DNA from: a virus
Taxonomy: Duplodnaviria; Caudoviricetes
Virus record (IMG/VR): IMGVR_UViG_3300027528_000003
Span: 1 to 52,450 of that record
Strand: one strand, 5' to 3'
DNA length: 52,450 nucleotides
Made by a program: the position numbers and the translations under genes. The notes under the pieces are model-generated. The model was given only the letters and a program-made list of their open reading frames with translations, had not been told where the DNA came from and did not search any database. How positions within the stretch are numbered: position 1 is the first letter of the stretch; every line of letters begins with the position of its first letter. This document shows, piece by piece, positions 1-52,450 of the stretch.

Positions 1-99
1 GCGTAGAGCCCGGCGGAGTAGGCGCCGTGCAGTTCGGTGACGGCGACCATCTCGATCCAGGCCTGGGAGGTGGCCGGGTCGACGAGCTTCGCGATGGCC
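1..99. repeat. Terminal direct repeat, copy 1 (probable circular-assembly overlap)
   Basis: 1-99 is identical to 52352-52450 and lies inside a gene that reads through the junction. Confidence 0.95.
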
Positions 100-518
100 T
101 GTTTGGTCTTTTCCAGGCCCCAGTCCTCGGCGGCGGCCTGGGTCAGGGTTCCCCGGATGGTCTCGAAGGTGTTCTGGGGCCAGCGGGCGGCGGAGAGGCG
201 GTCGTGGACGGTGTTGAGGTAGAGCGCGCGTTGGGCTTCCTCGCCCAGGCTTGCCAGGCCGCCGGGAGCCGGTTGGGGATGGGCGGCCTGGTAGGACGCG
301 CTGAACGCTTCACCGGCAAGGGGTTCCACCACCGTGTTGAGGTCACGGGTGAAGTCCTCCACGGTGGGCAGCAGATCGACGGACGGCACCACGTAGGGGT
401 TGGTGGTCCACTGGGTCTGGATCTCCTGGTTCACCCGTCCCAGCCAGCGGTCCACGGCTCCGCGGATGCCTTTGCGGAACCTGCCCAGCCATCCGGCCTC
501 CCCGGGGATCTGTGCCAT
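1..518 (-). CDS. 5' part of MuF-like/capsid maturation protease fusion (continues at 52351-49585)
   Basis: ATG at 518 just after the portal stop; MAQIPGEAGW... is in frame with MVAVTELHG across the junction; total about 1094 aa. Confidence 0.85.
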   Translation of the reverse strand, partial: MAQIPGEAGWLGRFRKGIRGAVDRWLGRVNQEIQTQWTTNPYVVPSVDLLPTVEDFTRDLNTVVEPLAGEAFSASYQAAHPQPAPGGLASLGEEAQRALYLNTVHDRLSAARWPQNTFETIRGTLTQAAAEDWGLEKTKQAIAKLVDPATSQAWIEMVAVTELHGAYSAGLY

Positions 519-520
519 GG

Positions 521-2413
521 CTACGCTCCCAGCGCCCGGACCAGGAGCAGCGGCTCGTGGCGTTCCCCGGTGGCGAGCAGGCCGCGCACGTAGGAGTCCA
601 GCTTCAGGCGGGTCGCTGAGTCGACTCCGGCGGCGTCCAGCAGTTCCCAGGCGCCGTCCATCAGCCGGTCCAGGTCACTGACCGCCGGGCGGATCTGCGT
701 GTGCAGGTCCCAGGCGGCCAGCTGCATATGGGCAAGCCGGTTGCGGGTGGAGCGGTCCAGCAGCCGTTTCCCGGCGATCTCCAGCGCTCTTCGACAGGCC
801 ATGTCGGCGGCCATCACCGGCAGCCGTGCCCCGGCCCCGGCGGTGATGGCCGGGGCGCTGGCAGACGCTGGCGAGGCCGTGGGCGGGGCGCCGGCCGACG
901 GGGCGCCGGTGCGTGTCTGGGTGCTGGAGGCGGGCACCGGGGGGGTGGCGGTGGTCTTGTTGGTGCCGGGTACGGGTACCCCGCCGGGCAGGGTGCCGCG
1001 TTCGGTCACGGTGGTGCGTACGGCTTCGGGGACACCGAGGCCGGTGACGCCCAGCGCCGGGAGGACGATCTGCGCGCCGATGGGTGTCGCGGCCAGCTCC
1101 ATCAGGATCTTGAACTTGAGTTCTTCCTGGGTGGGGGCGTCGGCCTGGTCGAAGCCGCACTCGCGGCGCAGCGCATCCAGCCCGATCGCGTTCAGGCCGT
1201 ACAGCTGGATGGCTTCCACGGGCCGGTTGGGGCGCAGCGTGAGGACGTCGGTGTCCCCGGCGACCACGACGTCTGTGGTGTCGTAGCCCATCTGCTTCAT
1301 CAGCGGGTGCAGCCACATGCGGGTGATGGCGCCGGTGATGATGTCCAGCAGCGGGCGTACGTGGAGCTTGACGGCGCTCTCGTCCAGGGACCACGCGGAC
1401 CAGTGGTTGAGGTCGCCCAGGCCGAGCATGATCTCGGGGGGGATGTCGAGACTGATGGCGAGTTTCTTCAGGTGCAGGTTCTCGATGTCCACGGACTGGG
1501 AGTCGAAGGCCGTGCTGAGGTCGAGGTGTTTGAGCTTGTCGGCGGCGGCGTCGGGCATCCGGAGCACGATCGGCACGACGGCGGCGGCGCTGTCGCGGTT
1601 GCTGATCGGGGTGACCATCGCCTCCACGAGGTCGTTCATGAACGGGTCGTCGTGGACCTGCTGGGCGGCGTCCTGGGGGGATGCTGCGGCGATGGTGGCG
1701 GATTCGGGCACCGCGAGGATTCCGGCCCCGGCCAGTCGGGAGTCGACCGTGGCCAGGAAGTGCGCGTTCATCGCGCAGAGGACCCGCATCACCGGCAGGG
1801 CGGCTTTGCACTGGGAGTCGGCTTCCCAGGCGCGGCGCGGGTGCGGGCGCCACACGCGGGCGAACAGCGCCAGGTCGGGGTCGATGTCGGCGGTGGTGTA
1901 GTCGTCGCGGCGGACGCGGATCATGCCGCCGGGGCGGAACTCGACCTCTTCGCGGCTGAATGATCCCCAGCAGCGCTCGGGTTCGCGGCCGGGCATGTCG
2001 GGCTGCTCGTCCCAGGCGGCCACGAAGGACTCCCCGGGGACCGAGAGGTGGGTGGCGATGCGGTGCATGAACTGGATCTGTCCGGAGGGCCCGTTGGCGA
2101 AGCTGTCCAGCAGACCTTGCAGGCGCAGGTCGCTGACGGGGTTGGGGTTGCCGTCGCCGTCGCCGCGCGGGTCCATCTTGCCGACGTAGAGAGTGCAGCG
2201 GGATACCGCGTTGGCCAGCCAGCCGATGCCGTAGCGCAGCTCACCCAGGCGGTCGTAGTAGTTCCAGGCGTCCATCTGCCACGGCAGCCCGGCCCTCGGG
2301 GCGGTCTGCATGTTCTCGCGGGTGATCTGTACGGCAGCGGCGGTCAGTACCGGGGCCTGCTGGCCGGTCTTGGGCGACTTGTAGGTACGTGAGCGCCAGG
2401 TCCATGCAGGCAT
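521..2413 (-). CDS. Portal protein
   Basis: 630 aa; WQMDAWNYYDRLGELRY, WRPHPRR, SRLAGAGIL and NHWSAW motifs of actinophage portals; lies between TerL and MuF; GGAGG RBS. Confidence 0.9.
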   Translation of the reverse strand: MPAWTWRSRTYKSPKTGQQAPVLTAAAVQITRENMQTAPRAGLPWQMDAWNYYDRLGELRYGIGWLANAVSRCTLYVGKMDPRGDGDGNPNPVSDLRLQGLLDSFANGPSGQIQFMHRIATHLSVPGESFVAAWDEQPDMPGREPERCWGSFSREEVEFRPGGMIRVRRDDYTTADIDPDLALFARVWRPHPRRAWEADSQCKAALPVMRVLCAMNAHFLATVDSRLAGAGILAVPESATIAAASPQDAAQQVHDDPFMNDLVEAMVTPISNRDSAAAVVPIVLRMPDAAADKLKHLDLSTAFDSQSVDIENLHLKKLAISLDIPPEIMLGLGDLNHWSAWSLDESAVKLHVRPLLDIITGAITRMWLHPLMKQMGYDTTDVVVAGDTDVLTLRPNRPVEAIQLYGLNAIGLDALRRECGFDQADAPTQEELKFKILMELAATPIGAQIVLPALGVTGLGVPEAVRTTVTERGTLPGGVPVPGTNKTTATPPVPASSTQTRTGAPSAGAPPTASPASASAPAITAGAGARLPVMAADMACRRALEIAGKRLLDRSTRNRLAHMQLAAWDLHTQIRPAVSDLDRLMDGAWELLDAAGVDSATRLKLDSYVRGLLATGERHEPLLLVRALGA

Positions 2414-2426
2414 CCGGGCCTCCTGG

Positions 2427-2798
2427 TCAGATCTCGTCGCGGCGGGCGGGGGCCTCAAGCAGCGTGGCGGGCGGCAGGTCGTCCTGGTGGATGTAGAGGT
2501 GGCGCGGGGGCGGGGGCTGGTCCAGCCACGATGCGGTGATGCCGTAGAGCCAGGACACCGTCAGGGCCAGTGCCGGGACCTCGAACCACGGTGAGCGGCC
2601 GTGCCACCAGGCCAGGGGCGCCAGTGCGGCGGCGATCCACAGTCCGGCGCACCAGTAGCACTCGGCCAGGGTGCCGAGCCAGTCCGCGCGGCGCTGGCAC
2701 CAGTCGCGCAGGGGCCGGGTGATGGTGTCGTCGGTGAGCAGGCGCGTGAGGCGGAAGTGTGCGCCGAGGAGGAGTAGCAGTACGGGCAGGGAGATCAC
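2427..2798 (-). CDS. DUF1360-like membrane protein
   Basis: RLTRLLTDDTI...CYWC motif, hydrophobic segments, directly upstream of portal. Confidence 0.75.
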   Translation of the reverse strand: MISLPVLLLLLGAHFRLTRLLTDDTITRPLRDWCQRRADWLGTLAECYWCAGLWIAAALAPLAWWHGRSPWFEVPALALTVSWLYGITASWLDQPPPPRHLYIHQDDLPPATLLEAPARRDEI

Positions 2799-2872
2799 GC
2801 TTCGTACGGTACGCGCCGGTTGGGGGCGTATGGCAGTGGCTGGGCCGTTTGGACGGAAACCTGTATCCGGTC

Positions 2873-3820
2873 TGCGCGGATGGAAACGGGGCGGTTGTGA
2901 AACCCTGGCATACCAGCGCGACAGGGTGCGCGAGCACCGGTAAGCTCGCGCACCACCACCAGCCCCAGCCCCAGGAGTCGCGCAGATGTCCGCGCACCAC
3001 GACCAGCCCAGTACCTTGCGTGCGCGGACCGCCGCGCAGCCCGCCTTCTACATCAGCCGCGCAGTGGCGTGCGTGGTGCTGGTGGCCGCGCTGGTGATGT
3101 GCGCGCCCGGAGAGCACGATCTCGCGCAGCGCGCGGGCTACGGCGCGGACATCAGCTGGCTCGCGCCGGTGATCCTGTCGCTCTACGCGGCCACCGCCAT
3201 CGGCATCACCAGCAGCATGGAGGACGGCGCCCCGCGCAGGCGCTCCGCGCAGATCGCCTGCTTCGTATCCTCTGCGCTCGCGCTCTGCGCGCAGGTCGCC
3301 GTCCACCTGATCGAAGCCCACTACCTGCCCTCGCGCAGCTACTGGACCACCGCCGGGTTCTCGATGATGCCGGTCATCGCCGCCGCGCACATGATGCACC
3401 TGATCTCGCGCCCCCGGCAGACCGGTGCGCGGACCCTGCGCGGGATCACCTCGCGCACCACGGGCACCGCCGCCCGCGCACTGCGCGTGGTGCCCGCGCA
3501 GCCGCCGGTGATGCCCGCGCAGCCCGCGCCGCGCACCCCGGCGCCCGCCGCGCAGAGGCCCGCGCACCACGCCCCGCAGAGGGCTGTGGGAGTGCGCGAG
3601 GCTTCGCGCGAGACCGGGGTGAGCGAGTCCACGCTGCGCGGCTGGATCAAGTCCGGGTTCGTTATCAACCGCAACCCCGACGGCGAGCCGCCGCGCGTGT
3701 TCGTGCGCGATGTGCGCGACCACCAGGCCGCGCAGAAGAAGCTCACCCCGTGAACCCGCTGAGCGAGCCCGCGCAGCGGCTCACCTTCGGCGGCGGCACG
3801 TGCGCGGACCTGTTCGCGCA
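2873..3820. repeat. Dense dispersed CGCGCA/TGCGCG motif cluster
   Basis: About 33 copies by manual count in about 950 bp. Confidence 0.85.
2986..3753 (+). CDS. Multi-pass membrane protein with C-terminal HTH (DUF2637/Spd-like architecture)
   Basis: About 4 hydrophobic helices, Pro/Ala linker, VREASRETGVSESTLRGWIK HTH; AGGAG RBS. Confidence 0.7.
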   Translation: MSAHHDQPSTLRARTAAQPAFYISRAVACVVLVAALVMCAPGEHDLAQRAGYGADISWLAPVILSLYAATAIGITSSMEDGAPRRRSAQIACFVSSALALCAQVAVHLIEAHYLPSRSYWTTAGFSMMPVIAAAHMMHLISRPRQTGARTLRGITSRTTGTAARALRVVPAQPPVMPAQPAPRTPAPAAQRPAHHAPQRAVGVREASRETGVSESTLRGWIKSGFVINRNPDGEPPRVFVRDVRDHQAAQKKLTP

Positions 3821-3944
3821 GCTGTCGCTGTGGTGCCACGAGCACCCCGATGCGATGCCGGTCATGGTCCACGCCCAACTCCTGGACCCCCGGCACACCG
3901 AGCCCGGCGAAACCATGCAGCTCTCGGTTTGGGTCGAGCAGTGA
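3750..3944 (+). CDS. Hypothetical protein
   Basis: GTGA overlap with the upstream gene. Confidence 0.6.
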   Translation: MNPLSEPAQRLTFGGGTCADLFAQLSLWCHEHPDAMPVMVHAQLLDPRHTEPGETMQLSVWVEQ

Positions 3945-4213
3945 GCGGGCCGGGGTGGACGTGGGTGGATGACATCCTGGCGGGGCTGGTGTCGGTGCAG
4001 ATCGGATTGGCGGCGTGGTCCTGGCGCAAGGCGCTGCGGTTCACCCGAGCGCTGTACCAGGCCGGGCGCGGCCCCGACCCGGCCACGCAGATCGCCTGGA
4101 TCCTGGCCCAGCACGAACGCGCACTGGTGTGGACCAAGTGGGCCATGCTCTGCACCGCCGTCCCCACTATCGGCGTGGCCGTGTGGGGACTACTGGATGT
4201 ATCCCTGCACTAG
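3941..4213 (+). CDS. Small two-TM membrane protein
   Basis: GTGA overlap; two hydrophobic segments. Confidence 0.6.
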   Translation: MSGPGWTWVDDILAGLVSVQIGLAAWSWRKALRFTRALYQAGRGPDPATQIAWILAQHERALVWTKWAMLCTAVPTIGVAVWGLLDVSLH

Positions 4214-4223
4214 CGGCTGAACG

Positions 4224-4256
4224 CAGCCCCACCCGCGCCGAGCCCGGGTGGGGCTG
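4224..4256. terminator. Probable bidirectional terminator hairpin
   Basis: CAGCCCCACCCG / CGGGTGGGGCTG 12-bp inverted repeat between convergent genes. Confidence 0.7.
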
Positions 4257-4264
4257 TGCGGTGT

Positions 4265-4492
4265 TCAGGCTCCGGCCGCGCGCTCCAGATCCGCCACGGT
4301 GATGAGGTCGCCGGCATGAGCATCACGGACGAATTCGAGACTGAAGCGGCGCTCCCCGCCCAGTACCACCCCGTACGCCACCAGGCAGGCCGGGTGGTCG
4401 GCGTAGCGGCCCGGGAGCCAGGAGCCGTTCCAGGAGATCGTGAAGCCGTCCAGTCCCCCGGCCAGCGGATGGATCTGCAGTCCCTCGCTCAT
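4265..4492 (-). CDS. Hypothetical protein
   Basis: MSEGLQIH..., ATGA-coupled to the upstream gene, AAGGA RBS. Confidence 0.6.
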   Translation of the reverse strand: MSEGLQIHPLAGGLDGFTISWNGSWLPGRYADHPACLVAYGVVLGGERRFSLEFVRDAHAGDLITVADLERAAGA

Positions 4493-5076
4493 GTTGATCC
4501 TTTGCGTTCGGGCCGGTTGGACGGGCCGCCTTCGTCGTAGCGGGCTCTGGCCATCCGTCCCATGATCTCCTCGATCTGGGGCCATTCCACATAGTCCGCC
4601 AGGATGATGCGCTCGCGGTGGTCCCGTTCGGCGATGTCCGCCACCCGGGTCCAGCCCAGGGCCATGTCGCGGGCCTCCGCAGGGGTGACCTGGCCGCGCC
4701 TGGAGCCGCGCCGCAGCATCACGAAGGGCTTGCCGTGGATGGTGGCGCCGCCTTCCACGCCGATCACGGGGCGGCCGGTGGTGGCGTAGAGGTGGGCGCG
4801 GCGGGCACGGATGCGGTCCATCATCCGCCCGACCCTGCGCAGATCCCCATCGAAGGTCTCGGTCAGTTCCAGCACCAGCGATGCGTCGACCTCGGAACAG
4901 TTGGCTGCGGCGAACATGTCGCGGGCGGTCACGTGGGCGCGGTCCAGCGGGACGGCCGCGAAGAACGTGCCCCAGTGCACGAGCACCACCGGCAGTTCAG
5001 TGTCGGGATCCAGGCTTGCCTCAACCCAGAGGCTCGGGTCGTTCTCGTCGTGGATGAAGCGGTGCGTGTCGGTCAT
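4489..5076 (-). CDS. Hypothetical protein
   Basis: 195-aa ORF with protein-like composition. Confidence 0.7.
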   Translation of the reverse strand: MTDTHRFIHDENDPSLWVEASLDPDTELPVVLVHWGTFFAAVPLDRAHVTARDMFAAANCSEVDASLVLELTETFDGDLRRVGRMMDRIRARRAHLYATTGRPVIGVEGGATIHGKPFVMLRRGSRRGQVTPAEARDMALGWTRVADIAERDHRERIILADYVEWPQIEEIMGRMARARYDEGGPSNRPERKGST

Positions 5077-5156
5077 CGGTACAGTCTGCCGTGGACGGAC
5101 CGGCCAAAGCTGCGTCCCCGCCGGGCCCTACGCCGGTCATCGGGGCCCGGCACTGA

Positions 5157-5187
5157 CGTCCCGCCGGGTCCGTTTCCCGGCGGGACG
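5157..5187 (-). terminator. Hairpin downstream of terL
   Basis: CGTCCCGCCGGG / CCCGGCGGGACG inverted repeat. Confidence 0.6.
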
Positions 5188-5194
5188 CCGTGCA

Positions 5195-6718
5195 TCAGTA
5201 GGTGCGGCGCACGGGGGCGCCGCCACGCGGCTGTACAGAAGCGCGGGAGATGTCGGTGGCGGTGGTGACGGCTTTGCCCGCCCCCGGTACCCGCAGCAGC
5301 GCATACCCCAGGTACACCGAGGCGTCGATACGGCCGGGGCTGTCGGGGTCGTCGGGCTGCCAGGTGGCCCATTCGTTCTCGAGATCGGGGAGGTAGAACC
5401 CGAAGCGGATGCGGTCTTCGATGACCTGCTGGGCGATGGGGTCTGCGCGCAGCAGCTTGCCTACCTTGGCGCGGACCGGCTTGACCCGGGGACACAGCGT
5501 TCCCTCGGGGATCAGTTCCTCGTGCTGCATGGCGGTCCAGGCCGTGCGCACGGCCAGGGTGGCCTGGTCGCCGCCGAAGTTGGTCTCCACCACGATCAGT
5601 TGAGCGTCGGTGTCGTAGGCCAGCTGACAGGCCGCCCTGGACCACTGCGCGCTGGACATGTGGGCGGTGCGGTCGTGGGTCCAGTACAGGCGCTGGTCCT
5701 CGCCCAGGTAGCCGCCGATGATTCCGGCTTCGTCCCGGCCGCCGCCGGACGGGTCCACCGCCACCGCCACCCGCATCGGCGCCGGGGGCTCCTGGAAGTG
5801 GCGTGCGCGTTCCAGCTGCTCCCTTGAGAGCAGGGCGCCTTCGGCGGGTTTGGGGTCGCCCTGGTAGAGGGCGCCCCAGTCGCGGGCCTTGGTCTCGGCT
5901 TTCTTCTTGGACCAGTGCGCGGTGAGCAGACGGATGTTGCTGTCCGGGATGGCCGGGTGGGTCAGGGGGTCGCCGGGGGCGCGGTGCAGCGGATCGTCCG
6001 GGGCGGAGCTTATGGCCGGGAGGTGCAACACAATCCACTTGCCGCCCCGGGCCTTGACGCCCTCGTAGTGCATCAGGCGTCCGGCCAGGTCGTCTTCGTG
6101 CCAGCGGGTCATCAGCAGCACTACGGGGGTGCCCGGCCGCAGCCGGGACATGAACGTGGAGGACCACCAGTCCCAGACGTGTTCGCGCATCAGCCGCGAG
6201 TCGGCTTCCTTGCGGTCTTTGTGGGGGTCGTCGCAGATCGCCAGAGTCGCGGGGAAGCCGGTCAGTGACCCGCCCACGCCCACGGCGCGCATGCCTCCGC
6301 CTGCGGTGGTGGACCAGTCGTAGACGGAGGCTTCGCCGCGCTGTATCCGCAGCCCGAACTGGGCGCCGTGTTCGAACACGTGACGGCGCACTACGCGGGA
6401 GTGCTTCAGGGCCAGGGATGCGGCGTAGGACCCCAGCACGACCTTGGCGCGGGGTTCGCGGGCGAGCCACCAGAACGGCAGCGACTGCGAGACCAGCGTG
6501 GATTTGCCTACCTGCGGCGGGGTGGTGATCAGGAGGCGGTCATCTGGGCCCAGCTGTCCCAGGGTCTGTCCGATCAGGCGGGTGTGGGCGCGGATCTGGA
6601 AGTGGCGCGGGTCCAGGTACTTGGCCATCGTGGCGGGGTTCTTCAGGGCGGCCAGGCGGCGCATCTCCGCGCGCAGCTCCACGTCGGACATGTCGTGGTA
6701 GACAGCGAGGTCACTCAT
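5195..6718 (-). CDS. terL: Terminase large subunit
   Basis: Walker A PPQVGKST, Walker B AICDDP, MTRWHEDDLAG, nuclease motif VAVDPSGG. Confidence 0.95.
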   Translation of the reverse strand: MSDLAVYHDMSDVELRAEMRRLAALKNPATMAKYLDPRHFQIRAHTRLIGQTLGQLGPDDRLLITTPPQVGKSTLVSQSLPFWWLAREPRAKVVLGSYAASLALKHSRVVRRHVFEHGAQFGLRIQRGEASVYDWSTTAGGGMRAVGVGGSLTGFPATLAICDDPHKDRKEADSRLMREHVWDWWSSTFMSRLRPGTPVVLLMTRWHEDDLAGRLMHYEGVKARGGKWIVLHLPAISSAPDDPLHRAPGDPLTHPAIPDSNIRLLTAHWSKKKAETKARDWGALYQGDPKPAEGALLSREQLERARHFQEPPAPMRVAVAVDPSGGGRDEAGIIGGYLGEDQRLYWTHDRTAHMSSAQWSRAACQLAYDTDAQLIVVETNFGGDQATLAVRTAWTAMQHEELIPEGTLCPRVKPVRAKVGKLLRADPIAQQVIEDRIRFGFYLPDLENEWATWQPDDPDSPGRIDASVYLGYALLRVPGAGKAVTTATDISRASVQPRGGAPVRRTY

Positions 6719-7322
6719 CTTCTTCGCCCATCAGCTCCAGTACGTCCTCGGCGTCGATGCCGCCGGAGCCCAGGCGCCGCGCCAGCTCCATCGCAGCGGA
6801 TTCCATCTGCGCGCGCCGGGTGCCTTCATCGGCCGGCACTGAGGTGACCGTGATGGGGCCGCGTCCGGGGCCGGACAGCTGCACGCTGGTGTCGGGCTCG
6901 CCCAGGGCCACGCGGGCCAGCTTCGAGTACAGCTCGGCCATGCGCGTCAGCTCGGTCGCCGACAGGACGGAGGGGTCCAGTCCCTCCATCCCGGCGGAGA
7001 CTTTCCCGAGTACCTGCTTGGACAGGCGCAGGTGCTCCCTGACCATGGCGCGGGAGTTCTCGTCCAGGGCCGCGAGCCACTGGCGGTCCATGTGGGCGTC
7101 ATAGGCGCCGCAGCGTTCGTTCCAGCGCCAGGTGTAGGCGTACTGCTGGGCGGTGCGGTGGGTGATCTTCAGTCTTTCCGCCGCCCGCTTCAGCGTGCGC
7201 GTTCGCCCCAGGTCGCGGTACAGGGCGAACTGGTTCCAGCGGTTCAGGGATTCGCCGGGCTGGCGGTCCCAGGCGTCGCGGTCGTCGTCGCGCACGACGA
7301 TAGGCGCTTTGGGTTCAGCCAT
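6711..7322 (-). CDS. terS: Terminase small subunit
   Basis: WDRQPGES...FALYRDLG..RTL HTH and WRWNERCGAYD; overlaps terL. Confidence 0.75.
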   Translation of the reverse strand: MAEPKAPIVVRDDDRDAWDRQPGESLNRWNQFALYRDLGRTRTLKRAAERLKITHRTAQQYAYTWRWNERCGAYDAHMDRQWLAALDENSRAMVREHLRLSKQVLGKVSAGMEGLDPSVLSATELTRMAELYSKLARVALGEPDTSVQLSGPGRGPITVTSVPADEGTRRAQMESAAMELARRLGSGGIDAEDVLELMGEEDE

Positions 7323-8226
7323 CGGTGACCACCATGCCCTTCGCGGAGCGGGCGTCGGCCAGGGCCATCGCCTTCGCGGTCTCCTGGTCCAGGGTGCCGC
7401 ACAGCGTCAGCTTCTCTCTGAAGTACGCCACGGTGCTGATGCGCTCGGCCTTGCAGGTCTCGCACCAGCCGTTCCGGCGCTGTCCGCACGCGCACACGAT
7501 GGGGGTGTTGCCGTGCCATTCGTGGGCGTCGATCAGGGCCAGGTCGCCGTCCTGCATGTCCAGGGCGATACGCCAGCGCGGGAACACGAACACCCCGCCC
7601 GAATAGGTGCCGCGCCGGAAGCAGGTCAGGGTGGAGAACCCGGTGGCCAGGTCTCCGGCGTCCTGGTGGACGCCGGTGGGGTAGGTGTTGTTGACCGTGA
7701 CCGTGGAGAACGGCGTCCCGGGTACCGACCACTCGGGCGGGGTCTGCGAGACGGCTTTCATCTGGACGGCGAAGCGGTCCGGTACGTGGCGGGCGAACTC
7801 CAGCGAGACGTCGCGCAGCAGGGGAGCCAGGGCCTGCCACTGGGGCAGGTTCTGGCCGGTCCACGCGGTCAGGCGGCAGTACTTGTGATGTCCGGCGGCG
7901 TCGAATGCCCCGGCGATCGCGCTGGGGACGGGCAGGGCCCGGGTCTTGTTGCCGGAGCCTGACTTGACGCGTTCGGAGCCGGAGGCCGATCCGCGGTTCT
8001 CGGTGCGTGAGGATCGCAGCGCGTGGAGGATCTCGTAGGTGTCCGGGTTCTGGGTGTGCTGGCGCAGCACCCCGGGCAGGTACACCACCAGCGGCTGCCC
8101 GTTGGGCTTGAGGACGCGCGCCGGGCCGGTGAGCAGGGCGTTGTAGTCGGCGGGGCCCAGGATCTTGCCGATCTTGCCGTCGAGTTCGCTGTCGGGGATG
8201 CGTGTGCGCAGCCGCATCTCGATCAT
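7315..8226 (-). CDS. TET/JBP-like 2OG-Fe(II) dioxygenase (5-methylpyrimidine oxygenase)
   Basis: FSTVTVN..TGVHQDAGD (HxD), HEWHGN (distal His), ERISTVAYFRE (2OG-binding Arg). Confidence 0.85.
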   Translation of the reverse strand: MIEMRLRTRIPDSELDGKIGKILGPADYNALLTGPARVLKPNGQPLVVYLPGVLRQHTQNPDTYEILHALRSSRTENRGSASGSERVKSGSGNKTRALPVPSAIAGAFDAAGHHKYCRLTAWTGQNLPQWQALAPLLRDVSLEFARHVPDRFAVQMKAVSQTPPEWSVPGTPFSTVTVNNTYPTGVHQDAGDLATGFSTLTCFRRGTYSGGVFVFPRWRIALDMQDGDLALIDAHEWHGNTPIVCACGQRRNGWCETCKAERISTVAYFREKLTLCGTLDQETAKAMALADARSAKGMVVTDG

Positions 8227-8969
8227 CGGGTCACCGGCCGGGGTGCGGGGCGGAAGGCGAGTTCGCCGGGGCGGGTGGCGTGCGGGCGCAGGTACTGGGG
8301 CCAGCGCCGTACCAGTTCCTGGCACAGGGCCTGCTCGTCGGCGGGGGTGCGGTTGGCTACGGCGCCGCCCCGGTTGCTGTAGTGCGCGTAGGACGCGGTG
8401 ATCATGTCCAGGCGGGCTACTTTGCCGTGCAGGTGCAGGTGGGCACAGGTGTAGTCGTAGTCCTCTTTGAAGGGCAGCGTCTGGTCCCAGACGGGGATGG
8501 CGGTGTCGGTGGCGCACAGCGAGCCGATGATGAAGCCGTAATCCAGCTGTTTGCCCCGGGCGAAGTAGGCGTTGTCTGTCGGGGGGACGCCGACCAGGTG
8601 AGCGGTGCCGTCCAGGGCGTTGAGGATCTTCTCGCGGACGTGGGTCCAGGCGATGGGGAAGGGCTTCGCGCCGTCGGTTGCGGGGATGTGCCTGAAGCCT
8701 TTGCAGTCGTCGTCGGTCTGGATGCAGACCACGCCCTTGCTGGTGGCGTCGTAGAGGGCGGCGTTGCGTGCTGCGGCCAGGGCGTAGCCCGGTGGCGGGG
8801 GGTTCTTGACGGCCAGCACCCACTCGGCTCCGGCCTGCCGGTAGTCGTAGCGTTCATCGGCCGGCACGACCCACACGAGCGGGTCCGGGGCGAAGCGTGC
8901 GGTCATGGCGGGTACGTTGCCGGGGCGTCCGGCGCTGATCACGTACACCTGGTGGGCGCGGGTCACCAT
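8223..8969 (-). CDS. TET-associated GT-A fold glycosyltransferase
   Basis: YVISAGRP, ARN, QTDDD (DxD), KEDYDY, GG near the C-terminus; coupled to the dioxygenase. Confidence 0.8.
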   Translation of the reverse strand: MVTRAHQVYVISAGRPGNVPAMTARFAPDPLVWVVPADERYDYRQAGAEWVLAVKNPPPPGYALAAARNAALYDATSKGVVCIQTDDDCKGFRHIPATDGAKPFPIAWTHVREKILNALDGTAHLVGVPPTDNAYFARGKQLDYGFIIGSLCATDTAIPVWDQTLPFKEDYDYTCAHLHLHGKVARLDMITASYAHYSNRGGAVANRTPADEQALCQELVRRWPQYLRPHATRPGELAFRPAPRPVTR

Positions 8970-9733
8970 GTGATGGCCTCCACTCCGGCTTCGCGGAGCA
9001 TGTCCTGCCACTGGACCGGGGGGGCGTTGGTCTTGGCGCCGTCCAGGACGGCGACGGCGATGCGTACGGCTGCGTGGACCAGGGGTCCGGTGGGCTGTTC
9101 GCCGAGGTGTTCGCGCATTGCCTCCAGTCCGTTCATCAGGGCGGCTTTGTCGTCCACCGGCAGGATGACGACGACTTCGGCCAGGCCCTGGACGGCGAGG
9201 GAGCGTTCGCCTGCTACGCGGGCTTCGCGGGCTTCGCGGGCGTCGGGTTCCTCGGCCCACTGCGCGTCGGTGGGGCCGGGGTCGGTTTCGCGGCCCATGG
9301 CGTCCTCGTCGGGTTCCAGGCGCACCAGGAGGTCATCGAGCCAGTCGTCCTGGTAGCCGGTGCCGTCCAGGCCGATGTCGGTGTCGGCGAGTTCTTTGAG
9401 GACTTCGGCGAGGAGGTATTCGTTGAAGCCGCCGCCGACCTGGGCGGCCTGGTTGTCGACTACGAGGATGCGTTTGGCCTGGACGTCGGTGAGGTTGAGG
9501 CGTACGGCGGCGATCTGGTCCCAGCCGAGTTGCTGGGCGGCGTGCCAGGTGTGGTTGCCTGCGCAGATGTAGCCGGTGGAGTCCTGGATGACGATGGGCT
9601 TGAACTGGGAGTTGACTTCCAGGGATTTCGCGATGACGTCGATGTCGCCCTGGCGGGGGTTTCCGGGCCAGGGCTGCATGGTGCTGATCGGGGTCAGCTG
9701 ATCCTGTAGGGCGGTGTTGACGTTGTGGGGCAC
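8963..9733 (-). CDS. ParB/Srx N-terminal domain protein
   Basis: PWPGNPR, PIVI, AGNHTWHAAQQLG, ILVVDN. Confidence 0.85.
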   Translation of the reverse strand: MPHNVNTALQDQLTPISTMQPWPGNPRQGDIDVIAKSLEVNSQFKPIVIQDSTGYICAGNHTWHAAQQLGWDQIAAVRLNLTDVQAKRILVVDNQAAQVGGGFNEYLLAEVLKELADTDIGLDGTGYQDDWLDDLLVRLEPDEDAMGRETDPGPTDAQWAEEPDAREAREARVAGERSLAVQGLAEVVVILPVDDKAALMNGLEAMREHLGEQPTGPLVHAAVRIAVAVLDGAKTNAPPVQWQDMLREAGVEAITW

Positions 9734-9818
9734 GGGGGTCTCCGGGCGGCAGCGGTATGGGGCGGCTTGTCCGCACGGTACCGCCGTGTCCGGGTTGTTG
9801 GGGGTATGCGGGGAGAGG

Positions 9819-10082
9819 TCATGGTGTGTCGAAGGGACGCATGAGGCAGAGTTCCGCCAGGACCGCGCAGTACCGCTTGAGGGCGTAGGGGTCGGCTGGG
9901 AGGTGTCCGGCTTCCCACAGGGCCAGGGTGCATTCGCTGATGCCTACGCGCTGGGCTACGTCGGCGCGGGTCAGCGGGATGAGTTCGCGCAGGAGGGTGA
10001 GGTGGCCGCAGGCAGCCAGCTGGCCCAGGGCGCGGCTGATCTCGGCGGGGCCGGGCGGCTGCTGGTCAATCAGTGTGCTCAT
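9819..10082 (-). CDS. XRE-family HTH protein
   Basis: LTRADVAQRVGISECTLALWEAG. Confidence 0.75.
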   Translation of the reverse strand: MSTLIDQQPPGPAEISRALGQLAACGHLTLLRELIPLTRADVAQRVGISECTLALWEAGHLPADPYALKRYCAVLAELCLMRPFDTP

Positions 10083-10142
10083 GGCTGACAGAACGTACCG
10101 GGCCACTACGCACCCCCCGGGGTGGACGCGCCTTTGGTGGGG

Positions 10143-10349
10143 TCAGTCTGTGTGGTGGCCTGGCTGTTGCGGAAGGACCACGCCGAATGTCCGGCCCGAG
10201 GGGTGGCGCTCGCTGCCGGGCGGCCGGGGCGGCCGGGGCGGCAGCGGCGGGGCAGCGGGAGGGCGGTGTCGGCCTATCAGGATCGCGCCCAGGGCGGCGC
10301 TGGAGGAGCCGAAGGCGAGCGCGGACAGCAGCGCGGAGAGAGTGGACAT
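10143..10349 (-). CDS. Small membrane protein
   Basis: N-terminal hydrophobic helix, Pro-rich tail. Confidence 0.45.
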   Translation of the reverse strand: MSTLSALLSALAFGSSSAALGAILIGRHRPPAAPPLPPRPPRPPGSERHPSGRTFGVVLPQQPGHHTD

Positions 10350-10394
10350 ACTGCCACCCTGTGCCACAAGCGGGCCGCCCGCCCGGCGACACGC

Positions 10395-10826
10395 CTATCC
10401 GGGCGACCACGGCGCCCGCCGCTCCGGGGGCCACCCGGCAGTGCCGGGGTCGGGCCACCGGCGCAGCAGCTGGCGGCGCTGGCGGTCGTTCAGGCGGACC
10501 GCACGCTCGTACACTCCCACTACCCGCGCCCCGGCCACCCCCCAGGTAGGGAAGGGGTCCTCGCCGGTCCACAGGCCGTCGTCCAGGGGCTGGACCAGGT
10601 ACAGGTCCCCCAGCCAGCAGCGGGAGGCGTAGAACCGGGCGTAGGGGCGGCTGGTGGTCACATACAGCAGGTCGGGGCGGCCGGTGGCGGGCTCCAGGCC
10701 GGTGCTGTCGCCCCGGGCGCGTTTCTCACACGTGGGGCAGCCGTCCATCAGGGCCGGGGCGTGCCCGCCGGTGAGCACCTCGCCGACGCGGACTCCGGGG
10801 GTGCCGCCGTGCCAGATCCGTTCCAT
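10395..10826 (-). CDS. Arr-like ADP-ribosyltransferase fold protein
   Basis: WHGG...VGEVL, LYVTT...ARFYA, LYLVQP...EDP in the order seen in Arr-type ARTs. Confidence 0.6.
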   Translation of the reverse strand: MERIWHGGTPGVRVGEVLTGGHAPALMDGCPTCEKRARGDSTGLEPATGRPDLLYVTTSRPYARFYASRCWLGDLYLVQPLDDGLWTGEDPFPTWGVAGARVVGVYERAVRLNDRQRRQLLRRWPDPGTAGWPPERRAPWSPG

Positions 10827-10860
10827 CCGGTCACGGTAGCGGCCGGGCCTGACACCTGGG

Positions 10861-11193
10861 TCAGGCGGCTTCCAGGACGAACAGCGGCGGCTGCACGGGC
10901 CCGTAGGGGAACGCGAACACCCCGGCGGCGGTGTCCAGGGTGCGGATGCAGCGCTGGCAGGTAATCGGGGCGTAGGTGGCGTTCATGGCCATGATGTCCC
11001 AGCCGTAGGTGCCGGTGTGGCAGGCGGGCTGGGGGATGAGTTCCCCGCCGATCCAGCGGGCCGGGGTGACGGCGTGGACGATCTTGGACTTGCGGACGGT
11101 CATGCGCTTGCCGCCAGCGAACTTCTGCCGGGCGGACAGGGCCAGGGACCGCACGGCGGTCAGCGGCGTGTCCTGCTCGGGAATCATGTTCAT
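10861..11193 (-). CDS. Hypothetical Cys/His protein
   Basis: VHAV...PAC...ITCQRC. Confidence 0.65.
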   Translation of the reverse strand: MNMIPEQDTPLTAVRSLALSARQKFAGGKRMTVRKSKIVHAVTPARWIGGELIPQPACHTGTYGWDIMAMNATYAPITCQRCIRTLDTAAGVFAFPYGPVQPPLFVLEAA

Positions 11194-11220
11194 GCGGCTA
11201 TTATGCCCGGTCCGCTCAGG

Positions 11221-11238
11221 TGATAACTAGGTGTTTCA
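11221..11238. promoter_or_regulatory. 18-bp operator-like site
   Basis: TGATAA-CTAGGT-GTTTCA. Confidence 0.55.
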
Positions 11239-11239
11239 T

Positions 11240-11701
11240 TCATCTCATACCTGCGGCTCTGGCCAGCAGCAATGCCGAGAACGGGGCTGCGGTGGGCTTG
11301 TCCTGGGCGAGCTGGCGCCACAGCCGCTCCAGGTCCGGCTCGCTCTGCCGGTGGCAGGCGCTGATCCACTGCTCCAGGAACTGCCGGGCGCGGTTCCACT
11401 GCGGCAGCGTGATCACGGCGGGCTCCCCGCGTGACAGCGCGATACCCGAGCCCAGTCTGCGCAGCTGGTAGTCCACCACACTGCCCGGCCGCTTCGGGGG
11501 CGGCGGCGCCGGGTCTGAACTGATCCGCAGGCCCAGCTCCACCGCCACCAGGTACTCCAGCTGGGGCCGGGCAGCCAGCAGCGTGCCCCGGCGTACTGCG
11601 TCGCCCAGGCGTCCCATGGTCACCGAGCCGACCAGCAGGTCGGCCCAGGCCCAGACCTGCTGCCGTGTGGCGTTGTCCATGGGGTCAGTGTCCTGGTTCA
11701 C
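11240..11701 (-). CDS. Hypothetical protein, last gene of the paralogue operon
   Basis: Overlaps the end of the upstream gene; start at 11701 (GTG) or 11680 (ATG). Confidence 0.6.
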   Translation of the reverse strand: MNQDTDPMDNATRQQVWAWADLLVGSVTMGRLGDAVRRGTLLAARPQLEYLVAVELGLRISSDPAPPPPKRPGSVVDYQLRRLGSGIALSRGEPAVITLPQWNRARQFLEQWISACHRQSEPDLERLWRQLAQDKPTAAPFSALLLARAAGMR

Positions 11702-12287
11702 GCCGGTACATCGAGGCGATCCACGCGGGCAGCGCCAGGCACACCGGGGATTCGATGTCGCGGACCTGCGGAATCCGGGACAGCTCCGCGCGGGCCAGGT
11801 TGAACTCGGGCTCTCCGGCGGCCGGGCGGCACCCCAGCGCCCGCTGCACGTACGGGGCGGCCGTCTCGGTCTGCGCGAGCAGCACATCCCCCAGCTGCGC
11901 ATACTCCTGGAAGGCCTCGTCGGGGCTTTCCGCCGCCACCAGCCGGGCGCCGGTGTGGACGGACTTCACCACCCCGTCGAACACGAGCTGGCGGCGCCGC
12001 TCCACGGAGATGGCCCGCTCCAGCTCCACCACCCCGAAGCGGTTGCGCCAGTGGTCGGGGCCGTGGCTGTCGACGAGCTGGAGGATGCACGCGGCCAGGT
12101 CCACCGGGCCGCGCCAACCGTACTGGGCTGCCAGCGGCATGGTGATCCGGCCCATGGCCTGGGCGCGGATACCGGCCTGGTACAGCTCCTGGAGCATCTG
12201 CCAGTACGCCGGGGTGCCGTAGGGCTGGAGCCGGATGCGGTCGGTCCGCGGGGGTTCTGTGGAGTGCCGGCGCGAGGTGCGGCTCAT
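11685..12287 (-). CDS. Unknown-family paralogue D
   Basis: LQPYGTPAYWQML...AQYGWRGPVDL. Confidence 0.75.
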   Translation of the reverse strand: MSRTSRRHSTEPPRTDRIRLQPYGTPAYWQMLQELYQAGIRAQAMGRITMPLAAQYGWRGPVDLAACILQLVDSHGPDHWRNRFGVVELERAISVERRRQLVFDGVVKSVHTGARLVAAESPDEAFQEYAQLGDVLLAQTETAAPYVQRALGCRPAAGEPEFNLARAELSRIPQVRDIESPVCLALPAWIASMYRREPGH

Positions 12288-12973
12288 GTGCGGCGCCGGG
12301 TTGTGCTGTCGTGGCTGTACTGGGCTCCGCCGCCGACTCCGTAGCGGCACACCGCCCACGCCAGAACCACTCCGGTCAGGGCTTCCTCGCGGCCGGAGTT
12401 GATGCTGTTGTCGTTGGTTACGGGGATGCCCTGGCCGTCGATTCCCGGTCCCCGGCGCAGCTGGAGCGCGGCGCGGCGTAGGGCGGCGGTGTCGCCGCCG
12501 TCGGAGGCGGGGCGGGTGTACAGGGCGGCCTGCATCAGCTTGCGCCAGGCCGACATGATGTCCTGCGACCACGACGCCAGGCGCTGGGCGTCCTGGAAGC
12601 GTTCGGTTCGGGCTACGGGGTCCTGCGGGGCGGTGTTGTCCGACAGGATCACTCCTGCCTGGAAGCTGGTGGCGGCCTGCATCTCCTTGGGCAGGCACAG
12701 TTCCACCAGGGGTACCCCGTAGGCGTTGCAGCAGCGCGGGTCGGCTTCGGCGTCCAGCAGTGACAGGGCCATCGCCATCAGGTCCGGTGCGGCGCGCAGC
12801 CCGTACTGGTCGATGAAGATTTTCGCGTGCTCCATCGACTCCGGGTTCACTCCTGCGGGGTTGGTGCAGGCTTCGGCGGTGATCTTCGTGATCAGGCCCC
12901 AGTAGTCCGGGGAGTTGTAGCGGGGCCACTGGTCCAGGGTCCATACGGTGGGTGCGGGGCGGGGCAGGCGCAT
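12284..12973 (-). CDS. Unknown-family paralogue C
   Basis: WPRYNSPDYWGLI...DQYGLRAAPDL. Confidence 0.75.
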   Translation of the reverse strand: MRLPRPAPTVWTLDQWPRYNSPDYWGLITKITAEACTNPAGVNPESMEHAKIFIDQYGLRAAPDLMAMALSLLDAEADPRCCNAYGVPLVELCLPKEMQAATSFQAGVILSDNTAPQDPVARTERFQDAQRLASWSQDIMSAWRKLMQAALYTRPASDGGDTAALRRAALQLRRGPGIDGQGIPVTNDNSINSGREEALTGVVLAWAVCRYGVGGGAQYSHDSTTRRRT

Positions 12974-12984
12974 CAGGGGTTCTC

Positions 12985-13584
12985 TCAGCTGAGTTGGAGG
13001 CAGATGGTGGTGATGGCGTAGATCAGCACGGGGTCTTTTTCGCGTAGTCCCGGGCCCTGGAGCAGGATGGCGCGGGCGGTGAGGGCGTCGCGGTGGTGCA
13101 GGGCGGCCAGGGCCTGGTTGCACAGCTGCATCCACTGCGGCACCACCCCGATGCCCTCCACGCCCAGGTGTGCGGACTTCTCCCACAGTTCGCGGCGCTG
13201 TTCGGGGTCGGCCTGCCTGGGCAGGGTGTGGTCGTAGTGGCCCATCATGAACTGGAACACCTCGGCTTCGGCGCTCTCCTGGACCGGCGCGAACATTCCG
13301 GCCAGGTCGCAGGCTCCGGTGAAGGGGTTGCGGGCGTCGGCGGCCCAGTCGCGTTCCATCCGGGTCAGCCCGAGCATGATCAGGTCGATCAGGGCGCGCA
13401 GGCCGTAGCGGATCGCGATCAGGTTCTGTGCCTGCACGCCGTGCGGGCTCAGGGCGTAGACGGTGTGGAAGTGCTCCAGGAGCTGGATGTACTGCGCGGA
13501 GCCGTACGGGGGCAGTCCCTCGCCGGAGACCAGGCCCAGGGTGTCGGGGAACGGCGGGAGGGTGTCGGGGCGGCGACGGGGCAT
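12985..13584 (-). CDS. Unknown-family paralogue B
   Basis: LPPYGSAQYIQLL...IRYGLRALIDL. Confidence 0.75.
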   Translation of the reverse strand: MPRRRPDTLPPFPDTLGLVSGEGLPPYGSAQYIQLLEHFHTVYALSPHGVQAQNLIAIRYGLRALIDLIMLGLTRMERDWAADARNPFTGACDLAGMFAPVQESAEAEVFQFMMGHYDHTLPRQADPEQRRELWEKSAHLGVEGIGVVPQWMQLCNQALAALHHRDALTARAILLQGPGLREKDPVLIYAITTICLQLS

Positions 13585-14573
13585 CAGCGCCGGTGTCCTT
13601 TGCGTTCGGGGCAGCCCGGTGCGTGCCCGTGGTGGTGGTGGCCTTTGGCGTCCACCTCGTAGGGCTGGAAGGAGACCTGGGTGCCGCAGTCGCGGCAGAC
13701 CGCCCGCAGGACCTGCTGGCCGTAGATGTCAGGGGTGCGGTCCAGTTGCAGGTCCAGGCTGTTGTCCCGGCCGCACTTGGGGCACTGCATGTACTGGGAG
13801 CGGCGGGCGTCGTCTGAGTGCAGCGCCCGGGAGACCTTCCCGGACAGGGCCCGGTCGGTCTGCGCGAGCATGTCGAAGTTCTCGCCCAGGAGCCGCTTGG
13901 GGTCCGAGACCGCCAGCCACACCATCGACGCCCACAGCATCACCAGCCGGGCCTCCTTGTCGTTGGTGCGCAGCGTGGGGTACTTCATCAGGGCGCCCCG
14001 GGTCAGGGTGGTGCTGTCGCGGTTCAGGTGCGCGTCCAGGCACTCCTGGAGCGGCCCGGTCCACCGGGGCAGGTTCCGCGAGAGGCGTTCGGCTTCTTCC
14101 AGGCGCCGGGTGAACGCTTCGGCGTCGGTGGCGGGGTCGCCGGTGGAGATTTTGTCGGGCAGCAGCGACCCGGCCAGCACATCGGCTTCCGAGGGCTCGC
14201 GCAGCAGATGGGAGACCTGGAACCGGCCCGCCATGGAGGCCACTGCGCTGGGCAGGCCGTTGGTGCGCATGTGGTGGGCGGTGCGGGCCATGCACGTATC
14301 GGCGAAGTCCAGCAGGAACCGCCAGCCGTAGTGGTCGGCGGCGGCGTCCCAGTCGGGCAGGTCGGGGTCCTCGTCGCGGTCGGTGAGCTTGCGGAGCATG
14401 GTGCGGTACTCGGGGGTGCCGCGTTCGGGGAAGCCCCAGCCCATGAACATCCCGATCAGGGTCTGGGCGTCGATCTCGATGGGGGTGGTGAACACGATCT
14501 GCGTGGTGTCGATGAAGCCGCCTTCCACCGGGGTGCTGGTGGTGGTCGCGGTGAACTCCGGTTCTTCGGTCAT
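13584..14573 (-). CDS. Unknown-family paralogue A with C-terminal Zn ribbon
   Basis: FPERGTPEYRTML...DHYGWRFLLDF; CPKC...CRDC; His-rich tail. Confidence 0.75.
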   Translation of the reverse strand: MTEEPEFTATTTSTPVEGGFIDTTQIVFTTPIEIDAQTLIGMFMGWGFPERGTPEYRTMLRKLTDRDEDPDLPDWDAAADHYGWRFLLDFADTCMARTAHHMRTNGLPSAVASMAGRFQVSHLLREPSEADVLAGSLLPDKISTGDPATDAEAFTRRLEEAERLSRNLPRWTGPLQECLDAHLNRDSTTLTRGALMKYPTLRTNDKEARLVMLWASMVWLAVSDPKRLLGENFDMLAQTDRALSGKVSRALHSDDARRSQYMQCPKCGRDNSLDLQLDRTPDIYGQQVLRAVCRDCGTQVSFQPYEVDAKGHHHHGHAPGCPERKGHRR

Positions 14574-14785
14574 GGTTTGTGCTCCTGCTCGATGATTCCC
14601 TCGGCGCGCAGATGGGTGCGCAGGGCGTCTATGACGATCGCGCGCCGGTCCAGGCCGGTCTTGTCGTGGAGTTCGTCCAGGGCTGCCTTGAGGGTGTAGG
14701 GGATGGCGCAGGTGAGTTTCTCCTGCGGTACCCGCCCGGCCCCCCCGGCGGCGGCCGGGGGGGCGGGCAGCATGCGGTCGTTCAC
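14570..14785 (-). CDS. Ribbon-helix-helix (CopG/ParG-like) protein
   Basis: KLTCAIPYTLKAALDELHDKTGLDRRAIVIDALRTHL. Confidence 0.7.
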   Translation of the reverse strand: MNDRMLPAPPAAAGGAGRVPQEKLTCAIPYTLKAALDELHDKTGLDRRAIVIDALRTHLRAEGIIEQEHKP

Positions 14786-16134
14786 TTGGGTCCCTTGTTG
14801 CCGTACAGCTTGACCAGCTCGCCGAACAGGTCGGAGGCGTGGGGGGTGGGGCCGATGGGCGAGGTGAGCTGGAGTTCGGAAGGCTTGAAGCTGATCTTTC
14901 CCCAGGTGCGGCCCTGGCAGGTGTAGTCCCAGGCGCGGGTGAGCAGGTAGAAGTCCACTCTGGTCTGGTCCATGGGGCGCAGCTTGATGCGCTGGCGGCG
15001 GGTGCTCTCCGGGGCCAGGAGGTATTCGCGCAGGGTCCAGTTGGGGTCGCCCTTGCGGATGGTGGTGGGGTAGCGCATCTCGTCCACCCACCATCCGGCC
15101 AGTTCGCCGCCGTCGCCGCAGTGCTTCCCGGCCAGGTAGTGGAACAGCCCCAGCGCGTTCGCCTTCAGGTTCAGCTTGGGGGCCTGGTACATGATCGACA
15201 CTGATTCGCGCAGTCCGGGGTTGCTGGAGATCGCGGCCTGGATCTGTTCGTCGGACATGGCGCGGTTGGCGCGGTCCCACAGCTCGGTCTCGCGGACGTT
15301 GAACCACAGGTGGGCCAGGCGGCCGAGCGCGGCCAGCTTCCCGGCGTTCTTCTCACCGGCGCCGTGCAGGGTGTCGGCGGTGGTGCGGCGCTTGCCCCGG
15401 TCCATCTTGGAGTACAGCTCGGGGGCGACGCCGTAGGCCACGTAGAACGGCTGCGGCAGCCCGGACTCCAGTACCGCGTTCAGGCGGTGCTGGCCGTTGC
15501 TGAGCTGGGAGTTGGTGTCGATGCATAGCGGGTCCGAGGCCAGCAGCACCCACTCGTTGCGCACCATCTTGCCCTGGTAGTTCAGCACCAGGTCCCTGGA
15601 GGTGTTGCGCTGGTAGTCGGGCACGGTGCACAGCAGTTCCAGGGCGCGTTCGGGGGTGATGATCTCCGCGCGGATCGCCGGCTCCTCGTGGAGTACCTGC
15701 GGGGCGCTGTCGGGGATGGCGGTGGCCTTCTTGGCGCGGGCGGCGTTGCCGGGGGTCAGGTGTCTGCGCTGGATCTCGCTGGGGCCCTCGGGAAGTAGCT
15801 GTTCGGGGCGCACCGGCTCGGGGGTCTTGCGCACCTGGGCTGGGCGGGCGGGTTCCAACTCCGGCACGATGCCCAGGCGTTGATCGCGGTCCAGTTTCTG
15901 CTGCTCGTCGTACAGGTCCTCGGTCCAGCCGATGCGCTTGAGGCGGGTGAGGATGTTCTTCAGCTGCTGGTCCGAGGCGCGCGGTGAGACTTTCACCGAG
16001 GCGATGGCCTGACCGGCGGGATCGACGCGTTCGACCTTGAACGCGCCGTCGGGGCAGGGCTTGACGACGAAGCCTGCGGTCTGGCCGCAGAGCCGCACGA
16101 CGCGTAGGGCGTCGTGGTTGGTTCCTGAGCTCAC
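14782..16134 (-). CDS. ParB-like (DGQHR-type) domain protein
   Basis: ITPERALELL...YQRN...SNGQHRLNAV...MDRGKRRT. Confidence 0.7.
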   Translation of the reverse strand: MSSGTNHDALRVVRLCGQTAGFVVKPCPDGAFKVERVDPAGQAIASVKVSPRASDQQLKNILTRLKRIGWTEDLYDEQQKLDRDQRLGIVPELEPARPAQVRKTPEPVRPEQLLPEGPSEIQRRHLTPGNAARAKKATAIPDSAPQVLHEEPAIRAEIITPERALELLCTVPDYQRNTSRDLVLNYQGKMVRNEWVLLASDPLCIDTNSQLSNGQHRLNAVLESGLPQPFYVAYGVAPELYSKMDRGKRRTTADTLHGAGEKNAGKLAALGRLAHLWFNVRETELWDRANRAMSDEQIQAAISSNPGLRESVSIMYQAPKLNLKANALGLFHYLAGKHCGDGGELAGWWVDEMRYPTTIRKGDPNWTLREYLLAPESTRRQRIKLRPMDQTRVDFYLLTRAWDYTCQGRTWGKISFKPSELQLTSPIGPTPHASDLFGELVKLYGNKGPK

Positions 16135-16187
16135 GTGCGTGGTCCTTCGTTCCGGGGACGCCCCGGCCGGGCATCCCGGCCGGGGGG

Positions 16188-16205
16188 TGAAACCTTGGCC
16201 TATCG
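16188..16205. promoter_or_regulatory. 18-bp operator-like site upstream of the ParB-like operon
   Basis: TGAAAC-CTTGGC-CTATCG. Confidence 0.5.
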
Positions 16206-16287
16206 CGTGGTGCAAGGGGTGCTTATCCCAAGCATAGCGGCCCGGCCGGGCGGCCGGGCGGCCGGGCCACTATCCGCAACCAGGCGG

Positions 16288-17343
16288 CTACAGCACGCCC
16301 TGGGCGGCGAGCTTGGCGATGTTGACCGCACGGGTCTTCTTGGCCTCCTTGTCGAACACGCACCGGTTCAGGTAGGTGCCCGAGTCCTTGAAGGCGCGGG
16401 AGTGGTCCAGGTACTCGACCCCGGCCTGCATCAGGCCGTAGGCCGAGCCCCGGATGCCCTCGCAGGTCGGTCCGGCCAGCAGCATCGACACCTCCTGCCG
16501 GGCCACGGTCACGTTCTCCAGCGCCCGTGGCTTGAGCTTCCACTCCTCGCGGGTGGGGAACACGAACTCGTCCACGAACCGCTGCTCCTGAGTGGGCGTC
16601 ACCGGGCGGGCGCACATCTCCTCGGCGAACACCCGGTACTTCTCCAGGTCGGTGTCGGCGGTCTCCATGGCCTGGTCGATCTCCTCCACCAGGCGGTCCA
16701 GGTTGGCCTTCCAGTTGGCCCGGTGGTGGAAGGACCAGGTAGCCAGGTTGCGGTCCTTGGCGTCCATCTCGGCCGCGTGGAAGGTGTTCTGGCACCACAC
16801 GCGGACGTTGGTCGGGATGACCTTGAGGGAGCCGTGGCCGTCGTGGCGGTTGAGGAACGCCATGTAGCGGGAGGTCGGGGACGGGTCGTTGCCGATCTGG
16901 ATCTGGTCGCCGTACTGGAGCAGCGCCCACACCTGCTTGCCGTCGTTGCCGGACCCGGCGGTCTCGAAGCGCAGGTTGTCCCGCCCGAGCAGGGTGTCCA
17001 TCACCAGGCCCATGTCGGTGTTGGTGATCATCTCGAAGGTGTCCGCCGCCGGGGCCAGGAGCTGGCGGTTGTCCGAGCGAACGATCAGGTCGTAGCCGTC
17101 CATGGCCACGTACTCCTCGGTGAAGCCGTCCGCGCCCAGGGTGGTGACCTTGTCGTACATCGGCACGCGGATCGGGTCCCAGTCCAGTCCGCCCAGTTCC
17201 CGGGCGTGCTGCCAGCTGGTGGGGCGGTCGGCGGCGGTGACGGTCTGCGTCCCGGCCCAGGGGGCGCTGCGGACCTGGCCGTGGCTCCAGCTGGTGGCGT
17301 CGGGCAGGGCCGAGCTGTTGCGGGGGTTCACGTTGGGGTGCAT
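16288..17343 (-). CDS. DUF932 family phage/plasmid protein
   Basis: GGLDW, FETAGS..DGKQVW, NRHDGHGSL, TNVRVWCQNT, GSAYGLMQAGVEYLDH. Confidence 0.85.
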   Translation of the reverse strand: MHPNVNPRNSSALPDATSWSHGQVRSAPWAGTQTVTAADRPTSWQHARELGGLDWDPIRVPMYDKVTTLGADGFTEEYVAMDGYDLIVRSDNRQLLAPAADTFEMITNTDMGLVMDTLLGRDNLRFETAGSGNDGKQVWALLQYGDQIQIGNDPSPTSRYMAFLNRHDGHGSLKVIPTNVRVWCQNTFHAAEMDAKDRNLATWSFHHRANWKANLDRLVEEIDQAMETADTDLEKYRVFAEEMCARPVTPTQEQRFVDEFVFPTREEWKLKPRALENVTVARQEVSMLLAGPTCEGIRGSAYGLMQAGVEYLDHSRAFKDSGTYLNRCVFDKEAKKTRAVNIAKLAAQGVL

Positions 17344-17525
17344 GGGGTTCTCCTTGGCTGGGGTCGCGTGTCCGGGCCGCTGCTGGCCCGGCGTCTCCGC
17401 TGTGCACAACGTTAACCGATCTGCGCGGATGGTGCAAACGTTGTGTTTCATACTGGAGCGCGGCGCGGGAGATTAGTCCTGAACTGCGGGGATACGTCCG
17501 GCGATCTGCGCGGTTCCATAGAGGA

Positions 17526-17900
17526 ATGCTGAACCAGCCCACTGACATCCCGCCGCTGCCCGCCGAGGACCCCACCGACGGCACCATCCACTGGAACCCC
17601 TGGACGGCCCGCAGACACACCCTGGAACCGTGTCCGGACTGTGGCGCCACCGCACCCCCCAACGCCGCCCAGGGAGCCACACAGCAGTGCTCCCGGCCGC
17701 CTTCCACCGCCGCGCAGTGGTGCATCACGCACACCGCCCTGCACTGCACCCACTGCGGCGCCGTACGCACCTACCGCGTGTGGAACCCGCGCCTGGGCAA
17801 CATCCGCCAGCTGATCCGCGCCCGCCCCCCGCTGATCTGCGTCGAACCAGGGGCTCTTCCGCCGGCGCCCGGGCAGCCCCCGCAACCGACCCTGTTCTAG
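17526..17900 (+). CDS. Hypothetical Zn-finger-like protein
   Basis: CPDC and CTHC motifs; GAGG RBS. Confidence 0.55.
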   Translation: MLNQPTDIPPLPAEDPTDGTIHWNPWTARRHTLEPCPDCGATAPPNAAQGATQQCSRPPSTAAQWCITHTALHCTHCGAVRTYRVWNPRLGNIRQLIRARPPLICVEPGALPPAPGQPPQPTLF

Positions 17901-18038
17901 CCGCCCCCGGGCCTACCCTGGCGGTACGGCAGTCCGCGCGGAACGGCCACCAGGGCACCCACCGGCAGGTGGCCCCGGTCCGCGGACGCCAGCGGCCCCC
18001 GGCGTCCCGTGGCGGGGGCCGCGCCGCGCCCCGGCCCG

Positions 18039-18506
18039 CTACAGCGCTCCCGGCGCCCGCCACCAGCCCCGCCGCAGCACCAGCCGCCCGCTTTCCTCCA
18101 GGCGCAGCAGCGCGGCGTGCTGGTCGTCGTAGGAGAGCCCCGTGCCCAGGCACAGGTCCGGCACCTGCTCCACCGACACCGACCGGCCCAGCCGGTTGAT
18201 GGTGTGCATGGTGCGCTCCTCCGCGTCCCGCAGATCCACCGGCTCCGGCGGCAGGGCATGCGGCTTCCAGTGCAGGTCGAACGCCCCGTTCGCGTGCCGC
18301 GTCAGGTAGCCCCACCGTTCCAGCTCCTGGCAGCCCAGCTCGGTCTCCTGGTTGCTGCTGGACGTCCACGTCCCCAGCCCCACCGGCGGCTTCATGTGCC
18401 CGGCGGTGATCGCCGCGTCCATCCACGCGATCGCCACGTACAGGCCCTTCGCCGTCCACGACAGCTTCGGATCACTGACCGCAGGCACCTCCCGGTCACC
18501 GGCCAT
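18039..18506 (-). CDS. Winged-HTH replication-associated protein
   Basis: DPKLSWTAKGLY...QELERWGYL; lies downstream of the initiator. Confidence 0.55.
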   Translation of the reverse strand: MAGDREVPAVSDPKLSWTAKGLYVAIAWMDAAITAGHMKPPVGLGTWTSSSNQETELGCQELERWGYLTRHANGAFDLHWKPHALPPEPVDLRDAEERTMHTINRLGRSVSVEQVPDLCLGTGLSYDDQHAALLRLEESGRLVLRRGWWRAPGAL

Positions 18507-18741
18507 GAGCCCGCTCCATCTGGTTCGCGAAGTCCAGCCCCGCCACCAGTCCCGTGATCGCGTCGTGCGCGGACAGCCGCCCGCCCTCGACCTCGTCCAG
18601 GACCCGCAGCACATCGCACACCGCCGCCATCCCCGGCACCGGCAGCCGCTCCGGGAACTCCACCGTCAGCTCCCCCGACTGGAACAGCACCATCGGCAGC
18701 CCCTCACCCAGCTGATACCGCGCATACACCGGCGTCGTCAT
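18496..18741 (-). CDS. Hypothetical protein
   Basis: ATGA overlap with the initiator gene. Confidence 0.6.
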   Translation of the reverse strand: MTTPVYARYQLGEGLPMVLFQSGELTVEFPERLPVPGMAAVCDVLRVLDEVEGGRLSAHDAITGLVAGLDFANQMERAHGR

Positions 18742-19577
18742 GCCGTTCGCTCCTTCATCGCCTCACGTACCCGGGCCGCGCCCCGTATGGCTACCTCGGG
18801 CTTTGGTGCGCGGGTCTCCATGGGAACGCTAGCCAGCTCCGGCAGATACGGGTGCGACGGCGCACCGGCCGGGATTCCCCCGGGCAGCACCCGCACCCCC
18901 AGCACGACGTCTTCGTACGGGGTCGCGCGCGGACCGGTACCTGTCTCTACTACATCAGCCATGGGTTGGTAGTGAGAGGTAAAAGAGGTAGGGGCGTCAC
19001 GTGACGGGGTGTGCGCTGTCACGTGACGGGGTGTGGTGGTGTCACGTGACGGGGTGTGGCTCTGCGGCGGGGTCTCGCAGGGGCTGTCACGTGACGGGGT
19101 GTGGCTGGCACTGTCACGTGACGGGGTGTGGGCTTGGGCGGCAGCCCGCTTGACGGCGTGGTCGGCGGCGGTGCGGGCGGCGCGGGCGGCCGGGGTGAGC
19201 CGCCGGTCCGTGCGCAGGACGGCGAGACCGGTCTCCCAGTCGGGCCAGGGATTGACCAGCAGGGTGTACACCGCCGGGCCGGGGTGCTCGCCGCCGCGTG
19301 CCTTCTTGGTCAGCTCCAGCAGGCCCATGGCGACGCCCATGCGCAGCACGCGGGAGACGGTGTCCTGGGAGCAGCGGGAGCGGTCGGCGAGCCATTCGAC
19401 GGACGGGTGCGCATTTTCGCCCGTCTCATAATCCGCACACTGTGCAAGCCACATCAAAACGGACGGAACGGATGAACTCACCGCTTTCCACTCGGGCGAT
19501 TCACGAGTGGCTTTTGGGCAATCTTTGATCGCTTTGCCCAGGTTGTTGATCCACGCAGATTGGACATTGTCCGCCAT
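18738..19577 (-). CDS. Replication initiator (N-terminal wHTH)
   Basis: AHPSVEWLADRSRCSQDTVSRVL; HTPSRD peptide repeats encoded by the iterons. Confidence 0.75.
   Translation of the reverse strand: MADNVQSAWINNLGKAIKDCPKATRESPEWKAVSSSVPSVLMWLAQCADYETGENAHPSVEWLADRSRCSQDTVSRVLRMGVAMGLLELTKKARGGEHPGPAVYTLLVNPWPDWETGLAVLRTDRRLTPAARAARTAADHAVKRAAAQAHTPSRDSASHTPSRDSPCETPPQSHTPSRDTTTPRHVTAHTPSRDAPTSFTSHYQPMADVVETGTGPRATPYEDVVLGVRVLPGGIPAGAPSHPYLPELASVPMETRAPKPEVAIRGAARVREAMKERTA
18996..19130. repeat. Five 18-bp iterons (putative origin)
   Basis: GTCACGTGACGGGGTGTG at 18996, 19018, 19041, 19086 and 19113; purine-rich tract at 18970-18995. Confidence 0.85.
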
Positions 19578-19656
19578 CGAGTATTCCCCTCCGTGATGCA
19601 CAGATCACACCGCGTCCGGTTGCGTGGCAGGCGCCCGGTCGGGGTAAACTGGCATC

Positions 19657-19710
19657 ATTCGTTGGAAGGCACTGGTGATTATGGGCTGGAACCCACACCA
19701 GTGCCTTTTG
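19657..19710 (+). ncRNA. Putative antisense (copy-control) RNA in the rep leader
   Basis: TAAACT at 19645; stem AAGGCACTGGTG / CACCAGTGCCTT ending in a T4 run. Confidence 0.4.
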
Positions 19711-19863
19711 GCTTTCCTAAGCCGCCGTCAGCTTAGTGGCCTGAATCGTTGCCGCACCAAATGCGTATGGCTGGCGTGTCTTCGCTGGGTCGTGCTATAC
19801 ATCGTTTTGTTATGGTCTCGATCCGCGGATCGGCCCCTATGTCTGCAGCGGGGTGTGACCCAG

Positions 19864-19896
19864 GAGCCCCACCGGTCCACTGTGCCGGTGGGGCTC
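19864..19896 (-). terminator. Hairpin terminator
   Basis: GAGCCCCACCGG / CCGGTGGGGCTC just after the stop at 19905. Confidence 0.6.
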
Positions 19897-19904
19897 TCTG
19901 CGTC

Positions 19905-20177
19905 TCATCCGCGTGGCCGCGCCTCCGGGTCGGGGAAGGGCTCGCCGTGGCGCAGGGCGATGCGGATCGCGCAGCTGATGTCGGCGATGATCCCGTCCAC
20001 CGCCTGGTCGGCCTCGGTGGTGTCTGTACCGGTATGGGCGGAACGGTAGTCGCGATCCTGGGGGGCGCACAGTAGCTCGTCAACGACCGCCAGCAGCGCT
20101 GTACGGATGGCTCCGGGCGTGGCGGTGTTGATAAGCAGGGTGAGCCCGTGGGGGTCGTCCTGGGGCCGTATGGCCAT
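19905..20177 (-). CDS. Hypothetical protein
   Basis: AGGAG RBS, MAIRPQDD... Confidence 0.6.
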   Translation of the reverse strand: MAIRPQDDPHGLTLLINTATPGAIRTALLAVVDELLCAPQDRDYRSAHTGTDTTEADQAVDGIIADISCAIRIALRHGEPFPDPEARPRG

Positions 20178-20285
20178 ATGGTGCTCCTGGGGGGTGGGCC
20201 GTCCCCCGCGCTGGGTTCCACTCCGCGCGGGGGCCGGGGCATTCACCCGCCGCCAGGATAGGCGGCGGTACAGCACTGCGGCTGC

Positions 20286-20711
20286 TCAGGGCGGCGGGTC
20301 CACGAAGGACCGGAACTGCGCGTCGGGGCCGTCGGCGGCCAGGATCTCCGCTGCGGCGAACCGCGCGAACACGGTCTCATCCCCCCGCTCGGCGTCCACC
20401 AGTACCCGCCAGGCCTGCTCGGCGAGGTCGGGACGGACCGGCAGGCCGCGTCCCTGGGCGGCGAGTATGCACAGCTCCCCCAGGGCCTTCACGGTGGCCT
20501 GGTGCTCGGGCATGCGCAGCTCGGCCTGCATGGCCATGTGCTGGGTCAGCCGGGAGCCCAGGTAGCCGCGCAGCCACCCGGCCGTCAGGTAGTCGGCGCC
20601 GGGCGGGTGCACGGCCATGTGGTCGGCCAGGGCGGCTTCCATGAGGTGGATGTGGTCGCGGCTCAGGCACACCACCACATCCCCCGGCACGATGTCGGGC
20701 TCGTCGCTCAC
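20286..20711 (-). CDS. Hypothetical protein (N-terminus resembles 20991-21209)
   Basis: LSRDHIHLMEAAL...AGWLRGYL. Confidence 0.65.
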   Translation of the reverse strand: MSDEPDIVPGDVVVCLSRDHIHLMEAALADHMAVHPPGADYLTAGWLRGYLGSRLTQHMAMQAELRMPEHQATVKALGELCILAAQGRGLPVRPDLAEQAWRVLVDAERGDETVFARFAAAEILAADGPDAQFRSFVDPPP

Positions 20712-20998
20712 TGGTTCACCTTGCCTTTCTCTACGGCTCCGCAGGCCCGGCAGCCCGTCCACGGCCAGTACCGCGCTGTCACTTTGGGCTGCATGCCCGC
20801 CAGGGAGCCCTGGGGCTGGTCCACGGTCATGGCCAGGCGTACCCACATCCAGCCGGTGGCCTGGCAGTTGCGGCAGAACACGGCGGGGCCGCAGTCGTAC
20901 CAGAGTTCGCGGGTGAGGTTCCTGTCGGTGGGCATGCGCAGCAGGGGTCCGTGCGGGGGTGTGCGCAGCCGGTCGCTGGGACCTGGAGCCTCATGCAT
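20708..20998 (-). CDS. Hypothetical Zn-ribbon-like protein
   Basis: CRNC...CRAC; overlaps both neighbours. Confidence 0.55.
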   Translation of the reverse strand: MHEAPGPSDRLRTPPHGPLLRMPTDRNLTRELWYDCGPAVFCRNCQATGWMWVRLAMTVDQPQGSLAGMQPKVTARYWPWTGCRACGAVEKGKVNQ

Positions 20999-21209
20999 CG
21001 CGGGCCTCCTCGTACTCGCCGCGGATCTCCCTGGGCAGCGCGGCCAGGTGTCCGGCGCGGTGTTCCATCAGGTATTCCCGCAGCCAGGCGGCATCGGTGT
21101 AGGGCCAGTAGGGGCGCCCGCAGCCGGTTTCCTGCATGAAGGCCAGGGCGGCGTCCAGGGCGAGGATGTGGTCCGGGGACAGGTACACGGGGATGTCGCG
21201 GTCGTTCAT
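20991..21209 (-). CDS. Hypothetical protein
   Basis: LSPDHILALDAAL...AAWLREYL; GAGG RBS. Confidence 0.65.
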   Translation of the reverse strand: MNDRDIPVYLSPDHILALDAALAFMQETGCGRPYWPYTDAAWLREYLMEHRAGHLAALPREIRGEYEEARDA

Positions 21210-21260
21210 CGGTCCGCCTCGGGTGGGCTCATCGGCCGGCTCTTTTCTCTCGGGGGCGCG

Positions 21261-21356
21261 TGTAACACAACGCTATCACCCTTGCGGGGACGGGGCACCC
21301 TGTACGCATGGGTCCGTTTTGCCCCATCCGTCCCCGCGTGGTATGGTTGTGTTAAA
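21261..21356. promoter_or_regulatory. Divergent promoter/operator pair
   Basis: Minus strand TGATAG-CGTTGT-GTTACA; plus strand TTGCCC...TGGTATGGTTGTGTTAAA. Confidence 0.65.
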
Positions 21357-21473
21357 CAGCGACCCCGACCACAGCCACCCAGGGCGCCGACCCCTCCTGA
21401 CCGGCTGCCCCCGGCCGCCAGCGACCGGCCGGGGGTAGCCTGCCCCCCTACCAGCCCGACGAAGGAGCCCACC

Positions 21474-21725
21474 ATGACCTACACCGTGAAGTGGACGGAA
21501 GACGCCGCCGCCGCCCGCGACGCCCTCCCCGAGGACCGCCGCGCGCTCCTGGCCAAGGCCGTGGACATCCTGTCCGAGGACCCGTACGCCCCCGGCACCC
21601 ACGCCGTGGGGGACGGCGACATCCGGGTCACCAACGTTGCCCCGGGGATGGTGGTGGACTACGCGGTCCACAGCCGCTTCGTGTTCCTGTACGTGCTCCA
21701 GGTCATGGACGGAACGCTGCTGTGA
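21474..21725 (+). CDS. RelE/ParE-like protein 1
   Basis: YTVKWTEDA..ARDALPED...LSEDPY...VDYAV; 83 aa; AAGGAG RBS. Confidence 0.6.
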   Translation: MTYTVKWTEDAAAARDALPEDRRALLAKAVDILSEDPYAPGTHAVGDGDIRVTNVAPGMVVDYAVHSRFVFLYVLQVMDGTLL

Positions 21726-21806
21726 GGCCGTTCTGATCTGCGCACACCGGCCCCGGATGCCGCTCGGCTTCCGGGGCCGGGTCGTGGGCTGGGCGCTGTG
21801 TCCGTT

Positions 21807-21844
21807 TTGCCCATCTCTGTGGATGGTGATATGGTTGTGTTAAC
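21807..21844 (+). promoter_or_regulatory. Repeated promoter/operator
   Basis: TTGCCC...TGATATGGTTGTGTTAAC. Confidence 0.75.
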
Positions 21845-21888
21845 AGCGCAGGGGAGAGCCCGGCGCAGCGCCCCCCCCAGGAGCCCCG

Positions 21889-22170
21889 ATGCACGCCCAC
21901 TACTACGCCGACGCCGTGTGCACCTGCGGCGAGGACCTCCACGCCGCCCCGGTGACCGGCTATGAGGTCGGCCCGCTGCACTTCTTCATCCAGGACGGCG
22001 GCGACTTCACCCACGCCCCCTACGCCGAGGCCCCCTGCGCCACACCCACGCCGGTGCTCTGCGCGGACTGCGGCGACTCCCCCGCCACCTGGGACGAGTA
22101 CTGCGGACTGTGCCACCCGGCCGCCCTGGACGAGGCCATGCGCGAGCCCGAGTACTGGCACGACCGCTGA
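21889..22170 (+). CDS. Small Cys-rich acidic protein
   Basis: AGGAG RBS; CTC, CADC, CGLC. Confidence 0.65.
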   Translation: MHAHYYADAVCTCGEDLHAAPVTGYEVGPLHFFIQDGGDFTHAPYAEAPCATPTPVLCADCGDSPATWDEYCGLCHPAALDEAMREPEYWHDR

Positions 22171-22179
22171 GCAGCGGTT

Positions 22180-22217
22180 TTGCCCAGCCACGCAGGTCGT
22201 GATATGGTTGTGTTAAC
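22180..22217 (+). promoter_or_regulatory. Repeated promoter/operator
   Basis: TTGCCC...TGATATGGTTGTGTTAAC. Confidence 0.75.
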
Positions 22218-22257
22218 AGCGCGGGACGGGCCCGCCAGCACCCCCCAGGAGCACCCC

Positions 22258-22431
22258 ATGGACGCCGCCGCGCAGCTCGCCGAGGCCGAGGGCCACATCG
22301 CCGACCTGATGGCCATGGCCAACCGGTACGAGGCCGTCAGCGACTACGGCCTGGTCGCCTGGGCCCACCGCGAGGCCGGGTGGTGGACGGCCCGCGCCGA
22401 CACCGCGCGCCGCGCGCTGGCCGCCGCCTGA
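22258..22431 (+). CDS. Small hypothetical protein
   Basis: AGGAG RBS, own promoter. Confidence 0.65.
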   Translation: MDAAAQLAEAEGHIADLMAMANRYEAVSDYGLVAWAHREAGWWTARADTARRALAAA

Positions 22432-22448
22432 CCCACCGCCCGCCGGTT

Positions 22449-22485
22449 TTGCATTCCCCGCACCACGTGATATGGTGGTGTTAAC
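22449..22485 (+). promoter_or_regulatory. Repeated promoter/operator
   Basis: TTGCAT...TGATATGGTGGTGTTAAC. Confidence 0.75.
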
Positions 22486-22541
22486 CAGAGAGCGCGGGGG
22501 TCACCAGGACCCCCGCCAGCATCCCCCCGAGGAGCCCCCCC

Positions 22542-23225
22542 ATGGCCGCCACCCGCTACACCGTCTCCGCCACCGCCAGCTACCCCGCCAAGGCCCTGGC
22601 CCGCAAGGAGTCCGCGGTCCGCGAGGCCGACATGCGCGCCAAGGGCGACCGCGAGACCGTCACCGTCACCACCTCCTCGGGCAAGCTCGTCCACACCGCC
22701 CAGCCCCTCACCCAGCGCCCGGCGGAGATCGTCACCGTCCCCGCCGACAGCCTCAAGGCCGCACTGGTCGCCATCGCCCAGGACGCCGACGCCGAAGCCT
22801 CCCAGGTCCCCGCGACCGACGCCACCGCCGAGTGCGGGTGCCCCGTGGAGATGATCCTGGTCTCCGGCGACCACGACCCCGTGATCTGCCTGGACCTGAT
22901 CGCCGAGAAGATGCAGGCCGAAGCCGAGCAGCGGAAGGCCCTGGCCGCGCAGACCACTCAGGCCGGCACTGAGCGCCCCAGGAAGAAGAAGGCGAGCACC
23001 GCGCCTTCCGCAGGCCGCCGCGCCGCCCTGGGCGACGCCTCAGCGACGGGGTGGGAGCTGCTGTACGACAAGCCGAAGCAGAACTGCGAGGTAGGCCGCC
23101 GCGCAGGCAAGTACGCGCTGATCTGCAAGACCCACGCCCACGTGCACGAGCTGTCGCGCCTGACCGAGGAGCGCGCTGTGCGCAGCAACGGTGCCTGGTG
23201 CCCGTCGTGCACGGCCGCCGCCTGA
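22542..23225 (+). CDS. Hypothetical protein with Cys/His motifs
   Basis: GAGGAG RBS; CGC..H..C and C..H...WCPSC. Confidence 0.7.
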   Translation: MAATRYTVSATASYPAKALARKESAVREADMRAKGDRETVTVTTSSGKLVHTAQPLTQRPAEIVTVPADSLKAALVAIAQDADAEASQVPATDATAECGCPVEMILVSGDHDPVICLDLIAEKMQAEAEQRKALAAQTTQAGTERPRKKKASTAPSAGRRAALGDASATGWELLYDKPKQNCEVGRRAGKYALICKTHAHVHELSRLTEERAVRSNGAWCPSCTAAA

Positions 23226-23288
23226 CCCAACCGCACCCCCAGGGCCACACCGCACGGTGTGGCCCTGGCCCGTACCCAGGAGCAGCTC

Positions 23289-23597
23289 ATGCCCATCTAC
23301 GCGGTGTACACCGCCAATCCCGCCCTGCCCCCCGCCGACCACTCCAGCGAGGACCTGGAGTGGTTCCGGACGGTGGACCTGGCCCGCGACGAACTCAAGC
23401 GCCGCCGCCGCACCGGACGTGGCACCTTCAAGCCGGTGGCCGGGTTCGCCCACGCCTGCCACTGGCCCGACTCCACCGAGCACGCCGTGTTCGACGTGTG
23501 GGTGTGCCCGGCCGGGGAACGTCCCGACACCGCCAGCCTTCCGCACGAGCGCTGGGAGACCGGCCCCCGGGGCGGCGTCGTGCGGAGCAGGTACTGA
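23289..23597 (+). CDS. Hypothetical protein
   Basis: AGGAG RBS after a perfect hairpin; ends GPRGGVVR. Confidence 0.65.
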   Translation: MPIYAVYTANPALPPADHSSEDLEWFRTVDLARDELKRRRRTGRGTFKPVAGFAHACHWPDSTEHAVFDVWVCPAGERPDTASLPHERWETGPRGGVVRSRY

Positions 23598-23923
23598 TGG
23601 CCGACCCGGCCCAGGGCCTGGACTGGGTACCGGTCACGCTGCTGGTCGGCGGCGTGGAAGGGCAGATCGGCGCGATCAGGGTCGGCCAGGGCGGCACCAT
23701 GGCCGCCCTGGCCGATCTGCTGCGCAGCGCCGCCGACCGGTTCGAGCACGGAGAGAGAGAGCCGATGACCACCGAGACCACCGAGACGTTCGAGGAGCGG
23801 GCGGTGCGGATCGCCGCGAGCCTGCCACCGAAGGAGAAGTGCGGCGCGCCTACCGCGCGCGGCGGCCGGTGCAAGCTGGACGCCCGGCCGTCGGGCCGGT
23901 GCACCCGCCACGGAGGTGTGTGA
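23597..23923 (+). CDS. Hypothetical protein with C-terminal CGA..C..C..HGG Zn motif
   Basis: KCGAPTARGGRC...GRCTRHGG; TGATG coupling. Confidence 0.6.
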   Translation: MADPAQGLDWVPVTLLVGGVEGQIGAIRVGQGGTMAALADLLRSAADRFEHGEREPMTTETTETFEERAVRIAASLPPKEKCGAPTARGGRCKLDARPSGRCTRHGGV

Positions 23924-24120
23924 TGGCCCCTGGCCACCGCACCAGCCCCGAGGACGCCGTGCGCCGGATGCGTCTGATCGCGGCGGCGGTCCGGTCCGGC
24001 GGGGACGGCTCCTACGAGCAGGAGCTGTGCGAGCTGTTCACCTACGTTGACCACCACATCCTGAACGGCGGCCGAATCCCCCGCGTATGGGGCGGCCCTG
24101 ACACCCGCAGGGGGAGCTGA
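23923..24120 (+). CDS. Hypothetical protein
   Basis: TGATG coupling on both sides. Confidence 0.6.
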   Translation: MAPGHRTSPEDAVRRMRLIAAAVRSGGDGSYEQELCELFTYVDHHILNGGRIPRVWGGPDTRRGS

Positions 24121-24461
24121 TGAGCATCCGCCCGTACTACAGCCAGGACGGAGTCCCCCGCATCACCGTCCGCGTGGAACACCGCTTCTCTCTGGACCGC
24201 CTCGCGATGATCCTGTGCGCGGCCGTCGCCGACGAGGACCTGGCGGACATCCTCAAGCTCGGGCCGCCCAAGGTCCGCGAGCTGATCCGCGAGCAGCTGC
24301 GCACCCACGGCCTGGACATCGACGGCTGGGCGGACGGCCTGGACTACGTCGAGACCGAATACGTCCGCAGCGCCTGCAAGGTAAAGACCACCCTCGCGTT
24401 CCCCGAACTTGCCGAGCTGACCGGCGCCTCCCGCGCCAACGCCAGGAAGGACTACCTGTGA
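24120..24461 (+). CDS. Hypothetical protein
   Basis: GGAG RBS, coupled to neighbours. Confidence 0.65.
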   Translation: MSIRPYYSQDGVPRITVRVEHRFSLDRLAMILCAAVADEDLADILKLGPPKVRELIREQLRTHGLDIDGWADGLDYVETEYVRSACKVKTTLAFPELAELTGASRANARKDYL

Positions 24462-24733
24462 CCGTCTACCGGCTCACCTACACCGAGGAAGCCGCCGCGA
24501 CCCGCGACGCGCTGCCGCCGGAGCGCCGCCGCCTGTTCGAGCGGGCGGCGGCCGTGCTGGCGCGGGACCCCTACAACACCCTCGGCACGGCTGCGCTTTC
24601 CTCCCAGGAGGAGCGCAAGGCGTACCTCGCTCCGGGGCTGATGGTCGAGTACTACGTACGCCGCAGCGTGCTGGTGATCATCGTGTTTGAGGTCTTCGAC
24701 GAGTCCGGGTATCTGACGGACGAAGGAGCGTGA
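24458..24733 (+). CDS. RelE/ParE-like protein 2 (paralogue of 21474-21725)
   Basis: YRLTYTEEAAATRDALPPE...LARDPY...APGLMVEYYV. Confidence 0.6.
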   Translation: MTVYRLTYTEEAAATRDALPPERRRLFERAAAVLARDPYNTLGTAALSSQEERKAYLAPGLMVEYYVRRSVLVIIVFEVFDESGYLTDEGA

Positions 24734-24918
24734 CGCGTACATGCGTAACGGTCTGCGCAGATGAATGACAGGCTGGCTGTCCCGCCGGGGCAGACTGGTG
24801 CGGGATGAGTGCAGTTCAGGGCCCTGGGGCAACCCGGGGCCCTTTCATCTGCGCAGATCGGTTTGTATGGACCTACCCCCCTGCGCGAGCGTTGTGTTGC
24901 AGCCCCGCCCGCGCAGAG

Positions 24919-24970
24919 CGATATGGTTGTGTTGCACGAATGTCCGGTATGGGGTTATGGTGAGGTTTCA
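24919..24970 (+). promoter_or_regulatory. Tandem operator/promoter sites
   Basis: CGATAT-GGTTGT-GTTGCA and GGTTAT-GGTGAG-GTTTCA. Confidence 0.6.
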
Positions 24971-25014
24971 TTCCCCACCGGCCGGACACCGGCCCCCACC
25001 CAGGAGCAGCCCCC

Positions 25015-25356
25015 ATGACCACCCAGCCCCCCAACGCACCCGCCCCCGCCAAGCAGCCCTTCGGCACCAGGCTCCGCGCCCAGATCGCCGAGATGTCCGC
25101 CGCTGCGGCACCGGCCCCGGCTCAGGCGGCACCACCCCCCGCCGCCACCAGCTACACCCTGCCCGACGGGCAGGCCGTCATCATCAACAACAACGTGGCC
25201 GCCTCCGCCTCCGCCGGATTCGGCTACCCGGGGTGGCACCGGTGCCCGCGTCAGCAGTCCCCCGGGGTGCACGCCATGCTCTTCCTGTTCACTGCCGGGA
25301 TGGGCAACCTGTTCTACAGCGCGTACAAGTCCTCGCGCCGGTGCCGCTTCCACTAA
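25015..25356 (+). CDS. Small membrane protein
   Basis: VIINNN...HAMLFLFTAGMGNLFY. Confidence 0.65.
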   Translation: MTTQPPNAPAPAKQPFGTRLRAQIAEMSAAAAPAPAQAAPPPAATSYTLPDGQAVIINNNVAASASAGFGYPGWHRCPRQQSPGVHAMLFLFTAGMGNLFYSAYKSSRRCRFH

Positions 25357-25364
25357 CCTCCGCA

Positions 25365-25382
25365 TGATATGGTGAAGTTTCA
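25365..25382 (+). promoter_or_regulatory. 18-bp operator-like site
   Basis: TGATAT-GGTGAA-GTTTCA. Confidence 0.65.
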
Positions 25383-25413
25383 TACGTCACCGTACGGAGA
25401 GGAGGACCCCCGC

Positions 25414-25986
25414 ATGCCAGCGACGCTGCACGGCGGCGACATCAACGCCCGAACCCGCCGCTTCCTGACTCTGGAGGAGTCCTGCGAGTCCATCGGCATC
25501 AGCCGCGTGATGGGCTGGCGTCTGCAGAAGGAACACGCCTGGCCCACGCCGGACGTGCACATCGCCCCCAACAGCGACGGCTGGGACGCCAAGCGCATCC
25601 TCCAGTACGCCCGCGACACCGGCCGCATGAACGCCCGGGGCGAGCACACCCGCGCCGCCGAAGGCTCCATGGCGTTCGCCGCCGCCATCGTGGACCGCTC
25701 CTACCACGCCCGGCCCCGCATCCTGCTCGGGTCCACGGTGTGCTCCGCCGCCTGGGGAATGAACCCGCTGGGCGTGTACCACCTGCGCCGCCGGTCCAAC
25801 TTCATCCCCGCAGCAGTCCGCGTCGGGGAAGGATTCGGCTGGGAGGAATGGGACGTGATCGAGTACGGCCTCCAGACCGGCCGCCTGGACCCGGACCGCA
25901 TCCAGACCTGGCTGGAGCGCCGCACCGCCGACTACCCCAGCCTCGGCGAACCCACCTGGCTGGACAAGATCAAGGCAGCGGCCTGA
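25414..25986 (+). CDS. Tandem AlpA/Xis-like wHTH protein (candidate regulator)
   Basis: Two repeats ending GWDAKRILQYARDTGR and GWEEWDVIEYGLQTGR; GAGGAGG RBS. Confidence 0.6.
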   Translation: MPATLHGGDINARTRRFLTLEESCESIGISRVMGWRLQKEHAWPTPDVHIAPNSDGWDAKRILQYARDTGRMNARGEHTRAAEGSMAFAAAIVDRSYHARPRILLGSTVCSAAWGMNPLGVYHLRRRSNFIPAAVRVGEGFGWEEWDVIEYGLQTGRLDPDRIQTWLERRTADYPSLGEPTWLDKIKAAA

Positions 25987-26087
25987 CGACACGCTAACGG
26001 GCGCACCCCCCACACGACCCCAGCCCGGAGACAGTGGGAGGCACGCCCGACGACCGACCAATCACCCTGCCCCGAGAAGGAACCACG

Positions 26088-27122
26088 ATGACCGCCGCAC
26101 CCACATCATCCACGGACGAACCCGCCGCGTCCACGCGCCTCCCGGCAAGCCGCACCATCGGCCACACCGACGTCCCCCAGGAACTGTCCGCGATGATGCA
26201 GCTGGCGGAGTTCCTCGCGCAGGCCGACGAGATCGTCCCCGAGCGCTTCCAGGGCAAGCCCTCCAACCTCCTGGCCATCATGCTCCAGGCCCGCGCCCTG
26301 GACATCCCCCTGGCCATCGCCTGGGGCGAACTGTTCGTCATCAAGGGAGCCGTAGGCCGCTCCGCGCGCCTGGCCCACGCCCTGGCGCGCCGGGCCGGAC
26401 ACCGGCTGCGGCTAGCCGAGTCCGACAACCGGCACGCCATGCTCCTGATCCAGCTGGCCGGGGAAACCGACCCCCACGAAGTCCACTACACCATCAACGA
26501 CGCCAACCGGCTTGGCCTGACCGAACCCCACCGCGACAAGCACGGCAACTGGGTCAAGCAGCCCGCCAACATGCTCATCGCCCGGGTGACCACCCGCGCC
26601 ATCCAGCGCCACTGCCCCGAGGTGCTGCTCGGGCTGAACTTCGGCAGCGACGACGACGACGACATGCCCGCCGGAGTACCGGCCGCCGCCGCTATCGCCG
26701 CCAGCACCGAACGCGCCGCCCGCGTAGCCGAACTCCTGGAGCAGGCCGAGGAGCTGATGGCCAACGCCAGCACCCCCGACGTACGCCTGAAGGAACTGCG
26801 GGAACTGTGGGAGGAATGCGTCCCGGTCCTGGACGAGCCCACCGCCGACGGCCCCACGCTGCGCCAGCAGATGCTCGGGTGGATGGCCACCACCAGCCAC
26901 GCCGCCGACCAGCACCGCCAAGCCGCAACCACCGCCCCGCCGCCGCCCCCGGCCCGCACCAGGACTCCCAAAGGCCGCGCCGCACGCACCCAGGCACCCC
27001 CGAGCCCCCCTGTCACACCGGACGGGCAAACTAGCCCCCGTACGGCCCCGTGCGGCTGCCTGGTGGACACCCTGCTGGCGGCAGACGGAGCACACAGCCC
27101 CAACTGCCAGGAGAACCCGTGA
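26088..27122 (+). CDS. recT: RecT-like ssDNA annealing protein
   Basis: IVPERFQGKPSN, LFVIKG, WVKQPANMLIAR...CPEVLLG. Confidence 0.75.
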   Translation: MTAAPTSSTDEPAASTRLPASRTIGHTDVPQELSAMMQLAEFLAQADEIVPERFQGKPSNLLAIMLQARALDIPLAIAWGELFVIKGAVGRSARLAHALARRAGHRLRLAESDNRHAMLLIQLAGETDPHEVHYTINDANRLGLTEPHRDKHGNWVKQPANMLIARVTTRAIQRHCPEVLLGLNFGSDDDDDMPAGVPAAAAIAASTERAARVAELLEQAEELMANASTPDVRLKELRELWEECVPVLDEPTADGPTLRQQMLGWMATTSHAADQHRQAATTAPPPPPARTRTPKGRAARTQAPPSPPVTPDGQTSPRTAPCGCLVDTLLAADGAHSPNCQENP

Positions 27123-28171
27123 CCGGCGACACCCCGGACCCGCTACCGCAGGACCACCCCCTGCGGACCTGGGCCAACCAGCTGGGGCTCCTGGCCGAAC
27201 GCGGCTACCGCGCCGCCAACCGCTACCACCAGAGCGCCCGCAGCACACCGTGGGCACTGTCCATGTCCGGACTGGGCGGCTGCGTCCGCCAGGCCGCGTT
27301 CAGGCTCGCCGGCACTGAGCCCAGCGACGCGGAGCTGTCCCTGGACCAGGACGCCCGCCAGGCCCTGCACGGCACCTGGGTCCATGCCGGACTCCTGCCC
27401 CACTACGTCCAGCAGCTGGCCAGCGCCCACTTCGAGGTCCCGCTGCGGCTGGACGTGTTCACCCCCGACGGCACCGTCACCATCCACGGCTCCGCGGATG
27501 TCCTGACCGCCGACCACGGCGGCGGGATCGTGGACGTCAAGACCGTCGGCGCACACCAGGTACCGGAGCGGATCGCGAAGGGGGCGTCCTGGGCGCACCG
27601 GTGGCAGGTGCGCGGGTATGCGGCTGCCGCCCGCCAGCAGGGCTTCCCGGTGACGTGGATCTCCTGGCTCTACATCGACCGCGACACCGGCCACGCCGAA
27701 GCCCACATCGAGCCGTTCACCGACCAGGACGAGCAGTCCGTACACGCGCGTATCGCGTGGCTGGTGAGCCTGGCGGCGGAGCCCGACGAGACTCCCAGCC
27801 TGCGCGGGCCCGGCCTGGACTGGGCGTGTGACTCGTGTGCGTGGCTGCGGCGGTGCTGGGGCCCCGACGCCACCCCCGGGGACCGCTCGGTGATCGCGTA
27901 CGGGGACGACGAGAACGTGACCCTGGCTGCGAAAGAGTACGTGCGGCTGCGGGACCAGAAGAGCGCCCTGGAAGACGAGATGGAGTTCTGGTCGGCGGCG
28001 GTCGGCCGCCCGGCCAAGGGCCAGTACGGCGACCTCACCATCACCTACAGCAAAGACGGCTCCCAGGTCGACCCGGCCGCCGCCGCCAAGCTGCTGAACG
28101 AGATGGGCGTCAGCGTTCCCATGCGGCCGGTGGCCGGGCGCCGGTACGTGCGCCGGGCCGAGCGCCGCTGA
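27119..28171 (+). CDS. Cas4-like PD-(D/E)xK exonuclease (RecE analogue)
   Basis: GGCVRQ, GTWVH, GSAD...DVKT, QVRGY, CDSCAWLRRC. Confidence 0.85.
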   Translation: MTGDTPDPLPQDHPLRTWANQLGLLAERGYRAANRYHQSARSTPWALSMSGLGGCVRQAAFRLAGTEPSDAELSLDQDARQALHGTWVHAGLLPHYVQQLASAHFEVPLRLDVFTPDGTVTIHGSADVLTADHGGGIVDVKTVGAHQVPERIAKGASWAHRWQVRGYAAAARQQGFPVTWISWLYIDRDTGHAEAHIEPFTDQDEQSVHARIAWLVSLAAEPDETPSLRGPGLDWACDSCAWLRRCWGPDATPGDRSVIAYGDDENVTLAAKEYVRLRDQKSALEDEMEFWSAAVGRPAKGQYGDLTITYSKDGSQVDPAAAAKLLNEMGVSVPMRPVAGRRYVRRAERR

Positions 28172-28226
28172 CCGGCCGCGCGAACTGCCGAGAGATCGGG
28201 AGTCGCGCGGCCAGCGACACCGGAGG

Positions 28227-28700
28227 CTAACCCATCAGTGCGGCCAGGGCCTGAAGCGGGGGTACCCGCTGCGTATGCGCGGCAGACATGACCATGTCCG
28301 CACAGACGAACATCAGCGCCGTGCACGCATCACGCCGGTCGTCCTCCGGGTGCGTGAACAGGGCCTGGGCGATGGCCCGCGCGGTGGCGGGCTGCCGGTT
28401 GAACTGCGTAGTGACCATCTGCCCCGCGTACCGCATCGCGGTGTCGGTCTCCTTGAGCCCGAACGTCAGCTCCGGCTTCGGGTTCGGATGCGGCCCGTAC
28501 ATGATCCGCAGCGCCTCGGCGGCGATCCGCGCTATCTCCACATGCCCGTCCACGTAGTGGTAGGCGGTGATCGCGGAACGGATCTCCTCGGCCGTCAGGT
28601 GATCGTGGTGGACATCATCGCCTTCGCCGCCGCAGTGCGCCAGGGCGAGGGTGTCGGCCAGCAGCGTACGCATCTGCGGGGACAGGACCGGACTCGTCAT
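28227..28700 (-). CDS. Hypothetical helical protein
   Basis: TACGGT six nt before ATG (leaderless-type start). Confidence 0.65.
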   Translation of the reverse strand: MTSPVLSPQMRTLLADTLALAHCGGEGDDVHHDHLTAEEIRSAITAYHYVDGHVEIARIAAEALRIMYGPHPNPKPELTFGLKETDTAMRYAGQMVTTQFNRQPATARAIAQALFTHPEDDRRDACTALMFVCADMVMSAAHTQRVPPLQALAALMG

Positions 28701-28734
28701 GGGACAACCGTAGCGCCCCAACCCACCCGCGCCT

Positions 28735-28752
28735 TGATATCATTGTGTTAAC
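28735..28752 (+). promoter_or_regulatory. 18-bp operator-like site
   Basis: TGATAT-CATTGT-GTTAAC. Confidence 0.65.
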
Positions 28753-28761
28753 ACCCCTGGC

Positions 28762-29892
28762 TTGGAGCAACCCGTGCAGAAACACATCGGCCAACCGGCC
28801 CGCCCCACCTGGACCCCGCCCGCATTCCTGGCCGCCGTCCGCGAACACGCCGCCTTCATGGCCGAGGGCATCCGCATGTTCGGGCCCGAAGCCGAACGCG
28901 TGGTGGACAACATCGCCAACGGCCGCTCCGGAATGCTGCCCGTCGGGTTCCCCGAGATGCTCACCTACACCCTGGCCGACCTCGCCAGCTGGCGGGTGTT
29001 CGAACGCCACCGCGAAATGATCATCACCCACCCCCGGCACACCGACCTGCTGGTGGAGTCCGCACAGGACGGCGACACCCTGATCCCCGGCCGGTTCCTG
29101 CTGGAACAGCCCTACACCAACCCGCTGTTCCTGTTCCCCCAGGGCATCCCCTGCCTGGCCTCCGACGGCCAGGACGCCCGCATCATCGCAATAGCGACCT
29201 CCGGCGCCGTAGCCGGGTACAGCGAGGACCTGGGCAACACCGGAACCATGGTCGACACCGACGACCCGCGCGCCAACGGCTTCCACGCCACGGTGATCGC
29301 CGAGGTCATCAACGCCGACGGCACCGTCACCGACAACGACTGGTGCCACCTCACCTTCAGCCTCACCCGCCACCAGTCCGTCCTGGCCTACGTCGAACAG
29401 GCCATGCGCCATTTCCGCTTCAACGGCGACACAGGCGAACCCGACCAGCTGCACCGCGCCTCCTACCTGATGCGGTGCGCATCCCTGGCCGTCACGCATA
29501 TGCTCTACGCGGCCGTGCAGGGGGCCGACTTCGGCCCGGAGCGCAAGACAGGCACCTCCGCCCCGCCCAAGCGGCGCGGCGGCCGTACCCAGGCCAGCGC
29601 AGCGAAGTCGGCCGCCTGGCGGGAGATGGGCTTCCAGATGGGCGCCGCCGTCGAAGCCCAGGCCACCCGCCAGCAGCAGGACCGCGCCGCCGCCGAAGCC
29701 GCCGGACAGCGCTACGTCCGCCCCCACCGCCGCCGCCCCCACTGGCACACCTACCGCACCGGCCCGGCCAGGGACACCCCGGTGCTCAAGTTCCTGTCCG
29801 AGATCCGCGTCAACGGCTACGACCCGGCCACCGACCCCCACGTAACCGGCCACCGGATGGGCTTCCCGAGCGCCCCGGCGTCAACCTTGTAA
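28762..29892 (+). CDS. Hypothetical protein with PHxRRxHW motif
   Basis: VRPHRRRPHWHTYRTGP; start uncertain. Confidence 0.7.
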   Translation: MEQPVQKHIGQPARPTWTPPAFLAAVREHAAFMAEGIRMFGPEAERVVDNIANGRSGMLPVGFPEMLTYTLADLASWRVFERHREMIITHPRHTDLLVESAQDGDTLIPGRFLLEQPYTNPLFLFPQGIPCLASDGQDARIIAIATSGAVAGYSEDLGNTGTMVDTDDPRANGFHATVIAEVINADGTVTDNDWCHLTFSLTRHQSVLAYVEQAMRHFRFNGDTGEPDQLHRASYLMRCASLAVTHMLYAAVQGADFGPERKTGTSAPPKRRGGRTQASAAKSAAWREMGFQMGAAVEAQATRQQQDRAAAEAAGQRYVRPHRRRPHWHTYRTGPARDTPVLKFLSEIRVNGYDPATDPHVTGHRMGFPSAPASTL

Positions 29893-29927
29893 CCTGGACC
29901 TACCACCACCATGAGGGAAGGAACCCG

Positions 29928-30296
29928 ATGGCCATCACCACCACCAAAGGGCGGCGAGTCGATGCCCGCGTGGACGCCCTGCGCGGACTGGGAGAGACCG
30001 GACTGGTCCGCTACCTCCGCTACGACCGCCCCCACTCGGCCTACATGGTCGCCGCCGCCAACGGCACCGAGCGCGACCTCAAGGGCAAAGACGTAGCCGT
30101 GTACGTGGCCGGGTTCGCGGACTGCGCAGCCGGAATCGGCACAGCCATAGACGAAGCCGTCGACGCAGCACTGGCCTCTGGCGTGACCGACCGCGACTCC
30201 CTCATCAAGGCGATCCGCTCCGGACTGTCCAAGCAGGTACTGCGGCGCGTTGCCGACGCCAACTCCCTTATGGAGGAGCCAAAGCGCGTAGCATAA
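29928..30296 (+). CDS. Hypothetical protein
   Basis: AAGGAA RBS, MAITTTKG... Confidence 0.65.
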   Translation: MAITTTKGRRVDARVDALRGLGETGLVRYLRYDRPHSAYMVAAANGTERDLKGKDVAVYVAGFADCAAGIGTAIDEAVDAALASGVTDRDSLIKAIRSGLSKQVLRRVADANSLMEEPKRVA

Positions 30297-30319
30297 GCAG
30301 CGCGCCTCACGACGCACCC

Positions 30320-30358
30320 CACGAGCCCCCCGCCTACTCACCCGGCGGGGGGCTCGTG
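30320..30358 (+). terminator. Hairpin terminator
   Basis: CACGAGCCCCCCGCC / GGCGGGGGGCTCGTG 15-bp stem. Confidence 0.7.
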
Positions 30359-30590
30359 CGTTCACGGGACAAGCACACCCCGGGGGCGTTAACGTGCCAG
30401 GACCAGCCGGGGAGCGGGGGCGTACGCCGGTAGCTTTGAGCGGCCTCCTGGCGACGGGCCCCGGTCCCCGGCCGGGCAGTCGCCCCGGGCCGCCGGAGAG
30501 CGGCCACCGGAGCAACGAGGGCCAACCTAGCGCGACAACACGCGCCTGTCTGCCGGGCGACAATCTTGTCCGCATGTGAACGTTAGCCGT

Positions 30591-30716
30591 ATGGACAATG
30601 CCGCCATCGCGCTGGCCTGGTTGCTCCTGGGCTGCTTCTGCATCGGCTGGGGCGTCATCCTCTTCGTGGTGTGGTGGCACCTCCACCACCACGACGACCC
30701 CCACGACGACCAATGA
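30591..30716 (+). CDS. 41-aa single-TM peptide (below the ORF-track cutoff)
   Basis: MDNAAIALAWLLLGCFCIGWGVILFVVWWHLHHHDDPHDDQ. Confidence 0.45.
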   Translation: MDNAAIALAWLLLGCFCIGWGVILFVVWWHLHHHDDPHDDQ

Positions 30717-30792
30717 CGCTCACAACCACCCGGTTGCCCGCGCCCCGACGCGACAGCCCCCACCTGCGACGCAGAACGGTCACAACCGGCGG

Positions 30793-31404
30793 TCACAACC
30801 CGGGGCCTCCTGCCCCCCGGTCGTAGGAGGCCAGACCCGCCCGCCGCACCACCCGCCGCGCCGTAGCCTCCGAACACCCCAGAGCCGCCGCTATCCGCGA
30901 CGGAGCCCAGCTGTCGTCCCGGTACCAGGCCACCGCTAGCCGCTGCTGCTCCGCACTCAGCGCCGGGGGCCTGCCGCCCTTGCGCCCGGCGTCGGCGGCA
31001 TCCCGGACCCGCTTGCGGATGGTCCGCAGCTCGGCACCGGCCAGCACGAGCAGGATCTCGAACATGGTCTGGGCGGAGTGGTCGTCCATCTCCGGGCGCA
31101 GGATCAGACCCGCCTGCACGATGTGCAGCTCCGCCTTCTGCGCGCGGATCAGGTCCAGCAGGTCCAGCCCCTGGCGCACATCACGCGCGAACCGGTCCAC
31201 ATGCAGCACGCCCAGGCGGTCCTCAGGCAGGAGCTGGTGAACGAGACTCCTCAGCGCCGGCCGATCCACGTCGCCCCCCAGCCGCTCCACCACCGGCGGC
31301 GGATACCCGGCCTGGGCCAGGCCGTGACGCTGGCGGGTGAGGTCCTGGGCGTCCGTGGAGACGCGGGCATACGCATACAGGGCACCGGGCTGGGGTGTGG
31401 TCAT
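30793..31404 (-). CDS. Small serine recombinase (resolvase/invertase)
   Basis: YAYARVST, RPAL, VDRFAR, GRKGGRPP and a C-terminal HTH. Confidence 0.9.
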   Translation of the reverse strand: MTTPQPGALYAYARVSTDAQDLTRQRHGLAQAGYPPPVVERLGGDVDRPALRSLVHQLLPEDRLGVLHVDRFARDVRQGLDLLDLIRAQKAELHIVQAGLILRPEMDDHSAQTMFEILLVLAGAELRTIRKRVRDAADAGRKGGRPPALSAEQQRLAVAWYRDDSWAPSRIAAALGCSEATARRVVRRAGLASYDRGAGGPGL

Positions 31405-31528
31405 GGCCGTACGCTACGCTGCACCGGCTGAGTGGTCCTCGCAGGGGTCAACTCGGCTGGGGCCGTGCGGTCCAGGGGCGTCTCACTACCCAATCCTGGG
31501 CACGCCCGCACGGCCCCACCCAGCGCCC

Positions 31529-31999
31529 CTAGTGGATGCGGGGCTCCCGGTCGGGCTCGTGGCCCTGCTCGGGATCCTTGGACACCGACAGCAGCAGCAG
31601 CACCAGGCCGACGCAGCCCAGTGACCCGGCCAGCGCGATGACCGAGACGATGCCCCACCACGGCACCCCGGTCTGCGCCAGCTGCGGCGGACGCGGACGC
31701 GGATGGTTGTGGCCGACCGTCACGCCGCCGGTAGACGAAGAAGCCCGAGGCGTGGCGGTCGGCTTCGGGGTGCCGGTCCGCCCCGGAGGGGTCAAGGACG
31801 GTGACACCGCAGGCACGCTCGCCGGGTGCGTGGCCGGTGCGGTCACGCTCGGGGACGGCCCCGGTGTCGGCACACCGGTGCAGGAGCAGTCGGTTGGGAC
31901 GGGTCCCGGATGATGACCGGCTACCGCCGCTGCCATAGGACCGGCCAGCACCGCCGCCACGACCACACCCGACCCGAACAGGCACGAGAGCCCACGCAT
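31529..31999 (-). CDS. Secreted Pro/Thr-rich protein with LAXTG sorting signal
   Basis: Signal-peptide-like N-terminus; LAQTG followed by a TM helix and a charged tail. Confidence 0.7.
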   Translation of the reverse strand: MRGLSCLFGSGVVVAAVLAGPMAAAVAGHHPGPVPTDCSCTGVPTPGPSPSVTAPATHPASVPAVSPSLTPPGRTGTPKPTATPRASSSTGGVTVGHNHPRPRPPQLAQTGVPWWGIVSVIALAGSLGCVGLVLLLLSVSKDPEQGHEPDREPRIH

Positions 32000-32171
32000 C
32001 GACACTCCCCTTTTTGCTGCTCGGGCCGGAGCGGCCAGTAACCCTGCTTTCCGCAGCCCCACCCTGACCCCGCCCGCGCCCAGCACAGGGAGGCGCGCTG
32101 ACGGTTACCCCGTACGGGTCATCCGTGCAAGCGGTAACCCGCCGTGGCCGCATGTGGCTAGGCTCTTCTGC

Positions 32172-32612
32172 ATGACACCCCAGCCCCAGTACCGCGAGAA
32201 CTACGTAGCCGCGCAGCAAGTCCTGGAAGACATCCTCAGCATCTACATCGAGCGCGGTGACCGTGAACTGGCCGCCGCCACGTGGCTGCTGATGGAACAC
32301 GGCCACTGGGCCGAGCAGCTGATCACCAGGGGATACGTGGCTCCCGGCCTGCACGGCGGCGAGTTCCAGATCCGGTGGACCACCCTCGCCCACTCCCTGA
32401 CCGACGAGGACCTGCGCGGCAGCGCGCTGTACGGCACCGGCAGCGAACTGGCTGTACTGAGGGTGTGCCTGGCCATCGCCCAGCTCGGCCGTACGCCGCT
32501 GCCGTCGCTCACCTCCCTGGACGACACCAACGTGCGCCGGGTGCTGTATGCGCTGGCCTGGGCCGCCAGCGGCCAGGACTACGCCCGCAAGCTCGGCCTG
32601 TACGCGGCATGA
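32172..32612 (+). CDS. Hypothetical protein
   Basis: TAGGCT seven nt before ATG; SELAVLR...SLDDTN..VL.AL. Confidence 0.7.
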   Translation: MTPQPQYRENYVAAQQVLEDILSIYIERGDRELAAATWLLMEHGHWAEQLITRGYVAPGLHGGEFQIRWTTLAHSLTDEDLRGSALYGTGSELAVLRVCLAIAQLGRTPLPSLTSLDDTNVRRVLYALAWAASGQDYARKLGLYAA

Positions 32613-33283
32613 GCGACGACTACGAGATCGACATGGGCGACCTGGCCACCCCGTTCGCCGACCCGGCGATGAACCGCGCCTACCACTTCAGCATGAAAGC
32701 CACAGCCTTCACCCTCAAGCGCTCCACCAGCCCCGGCCAGGTCGAAGAGCTCATCATGCGGTTCCTCGCCGAGGACGGCGACAACGCCTCCGCGCTGGTG
32801 CAGGTCCTCGCGGACACCTTCATCGAAGGCAGCACGATGATGTTCGGCACCGGCGACACCCCGCAGACCGTGGGCGATCCGCGGATGCTGATCCGCACCC
32901 CCGAAGACGACGCCGAGATCGAATTCATGATGCGCGACCACCCCGTGTTCATCCAGAACATGGGCCTGGTCGCGCGGAAAGAAGCCGTCGCGATCAGCCG
33001 CCAGGCCTCGGAGGACTCCCTCTACCTGGTACGCGAATCCGCCGACCGGGACACCCCGGCATGGACGCCGCGCGTGATGGAGGTCCTCAACGACGGCCGC
33101 CGCTGCTTCGCGGTGTGCGTGTTCCTGGTCCAGGTGGTGTCCAAGCTCTACATGCTCAACGCCATCGTCCACGACGTCACCCACGGCAACGGCCAGCACG
33201 ACGACGACGACAGCGACAGCACCCAGCCGGACGGCCCCCCGGCGGGCGGGGAAAACCCGCCGGGGGACCGCTGCGAATCCTGA
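32609..33283 (+). CDS. Hypothetical protein
   Basis: ATGA overlap; acidic, predicted helical. Confidence 0.7.
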   Translation: MSDDYEIDMGDLATPFADPAMNRAYHFSMKATAFTLKRSTSPGQVEELIMRFLAEDGDNASALVQVLADTFIEGSTMMFGTGDTPQTVGDPRMLIRTPEDDAEIEFMMRDHPVFIQNMGLVARKEAVAISRQASEDSLYLVRESADRDTPAWTPRVMEVLNDGRRCFAVCVFLVQVVSKLYMLNAIVHDVTHGNGQHDDDDSDSTQPDGPPAGGENPPGDRCES

Positions 33284-33299
33284 GCAGCCGTCGGCCGGC

Positions 33300-34532
33300 T
33301 CAGTCACCCAGGCGGTGAATGGTCAGGGTGGCGAAGCCGATCGAGTCCGAGGTCACTGCTGCTGTGCCGAACCGGGCTTGCATGGCGAACTGTGTCCCTG
33401 CTGCCACCTCGCCGGAGAAGTGGACGGTGGACAGGTAGGTGGCGCTGGCAGGCGTAGCCGTGTTGCCGAACGAGCTGGGGGCGCCGAGGAGGTTGGACAC
33501 CACGCTGGCTGTCGCGGCACTGACGACCACGGTGTGCCGCAGCAGCATGTCCACGGCGTAGGTGCCCGCCTTGAGGACGGTGACGGAGCCGTCCGCGTTG
33601 ACGGTGAAGTCTGCCGGGCCGGAACTGGACCGCTCTGCTGCCGGGATCTGCGTGAATGCGGTGGTCGAGGTGCTGATCGGTGTGGCGGCGGCATTGCCGC
33701 CGGACCAGAACGGAGCCGGGCCCTGGTAGAGGCCGCCGTCGCTGCCGAGAACGAGAGTGTTGTGGGAGTCGGCGGAGAGCCTGAGGGAGACTTCGTAGGG
33801 GTCGGTGTCGGTGCCGGTGCCGGACGCCACGATAGGCGCCGTGGCATCCACCACAGCGGGGGGCACCAGTAGGCCGCCGTCGGAGCCGTTGCGGGCCCGG
33901 TTGCCTGGGTCGCCGGAGTACTCCAGTTCCACCTGCCACGGGTCCGCTACCGTGCCCGCGCCGGTGATTACAATCGGCGGCAGCCCGTCTAGGGCCACCT
34001 GCTCCAGCAGTGCCGCCACATTCACGCTGACGCCGAACTCCGGAGTCCGGTCATCGACGGTGACCGTATCGTCATCGGCGACTACCGACCCCAGCCCGGC
34101 CGGGCCCTGGGGGCCGGTGGCGCCGGTGGCGCCGGTGTCGCCCTTGGGGCCCTGCGGCCCCACTACCACGGCCTGGCCGGTGTCGGAGTCCACCGGGGCC
34201 AGATCCGCCAAGTCCAGCGGACTGGTGCCGCAAGGCAGGTTGATGTAGTACGCGGTGGGGCAGGCCTGGCACGACACCCGTACCGTGACCTTGTACGTCC
34301 AGCCTTTCGGGTTCACTGCCGCCTGGTCGGTGCAGGGAAGATCCACGCTGATGGAGCCGTTGCCGTCCAGCTGGGCTGTGATCACGCCCTGCATGAAGGC
34401 GTTGTCGGGGGCGACGGTGATGGTGCAGGGGCCGGGCTCGAACTGCACCACCCCCGTGCACGGATTGCCGTCCAGGTCCAGCCAGGTACCGGTGACCGTG
34501 ACCGACTCGACTGAGGCTGCGCGTCCGGTCAT
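33300..34532 (-). CDS. Minor tail/fibre protein with collagen-like segment
   Basis: GPQGPKGDTGATGATGPQGPAG, GxGTxxDP repeats, beta-rich C-terminal domain. Confidence 0.8.
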   Translation of the reverse strand: MTGRAASVESVTVTGTWLDLDGNPCTGVVQFEPGPCTITVAPDNAFMQGVITAQLDGNGSISVDLPCTDQAAVNPKGWTYKVTVRVSCQACPTAYYINLPCGTSPLDLADLAPVDSDTGQAVVVGPQGPKGDTGATGATGPQGPAGLGSVVADDDTVTVDDRTPEFGVSVNVAALLEQVALDGLPPIVITGAGTVADPWQVELEYSGDPGNRARNGSDGGLLVPPAVVDATAPIVASGTGTDTDPYEVSLRLSADSHNTLVLGSDGGLYQGPAPFWSGGNAAATPISTSTTAFTQIPAAERSSSGPADFTVNADGSVTVLKAGTYAVDMLLRHTVVVSAATASVVSNLLGAPSSFGNTATPASATYLSTVHFSGEVAAGTQFAMQARFGTAAVTSDSIGFATLTIHRLGD

Positions 34533-35413
34533 CAGGCACCATCCACGGGGATCACTCCGCCAACGGTCTGCGGGCCCAGGCGCTCCAGCCCGAAGTACAC
34601 CTGCGACACGACACCGACCGTGACCGAGGTGGTCTTGAACGCGGTGAGGGAGAGCGCGGTACCGGCCGCCAGCGGCAGGATCAGGCTATAGGAGTGATCG
34701 ACCATGCCCGAGCCCAGGCGCATCACGGCCGCCGCCGCCAGCGACCCCGCCCCGGTGAGCGTGGCCCGCATACCCACCTGCGCGGTGGCGGAGCTGGCCT
34801 GGGTGCAGTTGAGCACGGCCTGAACGCTGATCTTGTAGACCCCGGCCCGCACCACCGTGACCACCCCTCCGGCCAGGGTGTAGTCCGCTGCGACAGTAGC
34901 CGTAGCCGCCACCGACAGCGGAATCACCACCCCGGCCGTAGTGATCGGGGTGAAGGCAGTGTTGTGATACGAGGCGTACGACGGATTCGCGGACACCTCG
35001 AACGCGGAGCCGTCGCCGGTGACGGTGATGCCGTCACCGGCGGACACGGTCGTGGAGGATGCCGAACTGATGATGTACGGGTCGGCGCTGGTGCCCGCAC
35101 CGGTGACCGTGATGTTGTCACCGGCGGCGATAGCGGTGTCACCGGTCTGGTTGGACGTGGAGATCACGTAGGGGTCATCCGTGGTGCCCGTGCCGGTGAT
35201 CGTGATCGCGTTTCCGGCGTCCAGGGCGGTGGGCGGCACCAGTAGGCCGCCGTCGGTGCCGTTGAGGAGCAGGTTGGGCTGGTCCGCCGAGACCACCACA
35301 CCGATGGTGTAGGGGCTGCCCGCCGAGCCGTTGCCGCTGATGGTGATGGCGCCGTTGGGCTGTTGGGCCGCCAGCGCACATCCGCATGATGTGCTGCATC
35401 CGCATCTGGCCAC
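34532..35413 (-). CDS. Minor tail/fibre protein
   Basis: ARCGC..CGC N-terminus, GxGTxxDPY repeats, beta-rich head. Confidence 0.75.
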   Translation of the reverse strand: MARCGCSTSCGCALAAQQPNGAITISGNGSAGSPYTIGVVVSADQPNLLLNGTDGGLLVPPTALDAGNAITITGTGTTDDPYVISTSNQTGDTAIAAGDNITVTGAGTSADPYIISSASSTTVSAGDGITVTGDGSAFEVSANPSYASYHNTAFTPITTAGVVIPLSVAATATVAADYTLAGGVVTVVRAGVYKISVQAVLNCTQASSATAQVGMRATLTGAGSLAAAAVMRLGSGMVDHSYSLILPLAAGTALSLTAFKTTSVTVGVVSQVYFGLERLGPQTVGGVIPVDGA

Positions 35414-35418
35414 TGGGG

Positions 35419-35673
35419 TCAGCTCCCTTGCTCGGTGACCGGCACTTCTTCGCCGGTGGTGGTGTCGGTCCAGTGCTCGGTGCCGTCCGTGTCGAACGTG
35501 ACGGCGACCTCTATGCGCGTCCCGGTGGAGCGGGCCGAGACGGGGAGTTGCATGGTGGAGGTGTTGACGGTGTACTGCGGCCGGGCCCAGGGCATGGGGC
35601 CGCGCGCGATGGCGATGGCGATCTGCGTGTACGGGTCCGCGGATTCGAAGGCTCCCGGGTCCAGTTCCCTCAT
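35419..35673 (-). CDS. Small tail-module protein
   Basis: TGATG coupling. Confidence 0.55.
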   Translation of the reverse strand: MRELDPGAFESADPYTQIAIAIARGPMPWARPQYTVNTSTMQLPVSARSTGTRIEVAVTFDTDGTEHWTDTTTGEEVPVTEQGS

Positions 35674-36785
35674 CAGGCACCTCCGGCTACGGTCAGCGGA
35701 CTGGCGGAGATCGCGATGGTCTCCCCTGCCGTGCCCCATGTACCGGTGACCCCGGTCAGGCGCATGCCCTGGGACACGGGGCGGCAGTAGTCCTGGATGT
35801 TGATGTCGATGCGTTCCCCGGGCACGAGCTGTTCCACGGTGACCGGTGCCAGGGGGTTCAGGCCGGAGTTGGCTGGGCTGGAGATGGCCAGGGGTGCGGG
35901 GTACCGGCCGCCCAGCATCGATAGTGCTGCGGCTCGCAGTTCGGCGGTGGTGGCGTCCTGGGCCTGCATCCGGGCCAGTCGGTCCAGGCGCCCGTAGGGG
36001 GTGCCGGTGGTGCCGGTCCAGTAGGTGTTGACGGTCTGCGAGAAGTCCGTGGAGTTCTCCGGCTGGGTGGTGGCGATGCCTACGGTGGCGGCGGAGAGTC
36101 CGGCGCGGGTCACGGTCGGGCTCGCGGTGAAGTCGCGTTCGGTAAGGGTGGCCTGCGGCTGGGCGCTGTCGGTCAGGCGGTCGCGCAGGAACATCACCCG
36201 GCCGATCGTGGTGTAGTCGAAGCCGTAGTTGGTGGCGAGGTCGTTGATGATGTTCAGGACGTAGTCCACGATGTTCCGCGAGGCGAACGTAGGCCGGGAG
36301 CCGGAGTCCTGGCGGACGATGTACGCGAGCATCTTGGGGTAGTCGTGCGGCACCGACCACACCGCGTCGTTCAGGTTGCTGGTGATGTAGTTCAGCGCGA
36401 TCTGGGTTGCGTCGATCGCCCCGGTGGCGGCGACGGGGAACCGGTTGACCAGCGCCGCCAGCCACGCGGTCACGTCCTGCGCGGAGACCACCACGGTGGA
36501 TTCCGTCTCGTCGATCTGCGTGATCGGGCCCTGCCATACCAGGGCGGTGTCCCGGTAGATCGACAGCTCATGGCACCACGGCTCGGCCGCCCCCAGCAGC
36601 TGGCAGCAGTCCGCCCCCATCGACGGCTTGGCGATGGTGACCGAGGCATCCGCTGTTGCCGACAGCACCCGCTCCCAGGTGACGCCGGTGATGCCGTTGA
36701 TCTGCCCGGAGCGGAACGGCTGCGCGCCGCCGCGCCAGTGCACGATGGCGGTGTACGTCTCTGCGCACCCCAGCTCCCCGCTCAC
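35673..36785 (-). CDS. Minor tail protein (hub-like)
   Basis: WCHELSIYRD..LVWQGPI; second gene after tape measure. Confidence 0.8.
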   Translation of the reverse strand: MSGELGCAETYTAIVHWRGGAQPFRSGQINGITGVTWERVLSATADASVTIAKPSMGADCCQLLGAAEPWCHELSIYRDTALVWQGPITQIDETESTVVVSAQDVTAWLAALVNRFPVAATGAIDATQIALNYITSNLNDAVWSVPHDYPKMLAYIVRQDSGSRPTFASRNIVDYVLNIINDLATNYGFDYTTIGRVMFLRDRLTDSAQPQATLTERDFTASPTVTRAGLSAATVGIATTQPENSTDFSQTVNTYWTGTTGTPYGRLDRLARMQAQDATTAELRAAALSMLGGRYPAPLAISSPANSGLNPLAPVTVEQLVPGERIDINIQDYCRPVSQGMRLTGVTGTWGTAGETIAISASPLTVAGGA

Positions 36786-38089
36786 TGGGCATCAGCCCGG
36801 GGCACCATGCGGATTCGGGCTACGGCGTCGGTGGAGTAGTTGACCGGCGTCAGGATCTGCACGCACAGCCCCGACGGGCAGTCGAACACGGGCCACGTGA
36901 ACGCCCCGCCGGAGGCCCCGTACAGCACCGGTTGGCCCTGGGTTGCGCCGAAGCCCTGGCCGCAGTCGATGTAGGCGCGCTGGACGCGGCCGTCCAGGGT
37001 AAGGTCGGCGGTGGCCGGGGTGTAGAGCACACCTACGTCAGTGCAGGCCGCACAGGGGTCCACTCCGGCCACGGCACAGTCCAGTCCGGCCGGGTTCCCG
37101 AAGAACCTGAGCACCAGGTAGCGCAGGTCCACCGATCCGGCCTGGATCTCGATCAGCGGCACCGACTCCCCCCACGCCGGAAGCGTGAGCGGGGAAGCGG
37201 ACAGCCACTGCTCGTAGTACTGGAGTCCGGCACTGGGCGTCCAGCACGGATTCGCGGGCACAGCCACCGCCGGGGGCAGCGCCGGCTCAGGGCACAGCGC
37301 ATCCGTGGGCGGGCACGCCAGCGCCGTAGGGCAGACCGGTACGGCCGCCGCCAGGGTGGTGATGGGGCCCTGGTCCAGGGGAACCCAGTCCCCGGCGCCC
37401 ACGTTGATGGGCTCGCGGTAGATGAAGGGCTTCCCGGCCACGAGCGTGAACGTGGCACTGGACAGGACGCCCTTGGTGGTGCCGGTGCAGCAGGACGCGG
37501 CCTGGTCGCACTGCCCGGCGGACACGTAGTTGCGTTCCGTCTCGGTGATGCCGTCCAGGATGCCGACGTCGTACAGGTGCCGCAGGGCGGTGTCGGCCGG
37601 GTTGTCGCGGTTCAGTGGGTCCGGGCACACCCGGAACATGCACAGCTCGTCGCCCTGGCAGTCGCCCCCGGCACACGCGCCGCCCTTGAGCACCGCCGCC
37701 ATGAACTCGTACCCGTAGGCCATGCCGATGTCGTCCAGGGCCACCAGCATCACCGTGTACACGATCTCCCGCGCGGGGCGCCGCAGCGCACCCAGCGCCG
37801 ACCCGTCACCGACCAGCGCGACCGGGGTGCGTTCGACGGTGGCGGAGGTGAACCCGGACACCCCCAGCCCGATCACGCCCAGGAACCGCGCGGACTCGGG
37901 GCGGCTGGGGTCGTACCAGGGGGCGTTGTCCAGGTCGGGATGGCCGGTGTACGGGGGATCATCCACGGAGCGGTTGAAGCCGTCGCAGGAGCCGCAGCGC
38001 ACGTCGATGCCGTGGGCCTGGGCGCTGGTGGCGGCCATGGCGTTGTTGATGATCTGGGTCCCGCCCAGTTCCGCATAGCCCGCATACAT
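36782..38089 (-). CDS. Minor tail protein (distal-tail-like)
   Basis: Follows tape measure; APWYDP..PESARFLG; Cys-rich. Confidence 0.8.
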   Translation of the reverse strand: MYAGYAELGGTQIINNAMAATSAQAHGIDVRCGSCDGFNRSVDDPPYTGHPDLDNAPWYDPSRPESARFLGVIGLGVSGFTSATVERTPVALVGDGSALGALRRPAREIVYTVMLVALDDIGMAYGYEFMAAVLKGGACAGGDCQGDELCMFRVCPDPLNRDNPADTALRHLYDVGILDGITETERNYVSAGQCDQAASCCTGTTKGVLSSATFTLVAGKPFIYREPINVGAGDWVPLDQGPITTLAAAVPVCPTALACPPTDALCPEPALPPAVAVPANPCWTPSAGLQYYEQWLSASPLTLPAWGESVPLIEIQAGSVDLRYLVLRFFGNPAGLDCAVAGVDPCAACTDVGVLYTPATADLTLDGRVQRAYIDCGQGFGATQGQPVLYGASGGAFTWPVFDCPSGLCVQILTPVNYSTDAVARIRMVPRADAQ

Positions 38090-40755
38090 CAGGCCGCTCC
38101 CATCAGCTTCGAGGCGATCAGTTCCGCAGTCCGCCAGGCCACGGCCTCAGGGGATTCGGCGTTGGACACCACGGTCATGTTGAACGTGTTGCCGACTCCG
38201 GCCCCCTGCTGCGCGAGGAGCTGGGTCAGGCCGGACTGCTGCGCCAGCTGCACGGCGCGGTCGGGGTTGGTCATAGGGATCACGACTTCGGTCCCGGCCT
38301 CACCGATCAGCGCCATCGTCGGCCCGGTCACCACGGCACCCTTGGCCAGGGTGATCGGGCTGATGTGGACGCCGGGGACCTTGTTGAACCCGGAGATGAT
38401 GGTGTTGATGGCCGAGACGGCGCCGCCCAGCGCTGACTTGAAGGCCCCGGACAGGATCGAGCCCATCCCCGACAGCGCATCGCCGATCTTGCCGGGCAGG
38501 CCGGTGAAGAACCCGAGGATGTCGCTGATGCCCCCGGTCACGGCGGACTTGGCCCCGGACCACGCAGACGAGAACACCCGGCTCAGCGTGGAGCCCAGCG
38601 CCGAAAGCCCCGACCCCACCCGGCCGGGCAGCGCCGTCACGAACCCGACCACGGCACTGATCGCTGAGGTGGTGGCGCTCTTCGCGGTGTTCCAGGCCGT
38701 GCTGAAGACGCTGGACAGGGTCGAGCCCAGCGCCGCGAGCCCCGCCCGGACCCGGCCGGGCAGCGCCGTGACGAACCCCACGATGGCGCTGATGATCGTG
38801 GTGGTGACGGTGCGGGCCAGATTCCACGCGGCGGTGAACAGGTTGGACAGCAGACCGGGCAGGGCCGCCAGCGCACCCACGATCAGCGCAGGCGCGTGGA
38901 TCACGCTGGTGACGATCAGGCCGATGCCGATACCGACCGCGACAAGGCCAGCATGGAGCGCGCCGGTGAACAGGTTGGCCAGCTGGCCGGGCAGCGCCGT
39001 GAGGACCGCCAGGATCTGGCCTGGCAGCGCGGTGAAGAACCCGACTACCGCCGTGACCCCGGCGGTGACGCCGGTCGTGATGGCGGTCCACATACTCGAG
39101 AAGAGGCCGGTGATCTGGCCGGGGAGTGCCGAGATCGCGGCCCAGACCTGCGTGCCGAACTGCACGAACCAGCCGATGATCAGCGGGACGGCGGTGATCA
39201 CCCCGGTCACCAGCGCGGTGATCCCGGTGGCGAAATCGGCCAGGGTGGTGATCACCGCCTGGATGATCGGCACCACGACGTTGATCGTCACCCAGGAAAG
39301 GATCAGCGTCTCGAACTGGAGCATGGGCCCCAGCAGCGGCAGGATCGCCGTCTCCAGCTGCACCATCGCGTTGACGATCTGGAGCAGCGGGGCGATCAGC
39401 GGCGGCAGCAGCGGCAGCAGCGGCTGGAACACCTGCACGACCAGCTGAAGGAACAGCGGGATCAGCGGGGCCAGGGCCGTGACCAGCTGCGTGAAAGCCG
39501 GGAGCAGGCCGCTGATCAGCAGCGGCACCAGCGCGATGATCGGCGGCAGGAGCGTGGTGATGGCCTGCGCGAAGGCCTGCCCCAGCATCGCCGCCACCGG
39601 GGCCAGGGCGGCTTCCAGCTGGTTCAGGGCGGAAACGAGGATCGGGAACAGTGGCGCCAGGCTGGTAGCCAGTGCCTGGACCACTGGCGCCAAGGCGGCA
39701 GCCAGCAGCCGCAGCGCCGCCCCCAGCACGGACCCGAACAGTCCGGCGATCTGCCCGACGACAGGCAGCAGCGGGCCGAATGCCCCCAGCAGGGCATCGA
39801 TGCCGTTCAGTGCGGAGGCCAGGCCGGGACCCAGCGCGGACAGCGCCCCCCCAAGCCCCACCACGAAGGAGTTGATCTGCGCGCCAGCGGTACCGGTGCC
39901 CTGGCCGATGGCCGCGAACAGCTCCCCGATCCCGGCGCCCAGCGCGGTGAAGGCGGGGGTGAGCTGGGCGAAGGCGGGCATCATCGCCTGGAGCATGGTG
40001 GTGATGCCGGACAGCACCCCGGCCAGCAGGGTGCCCGTGGGCCCGGACATCAGGCCCATCGCCGTGACGAACTGCTCGATCAGGGGCACCAGCGAGGTCA
40101 GCACCGGGGCCAGCCCGGCGAACATGCCGGTGATGGCGGCCTGGCCCTGGGTGGAGTTGATGAACGCCAGTAGCTGGCCGGTCAGGGTGCCCATCAGGGT
40201 CGCGGACTGGGTCAGGACCGGCGTCAGCGTATGCAGCGTTCCCACCAGGCCGGTGACCCCGGCTTGCATCGGCGCCCACATCGCTGCGCCGACTTTGGAT
40301 TGCAAATCGGTGATGACGGGCGTCAGGGTGGTTTTGATGTTCGTGCCGACGGTCTGCATCGCCAGCGCGAGGGTGCCGCCCCCGGCGGCGGCCAGCCCCA
40401 GTGCCCCGGCCAGGCCGCCGATGAGGACCGGGGCGTTGGCCAGCGCGAGGGTGATCGCGGCCATCATGCCGCCGCCGAATGCTCCGCCGGCCGATGAGCC
40501 CTGGGAGCCGAGGGAGCTGGTTTCGCGGGCCAGGGTAGTGCCCAGGGCAGAGGTGTCGGCATCCACACGGATGTTGACCGCGTTGGCTTCCTCGCGGGCG
40601 CGCCACGCGGTCAGCTCGGCGTCGGCCGGGGTGGTGTCGACGTCCACCGGGATCTCGATGCTGATCTTGTTCACGCGGATCTGCAGCGCGGCCAGGTCTG
40701 CGTCGAAGTTGGTGGTGTCGGCGCGGACTTCGATGAATGCCTGGGCAAGCGCCAT
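38089..40755 (-). CDS. Tape measure protein
   Basis: 888 aa, Ala/Leu/Gly-rich amphipathic repeats (GFxTALPG), C-terminal LAKGAVV..GEAGTEVVIP. Confidence 0.92.
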   Translation of the reverse strand: MALAQAFIEVRADTTNFDADLAALQIRVNKISIEIPVDVDTTPADAELTAWRAREEANAVNIRVDADTSALGTTLARETSSLGSQGSSAGGAFGGGMMAAITLALANAPVLIGGLAGALGLAAAGGGTLALAMQTVGTNIKTTLTPVITDLQSKVGAAMWAPMQAGVTGLVGTLHTLTPVLTQSATLMGTLTGQLLAFINSTQGQAAITGMFAGLAPVLTSLVPLIEQFVTAMGLMSGPTGTLLAGVLSGITTMLQAMMPAFAQLTPAFTALGAGIGELFAAIGQGTGTAGAQINSFVVGLGGALSALGPGLASALNGIDALLGAFGPLLPVVGQIAGLFGSVLGAALRLLAAALAPVVQALATSLAPLFPILVSALNQLEAALAPVAAMLGQAFAQAITTLLPPIIALVPLLISGLLPAFTQLVTALAPLIPLFLQLVVQVFQPLLPLLPPLIAPLLQIVNAMVQLETAILPLLGPMLQFETLILSWVTINVVVPIIQAVITTLADFATGITALVTGVITAVPLIIGWFVQFGTQVWAAISALPGQITGLFSSMWTAITTGVTAGVTAVVGFFTALPGQILAVLTALPGQLANLFTGALHAGLVAVGIGIGLIVTSVIHAPALIVGALAALPGLLSNLFTAAWNLARTVTTTIISAIVGFVTALPGRVRAGLAALGSTLSSVFSTAWNTAKSATTSAISAVVGFVTALPGRVGSGLSALGSTLSRVFSSAWSGAKSAVTGGISDILGFFTGLPGKIGDALSGMGSILSGAFKSALGGAVSAINTIISGFNKVPGVHISPITLAKGAVVTGPTMALIGEAGTEVVIPMTNPDRAVQLAQQSGLTQLLAQQGAGVGNTFNMTVVSNAESPEAVAWRTAELIASKLMGAA

Positions 40756-41366
40756 CAGGTGACCTCCTGGCCGGACAGGGCGGCGAACTGCGCGGCGGCG
40801 GCCATGAAGTCGTCGGCTTCGTCCTGGGGCTTCCACAGCGGTACCGCGTTGGGGCCGTGGGCCAGCGGCCCGGGAATGCCCTCGCGGCGGCCCAGGTCCC
40901 GGTCCAGGCGGTTCAGGCCGCGTTCGTCGGCGACGGCCGCCAGCAGCGCCCGGTACGCCGCCACCAGCGCCACCCGGGGCGGGTGTGCGAGCAGATCGGC
41001 GATGCCGTGTTCCATGGCCCAGCCGCTGATCCGGGCCCAGTTGGCTCCGCATACCGCTGCCAGGCGGCACGCCCAGGCCCATTCGTAGGCGGTGACGCCC
41101 CGTACGACATCAGCGGCCAGCTGCGCGGCGTCGGTCGCGTCGAAGGAGTCTTCGGCGTCGGCCAGACGCCGTTCCAGGACATCCGCGGGCTGCATCGCGG
41201 CCACGATGCCCCACCAGTCCGCGCAGGCCAGTCGCTCCAGCCACCAGTGCGTGTCCCCGCCCAGCAGCAGTTCCTCCCCGTCGACCAGCACGGTCACCGG
41301 CGGATCCTGGGGCAGTACGAAGCCGCCCAGCGTGCTGGGCGGTGCGGTGGTGGCCGGGGTGCTCAT
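40755..41366 (-). CDS. Tail assembly chaperone-like protein 2
   Basis: Position immediately before tape measure. Confidence 0.6.
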   Translation of the reverse strand: MSTPATTAPPSTLGGFVLPQDPPVTVLVDGEELLLGGDTHWWLERLACADWWGIVAAMQPADVLERRLADAEDSFDATDAAQLAADVVRGVTAYEWAWACRLAAVCGANWARISGWAMEHGIADLLAHPPRVALVAAYRALLAAVADERGLNRLDRDLGRREGIPGPLAHGPNAVPLWKPQDEADDFMAAAAQFAALSGQEVT

Positions 41367-41776
41367 TCAGTCCTGGCCTGGGCGGCGGTACGACGGGCCG
41401 GGGTGCGGGAGCCGTTGCGGCGGTTGGCGCGGTTGCCCGAGCCCCCGACCAGGGCTGCCATGTCGTCCTGCAGGTAGGGCTCCCACTCCTCCACCAGGGC
41501 GTTGATGATCGGTAGGAGATCGGTGAGGTCCAGGTCGTCGTCTCGGTTCAGCAGCCGGGACTCGATCCATGCGGAGTCGGTGACGGACAGGCAGTGCTCC
41601 AGGAACAGGCCCGGCCCCGAGAGCATCTCGTCGGGGGTGGCCTTGCGGTTGCTGATGCGCAGCAGCGACGCCCAGGCGATCTGCTTGGGCGGCTTAGCGA
41701 TGATCTCGCGGCCGTCCAGTTCGAAGGGCACCTCGGGGGCCTGGCGCTTCTTCTGTGAGGTCTCGAAGGTGATCAC
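41363..41776 (-). CDS. Tail assembly chaperone
   Basis: VPFELDG...RLLNRDDDLD; GAGGAG RBS. Confidence 0.65.
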   Translation of the reverse strand: MITFETSQKKRQAPEVPFELDGREIIAKPPKQIAWASLLRISNRKATPDEMLSGPGLFLEHCLSVTDSAWIESRLLNRDDDLDLTDLLPIINALVEEWEPYLQDDMAALVGGSGNRANRRNGSRTPARRTAAQARTE

Positions 41777-41798
41777 AGGTGGCTCCTCTGTGAATGGG

Positions 41799-42275
41799 TC
41801 AGAAGGTGGGCGGGGTCTGGATGGGGCTGATCTGGTTGTTCTCACGGATGGGTAGCGGGGCCACGGCTTCGCGCAGGGCCTCGCGGAGGTAGTGCCGGGC
41901 CGGGGAGCCCCTCACGGAGCGCGCCCGCACCAGGTAGCTGGCTCCCTTGGGCCGGAACACCAGGAACGGCGCCGACGTAGGCACGATCGGGCGTCCGGCG
42001 GGGCCGTAGATACCGGTGCCCAGTTCCTGGTAGATGGCGTAGAACAGGTTGGAGCCAACCAGTGCGGACACGCGGTGCTGGCCCCGGTTGACCTGGACCT
42101 TGCTGCGGATGCTGGAGCGCAGGGGTCCCTTGTCGACGGGGGCTTTCATCTTGGCGCGGCGCTGGATGTCGTTGCCCAGGTCCTGGATGTAGCTGTACAC
42201 CGCGCCGCCGCGCCCGTAGAGCAGCTGGTTCCTGGCGGCGGTGTCCACGACGAGCCGCGAGCGGCCGGTGGCCAT
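41799..42275 (-). CDS. HK97 gp10-like neck protein
   Basis: APVDKGPLRSSI, YAIYQELGT, YLREAL. Confidence 0.8.
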   Translation of the reverse strand: MATGRSRLVVDTAARNQLLYGRGGAVYSYIQDLGNDIQRRAKMKAPVDKGPLRSSIRSKVQVNRGQHRVSALVGSNLFYAIYQELGTGIYGPAGRPIVPTSAPFLVFRPKGASYLVRARSVRGSPARHYLREALREAVAPLPIRENNQISPIQTPPTF

Positions 42276-42535
42276 CAGGGCCCGTCCACGACACGGACGT
42301 AGCCGCGCCGGATCAGGCCGTCCAGGTACTCGGTGCGGGTCACGGTGTCGACCGATCCCACGGCCGGGCCGCCGGACCACAGCCGCATCGTCTGCACGGT
42401 CACGGTGGGCGCCGGCTCAGGGGCGGGCTCGGGCTTGGGCGGTTTGTCGGAGGTGGCGGGAGGAGCCACCTTTGCCGCCACCTCCTGTACGGGGGCGGCG
42501 GTCTTTTTGGCGGGGGCTTTGCGGCGGGGGGGCAT
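42275..42535 (-). CDS. Small virion-module protein
   Basis: AGGAG RBS, MPPRRKAPAKK. Confidence 0.55.
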   Translation of the reverse strand: MPPRRKAPAKKTAAPVQEVAAKVAPPATSDKPPKPEPAPEPAPTVTVQTMRLWSGGPAVGSVDTVTRTEYLDGLIRRGYVRVVDGP

Positions 42536-42543
42536 CGTGGCTC

Positions 42544-43125
42544 CTATGGGGTGGCGAGGGTGGGGCGGAAGGTGAACAGGCCGGTCATCTCGACGCGCAG
42601 CACTCCGCCCGCGCAGCCTCCGGCGGGGCCGTGGGGCAGCCAGTAGTCCGGGACGATGTCCCAGCCGCCCTTGACGGCGGCGGCCTGCGGGCAGCACAGG
42701 ACGGCCTGGCGCAGGATGGCGGAGTCGGCGATGAAGTCGAGGGATTCCAGCGTGACGGTGTCGCAGTCCACGGCGGTGCCGTCCTGGGTGGTGGTGATGC
42801 AGCGGAACACCCCGAAGTCCACGGTTGCGGTCACCAGCGAGGGCATGCAGTCGGAGCTGGGGGCGCCGTTGTCGGAGTTGTTGGCGGCCGTAGTGATCTG
42901 CACCACCCGCGCCGACAGGCGCCCGTGGCCGGTCTGCGCGGATTCGGGGCGCCCGTCGGGACAGTTGCAGTCGCAGTTGTCCATCGGGATCAGGTCCTGT
43001 GCGTGGATCAGGCAGCATTCGCATACCGCGCGGCCGTTGTCGGCCAGCAGTTCGCAGGCGCAGTCCAGCAGCGCGCTGATAGCCAGCGCGAGGTTGGGCA
43101 GCGGCGAAGGAACCGGCACGGTCAC
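42544..43125 (-). CDS. Tail terminator/neck-like protein
   Basis: Cys-rich, GVFRC...GPAGGCAG; position after the adaptor. Confidence 0.6.
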   Translation of the reverse strand: MTVPVPSPLPNLALAISALLDCACELLADNGRAVCECCLIHAQDLIPMDNCDCNCPDGRPESAQTGHGRLSARVVQITTAANNSDNGAPSSDCMPSLVTATVDFGVFRCITTTQDGTAVDCDTVTLESLDFIADSAILRQAVLCCPQAAAVKGGWDIVPDYWLPHGPAGGCAGGVLRVEMTGLFTFRPTLATP

Positions 43126-43970
43126 GTGGGGAACACCTCGCCGGGCTGGTTGCGGATGCTTTCCCGGCGCAGGTTCTCCGGGGTGTACACCCCCGACCGG
43201 CGCACGTTCTTGCTGGGGTTCACCGCAGCCAGCCACAGGTCGACCTCGGCCAGGCCGGTGAAGCCCTTCTCGAAGAATCCGGTGGGGTCGATGGTGTAGG
43301 TGAGGCCGTCGCGGGAGACGTTGGTGACCAGCGCCGGGAGGCGGCACTTCGCGCCGATGCACGCCTTGGCGATCTCACACGCCAGCACCCCGGCGGCGCG
43401 CTGTCCGGCCGGGGGTACCGGGGTGCCCCGAACGAACGTGACGCCCCAGGTGCCTTCTTCGGTGAGGTCTTTGGTGAGGTCCTGGCAGCGGGGCCAGCGC
43501 TCGCCGTCCGTGCGGATCAGGCGGTGCTGGTCGTACAGGGCCCAGGCGGTGAAGGGGGCGCCGTCCACATACACGGCGGTGACCCACGCCGCCGGGCTGG
43601 GCAGGTCGAACTCGTCGATGAACTGGCCGCAGGAGCAGCCGCCGCTGCACGGGCACGACAGGTTGAACCACTGCCCGCCGAACAGCCACGGCGTGAACGC
43701 CGGTGCGGAGCCGATCCAGGAGCCGTTGCCCCAGCCCATGCCCCACCCGCACGAGTCGCAGCTCATGCCGCAGTTGGCGCGGCACGGGCGCACGGTGGTC
43801 TCGCAGGTGGTGAACTGCCTGCCCGACAGCGCCCACACAACCTCGGTGGCGGTGTCCATGGCGGCCTGCTGAATGGCCGGGTCGTAGTTGTCCCAGTCGG
43901 AGCAGCAGGTGGTGTCCAGTGGCCACGGACAGTCGTTCGTGGCCACGGGCATGGGCTGGGGTGTGGGCAT
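43122..43970 (-). CDS. Head-to-tail adaptor
   Basis: CPWP, WALSGRQF, WPRCQDL, CRLP..VSRDG, TGLAEVDLW..VNP. Confidence 0.8.
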   Translation of the reverse strand: MPTPQPMPVATNDCPWPLDTTCCSDWDNYDPAIQQAAMDTATEVVWALSGRQFTTCETTVRPCRANCGMSCDSCGWGMGWGNGSWIGSAPAFTPWLFGGQWFNLSCPCSGGCSCGQFIDEFDLPSPAAWVTAVYVDGAPFTAWALYDQHRLIRTDGERWPRCQDLTKDLTEEGTWGVTFVRGTPVPPAGQRAAGVLACEIAKACIGAKCRLPALVTNVSRDGLTYTIDPTGFFEKGFTGLAEVDLWLAAVNPSKNVRRSGVYTPENLRRESIRNQPGEVFPT

Positions 43971-45148
43971 CAGGCAGCCGCCGTAATGAGCGGGGTGACG
44001 CCGGGATCCGAAGCGGAGGTGGTGGTGCTGTCGCCGTAGGCGTACACCTCCACCGTGTAGTTGGTGCCCGGGGCCAGACCCGTGAACGTGGCCTGTGTGC
44101 CGGTGACGGTGCCGGTGACAGCGGCGACGCCGCCGATGTAGGCGTTGGCACTGGCGCTGTACGACGTAGCCCCCGGTACGGCCGCCCACTGCACCGTGCC
44201 GCTGGTGGGCCCGGGGGTACCGGCCACGACGGGTACCGGGGTGGCCAGCGGCACAGGCCAGCGCATCGGATCGTTGACGGGGTAGGTGGCCCAGCCGGGG
44301 TTGCCCGACGGGCTCGCGGTGACCTCAACCAGATACGGGCCCGGTCCCGCGTACACGTGGGAGGCCTGCCCGGAGCTGTTGTCGAAGCCGCCGTCCACCA
44401 TGGGGAAGGTGGCGGGAGGGGTGCTGTCGCCCCAGTCGACGGTGAAGCTGTCGTCGGGGGCGGCCTGCGGCGGGGTGTCGGGCTGGTAGAAGACCGTGAT
44501 GTCGATGCCGTCGTCGGTGGCGTTCAGGTAGCCGGTGGTGTTGCCGTTGTACACGGTCACGGTGCCGGTGGCGCCGGTGGCGGTGTCGGTCGCGGTCATG
44601 GTGAAGCGCCCGTAGCTCTCGAAGCCGTGGAAGTCGCTTTCGAAGGAGCCGTCAGCGGCGGCGGTCACGGTCTGGGTTGTGCCATCACCGAAGTCGACGG
44701 TGACCGTGCCGCCCGGGGTTGCGCCGTGCCCGATGATGCCGTTGTTGTCGTTGCTGCCGCTGCCGGTGTTGAGCATCCTCACCGCGAACACCGGTGCGGG
44801 CGGTACGGGCGCCACGTTCACGGTGGCGGTGGCGGAGGGGCAGGTGGATCCGGCGCGGGCGGTGAGCGTGAAGGAGCCGGCCGACGCGTAGGTGTGCGTG
44901 AAGGTGACGCCCGGGTCGGGGTCGGGGGGCTGGGTGGCGGTGGCGGGGGCGGAGCCGTCACCCCAGTCCAGGGTGACGCTCTGCCCCGGGTAGGCGCCGG
45001 TGACGGTAACGGTGACCTGCCCGGGGGTGGTGTCCTGGGTGGGGGTGAGCGTCAGGCCCGGGCACGGCACCATCACCCGGGTGGTGGCCATGCCGCCGCC
45101 GCAGTCCGCGCCGGTCCCGCACATCACGCTCACCAGGTGGCTGCTCAT
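43970..45148 (-). CDS. PKD/Fn3 Ig-like multi-domain virion protein
   Basis: DWGDG...HTY PKD motifs; GLAPGTNYTVEV Fn3 motif. Confidence 0.75.
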   Translation of the reverse strand: MSSHLVSVMCGTGADCGGGMATTRVMVPCPGLTLTPTQDTTPGQVTVTVTGAYPGQSVTLDWGDGSAPATATQPPDPDPGVTFTHTYASAGSFTLTARAGSTCPSATATVNVAPVPPAPVFAVRMLNTGSGSNDNNGIIGHGATPGGTVTVDFGDGTTQTVTAAADGSFESDFHGFESYGRFTMTATDTATGATGTVTVYNGNTTGYLNATDDGIDITVFYQPDTPPQAAPDDSFTVDWGDSTPPATFPMVDGGFDNSSGQASHVYAGPGPYLVEVTASPSGNPGWATYPVNDPMRWPVPLATPVPVVAGTPGPTSGTVQWAAVPGATSYSASANAYIGGVAAVTGTVTGTQATFTGLAPGTNYTVEVYAYGDSTTTSASDPGVTPLITAAA

Positions 45149-46119
45149 GCGGTGGTCACCTGCGTGGTTGCGGCCGGGGAGTCGCTGGTGGTGGTGCCGT
45201 CGCCCAGGGCCACCACGCTCACGGTGTAGTCGGTGCCGGTGGTGGCGCCGGTGAAGGCGGCGTCGGTGCCGGTGACCACAGCCGTAGGACCGGCCGGTTG
45301 CGCGGTGGCGGTGTAGCCGGTGGCTCCGGCCACAGCGGTCCAGGTCACATCGAAATCGGTCGCGGTCGGGGTCCCGGACACAGCCAGCCCGGTAGGCGCG
45401 GGCAGCGGCACAGTGGCGCCGCCGCCGGGTACGTCCCCGGCGCCGCACACGGCGTCCGGCGGGGGCACGGTGGTGGCCCGGAACAGCAGGGGCACGTCGG
45501 GGCCGATGGCCACGGCCAGCGGCGCGGGGGCCCCGTCGGCGTCCATCACTACGTCGTAGGGGCCAACGCCCCAGCGGGCGTTGGTCTTGGTGCGGCCGTT
45601 GAGCGTGAAGGAGACGGCATCGTTGGTGACTTCGATGTCGCCCGGTGCCCCGCCCACGGTCCACGGGAGCAGGAAGTAGCCCCAGGCGCCCTGGGCGTCG
45701 GGGTTGTCGCACACGTCGGTGCCGAGCAGGTCCGACCACAGTTCCACCGCGTAGCCGGTGTCACAGGACAGGTTGGAGGCCATGCGGAACCCGACGGCGT
45801 TGCCGTCGGCGTCCAGCTCGGTGGTCCAGGTGGGATCCATCATCGTGTAGAGGTCGGGGTCGACCTCGCAGAAGTCGAACTCGACGTCGATCCACTTGAT
45901 CTGGTCGCAGGCCTTGTCGCTGATGCAGAGTTCACCGGAGGCGTTCTTGACGGTGATCTCGTCGCCGGTCTCTACGTTCATGGACATCTTCACGGTCACG
46001 AACCCGCTGGTGGTGACCTGGTTTCCGGCCCCGGTGACCGGGCGGCCGCAGGCGTCCAGGCGCGTGACGCGCATGCGACGGCCGCGTACCGGCTTGAGGC
46101 ACTGAGTGGTAGCAGCCAT
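45145..46119 (-). CDS. Major tail protein with C-terminal Fn3
   Basis: RMRVTRLDACG, GFVTV, FCEVDPD, GYFLLPW; LPAPTGL...YTVSVVA. Confidence 0.85.
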   Translation of the reverse strand: MAATTQCLKPVRGRRMRVTRLDACGRPVTGAGNQVTTSGFVTVKMSMNVETGDEITVKNASGELCISDKACDQIKWIDVEFDFCEVDPDLYTMMDPTWTTELDADGNAVGFRMASNLSCDTGYAVELWSDLLGTDVCDNPDAQGAWGYFLLPWTVGGAPGDIEVTNDAVSFTLNGRTKTNARWGVGPYDVVMDADGAPAPLAVAIGPDVPLLFRATTVPPPDAVCGAGDVPGGGATVPLPAPTGLAVSGTPTATDFDVTWTAVAGATGYTATAQPAGPTAVVTGTDAAFTGATTGTDYTVSVVALGDGTTTSDSPAATTQVTTA

Positions 46120-46122
46120 GGC

Positions 46123-47124
46123 TTACTCCGTGTACGTGTGGGTGGCGGTGCCGGACTGGTCGGTGATGGGGACCTGGACGGCGGGGGTGCCGTCGCCCCA
46201 GTCCAGGGTGGCGCTGGTGCAGTTGGCCGCTCCGGTGACAGTCGCGGTGTAGGGGCCCAGGCCCTGCCCGGCCACGCTGATGCGCATCACCGGCTCGGGC
46301 AGCGGCCACACGGTGTCGGGGCGCTCGGGCCAGGTGGCCTGCGCGGCCAGTACCGGGCAGTCGAACGAGACCAGATAGGGCCGCTCAGCGATCCAGTTGA
46401 CTTCGTTGGTGGTGCGGTCCATGCCTTCGCTGTCCCCGCCGTGGACCACTACATCGCCCCGGCGGATCACCACGGGGCCGGTGGCGTACAGCCACAGTTC
46501 GCCTTCCGTGGCCGGGGGCTGCCCGGCGGGGCCGTTGTAGTCGTAGCCGCCGCCGAACACGATCCGCGTGCCCAGGGGCGTCTTCCAGCCGGAGCCGTCG
46601 GGGATGAGGTCGTTCACGCCCACCGCAGCCAGGAACACTGCTGCCGCGCGCGGCGCGTGGATGATGCCCCGGGCGCCGGTGCTGGCGGCGAGCTGGGCTT
46701 CCAGAGCGGCGATCGCCGCGATGATGTCGCCACTGCCGTTGGCCGTGACGATCTGCGTGGGGTCGTAGTTGGCCAGCTGCGCCCAGGTGTGCCGCTCCAC
46801 CTGGCCCTGCTCCGACAGGCCCAGCCGCGACAGCGCCACGGACTGCCCGTCGGGGAAGCCGACCCGCTGGCAGCGGATGCCGTCATAGACCACGAACGGC
46901 TCAGCGGTGCCCCAGGCGTCGCAGCTGATCTGTTTTTCGGTGGCGCCCACAGGCGTCCAGCAGTACGGCCACTCGTCGCCGGGGGTGCAGCCCTGCTCAC
47001 GCCAGGTGTAGTTCTGGCCGCGCGGGGCGAAGCCGGAGTCCGTGATGATCGTGGCTCCGGAGAACAGCCCGTAGCCGTACGCGACGGCATCGGGCTGGGA
47101 AAGGATGTCGAGGCCAGCGACCAT
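46123..47124 (-). CDS. Second (pentamer-type) capsid protein with C-terminal PKD
   Basis: PFVVY..C, GIIHAP, TPLGTRIVFGGGY, YATGPV, AERPY. Confidence 0.65.
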   Translation of the reverse strand: MVAGLDILSQPDAVAYGYGLFSGATIITDSGFAPRGQNYTWREQGCTPGDEWPYCWTPVGATEKQISCDAWGTAEPFVVYDGIRCQRVGFPDGQSVALSRLGLSEQGQVERHTWAQLANYDPTQIVTANGSGDIIAAIAALEAQLAASTGARGIIHAPRAAAVFLAAVGVNDLIPDGSGWKTPLGTRIVFGGGYDYNGPAGQPPATEGELWLYATGPVVIRRGDVVVHGGDSEGMDRTTNEVNWIAERPYLVSFDCPVLAAQATWPERPDTVWPLPEPVMRISVAGQGLGPYTATVTGAANCTSATLDWGDGTPAVQVPITDQSGTATHTYTE

Positions 47125-47231
47125 CAGTCATCCGCTCCTATCGGTTGGCCCCAACCGGCCGCACCTACTGGCCCGCGCAGATCCTCGGGTTGCGTAGGGA
47201 TTCGGTGCGGCCGGTCGGGAATCTGGAGGGA

Positions 47232-48917
47232 TCACACGACCGGGCAGACGTACTCGACCGGCAGGGACGTGACGCCGTCGGCGCAGATGTCGATCGTGAC
47301 GAACAGGGCGTCGTGGCAGCGCTTGATCACGCACAGGGCCTCTTCGGTGAACAGGCCGGTGAACTTGTTCTGCGCCAGGAGCGTGGAGTCGTAGACGGCG
47401 TCCAGGCTGATCACGTCCTGCCGGGCCAGCACGAACGTCCCGGCCGGGTACAGCAGCACCGGCAGCGTGGTGGGCCACTCGGTGACCGGCGCGGTGGTGT
47501 CGATGTCGTGCCAGTCGTAGACGAACTGGGCGTTGATGCCGCGCAGCGCGAACCAGGCGTCGATCTGGGCGTCAGTGACACCGAGGTAGTCCACGCCGGT
47601 GCGCTTGGCCAGGTCCGCGCGGATGAAGCCGTACACCCAGGACGGGAAGATGGCCTCGACGGTGGCCCGCTTGGACATGCGGTTCTTGGTCCGCATCCCC
47701 AGCACCTGGAGCTCCAGGATGTCCAGGATCGAGCTGGTGCCGCCGGGCTGGTAGGGGGCCGGGGCCGTCCCGGCGAAGTCCACCGCTGTGGCGTCGGCTT
47801 CCAGCCTCGCCAGGATGCCTGCGTTCACGCGGTGCGCGTTGGCGACCTGAAGCTGCTCGATCCACCAGCGCACCAGCTCGGGCCAGGCGTGGTTGACCAG
47901 GATGTCGGTCTGGACGCAGAGCCCGATCGCGTCCAGACGGCACTCGCCGAAGTCCGGGCAGGGCAGCGAGATGCAGGGCTTGGGCGCGTTGGGGCCTTCG
48001 TCGGTCCAGGTCCAGGTGCCGTTGGCCAGCTCGGCGTACACGTCGGAGAAGTTCGGGGTCTGCGGGTAGCGCACCCCGCCCCGCGCCACCGTGATCGACG
48101 GCAGGTCGACCAGGCCCTCGGTGGTGGCCAGGGGGGCGCACAGGTCGTAGATCGTCTCCGAGGGGGAGCACCAGATACCGGCGGCCGTGAGCGACCCGCC
48201 GGACAGCCGCGACTCCGACGCGGCGAAGTCCACCAGCTGGCGGGTGTGCTGCTCGCTGCTGTTGGCGTCCAGCACCAGGCCCTGCGGCCGGGTGAGCTGG
48301 AAGGTGGCGATGGGCAGGGAGGTCTTGACGTTCGGGCCCAGCTTGAGCATGGAGCGCATGCGGCGTTCGGCGGCCTCGGACAGGACGTCCCAGTCCGGGA
48401 TCTCGGACCCGGCCGGTACCCGGGGCAGGTCCGCTGCGGCGAACATCTTCCAGGCTTTGCCGCTGGGTGTCGCGGCCATCTGCGCTGCGGTAGTGCGGCC
48501 GGTGGCCGGGAGACGCGGCTGCCCCGCTGCTGCGGTGACCAGTTCCGGGGCCACGGTCTCCACCGGCGCCCCTTCGGCGCTGTCGCCGCCGTCGGGGGCG
48601 GGTTCGGTGGGCTGCTGGGTGCCTGCGTTGACGATCCCGGCCAGTTCCGAGGCACGGGCGGCCTGTTCGGCGGCGTGGGCGTCCTGCTCGGCACGCATGC
48701 CGCGCACCTGCTCCAGAACCGAGACCACGCCCTCCATCTGCGCGAGTTCCTCGGGGGTCTGGGCTTCGCCCTCGTGGTAGACGCCGTTGAAGGCATCCAG
48801 GGCGGCGTCTTCCACGGCTCCCAGGTCGGGATTGCCGTCCAGGAACGCGGCGATCAGTGCGGGCTTGTCGGCTCCGTCGGCCGCCAGCGCGGCCAGCAGC
48901 TCAGTGAGCTGGTTCAT
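47232..48917 (-). CDS. Major capsid protein (hexamer-type, N-terminal scaffold-like region)
   Basis: SLTAAGIWCSPSETIYD, RGG, KPC, FVYDW, YPAGTF, FTEE. Confidence 0.88.
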   Translation of the reverse strand: MNQLTELLAALAADGADKPALIAAFLDGNPDLGAVEDAALDAFNGVYHEGEAQTPEELAQMEGVVSVLEQVRGMRAEQDAHAAEQAARASELAGIVNAGTQQPTEPAPDGGDSAEGAPVETVAPELVTAAAGQPRLPATGRTTAAQMAATPSGKAWKMFAAADLPRVPAGSEIPDWDVLSEAAERRMRSMLKLGPNVKTSLPIATFQLTRPQGLVLDANSSEQHTRQLVDFAASESRLSGGSLTAAGIWCSPSETIYDLCAPLATTEGLVDLPSITVARGGVRYPQTPNFSDVYAELANGTWTWTDEGPNAPKPCISLPCPDFGECRLDAIGLCVQTDILVNHAWPELVRWWIEQLQVANAHRVNAGILARLEADATAVDFAGTAPAPYQPGGTSSILDILELQVLGMRTKNRMSKRATVEAIFPSWVYGFIRADLAKRTGVDYLGVTDAQIDAWFALRGINAQFVYDWHDIDTTAPVTEWPTTLPVLLYPAGTFVLARQDVISLDAVYDSTLLAQNKFTGLFTEEALCVIKRCHDALFVTIDICADGVTSLPVEYVCPVV

Positions 48918-49024
48918 GGGTGTCTCCTGCTGGGAGGCGAATTGCGGTCAGGTGCACCACACATGGGTGCGCGGCCCAGTCGTCAGGGGCTCTCGCTGCC
49001 GCCTCGGCCCATAGCCAGCAGGCG
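48915..49024 (-). promoter_or_regulatory. Structured 5' leader of the major capsid gene
   Basis: 49015-49022 and 49000-49005 are complementary to 48926-48939, which includes part of the SD. Confidence 0.5.
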
Positions 49025-49133
49025 TATGCAGTTGTTTTACCTAGTGTTCCGGGGTGGCCGCCCCGCCAGGAGCAAGCGGGGATGGGGGGCGGCCGGTCCC
49101 CGGAAGGAACCTTGAGGACACTATGGCACGGGA

Positions 49134-49310
49134 TCAGGGAGTTTTGACCGGTGTGACCCACGCCGGGCTGTATGTGCCGCCCTTTGTCCGCGCGGCCACC
49201 CGCGCCTCCGCCGAGGTCAGGAAGTCCTGCACGGTGCCGTCGCGGAACGTCACCCGGTGGACCCGCTTACGCCCGGCCGCATCGGTACTCCTGTTGTTAC
49301 AGCCGCACAT
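49134..49310 (-). CDS. Small MCGC-type head-module protein
   Basis: MCGCN...; AAGGAG RBS. Confidence 0.65.
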   Translation of the reverse strand: MCGCNNRSTDAAGRKRVHRVTFRDGTVQDFLTSAEARVAARTKGGTYSPAWVTPVKTP

Positions 49311-49588
49311 CCCGGCTCCTTCATGTAGACGATCGACAGGTGGGGGTCGCGGCGGGCAGCGAGCACCGGACGCACTCCCCCGTGGATCACTTCGGTGTTG
49401 CCGGTGTGCGTCCAGGTGATCGTGGACACGCCGTCGGGAAGCTCTATCCCGTAGGCCACCGGCAGGAACGGGGCGCCCGGGTGGTTGCCGGGGCGCCAGT
49501 CGATGCGGAACACGCGCGGCCACTGCGGCTCGACACGCGCGGGCACATCGGGCAGGTCGAACAGCGGCTGGTCGATCTGCGCGGTCAT
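49250..49588 (-). CDS. Hypothetical protein
   Basis: PRVF...AYGIELPDG; ATGA overlap. Confidence 0.55.
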   Translation of the reverse strand: MTAQIDQPLFDLPDVPARVEPQWPRVFRIDWRPGNHPGAPFLPVAYGIELPDGVSTITWTHTGNTEVIHGGVRPVLAARRDPHLSIVYMKEPGCAAVTTGVPMRPGVSGSTG

Positions 49589-52450
49589 GACTTGTTGTCC
49601 GCGTGGGCACGGGCCTTCTTGGCCTCCCAGTCGGCCACCGCCGCACACCCCTTGGCGCGGGTCACCCCGGTCACCTTCTGCATGCCCGGGAAGTTCAGGC
49701 CGTCCGGCGACGCACACCACCGCTTGACGACATTGACCGCCGTAGCGATGGCCCGCGACCTGTCCATGCCCTTGGTGACCAGGTGATCGCTGACTTTCTT
49801 GATGACCGGCGGCAGGCCGCCCACGTCCTGGACCCAGTTGAATTCGGAGTCCAGCTCGTTGCCCCAGCCCTGGAGCACCGCCCAGCGGTAGAACTCCCCC
49901 GCGTGGGTGTCGTCGTCGCCGGCCGATGAGGCGCTGGCCTTCGCGGGGGTGCGGGGGGTGCGGGCGCGCGCGGCCAGCTGCGCCGCGCGGGCGATCCTCA
50001 GCGACTGCGCGAGGTCGTGGGCGCGGGTGGCCAGGGCGGCACTGCGGGCGGTGCGGCGGGTGGCGTCGGCGCGGGTCTGGGTCAGGTGGTCCATCTTCGC
50101 GGCCACCCGGTCCGACAGCTCATCCATCCAGGCGTCGTCGCTGTCGGGCATCAGCGCCCCGGCCGCCGTCAGCGAGAACACCTTGCCGTCGGTGATCCGC
50201 GCACGCGGCACCACGAACCCGGGAGTGTTGACCGCCAGCGCCGCCACCATCTCCAGGTTCCCGCCGATGGTGCGCCAGTCCCCCGACAGCGGGGCCCGGC
50301 GCAGCGTGGTGATCTGGCCTTCGGTGGCGGTGTCCAGGAGTGTTCCGGCGAACCAGATCCCGAACTGGTCCTCGCCGACGCGGACCACGGCTACGGCCTT
50401 GCCGGTGTTGGCGTAGTGGGAGGCCGTGTTGACGTAGTTCATTTCGTCTACGGCGTGGTCGGTGTCGGCGGTGAGCGTGCCGACGCTGATCTCCTTGCCC
50501 TCGGCGGTCATGTAGGAGCCGAGGTGGAAGTAGGAGTAGTCAGTACGGGAGTGGGGGACGGTGATGCACTGCCCGGACGGCGACCCGGTGTGGCAGGTGG
50601 GGGTGCCGTCGTGCTGGCGCCAGGTGGCCACGTGGCCGTAGACGCGGCGGTCTTCGGTGACGGTGACCGGGGTCTCGCCGCACAGCTGCGGGTTGGCGAA
50701 CGCCGACAGTGGAGCCCGGGTGGCCAGTGCCCCGGACGCCACCAGCTCCATCATGGAGTCGCCGCCGTCCCAGCCGGGGGCGTCGTCGTCCTGGGTCTGG
50801 TCGTCGTCGCTGTCGGTGTCGCCGTTGACCTTGTCCAGGGCGTCGGCGAGCTGCTCCAGGATGTCGGCGAGCTGCTCGGGCTTGATGCCGAGCCTGGCCG
50901 GGTCGCCGCCGGAGCTGAGGATCTTCTTCTGCTGGGCGGTGACCGCAGCGGGGATCAGCATCAGCTGCCCGCCCACCACATCCGCGACCGGCAGCGTCTT
51001 GCCGTCCTGGTCCAGGTAGGCCTCCCCGGCGGTCACCCCGGGGTTCGCGGTCAGGTAGTCGGCTACGTTCTTGGCGGCGGTGGCCTCGTTCCAGGCGGTG
51101 CCGGTGGGTGCCACGGGCAGGTCGTCGGCGTCGTTGTCGGGGACTTCGTCCGCCGGGCCTACCGCCGGGTTGAAGCCGGGGTTGCCCGACGGCGCCGAGG
51201 TCGCCGTGCCGAGGGCGGGCGGGGTGGACATGGCGGAGGCTCCTTCGGTTCGGGCGGTGATCTTCGCGCCGGAGGCGAATGCGGGCTGCGTGACCAGGGT
51301 CGCGCCGGTGATACGCCAGTCCTGGAACGACTCGTTGCCGTCGGGCTGGCCTTCCACGGCGGCGTCGTCGATGTCGAGACTGATCCAGCCCAGGAAGCCC
51401 TTGGCTACCTTGCGCGCGATGTTGAAGGCGCGGGGGTCTTCCAGGTCCCAGCGGCCGTGTCCCCACACGATGCCGTCGCGGATCTCCAGCCCGTCGATCA
51501 CGCCTACGGCTACGGCGCCGTCGTGGCCGGGGGCGGTCATGTCCTGGAACTCGATGGGCAGCGGCAGGTCGCGGTAGCGCAGCTGGCCGTCCGGTGGCGG
51601 CTCCAGGATGCGGCCGTCCGCCGAGGGCTTCCCCAAAGGCGCCAGCGGCCCTTCCCACTCCCCGGGCACGCTGGTGTCGGCGAAGTGCGCCGCAGCGGTG
51701 AGCGCGGTGTACAGCGGGTGCAGAGCGGCGGTGAGGGGGTTGGTGATGGGGGCGGAGGCTTTGCCCAGGGCCTTGTCGGCCTTGGCGTACAGCGTGGCGA
51801 TCTGCCGCTTGACGCTGGTGGTCTGGGCGGGGGTGAGGTTGGCCCGGCCCAGGCGTGCTGCCGCCTGGGCAATAGCCCGGAACACCAGGCGCGGGGAGCC
51901 GGTGGACACGTCCACCACGGGGAACTTGTAGGCGGCGGCGGTGGCCGGGTTGGCGCCCGGCAGCGGCCCCACCAGGTAGACCTGCTTCATTTTGGCGGGG
52001 TTGCCGTCAGCCCACTTGAGGGCTGCGGACTCCGCGGCTCCGCCGTCCCAGGCGGTGTCTCTGGGGGCCCAGGGGAGCGAGGTGTCGGCCATGCGAACAA
52101 CTCCTGACGCGGTGACGGGGGATACAGCCTTGACCGCCATGGAGCAGCGGCAGTTGATGGTGTTGCCGGGGCTGGCATAGGGGTCTCCGGGGAACCGCAG
52201 CGGTTCCCCGCCGACGACGAACGGCACGCCGATGCTGGTGGTCTGCCCGTCGGCCGCGCGGTGGGCGGGGCGGGTGCGGTCGTCGTGGGTGGCGAGCCAT
52301 TCCAGGCGGATCTTCCGGTCCGGGCGCTCGTTCTGCTGGTCCTGCGCGGATGCGTAGAGCCCGGCGGAGTAGGCGCCGTGCAGTTCGGTGACGGCGACCA
52401 TCTCGATCCAGGCCTGGGAGGTGGCCGGGTCGACGAGCTTCGCGATGGCC
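49585..52450 (-). CDS. 3' part of MuF-like/capsid maturation protease fusion
   Basis: WLATHDDRTRPAH...INCRC (MuF); SADGR, HDGA..VG, GATLVTQPAF (protease); GHVATW, SGDWR, VNTPGF. Confidence 0.85.
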   Translation of the reverse strand, partial: AIAKLVDPATSQAWIEMVAVTELHGAYSAGLYASAQDQQNERPDRKIRLEWLATHDDRTRPAHRAADGQTTSIGVPFVVGGEPLRFPGDPYASPGNTINCRCSMAVKAVSPVTASGVVRMADTSLPWAPRDTAWDGGAAESAALKWADGNPAKMKQVYLVGPLPGANPATAAAYKFPVVDVSTGSPRLVFRAIAQAAARLGRANLTPAQTTSVKRQIATLYAKADKALGKASAPITNPLTAALHPLYTALTAAAHFADTSVPGEWEGPLAPLGKPSADGRILEPPPDGQLRYRDLPLPIEFQDMTAPGHDGAVAVGVIDGLEIRDGIVWGHGRWDLEDPRAFNIARKVAKGFLGWISLDIDDAAVEGQPDGNESFQDWRITGATLVTQPAFASGAKITARTEGASAMSTPPALGTATSAPSGNPGFNPAVGPADEVPDNDADDLPVAPTGTAWNEATAAKNVADYLTANPGVTAGEAYLDQDGKTLPVADVVGGQLMLIPAAVTAQQKKILSSGGDPARLGIKPEQLADILEQLADALDKVNGDTDSDDDQTQDDDAPGWDGGDSMMELVASGALATRAPLSAFANPQLCGETPVTVTEDRRVYGHVATWRQHDGTPTCHTGSPSGQCITVPHSRTDYSYFHLGSYMTAEGKEISVGTLTADTDHAVDEMNYVNTASHYANTGKAVAVVRVGEDQFGIWFAGTLLDTATEGQITTLRRAPLSGDWRTIGGNLEMVAALAVNTPGFVVPRARITDGKVFSLTAAGALMPDSDDAWMDELSDRVAAKMDHLTQTRADATRRTARSAALATRAHDLAQSLRIARAAQLAARARTPRTPAKASASSAGDDDTHAGEFYRWAVLQGWGNELDSEFNWVQDVGGLPPVIKKVSDHLVTKGMDRSRAIATAVNVVKRWCASPDGLNFPGMQKVTGVTRAKGCAAVADWEAKKARAHADNKS
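52352..52450. repeat. Terminal direct repeat, copy 2
   Basis: Identical to 1-99. Confidence 0.95.

Follow-up and report, generated by a model that had tools for sequence, protein, structure and literature searches.

Introduction

The movement of plasmid DNA, and perhaps of phage DNA as well, from one compartment of the Streptomyces mycelium to another is still poorly understood. RacA, BldC and Xis bind many repeated sites cooperatively, and RacA anchors DNA to the cell envelope. RacA is itself soluble and makes its membrane contact via a partner protein, its sites being 14-bp palindromes distributed over hundreds of kb; to our knowledge, neither BldC nor Xis has a membrane anchor. In the DUF2637 + HTH proteins of Actinomycetota (PF10935) a membrane domain is followed by a C-terminal HTH, and we know of no described function for this family.

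In the TraB-clt systems (TRS; pSVH1, pJV1/pSN22, pWTY27), a clustered, short, element-specific word of 7-9 bp is read by the winged helix of a membrane-embedded protein, and the clt locus is found beside the traB of the same element or at the 3′ end of that gene; the clt repeat of pJV1 is given as CCGCACA[C/G][C/G] (PMC3583192). The spread (Spd) proteins are described as known genetically and mostly not mechanistically (PMC4447253). The DNA-binding protein SpdA2 of pIJ101 recognizes palindromes (sps) that lie within the spdA2 coding sequence, and the plasmid is segregationally less stable when either protein or sites are lost; the same source describes SpdA2 as small and soluble and sps as a conserved palindrome of 12 bp, present 1-3 times (PMC4170104). 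SpdB2 of pSVH1 is needed for intramycelial spread and homologues are reported on actinophages (PMC4447253, citing Tiffert 2007); it is described as a 409-aa protein with an N-terminal coiled coil which binds DNA non-specifically (PMC4447253).

Here we describe a locus in a 52,450-nt stretch of viral DNA (Caudoviricetes; IMG/VR record IMGVR_UViG_3300027528_000003, positions 1 to 52,450), hereafter the window, in which the gene for a putative membrane-anchored DNA-binding protein is covered by a dense array of the word CGCGCA. Such an array together with a membrane binder is a variant of the known kinds clt, sps and RacA/ram; the literature searched was found to contain no account of arrays lying inside a gene in this way, nor of this protein family.

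Results

The gene and its surroundings

The features of the locus, and one repeat array elsewhere in the window, are as follows.

2986..3753, plus strand: gene for a putative 255-aa membrane-anchored DNA-binding protein, with an AGGAG ribosome-binding site 10 nt 5′ of the ATG
3010..3408, plus strand: four predicted membrane helices, residues 9-141 (AlphaFold2; distantly DUF2637-like)
3409..3582, plus strand: predicted disordered Pro/Ala/Gln-rich linker, residues 142-199 (pLDDT 45-56)
3583..3744, plus strand: predicted C-terminal MerR/Xis/BldC-type winged helix-turn-helix, residues 200-253 (pLDDT 92-97)
2873..3820, no strand assigned: array of 34 Y-CGCGCA-S words, 19.5-fold enriched, with a suggestive 10.75-bp periodicity
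2799..2985, no strand assigned: divergent intergenic region from the DUF1360 gene to the membrane-HTH gene, with 4 words
2427..2798, minus strand: DUF1360 gene, divergent neighbour of the membrane-HTH gene
3753..3944, plus strand: downstream 63-aa ORF without a family match, carrying the last 3 words of the array
521..2458: portal gene, flanking and opposed to the membrane-HTH gene
5195..6718: terL, flanking and opposed to the membrane-HTH gene
6711..7322: terS, 3 kb from the array
18996-19125: five regular direct repeats, an sps-like palindrome array, inside an HTH_36 gene and in a GC dip

The membrane-HTH gene (GC3 = 0.94) is the first of a three-ORF plus-strand cassette opposed to terL and the portal gene, so that more may be needed than the one-gene device proposed in an initial annotation of the window. 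The GTG of the 63-aa ORF overlaps the stop codon of the membrane-HTH gene (GTGA), which suggests translational coupling of the two. The intergenic region at 2799..2985 presumably contains one or more promoters; scanning 2400-4700 for promoters and terminators was uninformative, and a sigma-70-type consensus was not found there, which says little for actinobacteria.

The element carries phage genes and the HTH_36 gene with its iteron-like repeats, and the only partition- or recombination-type genes in the record encode a ParB_N protein, 5 kb from the array, and a small resolvase. ParA (AAA_31), a tyrosine integrase and a large serine recombinase were not found in the window, which leaves the label of phage-plasmid, given to it earlier, unsupported; with no such ParA and a non-palindromic word, the locus is not of the ParABS type.

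A dense array of CGCGCA words over the gene

Between 2873 and 3820 there are 34 copies of CGCGCA/TGCGCG (CGCGCA 21 on the plus strand, TGCGCG 13 on the minus strand), compared with 92 in the remaining 51.5 kb (about 1.7 per 950 bp), an enrichment of 19.5-fold; the other 500-bp bins of the window hold at most three each. When all 6-mers were scored in 900-bp frames across the whole window, this stretch was by far the top array, with a Poisson score of 27.7 against 13.0 for the runner-up. The base before the hexamer is C in 20 of the 34 copies, T in 10, G in 3 and A in 1, and the base after it G in 19 and C in 15, with A or T in none, giving Y-CGCGCA-S, a non-palindromic sequence, as the full word.

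Of the 34 words, 27 fall within the ORF, where every frame and either strand is used (frame/strand counts 11, 2, 2, 2, 4 and 6). Four others lie in the 187-bp divergent intergenic region 5′ of the gene, at 2873, 2927, 2947 and 2979, and three beyond the stop codon, at 3770, 3801 and 3815. The 27 words exceed all of 5000 synonymous-codon permutations of the ORF (9.19 +/- 2.35, maximum 18), and compare with 6.00 +/- 2.15 (maximum 15) when codons were resampled from the window's own usage and 3.11 +/- 1.72 (maximum 11) when codon order was shuffled. Given this excess (27 vs 9.2 +/- 2.4), the use of three frames and both strands, and the seven words outside the ORF, selection appears to act on the DNA. 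The initial annotation, which had estimated about 33 hexamers in about 950 bp, in both orientations and different frames from 5′ of the ATG to just past the stop codon, was thus close to the final count and right about the layout, and the enrichment outlasts the codon-shuffled controls it had suggested.

Word density is lowest over the part encoding the membrane helices (2.5 per 100 bp; residues 23-140, 3052-3405) and highest over that encoding the linker (6.1 per 100 bp; residues 141-195), where the tripeptides PAQ, AAQ and PAH encode the word. Spacing is irregular, with a median of about 21 bp. There is phasing at about 10.75 bp (|R| = 0.31), equalled in 3 of 500 jittered controls; at 0.006 with nine arrays tested, this is only suggestive. 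A period of about 10.75 bp also occurs in the other strong MerR-type array (L099), where 27 of 500 jitter controls reach it; none of the five arrays that go with the other domain type (L098, L091, L100, L092, L077) is phased, nor are those of pSN22 and L110.

A membrane anchor, a linker and a winged helix

AlphaFold2 places helices of the 255-aa protein at residues 9-49, 59-77, 85-110 and 119-141, and hydropathy agrees on about four membrane helices; the linker at 142-199 has a pLDDT below 56, and residues 200-253 form a winged helix with a pLDDT of 92-97. Together with Foldseek, these predictions bear out the earlier description of about four transmembrane helices, a linker and a C-terminal HTH. 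From the positive-inside rule we infer an N-in/C-in topology. The putative recognition helix is ESTLRGWIKS (214-223). Residues invariant in the family (P41, E43, G51, Y67, Q103, H107, H135 and H138) are present in the window protein, and conservation within the family is highest in the membrane anchor.

In Foldseek searches the winged helix resembles Pukovnik Xis (4j2n, TM 0.67-0.69), BldC (6amk, TM 0.72) and the RacA-DNA structure (5i44), with a probability of 1.00 and TM 0.58-0.72 on the target for these three, all at E >= 0.1; the DNA-binding domains of small terminases (7lw0, 7lwr, 6hn7) are also matched. The family profile, searched against the PDB, matches 6amk at E = 3.9e-4, and the fold agrees with that of solved members: a strand, two helices, a wing and a C-terminal helix. 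The Pfam MerR match of the window protein falls below the curated cut-off (19.4 bits vs 28.2), and among 19 aligned relatives weak Pfam matches at E <= 0.01 were obtained to HTH_17 in seven and to MerR in six. A structure search of the Atlas placed residues 20-150 near DUF2637 clusters (TM 0.73), some of them fused to HTH_23 or HTH_3; the match to Pfam DUF2637 (PF10935) is below the cut-off, at 12.7 bits vs 22.8. Pfam and profile searches of the protein revealed no replication domain.

Relatives and their arrays

Relatives are found in phages, prophages and traA-traB conjugative elements of Streptomyces and Kitasatospora, the cultured ones being the Streptomyces phages Attoomi, Ponzi and mu1/6; the plasmid pSN22 has an analogous array. 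Searches by DNA, by the membrane-HTH protein and by the portal protein found no close relatives of this phage, and its nearest terminase relatives, at about 45% identity, are in Gordonia phages. A plasmid collection searched with the window and L098 proteins gave no match. When IMG/VR was scanned for CCGCGCA words in close groups of three, at least 120 loci were listed, nearly all of them one-strand tandem arrays; among these listed loci no second CGCGCA-type family member was seen, the only family match being a weak one (L123, E = 4.8e-5) without a dense array.

The relatives often have a dense array at the same place, made of a different word. Its layout is common to them: 5′ of the gene and over the part encoding the linker and C-terminal domain, in several frames and on both strands. 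Against synonymous permutation, the ORF contains 20 copies of CGGACA in L098 (4.5 +/- 1.7 expected), 16 of GGGACA in L100 (3.8), 22 of GGGACA in L092 (5.7), 25 of GGACAG in L077 (7.8) and 10 of GAGACG in L087 (3.8). Pooled tests gave 1e-17 to 1e-52 for the gene region and 1e-2 to 1e-14 for displaced control regions of the same size, with one exception among the latter, which proved to be a real clt-like cluster behind traB.

An array at the gene is not family-wide: about half of the DNA-binding-domain classes are without one, and a strong array at the gene is absent in the classes GRDRRTGSRY (25 loci), IRGTLR (7), TTLYRR (4) and xTVRGxAN (4). Among the 87 loci no shorter than 9 kb, 32 have their best array overlapping the neighbourhood of the gene, a modest excess over the 22.9 that position alone would give; at scores of at least 12 the best array is at the gene in 4 of 13 loci, compared with 3.4 expected. 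In Attoomi the 26 GGCCAC copies of the strong array cover gp46, the neighbour of the homologue, and not the homologue itself, and mu1/6, in which the homologue adjoins the terminase genes on their upstream side, has no array at the gene (score 3.2). L099 has two arrays, one of GAGACG and one, upstream, of CGGGAC; a second reader would therefore exist there.

The word follows the DNA-binding domain

For each class of DNA-binding domain we compared the density of words at the gene with that outside it. STVRTW helices (4 loci) have GAGACG enriched 9.5-fold at the gene, STVR[SN]W helices (13 loci) AGGACG 3.0-fold, and the window's own helix, STLRGW, CGCGCA 9.3-fold; domains of the 'KPNT..RAR' type (5 loci) go with GGGACA/CGGACA (8-10-fold), and those of the CSxRxGYRY type (9 loci) with CTGGCA/CTGCCA (about 7-fold). 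Most off-diagonal cells lie at 0-2.5-fold. Exceptions are seen for GGACG-type words, which are related to one another, in the MerR-type classes (4.4-fold for GGGACG in STVRTW), for CGGACA in the VSxRTxRRxL class (3.4-fold) and in the row of STVRGW, a single locus with small counts.

The word thus follows the class of the C-terminal DNA-binding domain, and neither the membrane domain nor TraB. L100 shares 71% identity with L069 and 73% with L098 in its membrane domain; L069, L087 and L099 combine a MerR-type domain with GAGACG, and L098 and L100 the other domain type with sGGACA, as after a domain swap. That homologues would carry different repeats tracking the domain and its recognition helix was a correspondence the initial annotation had proposed to look for, and it is borne out here. 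The covariation may partly reflect shared descent, because the domain classes are clades with few independent lineages.

Conjugative elements and clt-like clusters

Six homologues lie directly upstream of traA-traB, which gives substance to the connection with Streptomyces plasmid transfer that had been suggested for the locus. In L098 and L100 a cluster of TGTCAG(A), with 10 and 8 copies respectively in about 120 bp and on both strands, stands directly behind traB, separate from the array at the family gene. The C-terminal winged helix of TraB is nearly identical in the two elements; their family DNA-binding domains differ, and so do the big arrays (CGGACA vs GGGACA). In pSN22, six direct copies of CCGCACA directly behind traB, in about 110 bp, form a clt that is likewise separate from a CGTGAGC array over a membrane gene plus HTH gene.

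In tblastn searches of the window, neither the two TraB queries nor the TraA query reached an E-value under 0.3; with no TraB of its own, the element cannot supply the reader as a translocase encoded in cis. A single base separates Y-CGCGCA-S from the clt repeat of pJV1/pSN22 (PMC3583192), a closeness that makes a translocase of other origin a possible reader.

Discussion

The locus resembles the TraB-clt systems in having a clustered, short, element-specific word that would be read by the winged helix of a membrane-embedded protein, and in that members of the family adjoin traA-traB. It differs from them in the lack of a TraB in the window and in the scale of the array, 34 copies on both strands of 950 bp of coding DNA compared with the six direct copies of pSN22; moreover, the big array of TraB elements is distinct from their clt-like cluster. 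As in SpdA2-sps the words lie inside the gene, their being the protein's own sites resting here on covariation; the window has 34 copies of a 6-8-bp non-palindrome and a membrane-anchored protein, unlike the few palindromes and the soluble protein of that system. With SpdB2 the window protein shares the character of an integral membrane protein of about four helices; it lacks the coiled coil, and its putative sequence-specific binding would set it apart from the non-specific binding of SpdB2. The 251-aa membrane protein at the spd position of pSN22 has no detectable homology to the window protein (hhalign probability 0.3%), and an HMM of the N-terminal domain found no match in pSN22, pS1D4-14.2 or phiC31. 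RacA-ram of Bacillus subtilis and the BldC/Xis filaments have the same MerR-like winged-helix fold, and the DUF2637 + HTH proteins the same order of membrane domain and C-terminal HTH, although the window protein scores below the Pfam cut-off for that family.

We consider that the protein's own DNA-binding domain binds the array, holding the DNA at the membrane, with a probability of about 0.5. The covariation of word and domain points to the gene's own winged helix as the reader of CGCGCA, and its fold is typical of proteins that bind repeated sites (Xis, BldC, RacA and the DNA-binding domains of small terminases). The roughly 34 putative binding sites would then constitute a cis-acting array over and around the gene of the very protein that reads them. 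The winged helix, predicted to be cytoplasmic, would be carried on a flexible linker of about 55 residues and anchored by the four-helix integral membrane domain, such that many anchored copies could grip phased sites along one face of the DNA; by binding the array, the protein would fasten this part of the phage genome to the cytoplasmic membrane. With four sites in the divergent promoter region, the protein probably also throttles its own expression. Since the module is common to Streptomyces-type conjugative elements, directly upstream of traA-traB, its most likely use would be to bring the DNA of the element to the membrane or septum, either for inheritance or so that it can spread from one hyphal compartment to another.

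More doubtful, and at present a tentative proposal, is the generalization that this is a self-contained DNA-to-membrane fastener widespread in actinobacterial phages, prophages and conjugative elements, with a conserved four-helix anchor, a flexible linker and an exchangeable DNA-binding domain, in which the gene and its flanks make up the matching array and are re-coded at each domain swap. Were it true, the element would be brought to the membrane or septum by numerous anchored heads holding a single face of its DNA, phage DNA could pass through the mycelium by spread or inheritance with no need of virions, and a new class of cis/trans module would exist in which protein sequence and binding array are co-encoded in the same bases. 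This would be an unusual double selection on one stretch of DNA, for a membrane/DNA-binding protein and for dozens of its sites. A membrane-anchored, sequence-specific binder with its own array of sites would offer a testable handle on DNA movement in the mycelium, and the domain-word pairs (CGCGCA, GAGACG, GGACG, sGGACA, TGCCAG) are material for specificity swaps and for orthogonal DNA-tethering tools in actinomycetes.

Among the alternatives, it is conceivable but unlikely that the array mimics clt and has as its reader either a host FtsK/SpoIIIE-type translocase or the FtsK-like TraB supplied by a co-resident conjugative element, a foreign motor which would pump the phage genome between hyphae or compartments with the membrane protein as an Spd-like helper. 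The similarity of the word to the clt repeat of pJV1 and the CCGCACA copies behind traB of pSN22, together with the six family members upstream of traA-traB, fit this account, as do the report of several such elements per Streptomyces strain (PMC9513070) and the suggestion of Thoma et al. that actinophage SpdB2 homologues might help to spread phage DNA (PMC4447253). It is harder to reconcile with the absence of TraB from the window and with L098 and L100, in which the clt-like cluster behind traB has the same word, while the big arrays differ with the family DNA-binding domain; the clt of pSN22, too, is separate from its CGTGAGC array. Moreover, the clt and clt-like clusters of the cited papers and of this analysis have 4-10 copies, the ones mapped here within about 120 bp of non-coding DNA, whereas here there are 34 over 950 bp of coding DNA.

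The protein might, though this is rather improbable, be an autoregulator or transcriptional roadblock only, its operators silencing or insulating the backwards-facing cassette in the late operon and its tethering having no role in positioning DNA. MerR/Xis/BldC-type proteins are regulators or architectural proteins, the cassette is opposed to terL and the portal gene, and four sites are in the divergent promoter region with the remainder in the transcribed region; yet 34 sites across coding sequence far exceed the needs of an operator, the membrane anchor would be left unexplained in spite of being the family's most conserved part, and the same module adjoins the DNA-transfer genes of conjugative elements. 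A packaging (pac) region bound by the small terminase, which the position of the array between terL and the portal gene, 3 kb from terS, the winged-helix fold of small-terminase domains and the site of the mu1/6 homologue just upstream of the terminase genes might recall, is very improbable: arrays of this kind also go with family genes that have no terminase nearby, in lysogeny modules and conjugative elements, mu1/6 has none at its gene, and the word follows the family's own DNA-binding domain.

Origins inside initiator genes are known, but that the array is such an origin (iterons, as in lambda O), or a by-product of the word-rich Pro-Ala-Gln linker and local composition, is very improbable, as the protein lacks a replication domain and the repeats at 18996-19125 are a better candidate, and as the words occupy three frames, both strands and non-coding DNA in numbers beyond every synonymous permutation.

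Three further readings were dropped. Z-DNA formed by alternating CGCGCA is at odds with the preferred Y/S flanks, which do not prolong the alternation, and with the non-alternating words of the relatives. A Chi-like or restriction-site role does not agree with the rest of the window, where 92 copies compare with about 81 expected from composition, without avoidance, nor with a word that tracks the DNA-binding domain. Cytosine methylation was set aside in view of the absent PF00145 methyltransferase, and modification would not explain a local array. As a separate observation, although no PF00145 methyltransferase was found in it, the window does encode a TET/JBP oxygenase.

The CGCGCA array and its controls

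The record is complete (52,450 bp, with a 99-bp overlap of its termini), and its top short-word array lies at 2873-3820, over and around a gene for a membrane-anchored helix-turn-helix (HTH) protein. CGCGCA occurs there 21 times and TGCGCG 13 times (34 in all), against 92 in the other 51.5 kb, a 19.5-fold enrichment; every other 500-bp bin of the window holds three or fewer, and across all 900-bp frames and all 6-mers the array scored 27.7 vs 13.0 for the runner-up. Alignment of the 34 copies gives the full word as Y-CGCGCA-S, the preceding base being C in 20, T in 10, G in 3 and A in 1, and the following base G in 19, C in 15 and never A or T. Inside the ORF (2986..3753) are 27 of the words, on both strands and in all three frames; the 187-bp divergent intergenic region 5' of it holds four more, and three lie 3' of the stop codon, within the next, translationally coupled ORF.

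Words in ORF 2986..3753 under three controls (observed, 27)
Synonymous-codon permutation: 9.19 +/- 2.35, maximum 18 of 5000
Codons resampled from the window's usage: 6.00 +/- 2.15, maximum 15 of 5000
Codon-order shuffle: 3.11 +/- 1.72, maximum 11 of 5000

The initial annotation had held that protein sequence alone does not explain these words, and had named loss of the enrichment under codon-shuffled controls as its refuting outcome. The 27 in the ORF exceed the maximum of every control, so that outcome did not occur: the enrichment belongs to the DNA, and the protein sequence is not its source. Word density is highest in the linker-coding part of the gene (6.1 per 100 bp) and lowest in the helix-coding part (2.5). 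Pairwise site distances have a period of ~10.75 bp (|R| = 0.31, matched by 3 of 500 jittered controls), and 20 of 33 neighbour spacings differ from a multiple of 10.75 by no more than 2 bp, vs 15.3 expected; with nine arrays tested, this phasing is suggestive only. Sites are perhaps phased in the related locus L099 too.

The gene and its product

The gene is the first of a small plus-strand cassette (2986-4213), flanked by genes in the opposite orientation:

521..2458, minus strand, portal
2427..2798, minus strand, DUF1360 gene
5195..6718, minus strand, terL
6711..7322, minus strand, terS

In its 255-aa product, four long hydrophobic helices (9-49, 59-77, 85-110 and 119-141, from hydrophobicity and the structure model) precede a disordered Pro/Ala/Gln-rich linker (142-199, model pLDDT <56) and a compact winged HTH (residues 200-253, model pLDDT 92-97), hereafter the head. 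By the positive-inside rule we read both termini as cytoplasmic, which would place the head on the DNA side. Foldseek likened the head to mycobacteriophage Pukovnik Xis, Streptomyces BldC, a RacA-DNA complex, MerR N-domains and small-terminase DNA-binding domains, with probability 1.00 and TM 0.58-0.72 on the target; E-values are just 0.1-0.3 because the query was the whole protein. The family profile matches BldC chains (E = 3.9e-4). For the membrane part, Foldseek with the window protein found no solved relative; this part is at best a distant DUF2637 (12.7 bits in Pfam, below the cut-off of 22.8, and an Atlas structure lead with TM 0.73).

A conserved membrane domain with exchangeable heads

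No close relative of the window phage was found in the collections searched. An exhaustive HMMER search returned 119 representative homologues of the protein (E <= 0.001), described at source, where named, as hypothetical, HTH-domain or MerR-family proteins; examples from cultured viruses come from the Streptomyces phages Attoomi (gp48), Ponzi (gp4) and mu1/6 (gp30). The membrane domain is common to all 119, and P41, E43, G51, Y67, Q103, H107, H135 and H138 are invariant in a 19-sequence family alignment. The C-terminal domain is exchangeable; sorted by their C-terminal 110 residues, the proteins fall into these head classes:

MerR-type, with recognition helices STVRTW, STVR[SN]W, STVRGW and others
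KPNT..RAR type
DeoR/HTH_11-like, three types
IRGTLR type

Word and head change together

We retrieved 104 loci encoding relatives, 55 from Streptomyces/Kitasatospora/Embleya genomes and 49 from IMG/VR. Many carry a dense array of their own at the corresponding place, in a word different from that of the window.

Copies near the gene (within the ORF +/- 700 bp) and in the whole locus
L098, CGGACA: 43 of 51, locus 10.6 kb
L092, GGGACA: 34 of 38, locus 7.2 kb
L100, GGGACA: 28 of 39, locus 10.4 kb
L091, CCGGACA: 28 of 38, locus 10.4 kb
L087, GAGACG: 13 of 13, locus 4.2 kb

At L099, GAGACG occurs 20 times in the gene region (from 600 bp before the match to 300 bp beyond the ORF) and nine times outside it; 26 of the 29 copies fall in the stretch that starts 1,200 bp before the ORF and ends 700 bp after it. 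The layout recurs in relatives: the 600 bp upstream and the part coding for linker and head are full, and the part coding for the conserved helices is skipped. The words stand in several frames and on both strands, with counts above synonymous permutations.

A check suggested at the outset was whether homologues have different repeats that co-vary with the HTH recognition helix. In the pooled loci the word does track the class of the head; loci whose C-terminal 150 residues duplicate an earlier one were dropped, and the table of word against head class is nearly diagonal.

Enrichment at the gene, by head class
STVRTW, 4 loci: GAGACG, 9.5-fold
STVR[SN]W, 13 loci: AGGACG / GGACGC, 3.0-fold
STLRGW (window), 1 locus: CGCGCA, 9.3-fold
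KPNT..RAR, 5 loci: GGGACA / CGGACA, 10.3- and 7.7-fold
CSxRxGYRY, 9 loci: CTGGCA / CTGCCA, ~7-fold
VSxRTxRRxL, 15 loci: CGGCCA, 2.7-fold

Off-diagonal cells are mostly 0 to 2.5-fold, except for related GGACG-type words among the MerR-type classes (GGGACG is 4.4-fold in STVRTW), CGGACA in VSxRTxRRxL (3.4-fold) and the STVRGW row, a single locus with small counts. Pooled tests gave 1e-17 to 1e-52 for gene regions vs 1e-2 to 1e-14 for same-size controls displaced by 2.6-4 kb, p-values that are inflated by the loci's shared ancestry, so that effect sizes and controls are the fairer guide; the one strong hit among the displaced controls comes from the cluster behind traB, itself a real element.

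The rule does not extend to the whole family. No strong array was found at the gene in classes GRDRRTGSRY (25 loci), IRGTLR (7), TTLYRR (4) and xTVRGxAN (4). A locus's best array overlaps the gene neighbourhood in 32 of 87 loci of at least 9 kb, vs 22.9 expected from position alone, and in 4 of 13 vs 3.4 expected at scores of at least 12; these elements therefore carry other short-word arrays as well. L099 has a second array, CGGGAC, upstream, and the strong array of Attoomi covers a neighbouring gene (GGCCAC, 26 copies in 900 bp over gp46; L004/L096). The gene for Attoomi gp46, a hypothetical protein of 340 aa, is separated by one gene from that for the homologue gp48, runs on the opposite strand and belongs to the integrase-proximal module. 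Prophage loci L094, L041 and some ten others like them, whose family gene has a GRDRRTGSRY head and no array, have a cluster of about twelve GGGACA words ~2.5 kb downstream of that gene, between lysin and tail-fibre genes (6900-7900 in L094, 7200-8500 in L041). In phiC31 (L112), gp32 (640-1170, minus strand) is a backwards-facing gene between the terminase subunits, annotated as transcribed in lysogens; gp32 does not belong to the family, and short-word arrays in phiC31 are not strong, scoring 5.7 at best.

The reader of the array

TraB is an obvious candidate: traA-traB lies directly downstream of the family gene in six relatives (L077, L091, L092, L098, L099 and L100), and clt loci contain short direct repeats bound by TraB (passages of PMC4447253, PMC3583192 and PMC4170104). 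NCBIfam plasmid_TraB matches the three proteins scanned (L098, L100 and L091) over the full model length at E 1e-95 to 1e-116, yet under the equivalog cut-off, and tblastn with TraB matches annotated traB of Streptomyces plasmids, including pWTY27. Three lines of evidence, however, favour the family's head over TraB. In L098 and L100 the C-terminal winged helices of TraB are near-identical, whereas heads and big arrays differ (CGGACA vs GGGACA); both loci have a separate compact TGTCAG(A) cluster directly behind traB, in ~120 bp of non-coding DNA (10 copies at 8495-8611 in L098 and 8 at 8275-8393 in L100, on both strands), which is probably the clt of these elements and resembles the pWTY27 clt repeat TGACACC (excerpt of PMC3583192). 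A domain swap points the same way: the membrane domain of L100 is 71% identical to that of L069 and 73% to that of L098, but L069, L087 and L099 combine a MerR-type head with GAGACG, and L098 and L100 another head with sGGACA.

Plasmid pSN22 (L111, NC_001425.2) has the same split. Six direct copies of CCGCACA, the published pJV1-type clt repeat (excerpt of PMC3583192), stand behind traB at 4704-4810; apart from these, sixteen copies of CGTGAG(C) at 5796-6346 span the gene for a 251-aa membrane protein and the following gene, for a 98-aa HTH_23 protein, translated in different frames, as Arg-Glu repeats in the former, where the rare CGT codon is used, and as Val-Ser in the latter. The literature searched yielded no description of this array. 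The membrane protein has no detectable homology to the family, so the arrangement recurs by analogy. In pS1D4-14.2 (L110, NZ_CP041606.1), 16 of the 19 CGAAAG words in 9.9 kb lie at 2243-3311, over the 3' part of the gene for a 340-aa membrane protein and over a separate gene, whose 136-aa product matches the KPNT..RAR-type head at its C-terminus; both genes are just upstream of traA-traB, in what looks like a split version of the module.

No TraB was found in the window. On these grounds we infer, from few independent lineages, that the simplest reader of the array would be the winged helix encoded within it.

A putative DNA-to-membrane fastener

Xis, BldC and RacA, named in the titles of the matching structure entries, coat runs of repeated sites and have a fold like that of the head. 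This fold, the anchor (the family's most conserved part), the suggestively phased sites and the module's position beside the DNA-transfer motor in conjugative elements lead us to favour, at about even odds, a DNA-to-membrane fastener, in which the array-bound protein would position the element at the membrane or septum; the four promoter-proximal sites could bring autoregulation as a side effect. A precedent on a small scale is SpdA2 of pIJ101, whose sps sites lie within its own gene and affect stability (passages of PMC4170104). A phage might gain from such a device by spreading through hyphae, by being inherited as an extrachromosomal prophage, by replicating or packaging its DNA at the membrane, or by excluding rivals. 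The initial annotation had spoken of phage-plasmid DNA, a status not borne out by the record, where searches found neither a ParA nor a tyrosine integrase nor a large serine recombinase.

Known already are clt loci with short repeats, binders that have sites in their own gene, membrane Spd proteins and winged-helix proteins with an envelope-anchoring role. The novelty would lie in their combination in one gene: the main texts of the literature searched do not describe a membrane-anchored, apparently sequence-specific binder whose coding sequence and flanks are saturated with its word, with heads exchangeable and the word re-coded to match.

Other features of the window genome

Five direct repeats of approximately tGTCACGTGACGGGGTGTG lie at 18996-19125, within the gene for a 287-aa HTH_36 protein (ORF 18738..19601, minus strand), each read as HTPSRD; they adjoin a GC dip at 19-20 kb. 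Their core, GTCACGTGAC, is the sps palindrome bound by pIJ101 SpdA2 inside its own gene (excerpt of PMC4170104). The repeats probably serve as an origin of the iteron type or as a stability element resembling SpdA-sps; they are probably also the genome's second case of sites in a binder's own gene.

A TET/JBP-type 2OG-Fe oxygenase (7315-8202, minus strand; Pfam E = 2.3e-15) adjoins the small terminase. No PF00145 cytosine-5 methyltransferase was found in the window, and the neighbouring ORF (8223-9260, minus strand) has no family match; the region may be a DNA hypermodification module whose methylase is missing or unrecognised. Also on the minus strand are genes for a ParB_N-domain protein (8963-9733) and a resolvase-type serine recombinase of 203 aa that contains an HTH (30793-31404).

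Follow-up and report, generated by a model that had tools for sequence, protein, structure and literature searches.

Gene content and setting of the operon

The window, that is, the whole stretch of DNA analysed here, is a complete virus genome of 52,450 bp and 70% G+C. It contains a terminase match and a weak portal match to Pfam and, with a TerL 61–63% identical to theirs, is that of a siphophage-type soil actinophage related to Streptomyces prophages; the one recombinase seen in it is a small resolvase-type serine recombinase. Flanked by a DUF932 gene and the packaging module is a translationally coupled run of minus-strand genes encoding a ParB/Srx-fold protein, an RHH protein, four paralogues (here A, B, C and D) and a 146-aa ORF product. 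Specifically, the ParB-like and RHH genes overlap by GTGA, RHH and A by ATGA, A and B by 1 nt, and C and D again by ATGA, with gaps of 11 nt between B and C and of 4 nt between D and the next ORF. That last gene (11240..11680, minus strand; GC3 0.88) has no match in Pfam, PHROG, NCBIfam or PADLOC and no BLAST match in the related Streptomyces prophages L003 and L004, and was rejected as a member of the paralogue family (hhalign against the family, prob 0.4%).

The gene upstream of the run (16288..17451, minus strand) encodes a 387-aa DUF932/TIGR03299 ‘phage/plasmid-like protein’ (Pfam DUF932, 7e-33; NCBIfam TIGR03299, 4e-52, 177 bits against a cutoff of 110.7), and heads the equivalent block in the Streptomyces prophages, where its product is 47–50% identical to L003 and L004 ORFs. 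Two G+C-rich hairpin-forming repeats occupy the interval between it and the ParB-fold gene (16159..16273): inverted repeat I12 at 16234–16273, with 20-nt arms that are 85% complementary, and a second hairpin at 16159–16187 (repeat D9). These hairpins may be a terminator or attenuator; as an operator common to the 3′ end of the operon they were rejected, there being no counterpart site at that end. Nor did we recover the 18-bp operator-like site that an earlier note on this DNA had placed at each end of the operon, as the best match between 16100–16300 and 11180–11260 is only 13/18.

The ParB-fold and RHH proteins

The gene for the 450-aa ParB/Srx-fold protein (14782..16134, minus strand) most likely starts at 16134, the start called in the collection itself (P0040) and favoured by the orthologue alignment. 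The protein is laid out as an N-terminal alpha+beta domain (residues 1–90), a disordered linker (94–149), a ParB-like domain and a helical C-terminal part, and matches phrog_5931 (1e-27), with no match in Pfam. Its predicted structure (AF2 pLDDT 82.9) finds pNOB8 ParB-N as its best Foldseek match in the PDB (5k5d_B; E 6.6e-4, prob 1.00), with further matches to ParB-CDP 6sdk, 7bm8, Noc 7ol9, KorB 8qa9, Spo0J 1vz0 and sulfiredoxin. Canonical ParB carries an arginine-rich CTP motif, at the position of which the 450-aa protein has NGQHRL, invariant across 27 homologues. It is like the orphan ParB-CTPase/Srx-fold proteins, in the part of their description consulted (PMC12704722), in being phage-encoded, of the same fold and without a ParA partner in the window, and differs from them in having no match to Pfam ParB_N or NCBIfam DGQHR/DndB. 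Similarly, it differs from ∼300-aa Streptomyces homologues, which lack an N-terminal domain such as its own. Such shorter ParB-like homologues occur in 45 further genomes among 401 searched, and in none of the 45 is the canonical paralogue family found. Members of phrog_5931 in other actinophages lie among early genes, adjoining repressor genes in DeadP and a helicase in Fribs8.

The small RHH-like gene (14570..14785, minus strand) probably starts at GTG 14785, giving 71 aa, rather than at ATG 14773, giving 67 aa. An RHH identity is plausible from its aligned strand-helix-helix pattern, with a Pfam RHH_1 match below threshold (E 0.073, 13.5 bits against a cutoff of 20.5). The protein is 35–40% identical over 52–53 aa to L003 and L004 ORFs; its homologue in the prophages is the C-terminal part of their ParA-adjacent 139/167-aa proteins. 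The earlier description of a ParB-like and an RHH gene ahead of the paralogues is thus borne out by Foldseek for the first of them, and is plausible for the second.

Four divergent paralogues of an undescribed family

The four tightly packed minus-strand genes reported earlier lie where they had been placed, and every motif string quoted for them is found in the translations: A at 13584..14573 (329 aa), B at 12985..13584 (199 aa), C at 12284..12973 (229 aa) and D at 11685..12287 (200 aa). Their GC3 of 0.88–0.93 and GC2 of 0.44–0.53 match what is expected of coding DNA in a genome of 70% G+C. They are true divergent paralogues, as had been proposed, with pairwise E-values down to 1e-8: BLASTP relates B to C (8e-8, 26% identity, 167 aa), C to D (1.7e-7, 28%, 159 aa), B to D (1.5e-4) and A to B (5e-4, 23%, 176 aa), and A–C and A–D alone are not significant (0.12 and 0.19). 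This is confirmed by a profile built from 29 outside relatives only: of the 551 window ORFs searched with it, D (6e-25), A (3e-23), B (5e-20) and C (9e-13) are all recovered, and the best non-member reaches E 0.063. A 31-nt DNA repeat (D1) coincides with the YGWR motif in all four genes. The distant fifth member suggested at 28227–28700 on the plus strand fell away (phmmer E 0.16–0.83; missed by both profiles), and this ORF is probably no gene, given its GC3 of 0.69 against 0.87 on the opposite strand.

Paralogue A belongs to a long-N acidic class, with 48 aa ahead of PERGTPEY, a net charge of −8 and a His-rich tail. Towards its C-terminus it also carries the CxxC..CxxC noted before (CPKC at residue 264, CRDC at 293), in a stretch (residues 259–305) that resembles the Lar (TIGR03655) and Zn_ribbon_Elf1 ribbons. 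However, these matches are sub-threshold (Lar 14.4 bits against 39.6; Elf1 17.4 against 29.8), as is every Pfam zinc-ribbon match of A, and the ribbon is an appendage on a single window copy. Paralogues B, C and D have short N-termini and form one clade (support 96/91); they are a lineage-specific triplication, with A in another class. The tree has long branches, of 2.0–2.8 changes per site where the median is 0.99.

Across the family we find the motifs P-x-R-G-T/S-x-x-Y, Y-G-W-R-x-x-x-D, R-D-x-x-G, W-x-P-x3-A-L-x-A-A and R-x-A-L-x3-P-G-x-R, and among 31 sequences Y32 and D67 never vary and R85 hardly does. In the window copies the conserved polar residues are mostly replaced (Y stands for R in B, C and D, and RD is changed to RN or, in A, lost). 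The paralogue chosen for modelling, B, is predicted to be all-alpha with nine helices (AF2 pLDDT 83.1, pTM 0.79), and a Foldseek search with the model returned no match, and hence no structural neighbour hinting at DNA binding. The family is as unfamiliar as it had seemed from the letters: there is no match in Pfam, NCBIfam, PHROGs, PADLOC, PDB sequences, sequenced phages or plasmids, and its outside relatives amount to only 27 clusters among 1.84 billion representatives. Thus A–D are old duplicates in an undescribed all-alpha protein family.

Distribution of the family and its neighbours in Streptomyces prophages

The canonical form of the family turned up in a single lineage of Streptomyces-type siphophages and prophages and nowhere else, and the family is absent from plasmids, from cultured phages and from all but a few host genomes. 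Its copies are mostly acidic (median pI 5.2) and fall into two classes, one acidic with a 32–94-aa N-terminal extension and the other near-neutral with a short N-terminus; the tail of the latter is often basic or Cys-containing (candidate zinc-binding), and all four subfamily-S1 copies end in CxxCG or CxCG plus a basic tail. The two classes co-occur in 5/5 elements with at least two known copies. Homologues that are usually single and unlinked to ParB and RHH genes had been named as evidence against the original reading; this is not the usual pattern of the canonical family, whereas weak relatives lacking the N-terminal motif do, as single copies in unrelated contexts of Streptomyces chromosomes.

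L003 and L004 each carry two family copies in a conserved slot downstream of a DUF932 gene, a 450-aa ParB-fold gene, ParA and a longer RHH gene, and copies of theirs absent from the profile were still matched by it (E 6e-22 and 1.4e-30). Their ParA proteins (237–239 aa; KGGIGKS Walker A; Pfam AAA_31, CbiA, MipZ) lie directly ahead of the 139/167-aa proteins, which have a long low-complexity N-terminal tail with LPRRRS, and a 204–206-aa gene and ∼200-nt spacers separate RHH from the family copies. In S. andamanensis, a single contig holds the equivalent block upstream of TerL (63% identical) and portal (37%). Overall, seven elements have the family linked, by observation or by inference, to the 450-aa ParB-fold gene: the window, L003 and L004; Streptomyces sp. 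NPDC059278, where the family and ParB-fold accessions are 6 apart on one 103,011-bp contig; and three record pairs whose linkage, with adjacency unseen, is inferred from equally long longest contigs (114,657, 40,853 and 6,573 bp). As a side observation, a weak TET-associated glycosyltransferase-like gene (E 2e-5, under the cutoff) lies 7 kb downstream in L003.

Type Ib partition cassettes consist of a ParA ATPase and an RHH centromere-binding protein, as in ParF/ParG of TP228 and delta/omega of pSM19035. The ParA of L003 and L004, followed by an RHH-containing protein, resembles such a cassette, whereas the window has no ParA and an RHH protein of just 67–71 aa, and no centromere was identified. 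The lack of ParA, as first reported, stands, since a profile search was negative and a Pfam CbiA control was positive in 14/14 genomes. From these comparisons it appears that the window lost ParA, that its RHH protein was reduced to its fold, and that the family grew from two copies to four. A family kept and expanded in a window without ParA is unlikely to depend on ParA, and we know of no partition system that contains proteins like A–D.

Possible roles of the paralogues

Our best guess, which we hold tentatively, is that the family forms a non-enzymatic heteromeric accessory complex in a phage DNA-establishment or maintenance operon. The copies would be sub-functionalised subunits of an alpha-helical complex, rather than enzymes, of two classes: an acidic one with an N-terminal extension (A in the window) and a near-neutral one with a short N-terminus (B, C and D), the zinc ribbon having shifted to the long-N copy in A. 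Made together with the ParB-fold protein and RHH, the complex would act with them on incoming or resident phage DNA, independently of ParA, in genome establishment or maintenance, and RHH would be the DNA-binding regulator of the operon or a centromere-type binder. The copies probably work together, because the related Streptomyces prophages keep two unlike copies beside a plasmid-type partition cassette, and the loss of polar motif residues from the window copies argues for a scaffold or binder over a catalytic site. Of the earlier suggestions, the hetero-oligomer gains indirect support from the co-occurrence of unlike classes, while a non-canonical partition system is weakened by the ordinary ParA and long-tailed RHH next to the family in two sequenced relatives. 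However, the three sequenced contexts all come from related phages, and inheritance, rather than functional coupling, may account for the shared gene order. The lack of a structural neighbour pointing to DNA binding, the shorter ParB-like homologues without the family and the single weak relatives elsewhere also count against the complex.

Nearly as likely, though we regard it as doubtful too, is that these are early phage proteins, diversified by duplication, each neutralising a putative target in the host, for instance a defence system or a protein of the nucleoid or of segregation; with the ParB-fold and RHH genes they would share no more than a transcript. Long branches and a lineage-specific triplication are typical of arms-race genes, which counts against the complex, and acidity in most copies is no less expected of a protein binder or a DNA mimic than of a complex bound to DNA. 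The missing enzymatic signature, the absence of the family from cultured phages, plasmids and nearly all hosts, and the early position of phrog_5931 in DeadP and Fribs8 point the same way, as does the anti-defence or phage–host interaction role proposed, in the part of the source consulted, for prophage orphan ParB-fold proteins (PMC12704722). The first-entering DNA of plasmids is described, in the consulted part of another report, as an anti-defence hotspot (PMC11541004), and the window shares with those islands an early operon whose small, rapidly evolving genes belong to no known family and accompany a DUF932 and a ParB-fold gene; it differs in being a phage rather than a plasmid and in having no homology to any described anti-defence protein. 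Against such binders, the Foldseek search gave no similarity to any known anti-defence protein or fold, and two unlike classes kept paired across subfamilies 30–48% identical are more ordered than a free-running array would be.

Compared with the heteromeric complex, other roles seem remote. It is improbable that A–D initiate replication or handle the origin in a plasmid-like prophage, next to a partition cassette as many plasmid rep genes are, even though ParA and RHH adjoin the family in relatives, the sole recombinase seen is of the resolvase type, and five exact GTCACGTGAC repeats, along with AT-rich patches, lie 1.5 kb upstream of the block in a ∼1.1-kb region that has no confidently called gene. 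Pfam recognised no polymerase, primase, helicase or initiator over 30 of the 48 listed ORFs, ten genes from 38089 to 52401 lying outside the scan, but the actual replication genes may be among the unannotated plus-strand genes; moreover, no iterons lie in or beside the array, the proteins show no similarity to Rep, DnaD-like or loader folds, and initiators as tandem paralogues would be unusual.

Less probable still is an RHH-controlled stability or exclusion module, whether toxin–antitoxin-like or for superinfection exclusion, comparable to RHH-regulated genes beside a ParA gene. In pSM19035 (delta/omega-epsilon-zeta) the partition RHH lies ahead of a toxin–antitoxin pair, a layout which is resembled here by the ATGA overlap of the RHH stop and the A start and by RHH beside ParA in relatives; but A–D are mutually homologous, unlike toxin–antitoxin pairs, match no toxin family and nothing in PADLOC, and in the prophages are set apart from RHH by the intervening gene and spacers. 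We give similarly little credence to an enzyme family, for example one for DNA or nucleotide modification with the conserved R, T/S, Y, W, R and D as its active site. Fold and family matches are absent, a four-copy all-alpha bundle would be atypical, and the window copies swap most of these residues, against which stand the polar positions conserved across the 31 sequences and the weak glycosyltransferase-like gene of L003.

Four divergent tandem paralogues

The four minus-strand genes under study, A (13584–14573), B (12985–13584), C (12284–12973) and D (11685–12287), lie where the earlier note placed them, every motif that it quoted is present in the translations, and the G+C content by codon position is what true coding sequence would show (GC3 0.88–0.93). 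Their tight packing is likewise borne out: from the ParB-like gene (14782–16134, minus strand), through the RHH gene (14570–14785, minus strand), to a 146-aa ORF after D, neighbouring genes either overlap or are separated by no more than 11 nt. That the four are paralogues also holds: pairwise similarity is weak yet real (B–C, E 8e-8; C–D, 1.7e-7; B–D, 1.5e-4; A–B, 5e-4), with A–C and A–D not significant by themselves, and a profile of 29 outside relatives, themselves first found with an A–D profile, recovers all four among 551 window ORFs (D 6e-25, A 3e-23, B 5e-20, C 9e-13; next ORF 0.063). The four-way alignment contains 14 invariant columns, the YGWR motif coincides in all four genes with a 31-nt direct repeat, and the CxxC pairs described for A are found at residues 264 and 293.

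Two further suggestions did not survive. The 18-bp operator-like site said to stand at both ends of the operon has a best common match of only 13/18, and the ORF at 28227–28700 (plus strand), put forward as a possible fifth member, is found neither by pairwise search nor by profiles and is unlikely to be coding (GC3 0.69 versus 0.87 on the opposite strand). The likelier gene, to which that ORF is antisense, occupies 28227–28721 on the minus strand and encodes a 164-aa protein that matches no Pfam family (GC3 0.87). Window ORF 11240–11680 and ORF 10898–11527 of a Streptomyces prophage locus (L003, below) were also rejected as extra members (hhalign probabilities 0.4% and 0.2%). AT content in the operon region peaks in a 100-bp stretch (11181–11281, down to 47% G+C) that takes in the 46-nt gap behind the 146-aa ORF as well as the surroundings of the start of ORF 10861–11193, and that may represent an internal promoter or the operon end; the promoter and terminator scan returned no promoter-like site and one terminator-like site, against 3.1 expected.

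A family and predicted fold outside the libraries searched

When the four-sequence profile was run exhaustively with HMMER against 1.84 billion cluster representatives, it recovered 31 proteins at E ≤ 0.001, four of which are the window's own and 27 of which are outside members (E 1e-12 to 7e-4). Their alignment defines a signature of P-x-R-G-T/S-x-x-Y, Y-G-W-R-x-x-x-D and R-D-x-x-G, followed by the later blocks W-x-P-x3-A-L-x-A-A and R-x-A-L-x3-P-G-x-R. Neither Pfam nor PHROGs matched the core domain in any of these 31 members; in Pfam, B, C and D matched nothing and A only zinc-ribbon families, all sub-threshold. No NCBIfam model matched A–D above its cutoff (the Lar restriction-alleviation family, TIGR03655, reached 14.4 bits versus a cutoff of 39.6), and PADLOC matched none of six family proteins. 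Searches with tblastn of B and the protein P0017 against 50,697 phage records, and of P0017 against 72,556 plasmid records, found nothing, nor did blastn of the region against phages and plasmids, and B retrieved only itself in a word-based search of 5.8 billion proteins. Scans of viral contigs with A, the ParB-like protein, two further proteins (P0005 and P0012) and an alignment (A3), and of metagenome contigs with A3 and P0005, yielded no relatives. Literature searches on DUF932 with ParB in Streptomyces phages and on leading-region anti-defence met no account of the family, which is weak evidence given that the family is unnamed.

Structure-based comparisons gave the same outcome. The AlphaFold2 model of B on the 31-sequence alignment is a confident bundle of nine helices (pLDDT 83.1, pTM 0.79), for which Foldseek found no match at E ≤ 0.001 in either PDB (best E 0.63) or BFVD (best E 0.93). 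The family profile met only designed helical repeats among all PDB sequences (best E 0.015), and ESM Atlas gave no usable match for the proteins P0020 or P0016. A predicted complex of A with B scored 0.00 in two runs, which, with controls not folded, carries no weight either way. The four central genes of the operon thus belong to a family new to every library tested, with a fold that, as confidently predicted, is recognised by none of them. Uncharacterised phage families are common, and what is new here is a protein family and fold, not a demonstrated new system.

Two unlike classes of copy

BLAST clustering and a maximum-likelihood tree divide the outside members into four subfamilies, S1–S4, that differ in net charge and in the length of the region ahead of the first motif. 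Members of S1 and S4 have 1–19 residues there, with net charges between −9 and +1; a long N-terminus (32–94 residues) and net charges between −7 and −20 mark eight of the ten S2 members and all nine S3 members whose motif was located. By these measures A (48 residues, charge −8) is of the long, acidic kind, and B, C and D (16–24 residues, charge −5 to +2) are of the short kind. The latter three form a clade (support 96/91) with A apart, in a tree that places all four on long branches and carries a long-branch-join warning. All four S1 copies end in a basic tail containing CxxCG or CxCG, whereas A is the copy with the zinc ribbon in the window.

The two kinds occur together wherever more than one copy is visible. 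Both Streptomyces prophage loci described below pair S1 with S2, the longest contig of the S1 protein P0029 and of the S2 protein P0019 is 114,657 bp for both, and a 98,884-bp contig is common to the S4 protein P0005 and the S3 protein P0014. Counting the window, both kinds are present in five of five elements with at least two known copies, two of which rest only on identical contig sizes.

Relatives in Streptomyces prophages

Metagenome sources (Logan, JGI/IMG, ENA) account exclusively for 24 of the 27 outside clusters, and the remaining three are NCBI records from Streptomyces sp. NPDC051907, S. andamanensis and Streptomyces sp. NPDC059278. The prophage loci of the first two (L004 and L003, respectively) each carry two tandem copies, of which the upstream ones, absent from the profile, match it at 1.4e-30 and 6e-22. 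The linkage of tandem copies to ParB-like and RHH genes noticed in the window recurs in both loci, where gene order matches that of the window. The block begins with a DUF932 protein 47–50% identical to that of the window (DUF932/TIGR03299 in Pfam and NCBIfam; 16288–17451, minus strand), then a ParB-like protein (34–37% over about 445 aa), a ParA ATPase with a KGGIGKS Walker A motif, a 139/167-aa protein whose C-terminus corresponds to the window RHH (35–40%), a 204/206-aa gene, and family copies 1 and 2. Homologues of window ORF 10861–11193 lie further downstream, followed in L003 only by homologues of the window's HTH gene, its ParB_N gene and its gene at 6711–7322. On the S. andamanensis contig, TerL and portal genes lie 12–18 kb downstream.

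The 204/206-aa gene between the RHH gene and copy 1 (L003 8413–9027, L004 8327–8947; 39% identical) encodes a protein that opens with MC-x-x-C and has one stretch resembling the family's second motif; it was rejected as a family member (hhalign probability 0.2% alone, 0.9% as a two-row profile). Between the ParB_N and small terminase genes of the S. andamanensis prophage, L003 17496–18509 has a weak match to a TET-associated glycosyltransferase (TAGT; E 2e-5, 25 bits versus a cutoff of 27.5), which may hint at DNA hypermodification.

The canonical family is rare in host genomes. Ten of 401 sampled Streptomyces genomes matched at E ≤ 0.001, among which only S. andamanensis (G001) has the canonical two-copy form; eight have weak single-copy relatives without the N-terminal motif, and the match in G221 was discarded because it reads as an ankyrin repeat protein. 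Among 401 genomes sampled at family level two matched at E ≤ 1e-6, namely G001 and one weak match. The weak relatives (L019–L027 and L065, on Streptomyces chromosomes) align to profile positions ~31–173 (E 2e-13 to 4e-8 in the local search), lack P-x-R-G-T, and sit in unrelated, mobile-looking contexts with an N6-methylase-like gene, a DEAD helicase or a tyrosine integrase as neighbours. In one genome, G185, two such matches are 13 kb apart.

The ParB-like and RHH proteins and candidate sites

The likeliest start of the ParB-like gene gives a protein of 450 aa (P0040). Pfam, including ParB_N (PF02195), had no match at E ≤ 1 to a 477-aa reading of the gene, precomputed Pfam domains are absent from all 28 homologues, and PHROGs files the protein as phrog_5931 with no function assigned. 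NGQHRL is found at the motif position and resembles the motif of DGQHR/DndB-type ParB-like proteins; no NCBIfam family matched at E ≤ 0.1, the DGQHR/DndB model included. In the AlphaFold2 model (pLDDT 82.9), a disordered linker separates an N-terminal alpha+beta domain from a large second domain. The first 11 PDB matches listed by Foldseek are to ParB-N, ParB, Noc, KorB and Atu1540 (best E 6.6e-4, probability 1.00), and the best second-domain matches also take in Spo0J and sulfiredoxin; TM scores are low (0.15–0.25 by query) because only one domain aligns. A ParB/Srx fold is thus supported by the predicted model, and membership of the canonical ParB family is not. The ParB-like domain alone is common in Streptomyces (46 of 401 genomes), only G001 matching from profile position 1 and the other 45 from position 108 or later, so that the family travels only with the long, N-domain-bearing version, a link seen or inferred in seven elements.

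The RHH protein scored below the gathering cutoff of RHH_1/CopG (PF01402; 13.5 bits versus 20.5, E 0.073); its plausible assignment draws on this score and on a pattern in a three-sequence alignment (KLT-x-x-I, then ALDxL, then ALRxHL) that may represent strand-helix-helix. The prophage RHH proteins have a long N-terminal tail and directly follow ParA; the window RHH consists of the 67–71-aa core only. Type Ib partition cassettes are laid out in this way, with ParA beside a long-tailed RHH. The window differs from that layout in lacking ParA: as first noted from the sequence, none is present in the complete genome, whereas both prophages have one. A second ParB-fold protein of the window, encoded at 8963–9733 (minus strand) beside the packaging genes, matches Pfam ParB_N (E 3.4e-6, 27.5 bits versus a cutoff of 26.3) and shares 47% identity with an ORF of L003. 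The phage thus encodes ParB-fold proteins of two different kinds but lacks ParA.

No more than a candidate for a type Ib centromere in the window is a set of five exact copies of the palindrome GTCACGTGAC at 18996–19122, each followed by GGGGTGTG, at spacings of 22, 23, 45 and 27 bp. These copies are the only five matches to GTCACGTGAC in the genome at ≤ 1 mismatch; five scattered matches were reached in 15 of 100 shuffles, and the clustering is the notable point. They lie within 18742–19904, ~1.1 kb free of any confident gene, between AT-rich patches at 18931–18991 and 19501–19581, and are a candidate operator, centromere or origin.

Possible roles of the operon

As a frame, the DUF932, orphan ParB-fold and RHH genes of the operon are known in kind; the four paralogues have no counterpart there. 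Orphan ParB-fold proteins are described as frequent on prophages and plasmids with roles mostly open (PMC12704722), and unorthodox partition proteins as continuing to emerge from Streptomyces plasmids (PMC12260392). Our tentative proposal is of a heteromeric complex that acts with the ParB-fold protein and RHH on phage DNA independently of ParA, which we regard as possible, if short of probable. As the two unlike classes are constantly paired, they would be sub-functionalised partners, most simply in a hetero-oligomer. The copies would serve as scaffold or binder and not as a catalytic site, because conserved polar residues are largely replaced in the window (R becomes Y in B, C and D; RD becomes RN, or is lost in A), and the same replacements count against an enzyme, which we judge highly improbable. 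A joint role on phage DNA, in establishment or maintenance, is suggested by the standing association of the copies with the N-domain-bearing ParB-fold protein and RHH and by the zinc and basic tails, although the shared gene order may be mere inheritance, since all sequenced contexts belong to one phage lineage. Such a role would not depend on ParA, which was lost while the family was kept and expanded. The hetero-oligomer suggested in the earlier note is thus plausible from the constant unlike pairing; its ParA-less partition system is weakened by relatives that carry ParA. A more specific version, in which zinc bound by C-terminal CxxC tails links A and its short-N partners into a heteromeric alpha-helical adaptor that cooperates with the ParB/Srx-fold protein and RHH and can run without ParA as a new maintenance or establishment machine of Streptomyces phage-plasmids, is unlikely.

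Against the heteromeric complex, acidity, long branches and local triplication would fit anti-defence or host-takeover binders almost as well, and we consider such binders a slightly less likely explanation. An argument for them from first-injected DNA was discarded, as the terminase is of the T4-like headful type and the terminal repeat of the record does not reveal the physical ends. An RHH-controlled stability or exclusion module is highly improbable; Pfam matched no toxin family to A–D or to any of the 31 members. A role in replication is very unlikely.

The family is bound to one Streptomyces phage lineage that carries plasmid-type partition genes, and every element with more than one visible copy has kept the unlike pair. 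If accessory to ParB-fold/RHH DNA handling, it would extend by one component the still-growing range of segregation and establishment systems in actinomycete mobile elements; the adaptor, if real, would be a new accessory layer of these processes with a new fold. Should the copies be anti-defence binders, they would enlarge the small number of such families known in Streptomyces. The cultured S. andamanensis, with its two-copy version, offers a direct test bed.

The phage and its recurrence in soil

The window is the whole virus record, 52,450 bp with direct terminal repeats, estimated to be 100% complete and of 69–73% G+C throughout. The large terminase (Pfam Terminase_6N, 3e-12), a portal protein with a weak match (E 5e-4, under the Pfam cutoff) and an HTH protein are encoded on the minus strand, and the paralogue operon lies upstream of the packaging genes in the same transcription direction. 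As its TerL is 61–63% identical to those of two Streptomyces genomes and 45–46% to those of Gordonia phages, the phage is an actinophage with Streptomyces prophages as its nearest sequenced kin.

A small resolvase-type serine recombinase (30793–31404, minus strand; Resolvase 9.5e-21 plus HTH) is the sole recombinase among the 30 window proteins scanned, none of which was recognised as an integrase; a PD-(D/E)XK nuclease (27050–28171, plus strand) is encoded nearby. The recombinase, the lack of a recognised integrase and the ParA of relatives hint at a plasmid-like prophage state. Contig pieces covering window 9000–18000 with 0–2 differences were found in soil metagenome runs of a 2016 and a 2025 study other than the likely source samples, the four soil runs examined giving only fragmented, near-identical contigs. 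With such pieces recurring in both studies, the phage and its array are stable and recurrent in soil.
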